A DNA stretch of 64,000 nucleotides from Tubulanus polymorphus (taxonomy: Eukaryota > Animalia > Nemertea): assembly GCF_964204645.1 (NCBI RefSeq), contig NC_134031.1, forward strand, positions 11,906,088 to 11,970,087. The letters run 5' to 3'. The notes under the pieces were generated by a model. It made no database searches. It was not told the DNA's origin and saw nothing but the letters and a program-made list of their open reading frames with translations. This document shows positions 1 through 64,000 of this stretch, piece by piece. Made by a program: the position numbers and the translations under genes. Each line of letters begins with the position of its first letter. The first letter of the stretch is position 1.

Positions 1-149
1 TCCCGTGTGGCTCCTGACGATAACATTGTTAGGGTCATGGTAACCCATGATATTAACAATAACGAAACACCCGCCAAGTACCATGATGCGCATGAGACTC
101 GCGACGGGTCTATTAACTCTGTATTCAACGATCGGGATTCCGCATATTC

Positions 150-900
150 TGACAACTACAAGTGAGATCGTCGACGAAACAATAGGCACAAACATATAGT
201 TATTGCAGGTGATTCAAACCTTAGGTATGAGGATGAAAGTCGTTTCATCAGAGACCAATGTTTTGTAGAAAAGTATGCGGCGTTCACCATGGCAGAATCG
301 CGGGATGTGATAAGGGAATTGCACGATGAACCCGATTGTATCGTTTTACATGTAGGTACCAACGATATAAAGAACACCGGTTGCACCAACAAATGTGTTT
401 TGGAAATGACCGATCTTGCGAATTTTGTGAAAAGCAAATTCCCATGTTCAAAGCTTGTGTCTTTCGTTCGATTCGATCACCACCATTTGGATGTACAATC
501 TCGACTATTCAATGCTACAGTTGAATCAATAGCTGCTGACGATAACTCAACTTTAACATGTCGTCATGAAAATCTCAACAACAGAAGACTCTGCTGACCG
601 TATCCATCTAAGTCGAAATGATGGTGTAAGCCTCTTTCTTTGCCAGGTACCTGGTAGTCGCAGCTCGAAAATCGTTGGACCTTTTTACGCCGAAACGTGT
701 TGGGAAATAACATGATCGAATCATCAAACATACTTCAGATATGTATATGGAATGTGCATGGTCTGAATAATCAGCTTGGAAACAAGCTGATGGACAGCTT
801 TGCCGAAAACAAATAAAACCGTATGATATAATCTGTCTTCAAACACACTAAGATCATGATGCTTGTAATATAGAACAAGTCAATACGTGGCCATGATATA
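150..900 (+). pseudogene. Decayed LINE (CR1/L2-like) fragment: ORF1 SGNH/GDSL esterase domain followed by the start of the APE endonuclease
   Basis: Translates to IVIAGDSNLRY...DCIVLHVGTND (SGNH blocks I and III); WNVHGL near 748 matches the APE N-terminal motif; stops and frameshifts present. Confidence 0.6.
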
Positions 901-1019
901 TAGTTTATTCTCACCACACTCTATGGCAGCACCTGCCAGTAAAAATACATTACATCCTCCTTAAGTATAAAGAATACACCTAATGCAAAATTATATGTAC
1001 CACTAGAGTTATACATCTA

Positions 1020-3003
1020 ATCAGTCGCTCCGCTCCCAATTGATTTAATTTCAATACGCAATATAATAGATTTAATCATCTAATCTAATCATATATCTAA
1101 TAAATCTAATAATATTAATTATTCTGTTAATTATTACCTAGGAATACACACGACTATGAAAATATATTAAAGTTTGGAATTAAAATGACCTTTATGTTGG
1201 TTTTTTTAATTCACTCAACCTTTCAACCTCTGATGTAGAACAACACATTTACAATTACTCTAATATTTATATATGAAAATCATATTTATGAATAATATAT
1301 AATGAAATCAATTTCAATAAAAAATTTATGTAATAAATGGAGAGGGAACAAGTATACAGTGAGAGCAACAAACCATTCTTAGATAGAATTAAAGTTACTA
1401 GAAATGCTAAATCTGTAGATTATGAATTTTAAAAGCTAACAGAATAAACAATTCATAAGAAATATTTAATTACTAATATTGAAACAACTACTATAAATAG
1501 TGTAATAAATTAATAATTCATCAAGAAGATGAAGGATTGAAAGGTAATAAGTATAAATTCAGAACACGTTTACCAAATAGATTTCATAGATTATCTAGTG
1601 AAGATCTAGTAGAAGTATGATCTGGTGATTTCGATTTTATAAATTAAGGTAAGAATGAAAAAGGGCGACATGATATAGATTTCAAATAAACAATATGTAA
1701 AATCAATTTTGATAAAAATTTAATATAATTGATGGAACCAAATAAGAAGAACTACTCTCCACATGTAAACACAATATAGATTAATCTCCAAAAGCAAGAC
1801 ATAATACAACTAAAACACATTTAGAAAATAAATTAAAATTAGAATATAAAGATTATATGTTAGAAACTAAATTAGAAAAATTGAAGAATGAAAAAGAACT
1901 ATATAAATGTGTTACATGTAATCAATCATTCAGTAACAAAAGATATTATGAGCAAAATTTAAAATCTAAAAGTCATATTAGAAATATTAATAATGATATT
2001 TTAGGTGAAGATTATATTTTGATAAAGATAATGATAAGAAACAAAGCATGATTAAAAGAAAAAAAAAATAAATTAAACAATAAAAGGACATACATGGAAG
2101 ATGTTAGAAATTATATTAATTCATTAGATGATAAAAAAAGAAATAGAGATAATGAATAATTATAAAGATGATAATGTAAATGCGTCAAGTTATATCAAAT
2201 TACCATTTAAAACTAATGCTGTTAAAAATGTACAAACTGAAGATAATAAATGTTTTTTATGGTCAATAATTAGTTGCTTTTATCCAACAGAAGATATTAC
2301 ACGTAGTTTTAGATTATCAAATTAAACAATTTGAAAATAATTATAAGATACCATTCATCCTGTTAGAATAAAAAATATTCCAAAAATAGAAAGAGATAAT
2401 AATATAAAAATAACTGTGTACGATTTGATTAAATTACCAAATACAAAAGGAGATAATATAAAACATTATACATTAGAACCTCTATACCTATCAAAAGATT
2501 ATGATTCGATCGATGTTATAGATATATTATATTATGAAAGTTATTATGTGTGGATTAAACGATTTGATTTATTTTTCAAATCAGAAAATGATTTTAATAA
2601 TAAAATATATCTATGTAGAAATTTCTACATAAATTCAGTAATGAAAATCCATTATTAAATCATAAACAATTATCGATTATTGTGAATTAGTTCTATTAAC
2701 AGATAAAGATAATAAATTAGAATTAAAAAATATGATTACAAAAATAAAGTACCATTTGTTATATATGGTGACTTCGAGTCATTGAATAAAGAACTAACTG
2801 ATCGAGATAGAAACGAAATATATTATAAAAGAAAGAAATTAAATTCTGGTGTAATTGATTATTCAGAACCACCAAAGACAAATACTATTGAAAAGATTCA
2901 TCAGTCAGCTGCAGCTTTCGGATTATATGTAAAATCAGACTGTCCAGAATTAATCAAAAGTGAATATTATTATAGAAATGAAAATGTTATTAATCATTTT
3001 TTA
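1020..3003 (+). mobile_element. Degraded Polinton/Maverick end: TIR remnant, small SSB-like gene remnant (~1337-1690) and internally deleted pPolB 5' part (~1731-3003)
   Basis: 1020-1270 resembles the TIR at 13042-13260; ORF pieces (ASSYIKLPFKTNAV, DNKCFLWSII, HQSAAAFGLY) match the pPolB at 29939-32800. Confidence 0.85.
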
Positions 3004-3869
3004 TCTTATATGTTGTAATGGGTCCAAAAATCGAATTTTTGCTAACAAATGAGGTTATAACTTTGACACGAAGTCACGCAATCTACTATGTTTATGTGCA
3101 AAATATAGCTTTATCATGCGGCTAAAATCTGTTGGAAATGTAATTTTGAATATCGCGTTCATTTAAGAGAAATCGACGAATTTGTGGCGATTTCAAGGAG
3201 CATTTTGTTTCATAAAACGGCTAGAAGGCCGATGTACAACGTTACATTGAAGTAAAGTAATTGCTCCCTGCGGTTGGCTGAGCTCCCGCTGTCAATCAAT
3301 GTAAGGGCATATTGGATTGACGCAGACAAACCGGTCTTTTAATCTTCTCATCTATTAATCTGTTCTGTTCTAGTTTCTCATTTCCCAGTCAAGGGAGCGT
3401 CTTATATGTTTATTTTTTAATATGATAGCCGTAGTATCGATTCCGTCTCCCCATATCTATTTCATTATGCAAATAACCGAAGATTCAATCGATACGCTAC
3501 TTCACGGAAGATTATGCGCGCACAATCGAATAGGCCCAAACCTCGTGTATTGCCGCGATGATTGCTGATTAGATTTCGATGATGTTGTTCACCGAAATCA
3601 GCAGATTTTACACATCCATGAAGTTTTCAAGGAAACCTTACAGATGCATCAATCAGATGGCGCCTATACATTACAAAGATAATATTCTGCGCCCGAGATA
3701 TTAAGATCCGTGGATCTCTTGTGTGACTTATTAATTGCATATGAAAAAAAAATTTAATGAATTATTAGATACAAATAACATAATGTCCTTATCTGGACAA
3801 TTTTACATTGCTCCGCATAGATAAACAAGGGTAGTGATCTATTAGATTCCTAATGTAATAGAAAGATCA

Positions 3870-4056
3870 CAAATTCAAATTCAATTTTATTGCGCAAAAT
3901 TTCAGGAAACCACTTCAAAATGACTAATTAATCCCGTTAGATCATTGAAATTGTATTCTATGTGGGTCTTATGACAGGGATTGTATTTTAAACTACCGAA
4001 ACCGTCGCGAATATATTCCTCGGAAAGTTTGCGCAATAAAATTGAATTTGAATTTG
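3870..4056. repeat. MITE-like element with 29-bp perfect inverted repeats
   Basis: caaattcaaattcaattttattgcgcaaa (3870-3898) and its reverse complement (4028-4056). Confidence 0.6.
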
Positions 4057-4689
4057 CATTTGTATCTAACCGATTAGCTTTCCGTTTTTCTGTAAATTTT
4101 GCTCTCCCAAACTCAGAAAACGTTCATTTGATGAATATATTCTGGTTATGAGCAAAATATAAGATGTTGTGCTTCGATTGATGTATCGTTTGTTGGATTT
4201 AGACGCTGAAATCACCACGAGCTCTTCACTTGAAGTTGAAAGGTAGAGGATCTTTGCTGCCATGGATATTTTGGGGGTCTCCGGCACATTTAATCGCGAT
4301 TTTGAGTGGTGAAACGTTATCAACTGGCCTCCAAGTAGACATATTTAGAAAATACAGGATGTTTTGAACAATTTAAAACATCCTTTGGATATTTTAGGAG
4401 TTAGCAGTTTTAAATCGAAGTGTCTGTATAGGAGTTTCTACCCTTTTTTTAAATATATTTAGTACCAGGGATACTGGATGATCTAAGCTACAGTTCACCC
4501 CCGAACTTCAAATACGAGCCCCTGTGGGTTTTAGATTACTTTTATCTCGAACTACATCCCCTATAGTTTGTCGTTTGCCTTGTTTGTTTTCTTCCTTAGT
4601 GTTCCAGTTTCTGTTGTTTAATTATTTTAATCTGAATCCTTTTATCTTAATCATTTGTTCTATTCTTGTATAAGTATCCTGTTCTTTCA

Positions 4690-5201
4690 TTTTGTTCTCA
4701 GCACGCCTGATGATAGCCCACAGTTGTTAGCCGACACGTCGCTCCTCAAATATAATAATTCTGCTAGAGAATTTTTCAATCTTGGCTTCGTTATCGTGGG
4801 ATTTCTCTCGTTATCATCATAAACGGATATTGTGTATCTTCCCGTCCCATCATGTTTCCCACGGATCGTAAAATCGTTCTTCAATTCTTCTTCATAACTT
4901 TTCCGCATCTCATCTATTGTTTTCGCACTTATGAAAACGGCACATACAAGCAAAAACTGCGAAAACCAAAGTGAAATTCCTTCAAGATTGCCTCCACGAA
5001 AAAGTGATTCCCCGTTCTTTGAATTGGATCATGAAATTTGATGCGCACCCTCCGTTTCCGCAGCAAGCAAGTTTTCAACTCAAAACAGCCATCAGTAAAG
5101 CTAAAGACGATTGCGACTTTCATTTCTTCAGATCGCGGCAGGCTTACAATAATCTTAGATCACAACTTCCGGACCCGCATCTATTCCATTTACTCTCGTA
5201 A
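4690..5201 (+). mobile_element. Penelope-like element fragment (pseudo-LTR region and ORF N-terminus)
   Basis: FLQDCLHEKVIPRSL resembles the conserved Penelope N-terminal motif; upstream ctgatga...gacacgtc resembles a decayed hammerhead core. Confidence 0.5.
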
Positions 5202-5369
5202 ATAAATTCTCGCACACTCGAATTTATTTTTCATTTTTTACTCACTCGCCCTCTCAACCTTTAATCTAGAACAACTTATTCCCTATTACTCTTAAAATAT
5301 TCATATATATGAATATGAATAACTTCTAAAATCAATTTTAATAAAAAATATGTTATTAAAATGGAGAGC

Positions 5370-6023
5370 AAACAAATACACAGTGAATTCTCAAATAGAA
5401 TGTAATTCTTTTTATAATGTATCGGATAAAACTCTTGAACATAGAGCCTTTTTAATTCATATTAGAAATATAAATAAATGGTTTCATCTATTCTTAAAAC
5501 CAGGATTATATGATTTAGAAACATTAGCACAATCAATTAACCGAAGAGCACGATTAAAACTTAGAAGTGAAGATAAATTTTCAATTAGATTTATAAAAAG
5601 TGATAGTTCTGATAAAATTAAAATAAAGTTAGATGATGAAAGCAAACATGCATTTATGGTAAGAAAACCTTTAGCTAAACTGTTAGGAATTAAACCACAA
5701 ACTGTTACAGGAAACGTAGATGGTAATTCAAATTTAATGACTTTCACACACTTTTATATTTATTGCAATTTAATCGATCCTACAAAAACATTCGAAGCAT
5801 TAAAGATATAACTTGTAATTCTAGTATATTAAACGTTTTACCATTGAAGAATGTTAAAGAATTTGGAACACAAATAAATTATAATTTAACAGAATGTGAT
5901 TTCAAACCATGCATTCCTCGTTTTAATAATTTTAGATTAGAAATTATAAATCATAATGGATATTAAATTGATTTGAATAACTTTCCTGTGATATATGAAT
6001 TAGTTATAAGATGTAGAGAGTAA
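5370..6023 (+). pseudogene. Polinton minor capsid (penton-like) pseudogene, 5'-deleted and frameshifted
   Basis: CNSFYNVSDK, LKPGLYDLE, FYIYCNLID, SSILNVLPL; paralogous to 27617-28371. Confidence 0.7.
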
Positions 6024-6040
6024 TTTTTTTCACTATATAA

Positions 6041-6352
6041 ATGAATATAACTGTTGGACCGAGTATATGTTTTGGGTTTGATTTTAAACATGGTAAAGAA
6101 ATGAGAATTAAACTTAATGATGTAATTACTGATATAAAAAGTAAATCATTTAACAATGCATCAATGATTAATAAAGAAAATTATGATGAAGAAAAAGTAA
6201 TTGATTTAATTAAAACACCTTTAGAATATTATGAATTAACTGAAGATGGAATTATTGATGATATTAAAAACATATTATCCAAAATATATAATAATAATAA
6301 AACTAATAATGAAATAAATGTTGAAATAATCATAACTAAGATAAATAAATGA
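6041..6352 (+). CDS. Polinton hypothetical protein (paralog of 27244-27600)
   Basis: Shared N-terminus MNITVGPSICFGFDFK. Confidence 0.7.
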   Translation: MNITVGPSICFGFDFKHGKEMRIKLNDVITDIKSKSFNNASMINKENYDEEKVIDLIKTPLEYYELTEDGIIDDIKNILSKIYNNNKTNNEINVEIIITKINK

Positions 6353-6932
6353 GTGATAATAAGTGGATAATAAGTTGATTATATAATAGAGCCTTACTAT
6401 CTGTTGGTTATTCAATGGTATTAAAAAAAGTATTTAAAATGGGAAGTGTTAATGTTGATAGATTTGATATAAATGATATTATGAAATTAACATTAGCAGT
6501 TACTTTATCTAAATTAACTATAAACACATTATATCATTCGAAAATGGAATTATTAAATTCATGGAATCAATTGTAAAGCTGAAAAAAGAACAACGGTTAT
6601 GCTTCGGTCAAAGGAATGATAGATAATTTGTTACCTAGCAGTGCGGGTTTGCATAGAACGTGTGATTCAGCTATTAGCACTGACCGAGGCTACAATATTG
6701 TAACCTAGGTCGGTTCACTGCACAACTTTTTTTGTAAACAGTGACCGAGGCTACAATATTGTAGCCTAGGTCGGTTCACTGCATGACATTTGCTTTCGAT
6801 TACTGGCCCAACCCCAGTCGGTTGTTTTTACAGTATTTGAAGTACTGGCCAATTGAATGTTACCATAGATAAACAGTATTTTGAAGATATGGGGACAGAG
6901 ACAATCTGTTTTTATTTCGTCTTGAGAAGGTC

Positions 6933-7655
6933 CTACTGTTCGCTATTCTGTGTCAAAATATGAATTGAAATATAAAGGATGGAGTTAGTTTCCTTTCCCG
7001 ATACTGTATTTATGCTTTTAATCATGAAGGATAATTGTGTTATAGCAATTATAGTGATTTTAGTTAATTTTTTTTCTGATTCATTTTCTGTTTCACCGTT
7101 TGGGTGTCGTACGGCGCCATCTGTTTCGTTCTTACCTGATTTATATTCTATAGGCTTGATATTCGAAAATGTTATGACACCAGTAGAAATTAATGTAATA
7201 ACCGATCCTAATTGGAATGAAGCGTATCCAAACCATTTTTGTAATTCAGTCATAACTAAGTAGTCATTTTTCAAATCACTATATAATTTATTTTCATCAT
7301 CAATTGATATTAACCAGTTACATAATTTTGAATAACATTTTATAATACCATCTGAAATAGAATCATTTATTCGGGCTAATCTTGCCTCTCCATAAATCTT
7401 AAAATATTTTATTACTTAATCTGGTTTCATAGAGTCTAATTCTTGAAAAGTAAAACTTCTATTTAAAAACTCTTTAGATTTTCCACTGGCAATTAATAAT
7501 TCAAGATGGTGCTTACAATATAAATAGTATTCATAATCAATATTGTTATTAACTTCAACACAATTAGTTACAACTGTATCTTTATTTTCTGTAATACCTA
7601 AATCATCTAATGTTTTTTCAATATTAATACTATTCTTATTAGATTTCTTTGACAT
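6933..7655 (-). pseudogene. Polinton hypothetical membrane-associated protein with an internal stop
   Basis: MSKKSNKNSINIEKTLDDL matches the truncated start at 17116; TAAATG start; hydrophobic segment FQLGSVITLISTGVITF. Confidence 0.55.
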
Positions 7656-8261
7656 TTATATAGGAGAAAAAAACAAGAAAAATATTATAAGTATTATAAA
7701 ATGATACTAGCTAGTTAAAGTTAAAGAATTCTAGTATTGACTACTGATACTAGCTATTTGAATTTAAAGAATTTCTATTTGAATCTATTCAAAATATAAA
7801 GTATTCTCCTTTGGAAAAGAAAATATTAAAAATATAATAGAATTCACTGGTTAGTTGAAATTATTGTTTTTTAAATACTTTTTATTTAAATTAGGATTTA
7901 GATTATCTCACTACTATTGTTTATCTATTAGGAGAAGTAATTATAACTGTCCAGGTAAGTCATTTCGAATCCTCGATAATAAATCCTCAAACTGAAAATA
8001 AATTCAAAGAAACGACTGGTGGAATTACTATTTCATAAACACATATATTTCATTCTACAATCATTATCGATTTCTGAATGTGTTTCTTTGTTGAATAATT
8101 TATTTTATTATCTAATTCACATTTAGAACACTTCTTGTAGTATATATTTATAACACCAGTGTTATTTGTAATATTGATAGTTTGTGATTGTTCTGGTTCC
8201 ATTTTAATATCAATTTTTTTTACTAAATTGATTTTAGAAGTTATTCATTTATATGTTATTC

Positions 8262-8264
<3 letters not shown>

Positions 8265-8325
<61 letters not shown>
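8265..8325. repeat. (TA)n microsatellite inside the Polinton TIR
   Basis: Direct reading. Confidence 0.95.
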
Positions 8326-8328
<3 letters not shown>

Positions 8329-8489
8329 TATTTTAAGAGTAATAGGGAATGAGTTGTCTCAGGCTAAAGGTTGAAGGGGCGAGTGGGTAAAAAATGAAAA
8401 ATAAATTCGAGCGTGCGAGAATTTATTTTTTATTTTTTATGAGCTCGACCCTTCGACCTTTGGCCTGAAACAACTTATTCCCTATTACT

Positions 8490-8712
8490 AATGTGGAACA
8501 AAACAAATTTATGGTAAGAAAACCATTAGCTAAACTGTTAGGACTTATACCAAATAAAACTTATACAAATGTTGATTCTACACCAAATATAATGCCTTTT
8601 ACACACTTTTATATTCATTGCAATTTAATTGACCCAACAAAAACTTTCGAAGCAACTAAAGATACAATTTGTAATTCTGGTTTATTAACTATTTTACCAC
8701 TAAAAATGTTAA
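8490..8712 (+). pseudogene. Isolated fragment of another Polinton minor capsid gene
   Basis: FMVRKPLAKLLG...FYIHCNLIDPTKTF...LTILPL. Confidence 0.7.
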
Positions 8713-9680
8713 GGGAATTGTGACAGGTTTTTTTTCAAACTTGATTTTTTAATATTTTTGATCATTAAAATATAAACCATTAAACCTATATTTCATATCC
8801 CTACGCTAAAAATAACTTCTAGTACAAATTGTTGTGATTTGGAGCAGTTTGAAAATAATACGAAGTTTGCTTTGATTAGCCACGTGGTGTTGTTGTTATC
8901 GTTGTTTTTGTTTTTAAAACAATGGCGGTTAATGAAGAACGCCGTAGTACACACCCCGACTCGGAAAATACTGATTCCTGGGAGGATTTCACCGGTGCTT
9001 TCGAGCTAGAAGACGAAGAAATACCGATTGGAGCTATTGCTGGTTAAATGCCACCGCATTTATACGAACCTGACGATGACGATGAAAGCGAAAGACCAGA
9101 GGATCGTCCAGATCGCATTTGGCGTTTAGAATTAGACAATGTAGACAAGTGGTAAGATTTTATGTCCAACTTATTCCTACGCTTTCTAATATTTGTAATT
9201 TTTGATCAAAGAATCGTCAGCTATTGAATTCGCTTAAATAATACTATTTTACCTACACCGGCGCCACGTGGTAGGCCGCGGCATGGAAATTTTCATTATA
9301 TGAATTTCTCAACGTTCGTATTTTTTTCAATGTTCTCACATCGATAAAAGTTCTATAAATCAATTTTTAATATTTTGATTGCTTTTAGAAGTTTCGATGG
9401 CAATGTTTATGTCTTGAAATTTAGGGATTATAATCGGGATGTGTCGTGTGTGTCGGCTTGACATTTGAATTAACGCTGAGCTACGACTAGCGCCATCTAT
9501 CGATCTAGATTGAATCTGTTGTCAATTGTTTACTGCTAGTGCTGTCAAATCTTTCGACATGTCTTTTATGTCTAGTAAGAAGCCAAGTTATAACAGGCTC
9601 CTATGCTCTTATTTTTCAGGTGCCAATGTAAACAGATTCTCCACACTGAAGCAGAATGTGTATGTTGTCAAGAAAAGAGC
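8713..9680 (+). mobile_element. Kolobok-like DNA transposon end carrying a spliced P2X7-ballast/nanor-like Cys-rich pseudogene (exons 8922-9151 and 9620-~9676)
   Basis: TTAA|GG junction; PPHLYEP acidic tract then W|CQCKQILHTEAECVCCQE joined in frame across a gtaag...ttttcag intron; one in-frame stop. Confidence 0.45.
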
Positions 9681-9926
9681 GGTGTTGTCATATCGCGGAA
9701 AGATATGACATAAATATGACGACTTGTCGAGTTGGAACGCGACATCTCGAGGCCCCTTATCGCTTCCGTATTTTAGATTAGACCCCTTAGGGGTGCCTAG
9801 TGGCTGGGTATTTCTATGAATTGTTTATAATCCATTTTAGATCATTACCATATTTGGTATGAATATTCTATTCGTTACAGCAGCAGTTACTTCGTACATT
9901 AGTTGTGCCTAGATTGATCCTTTGAG

Positions 9927-10275
9927 TATGGAAGTGATAAGGGGCCTCCAGTTGTTGCGTTGCAACTCGACAAAGCGCCATATTTATGTCGAGATGTCAC
10001 GATATATCACGTCAAGTCGACATGAATATGTCGAAATATGAAGTTTTGACGACATATCGTTTTCGTTTTCTTGGCCATTTTCCTCGTGACAAGTCGATAT
10101 ATTCATGAAGACTTGATACTCAGTCGTCATATTACTGACATCCTCGTCTTAACATTTTGACATCTCATCAAATGACGACTTGTTCCGTAGAAAATTGATG
10201 AAAAAGCAAAATTTGTCATCAATAAGACCTGTTGAGTTGGAACACGACAACTAGAGGCCCTTTATCGCTTCAGTA
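9927..10275. mobile_element. IS3EU-like MITE (TAYGG...CNGTA termini, 6-bp TSD); a further end fragment lies at ~9690-9770
   Basis: TIR tatggaagtgataaggggcctc / gaggccctttatcgcttcagta; flanks tttgag / cttgag. Confidence 0.7.
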
Positions 10276-10740
10276 CTTGAGGGTACCCTTGTTAATTGGG
10301 CTATTAGATAAATTGATTGATGGCAAATTTTACAAAACGCAGCAGTGCTCTATCAACAAACAGGCTGACAATTGTGATGACCTGGTCTTACCGATCATAT
10401 ATTTATGTTTATATTCATGTATAGCTGCTACCCGAAGACACGGACGATGACTCTGATTTTGATGATCTCCCACTATTAACTATTAGACAAAGCAGAAACA
10501 CAAATGCTGTAGGTGTTGTTAACAAGGAAAACTCCCCGAACTCGCCTGTATTTCATGTTCTTAATACAGTACCAACCGGGAATTCAACGTGGTCTGAAAC
10601 AAATCAGGTAAAATATCCAATTCTTGTGTTTTAAGCCTTATCACGAGGTATAGCTCCAACAGATGAATAATTGTCTCTGCTAGTACCAGGACACAGTAAT
10701 TTCATATTTAGAGGCAGTTATGATTATGAGTTATTAAGAA

Positions 10741-12021
10741 TTTTTAGCCCACTTGGGACTTTAGTCCCAGCGGGCTATTGCGTTCACTTTTCGTCCGTTG
10801 TCCGTCCGTCCGTTCGTCCGTCCGTCCGTAGACGGAATCCAGTTATTTTGGGAAGTTTTGAAGACGCTTCAAGGTAATGTCTTGATATTTGGTTTATACA
10901 TGAATCTACCCTAGACACATCTTCAGCCCAAAAACTGGCCCTATCAGAATCAAGATGGCCGACTGGCAGCCATTGTTGTTCGCCAAAATCAGCACTTTTT
11001 ACACATTTTCGAAGTTTACGAGGGAAATTTTGAAGACGATATGATCAGTTACCTTGATCTTTCGAATATATTTGAATCTACCAAGGGCCCATCAGCATAA
11101 GAAAAATTGGGTCCATCTGACTCAAGATGGCCGACCTATGACCTTTTTAGTGCCCAAAAATGTCAATTTTGGCCAGAATTCTAGGTCCTGTAGCTTCCTA
11201 CTGGTTTGCCATTTCTCATTTCAATTTGTGATGGGTATTCTTTGTAAAGGGATGTTTTATACCTGAGATAGGTATTTTTGATCCTCCAATTATGACGCAA
11301 TTGGCGGCCATCTTGGTGTCATTAGTACTCATTCGTAGGTGGGAAAAAGTTTTTCGACATTATATTGTTACCTAAGCATATTATGTTACAACAATGAATT
11401 AGAAAGTTGTAGCGTATAACGTGTTCTATGATTGGGGCGAGTTTCAAGTTCATTGTTTTTTGTATATGGCCACCAAGGGGCGTTGAATAATACAATATCT
11501 TAATATTTCTATATTATATTTGTACCAATACATATTTTGTTACCGCAATCAATTGCAAAGTTGTAGCTCATGACATCATCTATGATTGTGGTGAGTTTAA
11601 AGGAAATTAGTTATTCTATATGGTCACCAGGGGGCGTTGAATAGTAGAATAACCTGGTATTTCCTTATTATATTGGTACCTAGGCATATTTTGTTACCAT
11701 GATCAACTGCATAGTTGTAGTTCATGACATGTTCTATGAATATGGTGAGTTACAAGGTTATTGGGTTTTGAATATGGTCACCAGGGGGCGTTGAATAGTA
11801 GATTAACTTAGTATTTCCATATTAAATTAGTAACGAGGAATTTTTTGTTATCACAATCAATTACAAAATCGTAGCTGCTGACATGTTTTATGATTGTATT
11901 GAGTTTCAAGGTCATTGGTTTTTGTATATGGTCACCAGAGGGCGTTGAATATTGAAATTGTTAGATTGTTGAGCATTTGAAACCACTTCCCAAGTGGGCA
12001 TGGTGTCCCTGGACCCCTAGT
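10741..12021 (+). mobile_element. Helentron-associated non-autonomous element (HINE/DINE-1-like) with central ~120-bp tandem repeats
   Basis: TT target; subterminal inverted repeat cccacttggga/tcccaagtggg; (GTCC)n microsatellite; 3' stem-loop gtcc-ct-ggac; repeats of ggtcaccagggggcgttgaata. Confidence 0.7.
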
Positions 12022-12811
12022 TATGGAAGCGATAAATTGCCTCCCAAGCTGTCATATTTATGTCAATATATCGCGCCAAGTCAACATGAATATGTCGACA
12101 TATCGCGACGTTTTGACGACATATTTTGTTTTCACGACCATTTTCCTCGCGACAAGTCGACATATTCATGACGACTTGAAACTCAGTCGTCATATCACTA
12201 GCTTCCTCATCTTACATTTAGACGTGTCTTCAAATGACGGCTTGTCCCGTGGAAAATGGGCGAAAAAGCGAAATTTGTCGTGAAAACGTCACGATATGTC
12301 GACATATTCATGTCGACTTGACGCGATATATCGCGATATATCGACATAAATATGGCGACTTGTCGAGTTGGAACGCGACATCTCGAGGCCCTTTATCGCT
12401 TCCGTACGATCGACCATCAAATACAGCCACTACGGTAGCCATCTTGAATTTGTCAGCACAATGTCGATATGTCGACATATCCCGTCAAGCCGACATAAAT
12501 GTCGACATATCGTGACGTTTTTACGACAAATTTCGCTTTTTCGCCCATTTTCCACGGGACAAGCCGTCATTTGAAGACAAGTCGAAATGTGAGATGAGGA
12601 CGCCAGTAATATGATGACTGAGTTTCAAGTCGTCATGAATATGTCGACTTGTCGCGAGGAAAATGGTCGAGAAAACGAAATATGTCGTCAAAACATCACG
12701 ATATGTCGACATATTCAGATCGACTTGAGGCGATATATCCTGATATATTGATATAAGTATGACAATTTGTCGAGTTGGAAAGCACGATAACTGGAGGTTA
12801 TCGCTTCCGTA
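12022..12811. mobile_element. Two adjacent IS3EU-like MITE copies in opposite orientation (12022-12406 and ~12460-12811)
   Basis: Same ~110-bp TIR ending ttatcgcttccgta; GTCGAC-rich body. Confidence 0.75.
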
Positions 12812-13597
12812 CAATAGCCTGGTTATTTGATTGATATCTATGATAACTTGATATGAGAGTAAAGACAATAATTCTTACAAACTCGATGAACAGTTAAATA
12901 AACTCAGCTGTTTATGGAGTATGCAGTTTCAATTTCTTGCCCCTTTACTGTTCCCTTACCTCGAGGAGACGTACCTAGTTCCAGATTTATTTTTCCTTGC
13001 TAGGGAACATCAGGGAATACTGACTTTTCTTTAAATCAGGGACTTCGCTACCGCTCCGCTCCGCGACCAATTGATTTATTTACAATACACAAATTCATAT
13101 AATCAAATATATTTTAATAATAATAATTATTCTATTATTCAACTGAAATACACACGGTTATGAAAATATATTATAGTTTTAAATTACTTTTAATATTTGT
13201 TTTTAATGAGCTCGACCATTCAACCTTTAACCTGAAAGCCCATTACCCCTATTACTTTTAAAATAATCATATACATGAATAACATTTAAATTGACAGATT
13301 ATTCAATATAAAAGTGTGAGCTCTTATAGAATAGATATATTTACAACATTATTTCAATAATAATATTTGTATCAGTTAGATTTTTAAACATTAAAAGTGT
13401 TAGTAAAGTGTGATTGAAATAATACATGGTTGTTTATACTAGAACATGATTCTTTTTGAGCCTATATACATTCCATGTAAAGAGCTATGGAATAAATCTA
13501 TAAATTCACAGAATGCGCGAATGCGCGCTTTTGCTCAGGTATGATTTAGATATTTCATGTCGGTTGTTTCTATTATGATTAACACATGTGCATTAAG

Positions 13598-15729
13598 AAC
13601 CAGAAAGAAACTTTCCATGATGGGTTTCTGTGTAATTGTTTCTGTTTCATTCACCGAACTCGCTGTCAACAAGGTATATTTCTAAAAGGAAATATACTGC
13701 GACAGGTGGTTTTGCAAAGTCATTAAAAATCAAGATCCTATTGTATCTAAGGATACAATTATTCCGATTTTGGAGAGAGAGAAGTCATAAAGAATGAATA
13801 AATTAATGAAGATTACAAAATCGGAAGTAACAAACGAACAGTTTAAAAGCGGAAGCACCCGTCGCGATAGAATGAAGATTTAAATATTACAAAATCATTA
13901 TGAAAAACGAAATGAAAAGAAACAAATGCTACCGTTGATAGTATTCACGTACAAATTGTAGAATGAGAATAGAAAATTTAATTGAATACAAGTTCCGAGA
14001 AGAGCAAAGAGATTTAGACAATCAATTCGGCGGCTTGAAATAAAGAAACTGCTTAAAAAATGAATAAAATCGAATGCAAGATCTTTGCTTTCGAATAATT
14101 TGTTAATTACAAGGGTAGACCTTAGGTTCATATCAATCTATATTTTTGAATTTTGAAATCAGGGGATCTAAAAATAGTATTCATCATTACGGGACGTCGA
14201 TTCAGAAATTAAATTTTCAGGGAAGAGCCGATCAGCCTTCCAGAAAGGGAATGCGCATCATCCGTGAGTGTCGCAAAAAATTATCTCATTGCTAATTAAA
14301 GTTGAAAAATAACATGTTCGTTGTTTTCTGAATACTAAAAGATTCTTGATTTTATTTGTGTTCTGTCTACTTAATTGCGGAAATCCGATGTATTTGCAGT
14401 ACTGGGAACAATAAAGTATTGAATAAAGTAACAATTAAGTATATTTGATGAGTATCAATAAAGTATATTTGAACTTGAATTTGAGCCCACTAGGCGGTGG
14501 TATTGGAAGACACCAGGTGGTTCGATCAACTTAATATGCTCCAGCGCCGTGGCGCTGTCGCAAAAAGGCGATTCTCGATATAAATAGTAATGGGTTTTCC
14601 CCACGGGATACCCGCTTTGGGAAAGGCACCTGAATCGATGCTACGAGTTCGAATCCCAATATTTAGACGTAATTTATTATTCTTTGAAATAAATTCTTAG
14701 AATTTCTATTTATGATAGGATGTGCAGGTTTTGATTTGGTAATGATGTTAATAAAAGTTAACCTCTTAAGGTATTGTTTTCTATCTATTATTTGTGACGG
14801 ATTAGTTTCGATGCTCCTCACAACCCGCCCCACCACGTGTCACTTATTCACGGACACGCGGATTGTATCATTTGTAATAGGCCTACCACATGAAAGAGTC
14901 CATGGCCTACCGTAGAATAGTAGGGCCTACCGATCACGCTATGTGCGATGAAAATAGTGTTTGAATAAAACAAATTTTTAATGAAATAAACATTATTTAT
15001 CATAATTAATCAATAGATCAGGTGCCGCCTAAATAATTGTTTGTTTCGTGAAATTTGTACAAAACTTTGCGACTTCGTCATGTCTTGTGACCCTGAAAAT
15101 ACTAGAAGAATCATCGGTAAGCTTATAAAACGGCGAGGTCAACATAGTAACAACAACTTCGGGGATTGAAAAAAAAACTCAAAAGAATTATTTTTTATAC
15201 TGATGAGTTATACTGATGGGGAGTAGCGACCGTCATTTACACCGGTTATTTATCCATTCACTATCAAATGTGACGAGCCCAATAAATGATTGCGCATAGA
15301 TTCGGCCTCTCAGCATTTAGCACAGCAGTTCCGAGAAGTGTTAAGACCGATCAGCGCGCGCGCTATCTAAAACCGGTGCTAGTACGATCAATATCTACAG
15401 GTATATACGTGTTCAGTATTACACATCGAGTACCAGTATGTTGATCGAGCGTCGTCGTAGCAACGCGCTATACAGCGGCTTGAACTAGCGAGTAACGTTA
15501 ATTATCTTTTAACCAAATTAGAGCACTTATAACCATCGGAATCAAATATAAACCAAGCTGCACCATCTACATCAAGTAGAGAATACCTGTGTGAAATTAC
15601 AGAATTGTCGGTCCACACAAACAGCTTAAATCGTGTCATAAAGAAACATCCACAGACGGACAGACAGACAGACAGACATGACGACGATGCCATAGATGGG
15701 TTCGTCTGACGACGAAACCCATCAAAAAC
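13598..15729 (-). mobile_element. Helentron-type non-autonomous element inserted into a local tandem repeat within the Polinton
   Basis: Minus strand starts tttttgatgggtttcgtc with a short palindrome and (TCTG)n; the matching subterminal repeat gatgggtttc and hairpin gaaag-aaa-ctttc lie at ~13606-13628; flanks rejoin to the repeat unit seen at ~15850. Confidence 0.6.
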
Positions 15730-16153
15730 CGGCCATAAATGGCCGCATGTGACTGACACATGTAACGCATGTGACGCGGACATGAATGCTTTTGAATTTT
15801 GTGTGTTCAGTTGTTTCTAATTACAGAATGAATATATAATTATGATTAACACATGTGCATTAAGCAAAACCGGACATCAATGGCCGCATGTGATGCATGT
15901 AACGCATGTGTTGTTTCTATTTTACAGAATTTATAGAATGAATATATAATTATGATTAGCGCATGCGTATTAAGCAAAAGCGCTCCTGTATGTCCGCATG
16001 TGTCGCGGGTATTGTAACTGGTATTATTTAGATATCAAGGAATCGAAACTGACTTATCAAAAGCAGCGAGGAATGAAAAAGGATGACGTTGGTCGAAGAA
16101 ATGGAAGAGGATTCTAAAATATTAACCAATTTAGTGAAAAATACATATAATAA

Positions 16154-16831
16154 ATGGAACCAGAACAACCACAAATTATCAATATTACAAATAACACTGG
16201 TGTTATAAATACATATTACAAGAAGTGTTCTAAATGTGAATTAGATAAATCATTAACAGAATTTAGTAAGCGTAAGATTAGCAAAGATGGTTTTCAATAT
16301 TGCTGTAAATCTTGCACTAAACTATATACCAAACAATACCGAGAAGATAATATAGAACATTATAATTATTATATGGCAGAATATATGAGAGAAAGATATC
16401 AAACAGATCTTAATTTTAGATTGAAACAATGTTTAAGATCTAGATTAACACAATTATTCAACAAAGAAACGCATTCAGAAACACTAAACATCTAATTTAT
16501 TGGGTTGTCCGATGAATTTTTCATATCATGGATAATATATCAATTCGATGATAAAATGAATATAGATAATTATGGTGAATACTTTCATATTGATCATACG
16601 TTACCAATATCTAAATTTAACATGAATGATGAATACCATAAAAAACTTATTTGGGGTTGGAAAAATTTAAGACCTTTAGAAAAGAAGGAAAACATAATTA
16701 AATCTAATAAACTAGATTTACAGTTATATTTAGAACAGTTAACAAAGGCAAAGAAATTTATTGATCAATGGAACAATGATCCAAATAATGAAATATATGT
16801 TGAGGAATTTGATATCAAGGATCCGAAATGA
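16154..16831 (+). pseudogene. Zn-finger plus HNH endonuclease of the type common in large DNA viruses; one in-frame stop at 16493-16495
   Basis: CSKC...CKSC; FHIDHTLPIS...NLRPLEKKENIIKSNK; the two ORFs are in the same frame. Confidence 0.7.
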
Positions 16832-17169
16832 CTTATCTGGACAGTTATAATTACTGCTCCTAATAAATAAACAAAAGTAGTGAGATATTAAATCCTAATT
16901 TAAATAAAAAGTATTTAAAAAACAATAACTTCAACCAGCTAGTGAATTCTATATGAATATTTTTGATATTTTCTTTTCAAAAACGAATACTTTATATCAC
17001 AAATAGAAAATACTAAAATTCTGTACCTTTAACTAAGCTAGTATTAATCTAAAGAGATACTGGTATCATTTTATAATACTTATAATATTTTTCTTATTAA
17101 ATTTCTCTGATATAAATGTCAAGGAAATCTAATAAGAATAGTATTGATATTGAAAAAACATTAGATGAT

Positions 17170-17545
17170 TTAACCTAAATTTAAAATCGAACCTAAATTT
17201 AAAATAGGACAACACGTTCGAATATCTAAATATAGAAAAACATATTATAAAGGTTATACTCCAAATTTTACAGAAGAAATATTTAAGATTAAAAAGATAA
17301 TATTAACTAAACCTTTTGTTTATAAATTAGAAGATCTAAAAGATGAAGAAATATTAGGTTATTTCTATGAACAAGAATTATCACTTGTACCAAATCCAGA
17401 TAAAATAGAATACAAAATAGAAGAAGTATTGAAAACAAAAACTCTTAAAGGAAAAAAGTATTCTTTGGTGAAATATAAAGGATACGATGATAAATTTAAT
17501 GAATGGATTTTATCTAGTAAAATTAAAAGAATAAATGAATAAAGA
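17170..17545 (+). pseudogene. C-terminal part (with chromodomain) of the Polinton retroviral-like integrase; catalytic core deleted
   Basis: PKFKIGQHVRISKY...KGYTPNFTEEIF...GYFYEQEL...LVKYKGYDDKFNEWI. Confidence 0.85.
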
Positions 17546-18145
17546 TTTATTTATATTTGAACCGCATAATATGTTAGTTACTGGAGTAACAAACTGTGGT
17601 AAAACACATTTCATATTAGATTTGTTAGAAACTATTTATAAGAATCATTTTGATAACATAATATTATTTTGTCCTACATATGAAATGAATAAAACATATA
17701 ATAGAGATATAGTTAAGATAAAAAGTTTATTATATTAGATCCTAAAACAGTAAAAGAAAATTCAGATAATTGTATTAAAATAGCAATTGATACTTATAAA
17801 GGATCAAATACATTATTCATTGTAGATGATTGCGCAAATTTACATGATTCAAAAGTGAGAGAAAGTGAGTTATGTTATTTAGCTTTCTCTGGAAGACATT
17901 TTGGGATAACAACATGGGTTTTAAATCAAAAATGTAATTCAATTGTTAAAGACTTTAGGGAGAATATAAGATTTCTAGTTTTATTCTACAATAAAGATAG
18001 AAAATCTATGCAACAATCATTGGATGAAAATCAAATTATACCTACTGAATTACATGATGAATATATGAATAAATTAAATAATAATAAAGGTTCAAAATTA
18101 TTACAGAGATTACAATTTCCCTATGAATATAAATTTATAAAATAA
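17535..18145 (+). pseudogene. A32/FtsK-like DNA packaging ATPase, frameshifted
   Basis: Walker A GVTNCGKT, Walker B LFIVDDC, SGRH and LNQ motifs. Confidence 0.88.
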
Positions 18146-18617
18146 CTATTTGTATACCTATGTATTAGATACCCTAATACCTTAGATACCCCTATTAGAT
18201 ACCTTAAATACTTAAAACCCCCTTTTTAAAATAAATATTATTTATACAATTTTCAACCAATTTATTTTTATTTTTTTCAACTAATATATGAATAAGTTTG
18301 AAAATAATAAAGGTTATTTATTATTACTGAGGTTTCAATTTCCATATGAATATCAGTTTATAAAATAAGATATTTTATGTATTAAATTGTATTAGATTGT
18401 ATTAGATATGTATTAGATACCTTAAATACCTTAAATACTTAAAACCCCCTTTTTTATTTACTATTATTTTATACAATTTTCAACCAATATTATTATTTGT
18501 GTTAAATATAATTAATATCTTAATCACTTTCATCATCAGACCCTAACAATTTATTCAAACTCTCTACCGTATCATCATCAATAGTTGTTTTATTTTTATA
18601 CTTATTCTTCACCCTTT

Positions 18618-19422
18618 TTACCGCATCATCATAGTTGTTTCATTGTTATGCTTATTCATCCAATCAAATTTATCATTATTTTCTACTTTATGTTTCATAG
18701 AATTTTTATTATCAATATGCTTATCTGTAACTATATCACCATGTGGGTGCCGTATGGCACCATTTTCATTATCATCTTTATTAGTGTTTGCTCCTAATAT
18801 TTCATTTACAGTGTTTGATCCTAATATTTTATTAGCATCGGTTAAATCTAATTCATCTTTATTAGGTGTTGCTAATAAAAAAATATTCATATAATTCTTT
18901 ACCATTTACTTTTTTATTTGAAACAAATTTTGTAACATATCTAAATGGGTGTTCTATAAATTCTCTTAAACCAACACGTTCTATAACATTGGTAATATGT
19001 ACCCTTGTATTCATATGTTTATTCCAATTTGATGGAGCGTTTGAAAATTCACCTTTACAATAATCACAATAATTTCTATTTTCACTAACATTTAATATTA
19101 TTGCATTATTATATGTAGAAGGTATTACATTATTAGATGTAGAAGGTATTACATTATTAGATGTAGAAGGTATTGCATTATTAGATGTAGAAGGTATTGC
19201 ATTATTAGATGTAGAAGGTATTACATTATTATCAATTACATTACTTAAATTATCAACAACTTCACTTTTATTATTATCTATCTCTATTAGTTTAGTTTTA
19301 TAAATTTTGAAAATAGGATCAAATATCAAAGCTACATTACAAGGTATTACATACTATAAACCATCATTATTTTCATGTGTATCGATGTATGGAATATGTT
19401 TATATACTTTACCTCCTTCCAT
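18618..19422 (-). pseudogene. Polinton accessory protein with an octapeptide repeat (NNAIPSTS x5) and a C2H2-like finger; disrupted
   Basis: 24-bp tandem repeat at ~19100-19230; CDYC...HMNTRVH; in-frame stop and frameshift. Confidence 0.55.
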
Positions 19423-19456
19423 TTATTATATAAATTTTTATTAAAGTTAAAATTCT

Positions 19457-20694
19457 AATACATAACACTATTTAATTGAGAATTTACAATATTTAATTGC
19501 GCGTCAGATATAATATAAATGTGCATTTTGAAATTTTTGATTCCTTTATTCTTTTTCATGAATAATTGTATTCCATCTTAAGTGTTCTGTAATTGATTAA
19601 TTATGTAATGAATTATCCTCTGTTGTTCTAAAATCTAACCATAATGCATATTTATTACCGGTATAATACACAATTTGATTAATATTACAATTTTCAGATG
19701 ATTTTACTTTTTCATTCATAAAATGTTTTCTAATTTCTGGCCATTGATCTATCATTCTCATTCCTTGACAAAATATTTTATTTGCTATTCCTTCGATAGT
19801 TATTTCTACTTTTGTTATTTCAGGATTATAATAATTATCAACATTTATTGCGCCATTAGTATATGTTGCAATGGTAAAAAATATTAATATACCTTTAATA
19901 GATCTTCTTGGGAAGTTAATATTCTCATTAATTATTTCATCATTTGCATTAATAGTTACAGTTTTAAATTTATCAATATAATCATATAATAATGAAAATC
20001 CTTGATTGTATTTAGTTTGAATTATACTTGAAATATTTTCATCAGTTACTGTATCATATTCTAAACATATATTCGATAATTTATAACTCATATCTTTATT
20101 AACGCTAGATATTACAATTTCATTAAAAGGAGCAAATGTTATCTCAAATATAACGTCTTCTTGAATTGCGTATTTATATAAAGGCGCATTGTTATTTATC
20201 AATTCAAAGTCTAATGGAATTTTATATTTGCTTCCATATATACTTTTTATCAATTTATCTATAGCATTAGTTAATATTGCATTATGTGATTCTGATCTTA
20301 ATTTATTTTGGTTTTCTGATTGGATTCCTTGAAATATCATATTATTTCTATTTTCTTTAGTTAACCATAAGTCTTTATAATGCATAAATAAATTATAATC
20401 ATCTAATGAGAAAACTGTTTCTGGACCAATCTTTATTGTTAATTTTTTAATCAAATATCCAACATTATCAACAACATAATTATTATTATTACCGATTACT
20501 TTTATATCGGCTGATAAATAAATACTATTTGGAACATAAAAAGTATTTTGTGTTAATCGAGGAATTCTAACATATAAAGTTTCATCGGGATTAATATTAG
20601 AAGGGTTATGAGTAATTATATGCTGTGATCTTTCTGCTTTAATAGCATTAGATATTCTATGATTCTTAGAAGGATTGATATAACTCCCACTCAT
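19457..20694 (-). CDS. Major capsid protein (double jelly-roll, hexon-like); C-terminus disrupted after 19597
   Basis: 365-aa beta-rich ORF with THNPSNI, LYVRIP, YKIPLDF, ICLEYD and ALWLDFRT motifs typical of invertebrate Polinton MCPs; position in the structural gene block. Confidence 0.8.
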
Positions 20695-20719
20695 TTATTT
20701 AACAAAAAAATTAATTATT

Positions 20720-22324
20720 TATTTTTGATCATGTTTATTTTTTATCATGTTTACTAGCCCAAAAATAATTGCACTTACAACTGTAATTAAAATTAATTAA
20801 TATGTTCCGCAGCAAAGTTAATAATGTTTCCTGCAGATTTCAATATAAAACCAACAATTGATGCAATAACTCCTGGCAATGCTGCAGCAGATTTCTTTGA
20901 TAGTTCCCATAAATATTTTGCTAATTTCTTTAAACCATCCTTAACTTTATCTTGTATAGAATTATTATCATTCGGGGGTTTATCTGGTTTATTGGGAGTA
21001 GGAGTAGATTTCAAAGCATTTGATATTGCTAAAACAATTGTTGTAAATAACATAGTTACAGCTGTTAGAATTGACAGAATTGTTATTCCTTCTAATTTAA
21101 ATAATAACTTTATTCTATCTTTCAATGATATTTCAGAATTTGGTTTAATCAACAAATCTTTAAAAATAACTTTTAATCTATTAATATTATAATCATATGA
21201 TTTTAATAATAATTTAATTTCTTCTTTTTGTAATTCTATGTTATATTATAAATCTTCTTTTCTTTTTCTAAATATGCATTTCTTTTTTTAAATTCGATTT
21301 CTTCAATAACTTTATTATCTCTATCTAATTTTAGTTGTTCTATTTCTTTATTTTTATCAGTTAATTCTTTTTCTAAAGTTCTAATTTTAATATCTCTTTT
21401 ACTTTTTTCATGCGCAATTTTATCAGCTGATTCTTGCATACCTTTAATTTCTCTAAGTGTTTGTTCAGGAAATGCTTCTAATTCATCATCAGTTAAATCA
21501 AATAATCCTATTTCTAGTAAAGATTGTATTCGATTTATTCCAGTTTCAGCACCGGGCGTATCTAAAACACTATTCATCTCTTCTTCAAATGAATGAACTG
21601 TATCTAACATGTTATCAAAATGTTTTACTAATTGTAATTGACTTGAATCATTATCAATTTGTTGGATATCTCTTCTCGATGTTTCAGGCGTTGAAGATCT
21701 TAATTTATCTAATCGATCTCTATACTCTTCAATTTCTGTTTCTGAATTTTTATTGATTATTTTTAATAAGTCATCAATTCTTTCACTAAATTCTGTTATA
21801 TTATCATCTCTTTCTTCTTGTGTAACATCAGTTATTTCATTATTAATACTTATTATTTTAATTCTATCTGGTTCTAATTATCTCAAAGTTGATTCCGCTA
21901 ATATTTTATTTAGTCTTGTCTTTTGATTAGTGATATCAATATAATAATCACCATCCAAATGATAATAATATTTACCTTTAAAAAGTTTTAAATTTTCTAC
22001 TAAAAGTTCAGCATCTCTATCACTTATATTATACCCAGATCTTTCAAATACAGGTTTGAATCTATAAATAATTTTATTATATTCTAAATCTTGTCTTGAT
22101 AAACCTTGATTTAAATTTTCAGGAGGTATTCTCGATTTAGTTCTTCTATCAAATTCATCTGTTGATGTGGCTTTAGAACCACTATCTGCTAAATTAGAAT
22201 TATATGCTGATTCATCATCATTGTCAATATTAGTTTCTGCATCATTATAATCATCATCAATATATCCTTCATTATTATTTCCCATTTCTCCCATTTCATA
22301 ATCTTCTCCACCTTCTACATCCAT
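20720..22324 (-). pseudogene. Long acidic/coiled-coil protein with C-terminal transmembrane segments, broken into three ORFs
   Basis: ORFs 21878-22324, 21236-21610 and 20793-21155 are collinear; EGITILSILTA and ALPGVIASIV are hydrophobic motifs. Confidence 0.6.
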
Positions 22325-22341
22325 TTACATAACAAAAAAAA

Positions 22342-23724
22342 TTAAAATTTAAAATATAATATTCCTCCGATTACAATTCCTATACAAGTTATAGCTAATT
22401 TAGTATTTTCATGGGATTTATTATCATCATTTAGTTTAATTATATCATGTTGAATATCATCAGTTCTAATATTTTCTGATGTATTGTAATCTTTTATTTT
22501 GGAATCATTATCCAATTTAATATTCTTAGTTTTAGTTTCTGTTGATTGAATGTTTTTTATTTTTTTCACCTTCCATTAATTTTGGAGCAGTAATTATCTT
22601 TTTATTTATATCATTTAATCCAAATGAATTATTTATTGTTGCAGTTTTAGTTAGATTATTATAACCAATTATATTTCCCATCTTTAATACTAAATCATTA
22701 GAAATAATAAATAGATTAGGGCCTATACAATTATTTAATCTAATATGTGATTTATCTAAATAATTTTGATATCTTACAATGTTTTCTGGAATAGATCTAT
22801 TTTTATCATTATGAATTGAATCTTCAAATAATACTTTGAATTGTTTCTGTGTATCAAATGATGTATTTAAATTTCCAATTATTGGGGATCTTGTTTCAAC
22901 TTGCGCACCTAAAATACATATCAAATAAGTTCTAATAGATTGATTTATTCTTTCTATACCTGATTTAGTAAAACCTTCACTATTTTCTAAAATAAAATAA
23001 ACCCAACCATTATTGTTTTCTTGTTTTAAATGATCATAAAATTTCGGTAATTTATTGAAATTTAATGTTTCTAAATCCTTAGTTTCTATTTTACCATAAC
23101 CTAATTTATTATTATAGATATTATAAAAACTATTAGATGGTATGGGAAGTGCACAATATTCGGCAATCTTTTTAGGGCAAGGAAGTGATCTTATTGTTCC
23201 AATTTTTGTTCTAAAATCAGAATTATTTATATCTATATTAAATTCATTACAAATTTTATAAAACTTTGATAAATTAATATTATTATCTAATTCTTTAAAA
23301 TATCTAGATCATGGTAAAGCGCACTCTAATTCATTTAATATTATTCTGATTTGAAAGTATGTATGAAATCTAAATAAACTTTGAATTTATATTTAGAATT
23401 ATTCAAATGATCATTCCAACTAATTCCACATCCTGTTGTTGCACAATAAACAGCAAAATTTAATTGGTTCTGCCAATACTTCATATTAGATTTTAATAAC
23501 CATTGTTTTTCATCTTTCAATTTTTTTAAATTAATTAAATAGACATGAAATATATTTTCCATCTTTGCATTAAAATTATTAGTTTCAGTAACATAAATAT
23601 ATAAATTAGTTAATGAATCTAAAACTTCATTTCTATATGTAATATCTTTATTAAAATCTATTGCAGGAATATTATATTTAATTGATTTATTATATTGGAA
23701 AGCTTTTGGAAAACTATCTGCCAT
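22342..23724 (-). pseudogene. Conserved Polinton hypothetical protein with C-terminal TM anchor, fragmented
   Basis: YWQNQLNFAVYCATTGCGIS and ILGAQVETRSPI motifs; terminal hydrophobic tail. Confidence 0.6.
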
Positions 23725-23740
23725 TTATATAATTAAAAAA

Positions 23741-24166
23741 TTAATAATTTATTAATTCTTTTAATAATTTATTTTGTTCTTCAACTGTTATATGGCCATT
23801 TAAACTTATTGTATAATCTAGTGTATTCTTTAATTTATTAATTTCTTTTATATTAGTTTTAATTTTTTCTTTATTACTTTTTATATTTAATTTTGAACTA
23901 ATACCAGTTAAAACACTTGAACTTAATCCTAACACACCAATTGATATAGCTAAAGGTGTTAATGGGCTGAATATTGCTAAAAATGTTATTACAGAACTAA
24001 TTGTAACCGAACCACTAATAATAAGATAATATATAATTTTAGATTTTAAATATTTTTTCTTTTTTATCTTCAAGTCACTTTCAAATTCTAATATTTGTTT
24101 TTCTAAATATATTTTTTATTTAGTTTTATTTATATCATGAGGAATAATATCAATATTATCATCCAT
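23741..24166 (-). pseudogene. Small two-TM Polinton protein (5' frameshift)
   Basis: TAAATG start at 24166; hydrophobic hairpin in ORF 23741-24073. Confidence 0.5.
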
Positions 24167-24186
24167 TTATTTAGCAAAAAAAATTA

Positions 24187-24609
24187 CTAATTAGTAAACT
24201 TATAAGCAACAAATATAACAATAACAGTTCCACCTATAATCCAAATTATTTCATATTTCTGTTGTTCATTACTTGGGGTATAATAATCTGATATTGTAGG
24301 TTTATGTAGATGTAATTTTTCTTTATTTGTTACCGCGTTATATAAACTCATTGCATCATCGACTGATTGAAAATCTCTATGTGAAATCTTCTGATCATAT
24401 AATTCCTTGTTAATATAATCCATATAGTTTTGCCTCTTTTCTCTATATTCTTCTGTTGCTTTATTGTATTTCTCTAATGCTAAGTTATGTCTTCTTTGTT
24501 CTGTTAATGATCCATTTTTATCAATATGTTTAAATAAATATCCACCACCAGTAAATGCTAAAGCATTAACAATTGCCGATCCTATAATAGTTATAATTGC
24601 AGAAGCCAT
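24187..24609 (-). CDS. Conserved Polinton small protein with hydrophobic N- and C-termini
   Basis: MASAIITIIGSAIVNALAFTGGGYLF...EQRRHNLALEK; intact 140 aa. Confidence 0.7.
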   Translation of the reverse strand: MASAIITIIGSAIVNALAFTGGGYLFKHIDKNGSLTEQRRHNLALEKYNKATEEYREKRQNYMDYINKELYDQKISHRDFQSVDDAMSLYNAVTNKEKLHLHKPTISDYYTPSNEQQKYEIIWIIGGTVIVIFVAYKFTN

Positions 24610-24612
24610 TTA

Positions 24613-27003
24613 TTAGGCCAGCCGTAGGCTGAGCCTATTACTATACAAATGGAGCGAATTTAAATGACATGGTTTCCACACAAAAGGCTCTTTTGCTTGC
24701 CAAGTGAGGGCATATTCGAACAAATCACGTATTTAAGCGTAATCCATTCTCGGAATCGTAGCGAGCAGAATTTTGAAATAGGGTCTCATAAAAATGTTTT
24801 CTGCTTTTTTCACGAAAGTTAAATCGGGAAAATTTCAATTTTTATCAGCCAATCAGGAAGTTGTGTCTTCCCTGTGATTGGTTTATCTGAAAATATCAGC
24901 AGCTGTTCACGTGAATTATCGCGATTTCATTACTGGCGCTTTTGCGCATGACGTCATGTATCAACACGCGACAATACTTCCGCGTTCGCTACGTGTTCGC
25001 TGATTGGCCCATTTACTGGGAAATTCCACAGAAGCCTAATGTGGTTTGTTACAAGCGCTGTGATTGGCCCGACCCGATTCTGGCATGGCTTTAGCTTAGT
25101 GGGTTCGAATCCCTTGACGCGTGAAGATGATGGATCCTATCAATATCTATTGAAACAAATAAGTTTCCCGGTTGGGCAGCCGCGGATATCTACCGGAAGT
25201 GTTCCGGTTCGATATTTCGAGGTTTCTTTGAATTTTGGAGTGATATTGAAATCCGGTAAATACCAACGGTAGATTGTGAAAACCCATTGCATGATATTTG
25301 TATTACTTAATCCACGAAAAGCGTCGGGGCCGCGCCAGGAGTTTTCGTGATTCAAGTAGCGCAATAGCCTACTTCTTCGTGTTCGTCCACCTCAATTTTC
25401 ATTCCGCCGATCTCTGACACGGCTCTGTCCCCGTCGGCGCTGTGATTGCACTTCTTTATTTCTTTTTTATTTCTATATCAGGGAGGTCTGGAGAATAAAA
25501 AAGTCAAAATTTGGATATCACATAGGCCTGATTTCATCGAATAAGTCGACCATGGTCGTTACGTTTCCGTACTTATTACCACCTAAAACCGTCTGAACAA
25601 TTTTGTCACAACCAACATTTCGTTTACAGAAATCAGGTGTTCACGTGAACCCGCGGTATCGTCTACTGTTTTACTTCCGGGTTTTATTTTAAGATTTAAA
25701 ATTGTATTTCAAGATCGATTTCTATGAAATCTTTAGTTGATTTGGTGTTTGAGAGGAATTTTTATTTGCTCTACAGAAAATTCATCCTTGACAATTGCGC
25801 AAGGTTCGCGAAAAAAAAGGTTTTACCAAATCGGGTGTATGACCTTGATATGCTAATTAGCCATGTGCCCATATTGCAAATTCAATCAAATTTTATTCTG
25901 CCAAAAAATGTTAAATACAATTCGCTTTCCGAGAGTTAATGGTATGCTGCATGGAACAAAGTTGTTTTGAGATGGGTCTTGAAGCTATTGAGGTCGAGAG
26001 ATAACCATCTAGATAGTTCGTGAGAGTTCCAAAGTTTTGAAGAGGCTTCAAGGTAATGTCTTGATATTTGGTTTATACGTGTATCTACCCTAGACACATC
26101 TTCAGGCCAAAAACTGGCCCTGTCAGATTCAAGATGGCCGACTGGCAGCCATTGTTATTCGCCAAAATCAGCACTTTTTACACATTTTTGAAGTTTTCGA
26201 GGGAAATTTTGAAGTCACTTTTATCAATAACCTTGATCATTTGTATATATTTGTATCCCCCACGGGCCCATCGGCATGAGAACAATTGGGTCGATCGGAC
26301 TCAAGATGGCCGTCCTGTGACCTTTTTTGTTCCCAAAAATGTCAATTTTGGTCTGAATTCTGAGTACTGTAGCTTTCTAATGGTGTGCCATTTTTCATTG
26401 CAATTTGTAATGGGTATTCTTTGGAAAGGGATCTTTTATATCCGAGAGGGTATTTTTGACCAGGCAATTATGACACAATTGGGGGGCCATCTTGGGGTCA
26501 TCAGTACTCATTCGTAGGTGGAAAAAAAGTTTTTCCACATCATATTGATACTTAAGCATATTTTGCTACCATAATCAATTGGAAAGTTGTAGCTCATGAC
26601 ATGTTCTATGATCGAGGTGAGTTTCAAGCTCATTGGTTTTTGTTTATGGCCACCAGGGGGCGTTGAACAATACAATAACTTAGTATTTCTATATTACATT
26701 CGTACCTATGCATATTTTGCTACCACAATCAATTGGAAAGATGTAGCGCATGACATGGTCTATGATCTTGGTGAGTTTCAAGCTCATTGGTTTTTGTATA
26801 TGGCCACCAGGGGGCGTTGAACAATACAATAACTTCGTATTTCTATATTACATTCGTTCCTGCTGTCTGTGTTAACACACGATTTTACTATGTAAATGAT
26901 ATTGAGCAGGGAGTGTATATTGATAAATATAACCAACAGATTACATCATTTATAAAAAGCAAATCTGACAGGCTGGCCATTGTGCCCCTTGGGGCTCTTG
27001 TTT
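24613..27003 (+). mobile_element. Helentron-type non-autonomous element inserted at TT in a Polinton intergenic region
   Basis: Subterminal repeat ggccagcc/ggctggcc; 3' hairpin gcccc-tt-ggggc; 26035-26860 is homologous to 10855-11950; flanks rejoin to a normal Polinton gene-start motif. Confidence 0.7.
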
Positions 27004-27021
27004 AGTAAAATAATTACGCAT

Positions 27022-27243
27022 TTATATGGGAGGAATATATTTTTGTTTTTCTAAATAATCAATAGTTAAATTAGATAAAGTAATTGCTAATGTTAATTTT
27101 AAAATATCATTTATATCAAATCTATCAACATTAACACTTCCCATTTTGAATACTTTCTTTAATTCCATTGAATAACCAACAGTTCCAACTGATAGTAATG
27201 CGCCATTATATAATCCAGTTATTATCCACTTATTATCACTCAT
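27022..27243 (-). CDS. Small hydrophobic Polinton protein (73 aa)
   Basis: Intact ORF with TAAATG start; degraded paralog at ~6349-6520. Confidence 0.6.
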   Translation of the reverse strand: MSDNKWIITGLYNGALLSVGTVGYSMELKKVFKMGSVNVDRFDINDILKLTLAITLSNLTIDYLEKQKYIPPI

Positions 27244-27600
27244 TTATTTATCAAAAAAATTACTATCATCAAAATATTTAGTTATCTTATTTACAATTAA
27301 TTCAACATTTATTTCATTACTAGTTTCATTTGTATATATTTCAATTATTATTTTTTTAATATCATCGATGATAAAAACTTCATCTAATTCATAAAATCTT
27401 AAAGATTCTCTAATTAAATTAGTAATCTTTTCTACATTTAAAGTTTCTTTATCTATTGTTGTTTCATACTCAAATGTTGTTTCATTAGAAAATGCAATAT
27501 TTTTGATATGTGTAATTACATCATTAACGTTAAATTTCATTTCTTTCTCACGTTTAAAATCAAATCCAAAACATATGCTCGGCCCAACAGTTATATTCAT
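27244..27600 (-). CDS. Polinton hypothetical protein (118 aa)
   Basis: Intact ORF; paralog at 6041-6352. Confidence 0.65.
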   Translation of the reverse strand: MNITVGPSICFGFDFKREKEMKFNVNDVITHIKNIAFSNETTFEYETTIDKETLNVEKITNLIRESLRFYELDEVFIIDDIKKIIIEIYTNETSNEINVELIVNKITKYFDDSNFFDK

Positions 27601-27616
27601 TTATATAATGAAAAAA

Positions 27617-28371
27617 TTACTCTCTACATCTTATAACTAATTCATAAATTACAGGAAAGTTATTCAAATCAATTAAATATCCATTGTGATTTCTTATTTC
27701 TAATTGAAAATTATTAAATTGAGGAATGCAAGGTTTAAATCACATTCTGTTAAATTATAATTTATTTGAGTTCCAAATTGTTTAACATTTTATAGCGGTA
27801 AAATATTTAGTATACTAGAACTACAAATTGTTTCTTTAGTTGCTTTGAAAGTTTTTTTAGGCTCGATTAAATTGCAATAAATATAAAAGTGTGTAAAAGG
27901 TATTATATTTGAGCTGCCTTCTGCGTTTCCAGTAACTGTAAGAGGTTTAATTCCTAACATTTTAGCCAGTGGTTTGTTTACCATAAATTTATGTTGTTCA
28001 TTAGATATCTTTATTCTTATTTTATTAGTACTATCAATTTTATTAAATTAAATTTCAAATACAGAAGTGCCCCCGATTTTCAACCGAGCTCTTCTATTAA
28101 TTTCCTGCGCTTATGATTCTAAATTATATAATCCTGGTTTTAAAAATATATGAAACCATTTATCTTTATTTCTCATATAAATCATAAACCCTCTATGTTC
28201 AAAAGTTTTATCCGATATATTATAAAAAGAATTACATAAACTTATATTAACTAATTTTAAAACTACACAATTCTCGAATTCTCTATCTAATTGTACTAGT
28301 AAATTATGAGATTTATAATTTGTAAGCCTTCTAGAATCAACAAATATTCTGTATTCTTTTAATTCTACCAT
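27617..28371 (-). pseudogene. Minor capsid (penton-like) protein, disrupted
   Basis: IFVDSR...NSFYNIS...YIYCNLI...SILNILPL...IDLNNFPVIYEL pattern of Polinton single jelly-roll proteins. Confidence 0.7.
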
Positions 28372-28388
28372 TTATTTTACATATTTTC

Positions 28389-28742
28389 TTATTCGAAATC
28401 TATTTCATGGTGCCCTTTTTCAGTCTTACCTTTGTATACGAAATAGAAATCACCAGAACATAATTCTTCTAGATCTTCACTTGATAATCTATGAAATCTA
28501 TCCGGTAAATATGTTCTGAATTTATATGTATTTCCTTTTAATCCTTCATGTTCTAAGTGTATAACTAATTTATCTCCATATTTGTTAGTTACTGTATCAA
28601 TATTTGTAATTAGATATTTCTTATGGATTATTAATTCTTTTAACTTCTTAAATTTATAATCTACTGATTTGACATTTGAAGTATCTTTTATTCTATCTAG
28701 AAATAATTTGTTGTTCTCACTGTGTGCTTGTTTACTCTCCAT
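28389..28742 (-). CDS. Small Polinton protein next to pPolB, possibly an OB-fold ssDNA-binding protein
   Basis: Intact 117 aa; TNKYGDKLVIHL...TYLPDRF; function inferred only from pattern and position. Confidence 0.5.
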   Translation of the reverse strand: MESKQAHSENNKLFLDRIKDTSNVKSVDYKFKKLKELIIHKKYLITNIDTVTNKYGDKLVIHLEHEGLKGNTYKFRTYLPDRFHRLSSEDLEELCSGDFYFVYKGKTEKGHHEIDFE

Positions 28743-28771
28743 TTATAATATATATTTTTATTAAAATTTGA

Positions 28772-31700
28772 TTAACACGTTAGAATTCTTTTCATTATCT
28801 CGTTCTCTTTTGTTTCTTCTCTTTTAAATTTTAAGTATTCATCTAAATTACAACCATAAGCAACTGTATGAATTCCATCATCTAAAATATATCGTTTATC
28901 ATCAAATGGGTTTAGACTTATCTTTTCAATTTCTTCAATAAACATTTCATGATCTTCAGATCTTAAACATCTCATCTTATGTTTTCTAACTTCTTCATTG
29001 AATATACAATTGATGTAATCTTTGAAATGAATATTCTTTTCTACTACACTTTTGGTTATTCCTTTTAACTTTTTAGCTTCATGTTCTTTAGTTTTATATG
29101 AATACATTTTAGATCTAATACCGATGAATTCAATCATTTCTTCACCACCTAATTCATCTTTGAATTTACCGGGAACTTTTTTATTATCATTGCTAAACAA
29201 TTCATGATCTTTAGGATAGTTACTAAAATCAAAATGATGTTTTAATGTTTTTAAATCATCTGTTATGTTATCAGTTTTTATCTTTAATATGTAAGAATCT
29301 GTATCAAAGTATAGAATTTCTATTTCAAAGTATAGAATGTTTTTCTCCAAAAAGTGGTTGTAATACATTATAATAGAATTCATACATTAGTTATTTTGAT
29401 AATTCTAAAACTGAAGCGCCAACATAGATTGGTTTATTAAATTTTATTGATGTTCTTCTCATTTTAACTGCAGCTAAATTTTCATCAAATATTCTGTTAC
29501 CTATAAATTTAGGATATGTTTGTAAATGCCTTATCCTTTTGCCATTACTTACTAACTCAATATCATTTCTATTTCTAATATTTTCACAAGTCTAACCATA
29601 GAATGCATTATTCATTAACTTGAAGAAATCTTTCTCAAAATCAGTTTTAGCTTCAGTTCTCTGTTTGGTGTTAAAATCTATATATTTTTCTAACCACTTA
29701 GATTGACTGAATGAAATATCTATGTACTTTTTTTAGAACCATTCCTTGTTTTAGATGAAACTTTAACATTCTATTATGTACTACATAATTATATTTATCT
29801 TCTTCAGTTACCATTAACTTTTCTGTATGAATATGATTTTCAGGTTTAATTCTTTTTTGATAATTTGATAATTCTTCATGAGTTACAGTTTTATGTTCGG
29901 GACAGTAAGCTAGATTTCTAGATTTAGATTTAATATGTTCAGGATATTCCAAGTCTACAAAAAAAGTAACCAGTATCTGAATCATCTGCAATATCTAGGA
30001 TTCTTTTCTTCCAATCAAATTTATCATTATTTTCACGTTGTAAAACTTCACTTATTTCAAATACTCCATAAGGTTGTGGTTCCATCATTGCCCAACCATA
30101 CAAATTATTTGCATCTATATATAATAACTTATATCCAGGGTTATCATTTACATTGAAATATCTATCACCTAATACACCTGAAACTCCTCCTCTTATAGAT
30201 TTTTCAAATAATAATAATTGATCTATACTTGTTAACAAATCCATTTTTATATCTGTAAATTTTAATCCACAATCCCATGTTAATCCTGGTGATGAATAAC
30301 AATGACATGGATCAATATTAAAATATTTTAGGTTTACATCTCTAAACCTTTCGAATATATCGGTTAATAATAATACATCTGATTTTAAATATAAATCTAC
30401 TAATTGCCCATGATTTTCTATTTTGAAATGATTCCAAATATTCAATGTTCTATTATATACTTCATCTTTAACATATTCATTTTTTAATTCATCATAGAAT
30501 TGTTCTTTCAATAATTCAGTTATGTTAAAATCATTATGATTTTTATAGAAAGAATATGGAATTGCGCCTTTATATCTCATTAATTGAAAATCATCATTAT
30601 TTGGGTAGTGTTGCTTAAATATTTTTAATTCATCATCAACTAATGATTTTGATAAGTTATCTAATGAACTATTTAAAAATCTATATGAATCTATAAATCT
30701 TAGGCAACCAAATTGGAATGATATATAATTCTCAGATGTTTTAGCTAACATTCTAAATTTATAAGCTGGTATTTTATCTTTTGATCTATTTGAATTTAAT
30801 CTTTCTATTTCGTTATTTATTTCTTCTATTTTATGGCATAACTGTTTGATGAATAAATGTGCATCATATCCTGATAGATTATGAAATATAACTGGTACAA
30901 AATTAATTTTCTTAGCTTGTAAGTTACAATTCTCATGTGCAGCGCTACTAAACTTTCCGTTCAAATGATCATGGTCTCTTACTTTTTTATCTTTATAATT
31001 AAATATCTTTTCACAATAATAACATTTACCTGTAAACACAAATGCTTCTTTATCTTCTTCTGTCATTATAATTTCTTTATTTGTATTCAATAATTTACTA
31101 AATCTTATTTCATATTCAATTAATAAGTCACAAAAATGATTGATAACATTTTCATTTCTATAATGATAATATTCACTTTCAATTAGTTCTGGATAATCAG
31201 ATTTAATATATAATCCAAAAGCAGCAGCTGATTGATGAATCTTTTTAATAGTATTTGTTTTTGGTGGTTCATCTGAAAAATCATTTTCATTAGAATTTAA
31301 TTTCTTTCTTTTATAATATATTTCTTTTCTATCTTGATCAGTAAATTCTTTATTTAATGATTCAAAATCTCCATATATAACAAATGGTACTTTATTTTTG
31401 TAATCATATTTTTTGAATTCTAATATTTTATCTTTTTCATTTGGTAAAACTAATTTACAATAATCATGATTTTCACATAATTGTTTATGATTTAATAATG
31501 TACTTTCATTACTGAATCTATGTAAACATTTTCTACAAAGATATATTTTATGGTGATCATTTTCTGATTTAAAAAATAAATCGATTTGTTTAATCCACAT
31601 ATAATGATTCTCATAATATAATATATTATCTATAACATCGTTTGAATCATAATCTTTTGATAGGTATAAAGGTTCTACGGTATAATGTTTTATATTGTTA

Positions 31701-32800
31701 CCTTTTGTATTTGGTAATTTGATTAAATCAAATACATTTATCTTTATATTATTATCTCTTTCTATCTTTGGGACGTTTTTAATTCTAACAGGATACTTAT
31801 CTAACTTATAATTATTTTCAAATGGTTTATAGTGAGTTAATCTACAAATATTATAAGTTGCAGGATGTAAACAACTTATTATAGCCCATAGAAAACATTT
31901 ATCATCTTCAATTTGTACATTTATTACAGCATTAGTTTTAAATGGTAGTTTAATATAACTTGATGCTTCAATATCTGATTCTTTATAATATGATACATTA
32001 TTTTCATCAATTGGTTTTGATTTAGTTAACTTATTATATTTTGTGTTATAAACATGTAAAGTCATAAATATTATTTCATCAAATATTAAACCAGATCCTT
32101 CAAAATATTTCTCTTCTATTTTAGTTTTTACTTCATTATAACATTTATCTAATTTATCATCCATATGTTGTTTATATATAATATGTTGTGAATGAGAATT
32201 TATATTATATATTGGTTTATCTTCAGATTTTATAAACTTTACTTTAACTGATATACTAATTTTAGGATATTCAACATCAGTTATTATTTTCATTATTTCT
32301 TTCATATTTTCTTAATGTTTTTTATTTTCTTCTAACGTTTTTCCTTTATGAAATTTAAACTCGATAGCTGCTGGACCAATATCACTTTTAAATGCTTCGG
32401 TTATCTCTATATCTTTTTTATTATCCAATAAATTAATATATTTTCTTACATCTTCCATATATGGTCTTTTATTGTTTAATTTATTTTTTATGCTTTTAAT
32501 TGTCTTCTGTTTCTTATCATTATCTTTATCAAGATAATCATTATTCTTATTTCTAATATGACTTTTAGATTTTAAATGTTCATTATAATATCTTTTATCA
32601 CTGAATGATTGATTACATGTATCACATTTGTATATTTCTTTTTCATTCTTTAATTCATCTAATTTAGTTTCTAATATATCATCTTTATATTCTAGTTTCA
32701 ATTTATTCTCTAAATGTGTTTTAGTTTTATTGTGTCTTGATTTTTGGGATTTATCTATATTGATATTACATGTTGGACAGTAGTACTTATTTGCTTCCAT
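28772..32800 (-). pseudogene. pPolB: Protein-primed family B DNA polymerase with N-terminal C2H2 fingers and an endonuclease VII-like insert; several frameshifts
   Basis: Exonuclease YGDFES, FHNLSGYDAH, YLKSDV; polymerase YIDANNLYGWAM, KLMNNAFY, YFDTDS, RSKMY; VRDHDHLNG...HENCN. Confidence 0.95.
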
Positions 32801-33479
32801 TTTAATACTAAATTTTTTATTAAAATTGATTTTAGAAGTTCAATGATTTATATCATGTATTATTTCAATCACACTTTACTAACACTTTTAATGTTTAAAA
32901 ATCTAACTCATACAAATATAAATATTGAAATAATGTTGTAAATATATCTATATATCTATTCTATAAGAGCTCACACTTTTATATTGAATAATCTATCAAT
33001 TTAAATGTTATTCATGTATATGATTATTTTAAGAGTAATAGGGGTAATGGGCTTTCAGGTTAAAGGTTCAATGGTCGAGCTCATTTAAAACAAATATTAA
33101 AAGTAATTTAAAACTATAATATATTTTCATAACCGTGTGTATTTCAGTTGAATAATAGAATAATTATTATTATTAAAATATATTTGATTATATGAATTTG
33201 TGTATTGTAAATAAATCAATTGGTCGCGGAGCGGAGCGGTAGCGAAGTGGAGCGACCAATTGATTTAATACAATATGCATTTAAAATTTAAATTATTGAT
33301 ATCTTAGAATAAATATTTAGTTATAATATAAAAAGCACACGGTTATGAAAATATATTATAGTTTTGAATTACTTTTAATGTTTTGTTTTTTAATGAGCTC
33401 GACCGTTCGACCTTTGATTTGAAAGCCCATTACCCCTATTACTGAGGGAGAGGGAGAAAGGGAGATTTGATTAATAAAC

Positions 33480-34170
33480 AAAGAGCCTTGGTTTTCCCAC
33501 AGACAGTTAAAAATTGAAGTGACAGAGAGGCAGCAATAGACTTACCCCAGCTGGGAGGTTGATTTGACATGAAGGTATGAAGGTTCGTGAAGTTCGCTGT
33601 AACGAGGTTCCACTGTAGTTCCAGTAACGTGAAATTGTTGGAATGATTCTGATGAGAAGTGGAAATTGGACTAGTTCACCTCTAACTGCGGCATTTGACG
33701 ATTGTTTTTTTTTACTCTGCAAACCTCAACATCAACCTTCTATCTGGGATTGATTCACAAACATTATGCAAATTGGTTGAGCTGACGCCATCCAAATAGC
33801 TGACACCCAAACTTCAGCACAATATAACATGATAGGTGCAATAAGATTAAAAGTTTGTAGGCGATAGTGATATTGTTTCTAACATTGATGGACGTTAAAA
33901 TTCAAACATAGCCTTTTTTGCATGATCTAGAAGCCGTTAAAAAGCATTATTAAATTTACGAGGCAGAAAATAATATACCCAAGTAGCAATAGTTACGGAC
34001 AATTTCAATCACCAAACCATCATAGTAAAAAGTGTGATATTAAGGAGATTTCCTCCTTTATTAAAAATTACAATCTTAGTTTTATTCAAGTTCACTGTAA
34101 ATCCCCATTTTCTACAGTAGGTGTCAAGATTGCCTAGAGCCTTCTGAAGACGCTGACTTAGAGATAAGGA
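33480..34170 (-). pseudogene. Decayed LINE RT 3' fragment
   Basis: LQKALGNLDTYCRKWGFTVNLNKTKIVIFNK. Confidence 0.7.
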
Positions 34171-34356
34171 CGAGTTATTAAAAGCCAAAGGTTGCATGTA
34201 GAAATAGGTTAAAGAGGAGAGGATGAGGATCGCAACTGGACCTTTGGGATGCGATGTGCTAAAAACAACTGGAAGTTATTCCTATTGTTTTCAACTTCTA
34301 TTCATCTATGCCCTCAGTTCTGCCTTGTTTCCTTCTCCATAGCAGGGGTAGTCTAG

Positions 34357-34420
34357 AGTACATAAGATCGATCTACGAGCAAGATCATCTTAATTGCTCG
34401 TAGATCGATCTTATGTATTC
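34357..34420. repeat. Short near-perfect hairpin (collapsed MITE-like); a second small inverted-repeat element lies at ~34650-34750
   Basis: tacataagatcgatctacgagcaa ... ttgctcgtagatcgatcttatgta. Confidence 0.6.
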
Positions 34421-35498
34421 TGATAAGATGAACGTCTGGTTAAATTTTTTTAGTAAGCAGGTGCGGATCCAATGGGGCTTCAGCCGACCCGGACTCTATT
34501 TTTGATCGGCTTACTTTCTCGCATGTGGGAAGCATATGGGAATGTTACTAAAATGACTGTGAGCATCATTTAACCTTGGATGATTACTCTAAGATTTAAC
34601 ACAGTACAGTGTAACAGTGTACTTTATAGTAGTACCCGCAACCTGGACCCGGTTCCACAGTTGTGAGTTAGAGTTAACTCTGAGTTAAAATTGGTTCATT
34701 TTCAATGTGTTAACTCAGGGTCAAATCTTAACTCCGAACTGTGGAACTGCAGCCTGGTTTTTATGATACTGCCACCAAACGTATATCATCTGAAAGCCAC
34801 ACGTCCTTTTCTGTTGAAAACCGTTTTAACTTATGTTCTTTCTTGATTAGTTTACAAGATATCGGCTGATAAACCTTAGCCTGTAACGGCTGCCATTATG
34901 CCTCTGATACAAAAATGTATGTGAGTTGAAAAGTTTATAAACAGTTGGCAATTTTCAGAATCATTTTAAGTGTGGTATCCATCGAAAACCGAAAACATCG
35001 GGAACATTAATCAATATTAAATAAGTAATTAATTAATGAATAATTAATCAATTTTCTCTATTCCAACATCTATCAGGATTGGGACCATCAGTTATACTTT
35101 GTTCTTTTTGAATGTCCTTGATTTCTTTTTTTGATTCATTTTTAATGTTCACCCGGACGTTATGAAATGGGGTATAGCTTTACGACCAGTCAGTCCACAG
35201 TACAAACCTCAAACCTCCATTCAGACTAATTTTCATCGTCATCTCAAAAGGCTAGGTCGAATCTTCATTAAGGTGGTGGGACCTGGTTTAGAAATTCAAC
35301 TTTTCCAGTGGGTAAAAAGCTGCCCGTCGTGTAACAAAGGACAGTTTTTAGCTCGGTATACTATTTGATAATCGTCCTTGAATCCTCAAAATTGTTGTCT
35401 CAGAATTTCTAATAATTCATAGAATTGAAAAATTTATCGATTATCTTCATCACATTTTATTGAATTACTAATTAAAGTATATGTTACATATTACAATT

Positions 35499-36686
35499 TC
35501 ATCTCATAAAGTTACGATCTTGAATCGTTTCGATCACTGCAATAACTGCTCGGAAAAGTTGCAGTGCATCATCGGGTGACGTAGGAAGAGGAAGTTGATT
35601 ATTCTGTGCTCGACAAGCACGGCGAATGAAGTCTAAGAATTCAGTGCTACACCCTCTTTCAGGATATTCGTCAACGTATTCTCCAAATACTTCATCTAGG
35701 TCATCAACACGACACGATAAAGGGAAAGAGTGATCGACGGCCCCAAATAACTCACACGATTCGTATGCAATATTGGGAATGAAACCCCCTTCCCCATTTC
35801 GTTGCTGCCTTATTCGGTGCGAATTCCACATGGTCCTGTACGTGTCTAGGTGTCGTTGAATTACAGGCAGGAAACAGAATCGGAGACATTGTACATGTAT
35901 GGCATCGGCGTCATGAAATATGCCCGTGTCCCTCATGTCCAGGAAGATATTTCGCCAGAAGTCAGTGAAGTTTAATCTAAGTCGTGACCAGAAACTTTCA
36001 ATTCGTTGGTTAGCAGTCGATCTACCATACATAAAGCTATTCATCCCACACATAAGGTCGCCATGAGAGAATCTTACAATTTGCATGTCCCTCAAAATAG
36101 CATTTTCTGTCCCTCGGTCACATCTTAGCAGTCTCGGTACTCGCCCTATTTTTTTCAAGAAATCCAGGTAAAATTGCGCTATGTATCGGGGGTTATTGTT
36201 AGACGGTCCACATTTGAGCCAAAGAAGCTTTCGAGAATAACCATCTATTGCAGCGTGGATGGCAATACCGAAAGGTTTTAGCTTATCGTAGCCATCGATG
36301 TGAATGAGAAAATTTGGACCTTGACTGATATATTGTCTCTTCCGGAAGCGACGGTGTCGACGGAGAGAAACACCGTCGGGATCAATTGCTTCAAGGAATT
36401 GTCGGACGGTATCTTGGGAGACTCGGACACCATGCACCACATTGAGGAGCCTCCAAATGCTCCTGTAACCGTAATTTAAATAACCAGATTGATGTAGTTC
36501 CAAAATAAGTCTGATTAACTGAATATGATCTTCTGCCCGCCGAATCCTCAATCCTAGTCTCCTCTTAATGCGTTTTATTGTCCGTTCACTAATGAGTATA
36601 CCGTGATTGGTTACCAAAGAGGCTTGAATTTCTGTCACGGTGTACATTCTTTCAAAATAATGACGGACTAAGACATCTATATCCAT
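35499..36686 (-). CDS. Intact intronless DDE transposase (integrase-core type, IS3EU-like)
   Basis: N-terminal HTH-like region; HIDGYDKLKPFGIAIHAAIDGYSR, RCDRGTEN, NQRIESFW (D, D, E); TIR of the TAY...RTA family upstream, ending at 37532. Confidence 0.8.
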   Translation of the reverse strand: MDIDVLVRHYFERMYTVTEIQASLVTNHGILISERTIKRIKRRLGLRIRRAEDHIQLIRLILELHQSGYLNYGYRSIWRLLNVVHGVRVSQDTVRQFLEAIDPDGVSLRRHRRFRKRQYISQGPNFLIHIDGYDKLKPFGIAIHAAIDGYSRKLLWLKCGPSNNNPRYIAQFYLDFLKKIGRVPRLLRCDRGTENAILRDMQIVRFSHGDLMCGMNSFMYGRSTANQRIESFWSRLRLNFTDFWRNIFLDMRDTGIFHDADAIHVQCLRFCFLPVIQRHLDTYRTMWNSHRIRQQRNGEGGFIPNIAYESCELFGAVDHSFPLSCRVDDLDEVFGEYVDEYPERGCSTEFLDFIRRACRAQNNQLPLPTSPDDALQLFRAVIAVIETIQDRNFMR

Positions 36687-37199
36687 CTCCTGAAATGATA
36701 ATTACATGAGATAAAACGTGAGAACAAAACGTGTCAATAAAAACGTAAGGCCTGCTTGTAAACATTCAGGTGCAACGTGGACGCCCTGTAATTTTTTTTT
36801 ATATTTCGGAAGGGGAGGGGTGAATTTTCTTAAAAGGGCCATATAGACTAATTTTGTAACATATCTATGTACTGAAATGGCACAATGAGCCTTCGCCTGT
36901 GCACCATAGTGCTTGCTGATACGTCCATTTAGTTGGACTGAAAGATTCCAGCGTGCATATCAGTATGTACTTACTGGGACACACAAACGATTCCTTGGAC
37001 CTGTGTATGTCAGCGGCACTGGTAACGGTGGTAGGCCTGCATCGGTTGCATGTACAAATTAGGACACTTTTCGCGACGTCAAAACAAGTCGATGTATCTG
37101 CATCGACTTGTCGGTGTATCCTCGCTAGTCGACAAAATTTTGTCGAGTTGTCGAGAAGGCTATCGCGATCTGACGACATGATTTCGGTGACACGGCTTC

Positions 37200-38014
37200 A
37201 CTGTCGACATTGGAAAGTTGATTTGTCGAATAAACTTCGTGACATGACGACATTGTTTGTCGACAAGTCGCAATAAGGTCACGACAAGTCGCCATAAATT
37301 TGACGACGCGCCGATATAGAAGACGAAGACACCAGAAATAAGACGACTGAGTTTCAAGTCGTCATAAATATATCGACTTGTCGCGAGGAAAATGGTCGAG
37401 AAAACGGAATATGTCGTCAAAAGGTCACGATATATCGACATATTCATGTCGACTTGACGCGATATATCGACATAAATATGACGACTTGTCGAGTTGGAAC
37501 GCGACATCTCGAGGCCCCTTATCGCTTCCGTAGTATTCGAAAAAAAGCTGTAAAGTGTCATGTTTTCGGTTTGCTTTGCAGAGAGACATTACGTTACTGC
37601 TTCATGGATTTGATGAGGAATGATTTGAACGACTTCGCAAAGGAGTGGAACACTCACACAATCCGGCACCAACGAAATGTTGACAGCCCCCATGGAAATA
37701 TGTCGACATATCGTGACGTTTTCACGACAAATTTCGCTTTTTCGCCCATTTTCCACGGGACAAGCCGTCATTTTAAGACACGTCTAAATGTAAGATGAGG
37801 ACGCCAGTGATATGACGACTGAGTTTCAAGTCGTCATGAATATGTCGACTTGTCGCGAGGAAAATGGTCGTGAAAACAAAATATGTCGTCAAAACGTCAC
37901 GATATGTCGACATATTCATGTCGACTTGACGCGATATATCGCGATATATCGACATAAATATGACGACTTGTCGAGTTGGAACGCGACATCTCGAGGCCCC
38001 TTATCGCTTCCGTA
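37200..38014 (-). mobile_element. Two IS3EU-like ends (terminating at 37532 and 38014) flanking an inverted exon
   Basis: Both end gaggccccttatcgcttccgta. Confidence 0.75.
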
Positions 38015-38480
38015 GAATACCCAGCAAGTTATGATTGTCCTATGCTTTAAATCAATCCAGAAAACTCTCAATTGGAAACATACATGTGTACGGTATCAGC
38101 GGTAGAAAAAATACCACTGTCTGCCATATCTTTGAATAGATTCATCCAGAATTGTCCTAGGGAATGACGTAAAGTACGCCACCATCTTTCAATTCTCTGA
38201 AAAAAATCAGTCAACAAATGAAACTCATTTTGACATCGTATTTTGTAACTTAAACATTTCTACTTTAGTATTCACAATGAAACGGTTGTTAATTTTCACT
38301 GGAATTCCTGTTCACGTTTTAGTTGAATGCCTCACTTGATTATGTGTCGATCTTCCAACGACGACACTCGCTGTCTCATCAACATCTTCAAACCTGAATG
38401 ATTCCTGTATTGCCCGTAGTACGTTGTTTTCAGTACCTGCGTCAATTCTTCTGCACCGAGGAACACCGTTATGTCGTTAT
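37581..38480 (-). pseudogene. Remnant of a second, intron-containing transposase of the same family; its third exon (37581-37697) is inverted
   Basis: Minus exons VPRCRRIDAGTEN...GRSTHNQ | RIERWWRTLR...FKDMADSG with a gt...ag intron; plus-strand LRYCFMDL...EWNTHTIRHQRN. Confidence 0.65.
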
Positions 38481-39332
38481 GTCACGAAGACGTTAATTAC
38501 TTTTTTATTCAAACAAATGTAGCCTAAATTCCCCTTAGTATCCACAATATATAAGCCTATAACTGGTATTAACCGATTGTTTCCCGCCTTCGAAAATCTA
38601 TGCACAATAAAAGTTAGGTTGGAAATATGCAATTTTGCTGTAAATAACAATATTGTTTACACTATTAGATTTATCAATCAGTTGTGTACGTCAGTGTCAG
38701 CAAATTTAAATTACGGACTCGATTTTGCTACAAGTTTAAAAGTCTAAATGCACAGTGGTTAAATAGTCCGCCGAAAGTTTTGATCATACCACCATACCAC
38801 CAAATTACATACCACCAAATAATGAGTTTGCAGTTTCTTATGAACAACCAATAGTTGTTGTGTCATTCACAAAGTTATATACCTTTTATTTCTTGCAAGA
38901 AATCAATGAAATACCAACCAATCGTGTGGGGATCGTTGTTGGTGTTGCCAACTTTCAGCGACAATATGCGTCGCGAGTAACTGTATGAAATCAACAAATT
39001 TTGCCAAAGATATTGAATATTATTTTTCAAACATGGTATTCAGCATTAACTTTACCCATCTATAGCTGCATGTATGGTGAAACCATATGGCTTTAGCTTA
39101 TCATGTTTTAGCTTATCGTTGCTTTAGCTTAAAGTTCGTTTCATCGCGCGATAAAACGACTTTTTCTCGTTTTATCGCGGTAATTTTCGTTTAATCGCGC
39201 TATTTTTCGTTTTAACGTGGCAATAAAACGAAAAAGTTTGTGATCTGCCACCATGTTTCGATATCTGTTTCATTTGTAACGACAAAATCAACAACGTGTC
39301 TCTTACTCTTCAGCAGCCATTGGACTACCCGT

Positions 39333-40234
39333 TAAGATAAGATAAGATAAGATAATTTTATTACTCTCCAATAATTTCCATGGTACGTGGAGGAAAAAAT
39401 GATTTTGTTTACAAATATTTACATATCGAGAGAAAAATAAAAAATATTTTAAAAACATAACAAGAGTATTTACAATATATACAAATACAGTGTACTATTA
39501 ACAATTGGCATACTACAGGAGGGATCTATATACATCTAAACCATCTTTTATAAATTGTGCTAATTGAATGGTATTCGGAATGGTATTGCGAAGTTCGGTA
39601 AGAATCTTACAATCAAAGAGAAAATGTAATTCATCCCCAAAAACATTGCAGATTGGGCACATTCTTTCATTTCTAGGTAGATGGAGATTAGAGAATCTAT
39701 GTACAGGTAATATGTGGGATCCTATTCTAAACTGAAAAAAACCAAACACAAAATTATCATCTAGTTGGTTAATATAATTCTCAAACTTAATATCGTTTTT
39801 GTATTCCCTGAAATTAATATATAACGGATTATTATTGATTTTGAAAATGGTCTCTTGTGCATACTGGTCACGTAGTATTTGTCTTACATATTTTGAGAAC
39901 GCCCTAGAACTTTGCATATATTGTTGCATCCATACATAGGACAGGCCGCAGTCATCAAAAGTTTGTTTAATACTGAAAAGCCAAGGACTAGTATATTTGT
40001 CATTTAGATACAGATTACTGGAAATTCGATAGAGTATTGCATTAAGCTTAGATTGTTTGCCAGATACAGTTTTACACCAAAAATAAATCATTCTACGCTT
40101 TACTTCAATGAACAAAGGATAACGCCCTAACTCTGCTAACACCGGTAAATTATGAGAATACTTTGTTACCTTCATTAAAATCTTGCAAAAAAGACAATGA
40201 ATATTTTCTAATAAGTCTAAATTTTCGTATCCCC
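39333..40234 (-). mobile_element. 3' part of a LINE ORF2 with 3' UTR and (TCTTA)n tail; continuation of 58156-59710
   Basis: YENL...LAELGRYP...RMCPICNVFGDELHFLFDC; aagat repeats at ~39334-39355. Confidence 0.85.
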
Positions 40235-40309
40235 AGTAGTTAGGAAATGTCACTTCAGGACCTCAATGAGTGAGGGGGGAGGGGGGAGGAGTGAGGAGGG
40301 GGGAGGGAG

Positions 40310-40740
40310 GAGGGATGACGTCATACCGGAAGTGACGTCATACCGGAAGTGACGTCATCCAAGATGGCGGCCGGAAGTGACGTAATCCAAGATGGTGACC
40401 GGAAGTGACGTCATCCAAGATGGCGGCCGGAAGTGGCGGTTGAAATTCAAATTTCAAATTTTTGGCGGGAAAATTCAAAATTTTTCCGTTAAATCCAAAT
40501 CAAATTATTGACAACAAATCCAAATCAATTTATTGGCGGTGTTAAATCCAAATCAAATTTATTGGCGGTGTTCAATCCAAATTTATTTATTGGTATGATT
40601 GAATCCTAAATGGCGCTTACGCATTCCTATGCGTGTTTATGGGAAAAGTTGAATCCTAGATGGCGCTATTACGAGATCATATGTGTACGTGAAGGTGAGG
40701 GGGAAGTGAAGTTAAATCCTAGATGGCGCTTTTCCCTGAG
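40310..40740. promoter_or_regulatory. Subterminal cluster of ETS-CRE, YY1, E2F and CHR-like motifs (mirrored at ~57660-58085)
   Basis: Repeated CCGGAAGTGACGTCA, CAAGATGGCGGCC, TTTTGGCGGGAAAA, TTGAAA/TTTCAAA and CTAGATGGCGC. Confidence 0.6.
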
Positions 40741-40826
40741 TACGGGCAAATTCGAGACAAAGAAAACCAAAAATTAAAAAAACAATGTAAAACAATTAAA
40801 AAAAACATTTTATTCACCGTTAAAAT

Positions 40827-41336
40827 TTAGTTTAAACACGGTTTAAATCCGAATTCCTTGGCGCACGAGACGTGAATATAAACGTCGCAGCAGTCTGTCT
40901 TTTGTTTAGTTATTTCCAAACATACTAAACACGTGTTGATGCCACAAAATAAAGTTATGCAGTTATAACAAAAATTTTCTTCATACCCTTCACACGTTTT
41001 AAGTTCGCTTAAACAGGGCCAGCATATAGTTTTATCACAACAATGAAGCAAATCCTCTTGCGCGTGACAACGATAACAGTCTTTTTTCGCGATATGTTTG
41101 ATAATCCTAAAATGTGCCATGCAATTCTCGATAGGACATTCGAAATCATGTTGAACGCCTAACCATCGAGCGTTCACTAGCCAGCAATCTTCACAAATCG
41201 GTTTCCTGCAACACGTCGTTACTCGAAAACTACCGTATGTAATTGTCGTATTACAATATTTGCAAATCGCAAATCCGGTAGACCAGTCGATATCTTCAAA
41301 GTCGACATGATTTATTTCATGTTCCGTGGTAGTTGA
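40827..41336 (-). CDS. Cys-rich putative Zn-binding protein (left-arm copy); start uncertain
   Basis: Open frame extends upstream of the called ORF; repeated CxxC...CCxxxxCxxC units (RING/PHD-like spacing). Confidence 0.55.
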   Translation of the reverse strand, partial: STTTEHEINHVDFEDIDWSTGFAICKYCNTTITYGSFRVTTCCRKPICEDCWLVNARWLGVQHDFECPIENCMAHFRIIKHIAKKDCYRCHAQEDLLHCCDKTICWPCLSELKTCEGYEENFCYNCITLFCGINTCLVCLEITKQKTDCCDVYIHVSCAKEFGFKPCLN

Positions 41337-41795
41337 TTTTTTTTTTTTTTTTTTTTAGGAAAATGTTTTCCACGGTAAAAAAATCGCCAGACATTTTCGT
41401 AAGTCACGTCTCGTTTATGCGAGTGTAAACAAAGCGAGTGCGCAGTTAAATCCTAGATGGCGCTAGTCCGTAATCCTATACAGATGCGTGCGCATGCGTG
41501 CGTTTGTGTGTACGTGTGTAAGCGAGTGACGTCATCCTAGATGATGCCATGATTATATAATCTTATGCGAGCGCGTGTATAGAGAGGGGAGCGGGGTTAA
41601 ATCCAATATGGCTTCTTTTGACGGCTATTGTGAAATCATAGACAAGTTTAGGCGAACATATTTCGTAACATGTAAAACCATAAAACGAGTTCGGGTAAGT
41701 CATTTTCTGACAATAAAAACGCGTTGCAAATCCATAATTTAGTCATTCTGCTCAGAGACTTTGAACCGTCAACATCATACAACATCATCGTAATA

Positions 41796-44700
41796 ATGGA
41801 TTCGGCCAGCGGACAAAGTATTTTAGAAATATCTAATACACCAGTTAAAGCAAAGTCATCGCTTCAATCTAGAAAAAGAAAACACCCCTCGCTGAAACTC
41901 GACTTTAGTAAGTTTCTACTTATTTCCCGTATTCGAAACCGTCAAATATTAAGACATACGTATTGATCCACAGCTAGATTTTCGTAGTAACTGAAAAATG
42001 TTTCGTAGTATTTAGAAATGTTCTTAATGTTGTTTCCGTATGCGTGGGGGTTACGTTAAAGCCGTCAGACAAGAACGTACTAGTAGTAAGAATTACGAAA
42101 GTTCTTGTTTGATGCTTTCATCTACCAACGCCAACCATAAATCAGTCTATAAACAACAATTCTTTCTCGGTTCTTCTGCTGTGGGATCTGGCAAACATTC
42201 AGAAAATCTTTATATAAAACTTTTAAATAGTTGGAACCATATTTGGTTGGGTCGGAACAATGGAGTGTATTTATAATGAGGCTCGTGAAGGGATCACGCT
42301 GATACTTGATGATATTCCCGGCTACTTTCCGTAAAAGGAAAAACCGGAAGTTTAGGAAGATGTGGTTGTTTTGCTTATCCTGTATTAAAATAGAATTAGT
42401 TAAATTGTAGATAAAATAATTAGTATAAGTATTTCAAATAATTTAAGAATTGATAATCAATCACAATGTATTCCGAATCGTAGTTAATTATAATAATTAA
42501 AAAAGAAACAATGAATTTGTACTGTAATTAGAAAAGAAAACAAAGTTTTGAAAAGATAATTAATTTGAGCAATCTAGATGTTGTTTAAGAACAAATTGTT
42601 AATAATCGCTAATGTTTTAGAAAAATTAATTTGTGTTAAATGTTAAAACTAGCTGTCTGAAGTTTCTGTTGTCTGTATGCGCTCGTTGGTAATTCACAGA
42701 CAATAGCTGCTCTCTCAACAACGACTAGCAAGGAGTGAGTAAATCACAACGCGTCATGACAGGAGGGTTGGAAGGAAAAAGTTAGTTTAGCAAATCAGTT
42801 TTGAAAATAATTTTAGATCAGCGAATCATTAAGGCCAAATTCTATATGACCAAAACAGTCATGACAGTAAGGTTGCTGCTCCTTGCCAAAAGTCGAGTGG
42901 GAGAGTCGGTATTTTAAGAATGCCGATTCTTTCTATAAAAGGGACCCGCATCTTGAGAGAGCAGTCAATCGGGAGAATCTGTACCTTAGTAAGACGAGTG
43001 TCGACAGCAGGACAGGAGAAGCTTCGGAACGATAGGGATTCATATAATAGGGATTAGGAAAATCATTCTCAGGTTCAAGGTAAATAAAATATATTATCTT
43101 CAATATTATCATCCGGTATTTCAGTTTATTCATTCGGATTTGTGCACGGACACGTTCTCTCGCCAGGGCCTTACTCAAGTATTTTAATAGATAACGATTA
43201 AAGAGAGGATTGTGACTGGTGTATCACTGGTGCCGAAACCATATTGATTAATTATTGTGTCGAGCTTTTATTATTTGTAATTTATTAATTTTAATGGTTC
43301 GAATTTTTATTTGTTCACACTGTGGTGCGAAGAACGCTTTTTCAAAGAAGCGCCGCACTCCAGTAAACAGGCCGACACAGGCATTGTGGGATTCGAACCC
43401 ACCCCGTGCACGACCATTTCAGATCCCGGAGGAGTATCGGGAACCATTGTGGGATTCGAACCCACCGATTAAGCCTTTCGAAATACCGGAAGAGCACCGG
43501 GAGCCTTTGTGGGATTCTAACCCACTGATACCAAAGGCATTAGGTTTGATTGAAGATAATCAGGAGCCTTTGTGGGATTCTAACCCACCGATACCAAAGG
43601 CATTAGGTTTGATTGAAGACAATCAGGAGCCATTGTGGGATACGAACCCACCGCTCACCTCGGTCGCCCCCGCTGAGCCCTTGTGGGAACCAAACCCACG
43701 TGCTACACAGCACGAGGCGCCAGCTCTGGTCACCTTTGGGGATTTGAACCCCTCGGAACGCCGACGCAGAGTACGGCTGGTTAAGGTGCCAGACAAGTTC
43801 GACCCGTTCTGGGTACACTTTTTTCGGGATTTCGCGAACCCGAACGACTTCATTTTTGGGGATAAAGACGCGAATGGTTATTTTCTTTGCCCAGCCTAAA
43901 TAGAGTTGGCTAGAGGGCGTCAATTTTCTTAATATTATCATTCAAGTATTTAATTGTTAATTAATTATTTATTTCTATTTTTAAATTGGTTTAATATTAT
44001 CATTTAAGTATTTAATTATTGATTAATGATTTAATTATTATACAACCAGATTTAATTTATAATTGGTTTGCTATTCTAATATTTCACTATTGTTATATAT
44101 GTCGGTTGGGTTGAAGCGTGATCACTGCGGGGCTACGGTTTATAAAACACATACACTTGCCCCAGCTCCCAAGTCTAGTTGGGAAATACCGGCTCACCTA
44201 AGGGAGCCGCTGTGGGAATCGAACCCAACCAGCACCAAAGGTACCACCACCGTCGGGGCTGTGGGACAGCCAGTGAGGGATTCGAACCCTCCACCCGGTG
44301 GATTAACCGATAGCGATACGTCTTTCTGGGATCAGGGGGATTTTAGTTTGTGCGCTATCCCTGATCACAACATATTGGTAGCCGACAGGTCGCGGGTATA
44401 CGGCTACTTTGAGTGACTTTGAGGGATTCTAGATTGCTTAACACTGATGATCATACATTTTCTTTCTATTAATATTATTATCAATTGTTTATGTCGGGGC
44501 CGATAACGGTAAGGGTTACAACCAAACGCCGTAGCGCTGGTTATTTGGGTGCCCCACCCCGAAAGAGGTGTCTCGTTGCGGTGCGCTTGACACCCGCAGC
44601 TCCGACATCGATAGCTGCAGCACGGTCACCTTCTAGGGACAATAGTGGGACTCCGTATTCCCAGCTAACGGACTTTGAGTTAAAAGACACTTGTTTATAC

Positions 44701-47700
44701 TGCACGTGCCCAACGCTAGCAGTCTTTGACGACCGGATACGGTGCACTTGTCCGCCCTCAGCACCCTCTTTCCCCACTCTGAATTCATCGGGTACGGATT
44801 CGAACCGTGGTAGCCCGATAGGGACTGACCAGCTTATCACGCGGGCTTCATCGGCTGGTTCGACCTGCTCAGGCAGCTCGAGTTTTTCGTGCTGTTGTTC
44901 GGTGCCACCTGATTCACCTACAGGGGATGCCGAACGTCCATTGGACACAGAGCAGCCATTAGACCTGTCCCCATTGTTGGCGGATAGACCATCGTCTGTT
45001 GACACAACTGCAGCTGGGCAATTGTTGGGCGGATCTTGGGGCACATCTGTACCAATTTTCCCACTGGACCTGTCCTTGGGTGTGTCCGCGGTTGACCAGC
45101 CATTAGATCTTTCACCTGGTCAGTCTTTAAGCCCATTTTTAGAGAAGCAGTCTGTCCCCAGCCCTTCCTTTTCGTGGAATTTTGAGGGGATTGACGACAT
45201 TCTTTTGTCGTCGTCAAACGAAGAGTTGACTGTGGCGGACATTGACCGCATTTGGGAACAGCTGCTTTGTTGGGCCGATCATCAGGATCGAGTTTAGTAT
45301 TTAACATAGTAGTATAGAAATACTTACATATAATTAGAAATACTCCGTTTCAACAATATTATGGCTACTAGAAGCGGCACTGCATACGGGCAGGACGGTG
45401 CGGGCGGCTTGCAGGGGCAACCCCCTGCCGAAGGGGTTCCACAGGGTCATCCCCCCGTTAACGATAACACGGTCCTGGAGGCCCTCTCAGGCCTACGCGA
45501 GCAGGTGGACACGGCCACCGCTTTTATGAATTTTTCTATGCTCCCCAAATTCACGGGACGAGATAGTCAGTGCGTCTCTGATTGGTTCAGAGGGTTCGAT
45601 CGTTTGGCCGAGCTTAGGGGCTGGGACGAAATTGCAAAAAAGAAGCAATTATATTGGTTTTTGGCTGGCCCAGCCCTAGTTCTATTCAATGACCTCCGCA
45701 TTGATCAGGGAACCGATGCGGCCGGTGGCAAAGTTGTCACTCCCTGGGAAAATATTGTCCGTGCGTTTTGCGCGCAATTTAGCCCCACCTCGTGGGCTTT
45801 GGTCAAGGAGTCGGCTTTGACGACGATGCGACAGGGGGAGACACAACCGGTCGATAGGTTTGCGGAAGAGATTGATCGTGTGGCCTCGAGTTTGAAATTT
45901 TCGGACCACCAGAAAAAGATGTTACTAATTAACAACTCTCGCCCTGACATATCTGTCTACCTGTTGTCACAGCGTCCGACGACATTTAGGGATGCATGGG
46001 AGGCAGCCAGAATGGCGGAGCATATCGAACAACGTAAAGCTCTGTCGTCTCCCAAGGTATCGCAAATTGGGACCGAACCAAATAAAGCGATGGGTGACGT
46101 TATGGCTGAATTACGGGACATGTTCCGCCAAATTATGGACATCCAGAAGTCTACCCGTACTCAGCGGAATGATAGAGCCACATTTTATAGCGAAAGCCGC
46201 CCGTTACAAAGGTCACAGGATGGCCAGGTGGTGTGCTTTCAATGTCACGCCCCTGGTCATTACGCCAGGAATTGCCCGACGTGGCGTTACGACCAACAAA
46301 GGTCACCAAACCGGGACGCATTTCAGCGTGATAATCGCCGTCCCCAAAATGCTAGTAGGGGTCAGTTTCGGCCACAGAATATTGGGCGTGGCTCCCAAGG
46401 GGCTAATCGAACATTTAGTCAGGGAAACGACCGGAGACCTCATCCTATGGACCGACAAGGGTGGGGTCGCGCAATGAATGGTCAACAGAGCACTCTCCCG
46501 ATTCGGCGATAAGGAGTGATTTTTGGTGGGACGACTCATATTCATATCATAGATATGACGATGACAGTCCTGTAATCGACGATTATATTTTTGATGATGT
46601 TGATGATTATTTTGAGGACGATAGGGATGATATATTCGACATGTCATTTGATCAGGGCAACATGCTAGCTGACTCATTTTCTCTTTATTTTGAACCTGAG
46701 GGGAACTGTAATGTAGTTTACTTAGATGAAAATGAACCTTTACATTTAAATAAGTTTATTGATTATCACACTCCTTCATGGGGTGCCGATGACGTTTATG
46801 ACATTCAAGATCGTAACTTTGGGGACAGCTGGAGGGACAATACCTAGTTGTCGTTTGATGGAAATTTTTATATGGATCGGGGATCCAATTTTGAGGACAG
46901 CTGGATGAATAATTCCCAGTTGTCGGTTACTAGAGAGCCTGTAAAAAGACACAGGAGGGTCACATTTAGCGATCCGGTTGAATTGCAGGAGGTACGTGCT
47001 GATATGGCGTGCTCGGGTGACAATATTAGTATAAATAGGTCACACCCTAGAGGGGTTAATGGTCCGACGGATTCGGCAGAAGATGACCTTTTTAGAGATA
47101 AGAAGTCTCAATTGAATTGTCACGAACGCACTCTTGATCAGTATAAGTACCCAGTAACTTCCGAATCAGCGGTACAATGTGACCTAGTGTCAGTTGATTT
47201 AAGTAATAACAGTTCACGGTCGGAATGTCGTAATGATCATCATGATACGGAGACTGTCGTATCAAATGTATCAAATCAGGTGTCAACATCGAAAAATTGT
47301 TGTCAGTTATTCGAAAAAGAACAGGATCGTCCTGTCACCTCGAATACCAGCGGTTTTCATCAACCAATCGGTAATGAAATGTCCAACGCACAGGACAGAG
47401 GTCAGGTTGTCCCCACGTCTGAACCGATTATGCCAACCAACGACAATGTTGGAATAGGAGATTCGAACTCCGAGTTTCAACCTACTATTCACTGTCAGGA
47501 ACAACTTCCACCTATTACGACGACGTTAGGTAACACGCCAACCAACGACATATGGTCTCTTTCTAGTCAGAATAATCCTATTCAACAAGATGTTTATTCC
47601 CCGTCGATCATGGCAACTGTCGCTTACCGAGTGACAGGTAGCCATTCGGGGACACCGTTAAGTATTTTGATCGACACGGGCGCCGAAATATCTGTATTAT

Positions 47701-50700
47701 CGAACGACTATTTTACGACTCATCCTCAGATATCAAATGGCCCTTTGCAGGTCGGTCAATTCCAATCTGCCCGTGGGGTAGATGGAACTAAATTTGACCT
47801 GAGAGGAGTTATTTCTGTGGATTTTGTGTTAGGCAATTTGGAAATTACGCACTCTATGTACGTGGTAGACGGTATCACGTCCGATGTAATTCTTGGAGCT
47901 GATTTCTTAGAACAAAACCAGGCAGTTATCGATTATGCTAAAAAGGCTCTCTTGTTGCCAGGCGCCGACATAATTTACTTTAGTAATGATGTCATTTTGG
48001 GGAAATCTTCGTCGGTTAAAGTCACGCGTATGACTGTTATTCCCCCTTCATGCGATGTCACCGTAGACCGTAAGTGGCTAATTGACAAGTCTCAGTCATC
48101 GATTGCAGCCTTTGAGCCTGTACATTATTTGAGAATGCGTGATCTCATGAGCGCAAGGTCAGTTGTTAGCGTCATGCCATCAAGGCATAGGCTTCGAGTC
48201 ACGAACCCTACGTCACGATTCGTCACCCTCTTTGAAGATACGTGTCGTAGTGATTCGTGGACAGATGGGTGGTCACTTGACCGATCACTCAAAACAGAGG
48301 CGAAGTCAGGACAGCTTCCTCGGCCACCGGAGGTGTCTATCACACATGTGGAAGACCCTCAGACGTCAGACGAAATTTGTAAGTATAATCGAATTATTTA
48401 GAGTTTGGATCAAGATGCATACGTCCTATTGAAAATTATGAATTGTATACGGTAAGCGTCTCTTCAGTAAGTTATCGAAATATAATTACATAAGTTGTGA
48501 AACTGAAGTATATATAACGCATTGTTGCCAATGAGTTAACTCCTGATCTGGGTTTAATCTAATATAGGAGATAAAGACAACCATAGATAAAAGTGAATAA
48601 TAGCTTGATTGTCGTGATATTGGTTTTTTTTTTGCTGAAATATCACTAGTCTCTAGGGTTTATTATCTGTAGTCTGAATGGATGTCATTGATTGTCAGTT
48701 AGAAAAGAAAGAGTTATGAAATTTTTATATAATCTCTGTGTTTTTATTTGATTGTAAGGTACCCTTATCGGATTTGTGAAGATGAGACCGTCGGGATATG
48801 ACAGCACTACGATGGAAGAATGTCTTCTTCTGTCAACCGCAATAGATGTTGACGGGTACCCCCCTGATAGTGACCATATGGAGATGGGGACTTGTTGGGA
48901 GGTATCCTGAAACTCTTTTCGATGCAACTGATAGTATGAAAAACCAGCAACTGGTATGCTCTGGCCGAGATGGGTGATATTAATTCACCGATTCGTCAAT
49001 TAACGAGGAAAAAGGAACAACTATATACAGCCTACAACAACGATCTAGGGCGTTGCCGTTTCAACGGGATGGAATCATGCTCGATGATTAGTCATGCGAT
49101 TCTGGCCATTGTTAGTGGTGTTTGTCACTCTCGAAGACCTGTTATATACTCACAAACTTAAGTGATGAAGGGTGGACAAAGACACCTGGCCAATGCGATA
49201 CGAAATATGAAGAAAAGTGATAATTTCCGTAGACATTTTAGCGGAGTAAAGCCGAGTGTGTTCAAGATGGCTCCCGTGTAGTTACATTAACATTCGATGG
49301 AATGTTGTTCGCTCAAGCCGTAAGATGCGAATACATTACTGTTCCGTTTCTATATTAACTGTGGAGAAAAGACTCCGATATAGTAACCGTAGTACTATAG
49401 CGTCTATGAATAGCGAGCAAGTATCAGCTGAACATAAATGCGTTTTGCCGTACTATCAACGTAGCAGTACGCGCTCCGAGGAACTGCGGTGGATGACGTC
49501 ATTCGTCCGTCCATGACGTACCTTGTTGTGTCTGGTAGCTGTTGCGTCACTTCGCGGTAAATTCTAAACTCAAACTGTGAACTGTTTTGTGCTTAACTTT
49601 CGACTGTTTAGTGTGCGGGGACAGCGGTCTCGAATGAACTTTTTTCCGATTGGGTATCCAGAACTTTAAATGCGGTTTTATGATAAACTATATCATGAAC
49701 TTTAATATGCGTTGTAGTGTCGAACTCTAAGAAATAGTTACTCGTTATAATGAATTGTTTACTAATGTTCTTTTTCAGGATTTGTTCTAGAGGTATCAGC
49801 GGGATATTCACGAGTTGGTTTAAATTCAAAATTTCGGGACGAAATTTAAACTGGATAGGGAGTGTTGATCCACAGCTAGATTTTCGTAGTAACTGAAAAA
49901 TGTTTCGTAGTATTTAGAAATGTTCTTAATGTTGTTTCCGTATGCGTGGGGGTTACGTTAAAGCCGTCAGACAAGAACGTACTAGTAGTAAGAATTACGA
50001 AAGTTCTTGTTTGATGCTTTCATCTACCAACGCCAACCATAAATCAGTCTATAAACAACAATTCTTTCTCGGTTCTTCTGCTGTGGGATCTGGCAAACAT
50101 TCAGAAAATCTTTATATAAAACTTTTAAATAGTTGGAACCATATTTGGTTGGGTCGGAACAATGGAGTGTATTTATAATGAGGCTCGTGAAGGGATCACG
50201 CTGATACTTGATGATATTCCCGGCTACTTTCCGTAAAAGGAAAAACCGGAAGTTTAGGAAGATGTGGTTGTTTTGCTTATCCTGTATTAAAATAGAATTA
50301 GTTAAATTGTAGATAAAATAATTAGTATAAGTATTTCAAATAATTTAAGAATTGATAATCAATCACAATGTATTCCGAATCATAGTTAATTATAATAATT
50401 AAAAAAGAAACAATGAATTTGTACTGTAATTAGAAAAGAAAACAAAGTTTTGAAAAGATAATTAATTTGAGCAATCTAGATGTTGTTTAAGAACAAATTG
50501 TTAATAATCGCTAATGTTTTAGAAAAATTAATTTGTGTTAAATGTTAAAACTAGCTGTCTGAAGTTTCTGTTGTCTGTATGCGCTCGTTGGTAATTCACA
50601 GACAATAGCTGCTCTCTCAACAACGACTAGCAAGGAGTGAGTAAATCACAACGCGTCATGACAGGAGGGTTGGAAGGAAAAAGTTAGTTTAGCAAATCAG

Positions 50701-51792
50701 TTTTGAAAATAATTTTAGATCAGCGAATCATTAAGGCCAAATTCTCTATGACCAAAACAGTCATGACAGTAAGGTTGCTGCTCCTTGCCAAAAGTCGAGT
50801 GGGAGAGTCGGTATTTTAAGAATGCCGATTCTTTCTATAAAAGGGACCCGCATCTTGAGAGAGCAGTCAATCGGGAGAATCTGTACCTTAGTAAGACGAG
50901 TGTCGACAGCAGGACAGGAGAAGCTTCGGAACGATAGGGATTCATATAATAGGGATTAGGAAAATCATTCTCAGGTTCAAGGTAAATAAAAAATATTATC
51001 TTCAATATTATCATCCGGTATTTCAGTTTATTCATTCGGATTTGTGCACGGACACGTTCTCTCGCCAGGGCCTTACTCAAGTATTTTAATAGATAACGAT
51101 TAAAGAGAGGATTGTGACCGGTGTATCAGTATACTGATATATAATATTTTATTGTTCTTTTAGGTTCGATCGTTAATGACAACGCTGTCGCCGGCCCGTC
51201 GAAAAGTGCGAACTTGCGTAACACCTGGAACAATGACCCCGAACCCCATTATCTGGGATCTCTTGTTTACGCGAGTGCGAAAACGTGGCAGGGGGTAAAA
51301 CGTGTAGATTTACGGTCCTACGAGTGCTGTGAACGAAGAAAACAACTGTATCCCACTAAAAACGGTATTTCGCTCGATCTCCAAGAGTGGGTGCATATAG
51401 ATTTTTGTAAATCCGATATCGAACACGAAATTGCGCGCGTTAAAGAAGATATCGAATACGTGGGTGTAATGACTGTTGGTCGTACGAATTTTATCAAAAT
51501 ATATAGGTCTAGTCACGATCATCGTATTTACGTAGATATCCGAAAATACGATCTATTCGATGAACCTCTCGGTGTTTCCCCGACTAGATGCGGTGTAAAA
51601 CTAACATTGGAACAATGGAAAAAATTGAAAGACATTGATTTTAATGACGATATACCCGAACTAGCCAACATGACGCCCTGTTGGTATGATTCGAGTCACT
51701 CGAATCAGGAATACAGGTGTCCGTACTGCGCAAAAGACACTTCTGGAGTACGAAAAACACCTGAATACGGTGTAATGATCACCCAAGTATAA
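41796..51792 (+). CDS. Spliced tandem PC4 (p15/Sub1)-domain protein, left-arm copy: exons 41796-41907 and 51164-51792; intron holds the LTR element
   Basis: gtaagt donor and ttttag acceptor give an in-frame 246-aa protein; VDLRSY...PTKNGISLDLQEW and VDIRKY...PTRCGVKLTLEQW PC4 signatures. Confidence 0.75.
43228..43240 (+). promoter_or_regulatory. Primer binding site complementary to the tRNA-Phe 3' end
   Basis: TGGTGCCGAAACC one base after the 5' LTR. Confidence 0.8.
43294..43899 (+). CDS. LTR-element accessory ORF A with PLWDSNPP repeats
   Basis: Open frame with N-terminal CSHC and basic patch; ~63-bp repeats keep frame; shorter paralog at 44099-44416. Confidence 0.45.
   Translation: MVRIFICSHCGAKNAFSKKRRTPVNRPTQALWDSNPPRARPFQIPEEYREPLWDSNPPIKPFEIPEEHREPLWDSNPLIPKALGLIEDNQEPLWDSNPPIPKALGLIEDNQEPLWDTNPPLTSVAPAEPLWEPNPRATQHEAPALVTFGDLNPSERRRRVRLVKVPDKFDPFWVHFFRDFANPNDFIFGDKDANGYFLCPA
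44491..45297 (+). CDS. LTR-element accessory ORF with three PLDLS motifs, NLS-like PPRKR, Cys cluster and acidic C-terminus
   Basis: 268-aa ORF directly upstream of gag, bounded by AT-rich spacers. Confidence 0.55.
   Translation: MSGPITVRVTTKRRSAGYLGAPPRKRCLVAVRLTPAAPTSIAAARSPSRDNSGTPYSQLTDFELKDTCLYCTCPTLAVFDDRIRCTCPPSAPSFPTLNSSGTDSNRGSPIGTDQLITRASSAGSTCSGSSSFSCCCSVPPDSPTGDAERPLDTEQPLDLSPLLADRPSSVDTTAAGQLLGGSWGTSVPIFPLDLSLGVSAVDQPLDLSPGQSLSPFLEKQSVPSPSFSWNFEGIDDILLSSSNEELTVADIDRIWEQLLCWADHQDRV
45361..46512 (+). CDS. gag: Gag polyprotein
   Basis: LPKFTG...W, MRQGETQPVDRF, zinc knuckle CFQCHAPGHYARNC. Confidence 0.92.
   Translation: MATRSGTAYGQDGAGGLQGQPPAEGVPQGHPPVNDNTVLEALSGLREQVDTATAFMNFSMLPKFTGRDSQCVSDWFRGFDRLAELRGWDEIAKKKQLYWFLAGPALVLFNDLRIDQGTDAAGGKVVTPWENIVRAFCAQFSPTSWALVKESALTTMRQGETQPVDRFAEEIDRVASSLKFSDHQKKMLLINNSRPDISVYLLSQRPTTFRDAWEAARMAEHIEQRKALSSPKVSQIGTEPNKAMGDVMAELRDMFRQIMDIQKSTRTQRNDRATFYSESRPLQRSQDGQVVCFQCHAPGHYARNCPTWRYDQQRSPNRDAFQRDNRRPQNASRGQFRPQNIGRGSQGANRTFSQGNDRRPHPMDRQGWGRAMNGQQSTLPIRR
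46422..48401 (+). CDS. pro: -1 frame Gag extension ending in an aspartic protease; single TAG at 46845-46847
   Basis: LIDTGAEISV and VILGADFL; slippery GGGAAAC at 46422-46428. Confidence 0.8.
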
Positions 51793-52669
51793 TTTCACAG
51801 ATATTAATTAGATAATATTTATATCATAACCGAACAACAAAATATGTAAAATACATCAATTTATATAATTTAGTTTGCGTTAAACTCTTAGATAGAAATA
51901 AGTATCCGAAATGACTAATCCAGGACTTCATTAAGATCCGCTCTAACCAAAGAGGATTAACTAAAGTAGTGAGTTTCTATCTTTTATGAAATTTATGGTT
52001 TTTTCATGTATAGGTATATGACCTATGTTTATCTACAATATTTATAAAAATATTTATGTTTTTTAGGACTAAATAAAACATTAATTGAATAAAAGATTTC
52101 ATTTTTGACTCATTCTGAGTTACGTTAATCTAGCATTTCGTTGTTATCCAGACCCATGATACCATATACCGACAAAGAAGGCAATTAATTGATTTAGATC
52201 AATACATGACCACGATTGGGGAAAATAGGTGTGAGCAAAACCAATTACCTAGACTAGTAGCAGATGGGTCGATAGTATCCAAACACCATTAATTATATGT
52301 GGAAGACGAAGGCAATTAAGTGATTTAGATCGGAGACACGTCCGAGATGGGAAATTATGTGTGAGGTTTCAAACCAATTACACTAGCAATAATTCGAACA
52401 TTTTTAGTGCTCATAGCGCTGAGGTAATTAAATTGTTTAGAAAAAACCGAACAGATGGTCCTATATGCTGGGTGATATTAGACCCGAGTATCAAAAACAC
52501 CGTTAATTATATGTGATAGAATCCTCAAATACTTTGAGTAAACTGTTAGACTATGAGAATTAATCAACTAATTAGTCGTCTGACTTAGACCCATAAATAA
52601 GGGTGTAGTTTTAGGACAAATCATTTCCAAGATGTCTGTTATTGGAGCACTAAAATAGTAGCCGAAATG

Positions 52670-53050
52670 TTACGTTCGAACTTTATCAAGATATATGGAT
52701 CTAGTCACGATCACCGTATTACGTAGATATCCGAAAATACGATCTACACGATGAGCTTTTCGACGTAAATCCGACTAGATGCGGCGTAAAACTAACATTG
52801 GAACAATGGAAAAAAATTGAAAGACATTAATTTTACAGAAGATATATCCGAACTGGCTAATATGAGACCGTGCTGGTACAATTCGAGTCACTCGAATCAG
52901 GAATACAGATGCCCGTACTGCGCAAAAGACACAAGCGGGGTTAGAAAGCACCTGAATACGGTATAATGATAACCAAAGTATAATTAAAGTAATTTAAAAC
53001 CGCTCTGACCAAAAGAGGATTAACTAAAGTAGTGAGTTTCTATCTTTTAC
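52670..53050 (+). pseudogene. Degenerate duplicate of the PC4 gene 3' half (mirrored at ~54520-54900)
   Basis: Aligns by eye to 51480-51990 with frameshifts. Confidence 0.8.
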
Positions 53051-55776
53051 GAATTTTTATACGTAGCGACTCATTCGTCATCTACCGGATTGTATAAATA
53101 AAAGCCATAACCCGTGTATATGTATAATATTTTTGGAAAAAAAAATTTTATGTTTTTTAGATGAACGAGTAAATAATAAACTTGCAATGTATATAATATT
53201 TCATATCTGTCTCATTTTATTCGGATTTACTCTATAATAATCAAGCATTTTGTCGTTGGCCAGACCTCTTGATACAAAATATCATCTATGAACGTAATTA
53301 AGTAATTGAGAAACAAATACCATTGACCCATGGTTAGCACCTACCATCTAAAATATCTGGTCAGTACCCTCGATGATATGTGACGGAATATGCAGGATGA
53401 AAATTACGCAATTAAGTAATTGAGAAACAAAAACCATTGACTCGTTGTTAGCATCTGCCGAATAAGTTATTTAGATCAGAGACACAACCGCGATTGGGGA
53501 AATTAAGTATGAGCAAACCAACTATAGTATACCCATTTCGGGTTTGTTGGTTGTTTGTTGATTGACTGACGCGATTAAGCTGTTTGGAAAACCTAGACTA
53601 GTAACAGATGGTTTTCTACGGCGAGTTTATAGAAATATAATTTAGAAAATGACAAAATTCATATACATAATAGTTTATTATAGAAGCTTAAAATATTTCA
53701 CGATAAATTTTTCTTTTACAAAATAATCATTATCATTAGTTTTATTTGACAATAGTTTCGTAATATCGCGTAAATCGTTACCGTGACATAGGTGCAATAG
53801 TACAAATATTGCGTAATAACAGAAATACATCGGATAATACGTTTTGATACATCTTATTATTATATTTCCAATCTATACAATTCTGTATTTCTGTTATTAC
53901 GCAATATTTGTACTATTGCACCTATAAATTATATTTCTATAAACTCGCCGTAGAAAACCATCTGTTACTAGTCTAGGTTTTCCAAACAGCTTAATCGCGT
54001 CAGTCAATCAACAAACAACCAACAAACCCGAAATGGGTATACTATAGTTGGTTTGCTCATACTTAATTTCCCCAATCGCGGTTGTGTCTCTGATCTAAAT
54101 AACTTATTCGGCAGATGCTAACAACGAGTCAATGGTTTTTGTTTCTCAATTACTTAATTGCGTAATTTTCATCCTGCATATTCCGTCACATATCATCGAG
54201 GGTACTGACCAGATATTTTAGATGGTAGATGCTAACCATGGGTCAATGGTATTTGTTTCTCAATTACTTAATTACGTTCATAGATGATATTTTGTATCAA
54301 GAGGTCTGGCCAACGACAAAATGCTTGATTATTATAGAGTAAATCCGAATAAAATGAGACAGATATGAAATATTATATACATTGCAAGTTTATTATTTAC
54401 TCGTTCATCTAAAAAACATAAATTTTTTTTTTCCAAAAATATTATACATATACACGGGTTATGGCTTTTATTTATACAATCCGGTAGATGACGAATGAGT
54501 CGCTACGTATAAAAATTCGTAAAAGATAGAAACTCACTACTTTAGTTAATCCTCTTTTGGTCAGAGCGGTTTTAAATTACTTTAATTATACTTTGGTTAT
54601 CATTATACCGTATTCAGGTGCTTTCTAACCCCGCTTGTGTCTTTTGCGCAGTACGGGCATCTGTATTCCTGATTCGAGTGACTCGAATTGTACCAGCACG
54701 GTCTCATATTAGCCAGTTCGGATATATCTTCTGTAAAATTAATGTCTTTCAATTTTTTTCCATTGTTCCAATGTTAGTTTTACGCCGCATCTAGTCGGAT
54801 TTACGTCGAAAAACCCATCGTGTAGATCGTATTTTCGGATATCTACGTAATACGGTGATCGTGACTAGATCCATATATCTTGATAAAGTTCGAACGTAAC
54901 ATTTCGGCTACTATTTTAGTGCTCCAATAACAGACATCTTGGAAATGATTTGTCCTAAAACTACACCCTTATTTATGGGTCTAAGTCAGACGACTAATTA
55001 GTTGATTAATTCTCATAGTCTAACAGTTTACTCAAAGTATTTGAGGATTCTATCACATATAATTAACGGTGTTTTTGATACTCGGGTCTAATATCACCCA
55101 GCATATAGGACCATCTGTTCGGTTTTTTCTAAACAATTTAATTACCTCAGCGCTATGAGCACTAAAAATGTTCGAATTATTGCTAGTGTAATTGGTTTGA
55201 AACCTCACACATAATTTCCCATCTCGGACGTGTCTCCGATCTAAATCACTTAATTGCCTTCGTCTTCCACATATAATTAATGGTGTTTGGATACTATCGA
55301 CCCATCTGCTACTAGTCTAGGTAATTGGTTTTGCTCACACCTATTTTCCCCAATCGTGGTCATGTATTGATCTAAATCAATTAATTGCCTTCTTTGTCGG
55401 TATATGGTATCATGGGTCTGGATAGCAACGAAATGCTAGATTAACGTAACTCAGAATGAGTCAAAAATGAAATCTTTTATTCAATTAATGTTTTATTTAG
55501 TCCTAAAAAACATAAATATTTTTATAAATATTGTAGATAAACATAGGTCATATACCTATACATGAAAAAACCATAAATTTCATAAAAGATAGAAACTCAC
55601 TACTTTAGTTAATCCTCTTTGGTTAGAGCGGATCTTAATGAAGTCCTGGATTAGTCATTTCGGATACTTATTTCTATCTAAGAGTTTAACGCAAACTAAA
55701 TTATATAAATTGATGTATTTTACATATTTTGTTGTTCGGTTATGATATAAATATTATCTAATTAATATCTGTGAAA

Positions 55777-56604
55777 TTATACTTGGGTGATCATTACACC
55801 GTATTCAGGTGTTTTTCGTACTCCAGAAGTGTCTTTTGCGCAGTACGGACACCTGTATTCCTGATTCGAGTGACTCGAATCATACCAACAGGGCGTCATG
55901 TTGGCTAGTTCGGGTATATCGTCATTAAAATCAATGTCTTTCAATTTTTTCCATTGTTCCAATGTTAGTTTTACACCGCATCTAGTCGGGGAAACACCGA
56001 GAGGTTCATCGAATAGATCGTATTTTCGGATATCTACGTAAATACGATGATCGTGACTAGACCTATATATTTTGATAAAATTCGTACGACCAACAGTCAT
56101 TACACCCACGTATTCGATATCTTCTTTAACGCGCGCAATTTCGTGTTCGATATCGGATTTACAAAAATCTATATGCACCCACTCTTGGAGATCGAGCGAA
56201 ATACCGTTTTTAGTGGGATACAGTTGTTTTCTTCGTTCACAGCACTCGTAGGACCGTAAATCTACACGTTTTACCCCCTGCCACGTTTTCGCACTCGCGT
56301 AAACAAGAGATCCCAGATAATGGGGTTCGGGGTCATTGTTCCAGGTGTTACGCAAGTTCGCACTTTTCGACGGGCCGGCGACAGCGTTGTCATTAACGAT
56401 CGAACCTAAAAGAACAATAAAATATTATATATCAGTATACGTATGTCTTAATATTTGACGGTTTCGAATACGGGAAATAAGTAGAAACTTACTAAAGTCG
56501 AGTTTCAGCGAGGGGTGTTTTCTTTTTCTAGATTGAAGCGATGACTTTGCTTTAACTGGTGTATTAGATATTTCTAAAATACTTTGTCCGCTGGCCGAAT
56601 CCAT
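55777..56604 (-). CDS. Spliced tandem PC4-domain protein, uninterrupted right-arm copy: exons 56604-56493 and 56405-55777, 87-bp intron
   Basis: Canonical GT-AG phase-1 intron; 246 aa; RKRK NLS-like motif in exon 1; C-terminal C...H...CPYC. Confidence 0.8.
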
Positions 56605-57060
56605 TATTACGATGATGTTGTATGATGTTGACGGTTCAAAGTCTCTGAGCAGAATGACTAAATTATGGATTTGCAACGCGTTTTTATTGTCAGAAAATGA
56701 CTTACCCGAACTCGTTTTATGGTTTTACATGTTACGAAATATGTTCGCCTAAACTTGTCTATGATTTCACAATAGCCGTCAAAAGAAGCCATCTTGGATT
56801 TAACCCCGCTCCCCTCTCTATACACGCGCTCGCATAAGATTATATAATCATGGCATCATCTAGGATGACGTCACTCGCTTACACACGTACACACAAACGC
56901 ACGCATGCGCACGCATCTGTATAGGATTACGGACTAGCGCCATCTAGGATTTAACTGCGCACTCGCTTTGTTTACACTCGCATAAACGAGACGTGACTTA
57001 CGAAAATGTCTGGCGATTTTTTTACCGTGGAAAACATTTTCCTAAAGAAAAAAAAAAAAA

Positions 57061-57570
57061 TCAACTACCACGGAACATGAAATAAATCATGTCGACTTTG
57101 AAGATATCGACTGGTCTACCGGATTTGCGATTTGCAAATATTGTAATACGACAATTACATACGGTAGTTTTCGAGTAACGACGTGTTGCAGGAAACCGAT
57201 TTGTGAAGATTGCTGGCTAGTGAACGCTCGATGGTTAGGCGTTCAACATGATTTCGAATGTACTATCGAGAATTGCATGGCACATTTTAGGATTATCAAA
57301 CATATCGCGAAAAAAGACTGTTATCGTTGTCACGCGCAAGAGGATTTGCTTCATTGTTGTGATAAAACTATATGCTGGCCCTGTTTAAGCGAACTTAAAA
57401 CGTGTGAAGGGTATGAAGAAAATTTTTGTTATAACTGCATAACTTTATTTTGTGGCATCAACACGTGTTTAGTATGTTTGGAAATAACTAAACAAAAGAC
57501 AGACTGCTGCGACGTTTATATTCACGTCTCGTGCGCCAAGGAATTCGGATTTAAACCGTGTTTAAACTAA
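57061..57570 (+). CDS. Cys-rich putative Zn-binding protein (right-arm copy)
   Basis: Mirror of 40827-41336; one amino acid difference visible (P/T). Confidence 0.55.
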   Translation, partial: STTTEHEINHVDFEDIDWSTGFAICKYCNTTITYGSFRVTTCCRKPICEDCWLVNARWLGVQHDFECTIENCMAHFRIIKHIAKKDCYRCHAQEDLLHCCDKTICWPCLSELKTCEGYEENFCYNCITLFCGINTCLVCLEITKQKTDCCDVYIHVSCAKEFGFKPCLN

Positions 57571-58155
57571 ATTTTAACGGTGAATAAAATGTTTTTTTTA
57601 ATTGTTTTACATTGTTTTTTTAATTTTTGGTTTTCTTTGTCTCGAATTTGCCCGTACTCAGGGAAAAGCGCCATCTAGGATTTAACTTCACTTCCCCCTC
57701 ACCTTCACGTACACATATGATCTCGTAATAGCGCCATCTAGGATTCAACTTTTCCCATAAACACGCATAGGAATGCGTAAGCGCCATCTAGGATTCAATC
57801 ATACCAATAAATAAATTTGGATTGAACACCGCCAATAAATTTGATTTGGATTTAACACCGCCAATAAATTGATTTGGATTTGTTGTCAATAATTTGATTT
57901 GGATTTAACGGAAAAATTTTGAATTTTCCCGCCAAAAATTTGAAATTTGAATTTCAACCGCCACTTCCGGCCACCATCTTGGATGACGTCACTTCCGGTC
58001 ACCATCTTGGATTACGTCACTTCCGGCCGCCATCTTGGATGACTTCACTTCCGGTATGACGTCACTTCCGGTATGACGTCATCCCTCCTCCCTCCCCCCT
58101 CCTCACTCCTCCCCCCTCCCCCCTTGAGGTCCTGAAGTGACATTTCCTAACTACT

Positions 58156-59710
58156 ATCCCCATACCTCGCAACCATACATGGCAACAGGGGCAACGCACA
58201 TATTATCGAATAATTTAAACATTACGTCGATTGGGAGTTTCAGGCGCCTACCCTTTTGAATAATTGAAAACATAGCTTTCATAGCTTTATCGTAAAGATA
58301 TTTTTTTGCTTTAACAAAACTACCGTTCCAGTTAAATTTAACTCCGAGGTACAAATAATCTTCAACTATCTCCAATTCTTGGTTGCCAAACATAAATTTC
58401 GGAATTTGCTTAATTCTAGATTTACTTCGCGCAAAATAACTAATATTTTTGTTTTATCGACATTTACAGTGAGGCCGTTGCCTGTGCAATATTCAAATAA
58501 TGTATCTAAGTATAACTGTAGTGATCTCTCATCCTCGGCAAGAATGACCGTGTCATCCGCATATAGGATAATAAATAAATTCAGTAAAGCATCAAGATCC
58601 TGATTACACCCCGAGTTCAGATGTTCCATAAACGATAAAGTTGAGTTACCACGGTTAATAAAAAATTCCTCAATATCATTCAAAAATAAAGAAAAAAGAA
58701 TAGGTGACAGGTTTTCGCCTTGTCTTAAACCACGATCAGCTGCGAAATAATGCGATGTAGGTATTACTCTTAGACCTAACACATGATTTGACGGAGTCAT
58801 ACATACTTTTTACTACATTCAAAAAATTACCCGTTATACAATTAGCTATGAGTTTCTTCCATAAAGTAACCCTACAAACCGAATCAAAAGCTTTCTTGAA
58901 GTCGACAAAGGCGCAGAAAAGGCTTCTTCCTTGACAAAGATACAACTCGACGATGGTTTTTAGAGTGTAAATATGATCGATAGTTGAGTATTTAGATCTA
59001 AAACCAGCCTGAGCTTCACTAATAATGTTGTTAATATCTAGGAATGAAGACAGTCTTTGATTTAATATACTTGTAAATAATTTGCCTAAACAGCTTACTA
59101 GTGATGCCTCTATAATTATCTGGGTTGGCGGGGTCTCCTTTGTTTTTAAAAATGGGTTTAATGACGCCATCAGACCACATCTCTGGTACATGGCCAGTTT
59201 TAAGTACTAAGTTGAAAATATTTTGTAATATGCTTGCTATACATGGATACTCATTAACTTTCAGCATTTCATTGATAATTCCATCTATACCAGATGCCTT
59301 GTTGTTTTTCAATGAAGATATAGCTTTGCCTATTTCTTCAGTAGAAATTTCACAGTTTAACATGGAGTTGTCATAATCAGGTGGGTCATCATCTTGAGTT
59401 TCAGTAATGGTATCAGTCTGCTCGTTTACGTTAATATTGAAATCATTCAGTCTCATGAAGTGTTCAAGGAAAGTATCGATATCGATATTATCTTTGTCAA
59501 CTTTTGTTACTGTCGCTGAGTTTAATATTAGCATAGACCAGTATTTCTTAGGGTTACTAATTTCACATTCTCTTAATTCTTTGATAAAGTTTTCGTTCTG
59601 TCTTCTTTTAGATTCTCGAATAATTTTTTTATATTTCCTAGACGAGTTCTTTAAAAATTCTAAGTTTGCGGAATTCGGACAGCTCCTATATCTATTTCGC
59701 CTAGGCCTAT
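58156..59710 (-). pseudogene. LINE ORF2 reverse transcriptase, frameshifted and 5'-truncated, split by the palindromic element
   Basis: NPDNYRGI, QAGFRSKYSTIDH, FVDFKKAFDSV, GLRQGENLSP, LYADD, ending MYGCEVWG at the TSD. Confidence 0.92.
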
Positions 59711-60440
59711 AATTATACTCTTTCTGCGCTATTCTACAATCCTGACCCGTTTATTCACTACAGTACTGCCATCTGTACAAAGTATACAAAACTAAGCTAC
59801 ACAATTCAGTTATTGTAACAGGCAGCACCGTCTTGCCCCCGTTCTCCGCTACAAGATGATTACTTGATTTATTCTTAAAGTGTCGTAACCGCAAAAAAAG
59901 CATGCGCGGGTTACTGATTAAAGCGGCCTCGACGACTGGATTTCTCGAAGAAACAGCGACAAAATCCTCACAGTTGACTGCTCACCATCCGGGACAACAA
60001 CCTGAATATTAAATAACAAACAAGCATGAACCATATGATCATGAAGTTTATTACATCAACCTGATTCTCACAATGACCAGGCAAAACTGATCTGGTCAGC
60101 TCATATCAGGTGTTCCTCAGAGGGCAGCACAATACAACCATGAAGCAAGTTGAGCTAATAGCTGCAATGAAAATACTGGCTACCACATCCTCCCCCCAGT
60201 TTAAAAATATTCTGGTCCCCAGAATAAAACTTCCGAACAGAACGAGGACAAAACACAAATTTTCGATTTTTTTTTTTTCAAAGGGAATCAAAACACAAAA
60301 ACAGATCGAACCCAGGGACACGCCCGAATTTCACGATTCCCTTCATGACTGTAAAACATATAAAAACAACAACATGATCATTCATTAAGTGCATATTTAT
60401 TCAATTCAAAAACAGCTCCATTAAAACCGATTTAGATTTC

Positions 60441-61560
60441 TCACGTGATGTGTCCGGAACCACTCACCAACTGTACCAAAGCCCTCAACGCTGCCTTTTG
60501 AACCCAAGACGGCTCTGCTATAACAAGACTATCCCTGTAACGAGCAGGTTTCCTCACCCCAACGCGTTTCGACCTCCTAGGACTCCGGACAGCCTCAAAA
60601 CCTCCTGGCGGCGGCAACACCTCATCCATAAGTGGCGGCGGAGGAATGATCGGAATATCCTCAATCAACTGATTGGGCTCAATAACCGGGGTATCTACAA
60701 TTAACGGCGGAGGAACGTCCAGCGCAAAATCCGACGAAGCTGGCGAGACGGCATCTGCAACCAAAATTCCTTCGGCTGTTTCCATAATACCCCCTTCCCC
60801 CGCTGAAACTGGGTCTTCCTCAAGGAAACCAAGTTTCCTCATCACCATCCAACAATCATCATCTCCATCCTCCGAACAGGTGCTGTCTGTTTCACATTTC
60901 CTCGGATAGTCACCCATCTCCAAATCTCCTTTACAATCTTCCGGCTCCGGAGGCAATGGTAAAGGATCCAAAGATCTCAGAGGCTCAGCTAGTGGCAACA
61001 ATAGGTTCCTATGTAATGTACGAGTTTTCCGAGTCTCGACGTTCTTCACCGTATAGACTGGCACATCCCCAGCTGGCTTCAGCACTACGATGTATGGAAT
61101 TTCCTCCCATCGATCCGCGATTTTATGACGACTCGAAAAACCAACCTGTTTCACCAAAACCAAATCTCCTACATCAATAGCTCCTCCTTTCACTTTCGCA
61201 TCATACCTAAACTTGCTATACTCACCTGCCTCCTTGATGTTTCTGGCCGCAATCTCCCAAGCTTTCTCTAATTGCTTCCCAATCCTCGTGCCATACTCTG
61301 CAGGTCGATCTGTCCCATCCGAAATACCATAGATCAAATCCACTGGCAACCGTGGTTTCCGGCCAAACATGAGATAAGGTTCGAAACCCGTAATACGATG
61401 TGGAGTGCAGTTGTACGAGAAAACAGCCGCTTGGAGATGTTCACGCCACTTTGTCTTCGACTCATTGGCTAACGTACCTAAGAGCCCGATTAGAGTCTGA
61501 TTGAATCTCTCGCAGTGACCGTTACCCATTGCGTGATACGGCGTGGTACGACACTTTGAC
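60441..61560 (-). mobile_element. Gypsy-type pol 3' end (integrase C-terminal part), interrupted at 61560 by a Polinton
   Basis: TTPYHAMGNGHCERFNQTL, YNCTPHRITGFEPY.MFGRKPRLPVDL, GPY/F-like region. Confidence 0.88.
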
Positions 61561-64000
61561 AGTAATTAGAATATGTGGCTTTCATACCAGAGGACGAGAG
61601 GACGAGACACCACTCATCACCACAAGTAATTTTTTTTCCTAATAAATGGGGGAGAATGAACACCAACTAGAAAACAATAATGTCAATAAAAATCAATATT
61701 ATTGTCAATATTGTAAAAAATACATCGATACATCTAATAAAACACGACATGAAAAAACTGCAAATCATATAAAAAATGTAATAGATTTTGAAACTCCAGA
61801 AAATTCCAATGAAAGAAAAGAACGATTAGAAAATATGAATATGAATGAAATAAAATGTGAAGTTTGTGATGAATTTATAACAAAAAGGAATTATAATAGA
61901 CATCTCGAAACAGAAAAACACCATCGAAATTTGAGAAATAATGTTTTAGGAATAGATTATTTTGATGATAAACCTCAACAAGTAAAAGAATCAACTTCAA
62001 AAACTAAATCCATTTCAAATAAACCTTACATGGAAAATGTTAGAAATTATATTGATTCACTAGAAATAAAAGATACAATTGAAATATTAGAAACATTACG
62101 TAGTAAAATTGGTCCTGCAGCAATTATATTTAGATTTTCTAAAGGTACAACAATAGAAGATTATAGTAAATTTAATGAAATAATAGAAAAAATACTAGAT
62201 TTGATAACAGATGTTGAATATCCAAAAATTAGTATCTCTGGGAAAGTAAGTTTTATAAAGTCAGAAGAAAAAATGAATTATAATATTCAAACACTCTCTG
62301 AAGAAATAATTTCAAAAACACAAATAAAAGAGAAGTTAGAAAAAATATTAAATGAATTTAAACGTCATATTGAAGAAAGATATTTTGAGGGTTCTGGCTT
62401 AACATTGAATGAAATTATATATTTAGATTTAAATGTTTATAATACAAAAAGGAATAAAACATCAAAAAGTAATAAAATGTTTAAAAATGATTCAAACTTT
62501 ACAACAGAAAAGGATATGAAAGCATCAAGTTATATCAAATTACCGTTTACAACAAAAGCAGTAATAAATATTCAAAATGAAGATAATAAATGTTTTCTAT
62601 GGTCAATTATTAGTTGTTTACACCAAACAGAAGATATGACGCATAGTTTTAGAATAACAAATTACCAGAAATATGAAACATTATATAAAATTGATCAATA
62701 TCCAGTAACTATAAAAATGATTCCTAAAATAGAAAAAATTAATAATTTAAAAATAAATGTATTCGAATTAATGCAATTACCAAAGACAAAAGGTGAAAAT
62801 ATTAAAGATTATACATTGGAAGCTTTATATTTAACAGAATATTATGATGATGAAAATGCTATAGATTTGTTATATTATAAAAAAGATGAAAATGAACATT
62901 ATATGTGGTTAAAACAAATTGATTTATTCTTTAGAACGGAAAGTGATCATCATCGTAAAATTTATCTATGTAGAAAATGTTTATCTAAATTTATGACTGA
63001 GAATACATTATTAAAACATAAAGAATTATGTGATAATAAAGATTTTTGTAAATCAATAATGCCAACAGAAAAAGATTATAAATTGAAATTTACTAATCAT
63101 AAATTTAAGAATATTGTTCCATTTGTAATTTATGGGGATTTTGAATCGTTGAATAAAGAATTAACTAATCAAGATAGAAAAGAAATATATAACAAAAAGC
63201 AATTATTAAAATCAATGGATAAAGGAAATGAATTAAATGAAGACGCAACACAAGACCCACCAATTATAAATACAATTAAAAAAGTTCATCAAAGAGCTGC
63301 TGCTTATGGAATTTACATCAAATCAAATTATCCCGAATTATATGAAAGTCAATATATTTCTTTTAGAGGTGAAAATGTAGTTAATGATTTTTGTGATAAA
63401 ATGATTGAATTAGAAAGTGATTTTACAAAATTATTAAACAAAAATAAAAGAATAGTTATGACAAAAGAAGATGAAATTGATTTTAATTATGCAACTCATT
63501 GTTGTTATTGAGAAAAACGTTTTTATTCATTTGATAAAAGAGTTAGAGATCATGATCATTTGAATTCAAAATATCGTGGAGCTGCTCATGAAGATTGCAA
63601 TTTACAAGCTAAAAAAGTAAATTTCGTACCAATATTATTTCATAATTTATCAGGATATGATACCCATCTATTTATAAAACAATTATCGGGAAAATTGGGT
63701 GCAATTAATCAAGAAATAGAAGAATATAATGCTATGAATGAAGCAAATGTAAGAAAATATGATTTTAAACTATTAGCTAAAATATCTGAAAATTATATTT
63801 CATTTCAATTTGGTTGCATTAGATTTTTAGATTCTTATAGATTTCTAGCAAGTTCATTAGATAATTTATCAAAAAGTTTAGTTGATAATGATTTTGTTAT
63901 AACTCGATATTATTATCCAAATGACCAAGATTTTAAATTATTGAGATATAAAGGCGCAATTCCTTACTCATTTTATAAAACACACGATGATTTTAATGTA
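61561..64000 (+). mobile_element. Left end of another Polinton/Maverick, running off the window
   Basis: Begins AGTAAT exactly where the Gypsy ORF breaks; pPolB starts 85 bp later. Confidence 0.85.
61646..64000 (+). pseudogene. pPolB: pPolB N-terminal and exonuclease region; in-frame TGA at 63509-63511
   Basis: Paralog of 28772-32800; YGDFES, and after the stop VRDHDHLN, FHNLSGYD, RFLDSYRFL in the same frame. Confidence 0.92.

Follow-up and report, generated by a model that had tools for sequence, protein, structure and literature searches.

The window analysed here (64,000 nucleotides of Tubulanus polymorphus, contig NC_134031.1) contains an insertion whose two halves mirror each other, and the question it raises is whether one end of a Polinton was copied back on itself before integration or whether the symmetry arose in another way. 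This palindromic element begins with AGTAGT at 40235 and finishes with ACTACT at 58155, and its flanks are both halves of a single LINE frame on the - strand, the LINE ORF at 58154-58453 terminating in YGCEVWG and the one at 39513-40262 including WGYENL (RVT_1 matches in the target LINE span 58366-59206).

40229..40234, no strand: left copy of the target-site duplication (TSD) ATCCCC, 6 bp
58156..58161, no strand: right copy of ATCCCC, 6 bp
39513..40234, - strand: 3' part of the interrupted target LINE ORF
58156..59750, - strand: 5' part of the interrupted target LINE, with RVT_1 matches, frameshifted

Polinton ends read 5'-(AGT)2//(ACT)2-3' or (AG)3//(CT)3 and are bordered by a 6-bp TSD, and the element displays the first of these motifs with ATCCCC on both sides, a combination given as the commonest Maverick signature in the accessible part of PMC8097293. 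Its dimensions depart from the Polinton plan, in which the body spans 13-25 kb and the TIRs ~50-1500 bp, as the arms measure 4.2-4.4 kb and the body 8.75 kb; with Polinton ends and TSD and without core genes, it has the composition of a non-autonomous Polinton derivative. Note that the element proper is 8752 bp, since 9.17 kb of the 17.9-kb span is a later LTR retroelement, which is missing from the right arm. PBS- and PPT-like sites were seen in this passenger, and no match to RT or integrase was obtained among its ORFs scanned; we infer that it is Gypsy-like.

41964..51128, + strand: passenger LTR retroelement, 9.17 kb, with TSD GTAT at 41960-41963 and 51129-51132
41964-43226 and 49866-51128: its LTRs, with 4 substitutions in 1263 bp
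45334-46512: its gag/zinc-knuckle ORF
46848-48401: its protease ORF

The remaining sequence is almost entirely made of two arms, which are 99.7% alike (11 substitutions per 4235 aligned bases, 0.26%): the outer parts differ by 6 substitutions and 2 indels and the inner parts by 5 substitutions. The words TGACGTCA, CCGGAAGT and CAAGATGG of the subterminal arrays are presumably ATF-, ETS- and YY1-like.

40235..41963, + strand: left arm, outer part, starting with AGTAGT and mirroring 56437-58155
51129..53644, + strand: left arm, inner part, mirroring 53925-56440
53925..58155, - strand: right arm, unbroken, ending with ACTACT and containing a tandem-PC4 gene
40268..40593, + strand: subterminal tandem arrays (units of 7, 17, 28 and 29 bp), mirrored at 57804-58124

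The arms are not gene-free, since each of them carries one tandem-PC4 gene (Pfam PC4, E 3.9e-14) and one Cys-rich ORF, the only arm frames of at least 100 aa.

41796..51792, + strand: tandem-PC4 gene, left copy, inward-pointing and spliced (exon 1 41796-41907, exon 2 51164-51792), with the LTR element within its intron
56493-56604 (exon 1) and 55777-56405 (exon 2), - strand: tandem-PC4 gene, right copy, whose product matches RefSeq protein P0005
52673-52985: broken, partial second PC4 copy in the inner part of the left arm
40827..41354, - strand: Cys-rich ORF, outward-pointing, mirrored at 57046-57570 (+)

The Cys-rich ORF contains 24 Cys in 169 aa and one LxCxE, and its open frame opens at a homopolymer run, with no start codon at that point. 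It is Oncoid-like by the motif definition of PMC8502044; no Pfam match was found, and none of 2 candidates of similar length or 10 longer ones proved to be a homolog. A RING identity is not proposed, as the Atlas gave leads only (0.90 for an unnamed one and 0.88 for a viral RING-type) and recognition was 2260, below the 2300 mark. For adenain, integrase, ATPase and two presumed capsid proteins (queries from metagenome loci L001 and L008), no tblastn match with E<=1 was obtained within 40235-58155, and the ORF list of the arms, where frames do not exceed 215 aa, holds no protein-primed PolB gene. Relatives of PC4 at 25-38% identity to P0005 were found in 18 of the 23 metagenome loci, and Polinton-type core genes adjoin PC4 relatives in 9 of the 23 (8 of these 9 among the 18); as an example, the PC4 gene of L001 faces adenain, integrase and ATPase. 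These distant relatives, rather than a parent in the host, point indirectly to an interior that may be Polinton-derived. Scans of viral contigs with a PC4 alignment returned 49 and 6 pattern matches, none of which was confirmed, and a literature search for Polinton with PC4 brought up a single paper, on C. elegans.

Between the arms, a spacer of 280 bp contains a perfect 42-bp inverted repeat (z -10.8; 0 of 200 shuffles) flanking a 54-nt loop. Since the repeat abuts the right arm, the symmetry centre is this loop, and 53645-53787 is absent on the right side. The junctions at the centre display 0-1 bp of microhomology, and a clean priming stem is absent.

53645..53787, + strand: left-side-only segment, 143 bp, belonging to a block common to the whole family in reads
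53788..53829, + strand: first of the two 42-bp hairpin arms at the centre, made of family sequence
53830..53883, + strand: 54-nt loop on which the symmetry is truly centred; family reads depart from the window after 53882
53884..53925, - strand: second 42-bp arm of the central hairpin, a remnant of the fold-back

The 138-bp hairpin was also considered as a MITE and rejected: reads are absent from its second arm, whereas the loop and the first arm belong to the family, and the hairpin is not bordered by a TSD.

On the structure of the insertion, the original prediction holds in part. The AGTAGT and ACTACT termini and the perfect ATCCCC duplication splitting a LINE were both seen at these positions, and the Polinton origin it proposed is supported by the end motif, the 6-bp TSD and a PC4 cargo with relatives adjoining core genes. 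It had also described integrase, capsid, ATPase and polymerase as absent, in agreement with tblastn for the first three and with the ORF list for the last. Its ~4.2-kb arms with about ten differences are real, if the left one is read as interrupted by the LTR element, and so is its 280-bp separation, within which the symmetry centre is narrower; its 17.9-kb element was an overestimate.

The family to which the element belongs was estimated at ~10-25 copies from reads of an independent run, X5 (12 in 100 of its reads were used), whose listed sample and study are not those of the contig runs X1, X2 and X3. X5 depth is 108-141 across 53654-53869 and 0 across 53888-53923, and 89 X5 reads (agreement 0.89), together with contigs of X1, X2 and X3, exit at 53882 into one shared other sequence. 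The fold-back arm at 53888-53923 is covered by none of the 381 X5 reads and by no X1-X3 contig; the fold-back junction has zero read support across four runs, and its reality rests on internal evidence (if X5 carried the palindromic allele, ~3-6 reads would be expected). An amplified palindromic satellite should present many copies with this centre, and we counted 0/381 against 89 run-on reads. The stable satellite family that the original prediction offered as its alternative is therefore not supported for this centre, and the element is private or rare rather than the founding copy of a family that amplified. Of 13337 reads on 53600-64000, a span that takes in flanking repeats, 1951 were at least 99% alike, as were 98 of 381 at the centre, compared with 99.7% between the arms. 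Among the 29 right-arm variant sites listed, 10 are sites where at least 79% of X5 reads differ, and in 7 of them the minority letter is present in both arms. Note that arm homogenisation would give the same sharing of rare variants.

Taken together, our results favour a private fold-back, during replication, of one end of a putative parental Polinton, integrated in trans, to which we give a probability of roughly 0.45. Both halves appear to come from one end of one molecule: rare variants common to both arms suggest one template, and the two breakpoints of the centre, just 54 nt apart in arm coordinates, are an inherent outcome of folding back. The copying-back of one end put forward in the original prediction thus gains from the near-symmetric 54-nt centre, from the rare variants in both arms and from family reads passing the fold point. 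Synthesis primed at the accessory-gene end would have halted ~4.5 kb in; the nascent strand would then have doubled back, leaving a 54-nt loop, and served as its own template as far as the terminus. The resulting molecule would bear the same origin and the same integration end twice, and the 143 bp beside the centre may have been skipped, or deleted later. A helper's integrase would have placed the product in the LINE as one unit with a 6-bp TSD, followed by insertion of the LTR element into the intron of the left PC4 gene and by divergence of the arms to 0.26%. Two other sources were set aside, namely the AT-rich Polinton remnants of the window as parent, whose DNA is not similar to that of the arm (the best alignment covers 26 bp at E 0.02), and the head-to-head joining of two different family copies, disfavoured by the shared rare variants and the single TSD.

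The strongest competitor, possible if somewhat doubtful, is that the family already had the doubled form, its arms exceeding 4.5 kb either as very long TIRs or as part of a larger palindrome, and that in this copy two deletions or a new fold-back shortened the centre. Depth is ~50 at 57856, 56837 and 54127-54302, and likewise in the spacer for the letters of the window, with no step marking a TIR boundary from 300 bp to 4.5 kb off the end; such flat depth fits TIRs shorter than 300 bp and equally arms longer than 4.5 kb. No junction of the arm with other sequence at 53925 occurs among the loose ends listed, and gene-bearing TIRs of ~2 kb exist in butterfly polintons according to the available text of 10.1101/2025.02.07.637071. 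In addition, a single 21.6-Mb contig carries two near-identical RefSeq PC4 genes, P0001 and one of the P0005 accessions, with gene numbers 26 apart, and these could be a second mirrored copy. Against this, RefSeq holds five diverged PC4 proteins with one accession apiece, and an X1 contig 87% alike extends 5.5 kb beyond the fold point, two observations that fit an ordinary, unmirrored parent; long arms would have to reach at least 10 kb to accommodate this contig, which may include host flank. TIRs shorter than 300 bp would be ordinary, the vertebrate Maverick mean being 402 +/- 276 bp in the accessible part of PMC8097293, and breakpoints 54 nt off symmetry are unexpected from independent deletions. 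The original prediction had named a long-armed parent as its refutation; arms ending where this copy's arm ends are excluded, while arms longer than 4.5 kb are possible.

It is less likely still that an ordinary copy was integrated and that a break arising inside it later was mended through fold-back priming or through conversion from its left end, as in a Galileo-like TIR extension, so that the inverted left 4.4 kb replaced the interior and the right part while the original right terminus and TSD were kept. As far as the accessible text of PMC3573991 goes, Galileo does build longer TIRs from internal sequence (TIR1-F1-F1-TIR2), mostly in non-autonomous copies; its TIRs reach only ~1.26 kb, whereas here 4.4 kb would have been copied and the entire interior lost. 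The centre is private, as such a repair would have it. In all 3 arm differences that reads can polarise it is the right arm that changed, with only 2 bp between two of these sites; the read rows shown give no direction for eight arm substitutions. The arm differences are also weakly clustered terminally (3 of 13 events fall in the first 200 bp; p=0.02 in a post hoc test), which is expected if the right terminus is the parent's own other end. However, these terminal differences occupy tandem arrays and a CpG, sites that mutate fast.

An assembly or chimeric-read artefact at the centre is very improbable. In its favour, the fold-back arm is left uncovered by the reads and contigs of all four runs. 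Against it, a fold-back chimera is an exact copy of one strand, whereas here the arms are told apart by 11 substitutions, 2 indels, 143 bp missing from one side and an LTR element of 9.17 kb bordered by a TSD of its own; the outer flanks are distinct in-frame halves of one LINE with a perfect TSD. X5 belongs to another sample and study than the contig runs, with ~3-6 reads expected if the allele were present in it, and contigs drop rare variants.

Returning to the snap-back of one Polinton end, several known systems share part of this architecture. Polintons/Mavericks (adintoviruses; accessible text of PMC8097293, PMC8502044 and 10.1101/2023.08.22.554363) have the same (AGT)2//(ACT)2 ends and 6-bp TSD and carry accessory genes near one end, as here with the tandem PC4 and the LxCxE/CxxC ORF; in contrast, our element is without core genes, has a unique middle of 54 nt (280 bp counting the one-sided gap), and its inverted repeat of 4.2-4.4 kb compares with 46-1447 bp (vertebrates) or 100-1500 bp. 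The available text of 10.1101/2025.02.07.637071 describes the butterfly polintons with gene-bearing TIRs of ~2 kb as well as polB-less polintons with LINE or LTR cargo; doubled genes in enlarged inverted repeats, an LTR passenger and the lack of polB are the points in common. Those elements retain core genes and a long unique interior, whereas the element here is almost entirely repeat and its LTR passenger entered one arm after the doubling. Snapback genomes of AAV (PMC8235507) similarly have one end mirror-copied around a symmetric or asymmetric loop and depend on a helper, and their 5'-SBG dimers have inward-facing promoters, as here; yet AAV is a parvovirus with hairpin priming, seen in virions, while our element is presumed protein-primed and was seen once, as a germline-integrated sequence. 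Finally, the 2-TIR copies of Galileo/Foldback are also non-autonomous and nearly all inverted repeat with recruited internal sequence, but belong, as the accessible part of PMC3573991 has it, to cut-and-paste elements of the P superfamily with TIRs up to ~1.26 kb, many copies and no viral replication stage; for Polinton repeat expansion, the same part cites Jurka et al. 2007.

No description of palindromic or snap-back Polintons was found in the openly available literature searched. To our knowledge, Polinton replication has been deduced from gene content and hardly ever observed, and a rearranged copy that was inserted with clean ends preserves the replicating molecule as a fossil. The private centre, combined with an abundant parent family in public reads, allows parent and product to be compared within one genome, and the tandem-PC4 gene offers a handy marker for accessory ends of invertebrate Polintons. 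If the palindrome formed in the chromosome or by deletion from a long-armed family, it is an unusual yet explicable transposon rearrangement. If it predates integration, insertion needs no more than one end present twice, copy-back defective genomes exist in the Polinton virus group, and both junctions are a base-resolution record of polymerase jumps; should both fold-back and helper insertion hold, the palindrome would be a germline record of a defective viral genome. The broader proposal, rather doubtful as a whole, is that Polinton replication sheds helper-integrated snap-back defective genomes, of which this would be a newborn, single fold-back of an ordinary parent with 10-25 copies. If true, it would provide direct evidence for a strand-displacement replicating form, which we know of no study to have caught in animals, and the two inward-facing PC4 genes would be a possible source of hairpin RNA against the element's own family.

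The element at 40235-58155 starts with AGTAGT, ends with ACTACT and is flanked on either side by the target site duplication (TSD) ATCCCC. Its target is a single LINE on the minus strand, with an ORF at 58154-58453 ending YGCEVWG, an ORF at 39513-40262 containing WGYENL, and RVT_1 domains at 58366-59206; the termini, the 6-bp TSD and the split LINE (GCEVWG/YENL) of the original prediction were all found at these junctions. Self-comparison of the window gave three blocks, namely one direct repeat and two inverted pairs:

Inverted arm pairs found by self-comparison
40235-41963 versus 56437-58155, inverted, outer arm pair
51129-53644 versus 53925-56440, inverted, inner arm pair

The arms, predicted to be reverse complements of ~4.2 kb with about ten differences, display 11 substitutions over 4235 bases and two indels. 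The direct repeat consists of the two LTRs, 4 substitutions apart over 1263 bp, of a 9.17-kb retroelement that shows a GTAT duplication and gag, zinc-knuckle and protease matches, and for which the right arm is the empty site. The predicted boundaries of the 17.9-kb span are right, but the element itself measures 8752 bp and the rest is this later retroelement. Arm and LTR divergences do not differ significantly (0.26% versus 0.32%, Fisher p=0.76), suggesting that the LTR element entered soon after the doubling or that the arms were homogenised. This passenger looks non-autonomous, though young, with no reverse transcriptase or integrase match in its scanned ORFs; long Pro/Ser-rich ORFs and a 63-bp tandem repeat occupy 43252-45297, upstream of gag. 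Subterminal repeats (40316-40440 and mirror) crowd four TGACGTCA, five CCGGAAGT and three CAAGATGG into 226 bp, the counts being 2, 3 and 8 in the remaining window outside the element; we take these words to be ATF-, ETS- and YY1-like, and they may have an origin or promoter role.

The arms are indeed parted by 280 bp, but the true symmetry centre is a 54-nt loop within this spacer. A perfect 42-bp inverted repeat enclosing 54 nt closes the spacer, and the second arm of this repeat abuts the right 4.2-kb arm, so the structure is a single fold with a 54-nt loop that lacks 143 bp (53645-53787) on the right. The central hairpin has a DNA fold z of -10.8, matched by none of 200 shuffles; no clean priming stem is present where the loop is joined, and the 143-bp gap shows 1 bp of microhomology. 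Palindromes are stabilised by one-sided central deletions. According to the accessible text of PMC7999016, long inverted repeats become unstable when the spacer between them is short, and wild-type yeast stably maintains 6-kb repeats set 280 bp apart.

Sequence data came from four runs containing the stretch and one added raw-read DNA run with the same species label (X5, 1934 Mb read). In X5, right-arm depth was 62-159 per bin, and the lowest flank bin had 16. A genome size of 313-358 Mb (as excerpted from PMC8468679) implies a single-copy depth of 5.4-6.2, giving ~10-29 arm and ~18-26 spacer-block copies per haploid genome, numbers that presume the sized organism to be the same species and count in diverged subfamilies. 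Depth at the centre was 108-141 over 53654-53869, 25 joint reads connect the arm with the left junction of the spacer, and 89 X5 reads, as well as contigs of X1, X2 and X3, depart at 53882 into one other sequence. Coverage of 53888-53923 was zero in all four of four runs, contigs being unable to prove absence; if the second 42-bp arm were carried, X5 should yield ~3 reads for one allele or 6 for two, and the chance of zero is 0.04-0.07 or 0.002-0.004, respectively. What is firm is that the family continues beyond the fold point and that the centre of the element is private or rare; a stable satellite family, the alternative originally offered, is not supported for this centre, given the zero depth here and the reads running past 53882. 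Variants seen in 27 X5 reads and one X3 contig lack 54397-55744 (1348 bp), which roughly corresponds to a single copy within the internal PC4 duplication, and some family members have other upstream sequences joined to the spacer block. Among the 40 of 722 variant sites listed, 29 lie within the right arm, and at 10 of these the window's letter is contradicted by at least 79% of X5 reads. Seven of the 10 have the minority letter in both arms (e.g., 158/163 reads differ at 56080), and the left arm matches the reads at the other 3; thus, both arms come from one molecule or were homogenised.

Altogether, the element is a real, young and private mirror-doubled Polinton end, best classed among the non-autonomous Polinton derivatives, its parent being presumed a Polinton; it differs from autonomous Polintons by its absent core genes and TIR size. 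We tentatively prefer (probability ~0.45) that a replicating free copy of the family would have folded back on itself and then been integrated in trans, since the centre is near-symmetric (expected of a fold-back), both termini are complete and the TSD is clean. That one Polinton end was copied back, as first proposed, agrees with the near-symmetric 54-nt centre, the shared minority letters and the reads past the fold point, but is preferred only at that level. It is less likely that the element belongs to a mirrored family with longer arms and has had its centre shortened. Arm extension within the chromosome after integration, as proposed for Galileo (in the available part of PMC3573991), is less likely still, though the weak clustering of arm differences at the terminus (3/13 within 200 bp; p=0.02, post hoc) leans that way. 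An assembly or read artefact is highly improbable, the arm substitutions and indels, the one-sided LTR element and the two distinct LINE flanks speaking against a read chimera. The proposed fold-back product may be likened to the AAV snapback genome (as outlined in the portion of PMC8235507 at hand), but it is built from a Polinton end and known here as integrated sequence. No description of a palindromic or snap-back Polinton was found in the open-access paper texts searched.

The close subfamily has ~50-fold depth at 57856, 56837, 54127-54302 and the spacer, and no depth step appears at distances of 300 bp to 4.5 kb from the terminus. Two forms are left for the parent: TIRs shorter than 300 bp, or arms exceeding 4.5 kb. 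Short TIRs are supported by five diverged PC4 proteins, each with one accession, by a 5778-bp X1 contig at 87% reaching 5.5 kb past the fold point, and by TIRs averaging 402 +/- 276 bp in vertebrates (from the accessible text of PMC8097293). Long arms are supported by a near-identical PC4 gene pair on a single contig and by butterfly polintons with 2-kb gene-bearing TIRs (in the excerpt of 10.1101/2025.02.07.637071). In the last depth bin, which is repeat-rich, summed contig depth rose in X1-X3 and not in X5.

The window also holds very AT-rich (21-25% GC) remnants of a second Polinton-like family at 1785-7655, 16154-24609, 27247-32839 and 61646-64000 (X5 depth 263-893 over 61581-64000), rejected as the parent of the palindromic element, with which they share no DNA similarity. 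Three stretches are presumably pPolB-like, with just a weak Endonuclease_7 match in Pfam.

Other features of the AT-rich remnants
17174-17539, integrase/chromo piece
17717-18145, Pox_A32 ATPase domain match
19597-20694, ORF, assumed by us to be capsid-like

An imperfect 410-bp palindrome (75%) lies at 33034-33443, immediately upstream of a pPolB-like gene, and 13042-13428 has a 96% inverted copy at 32854-33248; these may be the TIRs delimiting an AT-rich element of 20 kb, one end of which would hold another, older fold-back; no AG..CT ends or TSD were seen for this element. The 400-aa ORF at 35499-36701, with HTH and rva_4 integrase domains (E 6.9e-35), is by its domains a DNA-transposon-like transposase. 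An internally palindromic, MITE-like repeat family (72-93% alike) occurs at 9690-10276, 12045-12819 and 37298-38022, and an integrase (rve_3) ORF of another LTR-type element (60441-61565) is interrupted at 61561 by an AT-rich Polinton-like element.

Each arm carries one spliced gene for a protein with a tandem pair of PC4 domains (E 3.9e-14). RefSeq proteins of Tubulanus polymorphus match its exon 2 frame, and P0005, present at two loci, matches the spliced product (P0001, one residue different, is at one); five diverged proteins follow at 88% and ~68%. The predicted model (mean pLDDT 79) has two PC4-type repeats matching PC4 (TM 0.85-0.91 on target) and PURA repeats I-II, suggesting that the product is likely a single-chain ssDNA-binding protein, which would serve strand-displacement replication. 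The second arm ORF is Cys-rich with one LxCxE and falls within the loose 'Oncoid' definition (as worded in the available part of PMC8502044); no homologs were found in the database searches made.

Of 1.84 billion proteins, a PC4 profile search returned 1320 at E<=0.001. Eight of these, distant relatives, were aligned, the window's own protein left out, and a metagenome scan with this alignment (A4) gave 23 loci, 18 of which match P0005 (25-38%). A Polinton-type core gene is present in 9 of the 23 (queries from L001 and L008), many loci being only 1-2 kb and too short for neighbours to show. Pfam supports adenain in L001, L009, L011 and L015, the A32 ATPase in L001 and L008 and, in L001 again, rve plus chromo. 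Most of the adenain and A32 scores are close to the curated cut-offs or under them (27 ORFs tested, picked by eye); presumed capsid ORFs of these loci had no Pfam match. The PC4 gene of L001 faces the core module, and likewise points inward in the element. In L001, L004, L008, L009, L011, L013 and L015, tandem PC4 forms a cassette together with TBP-like, BIR (IAP) and CARD-RING genes, whose order varies; this cassette is carried at the ends of invertebrate Polinton-like elements.
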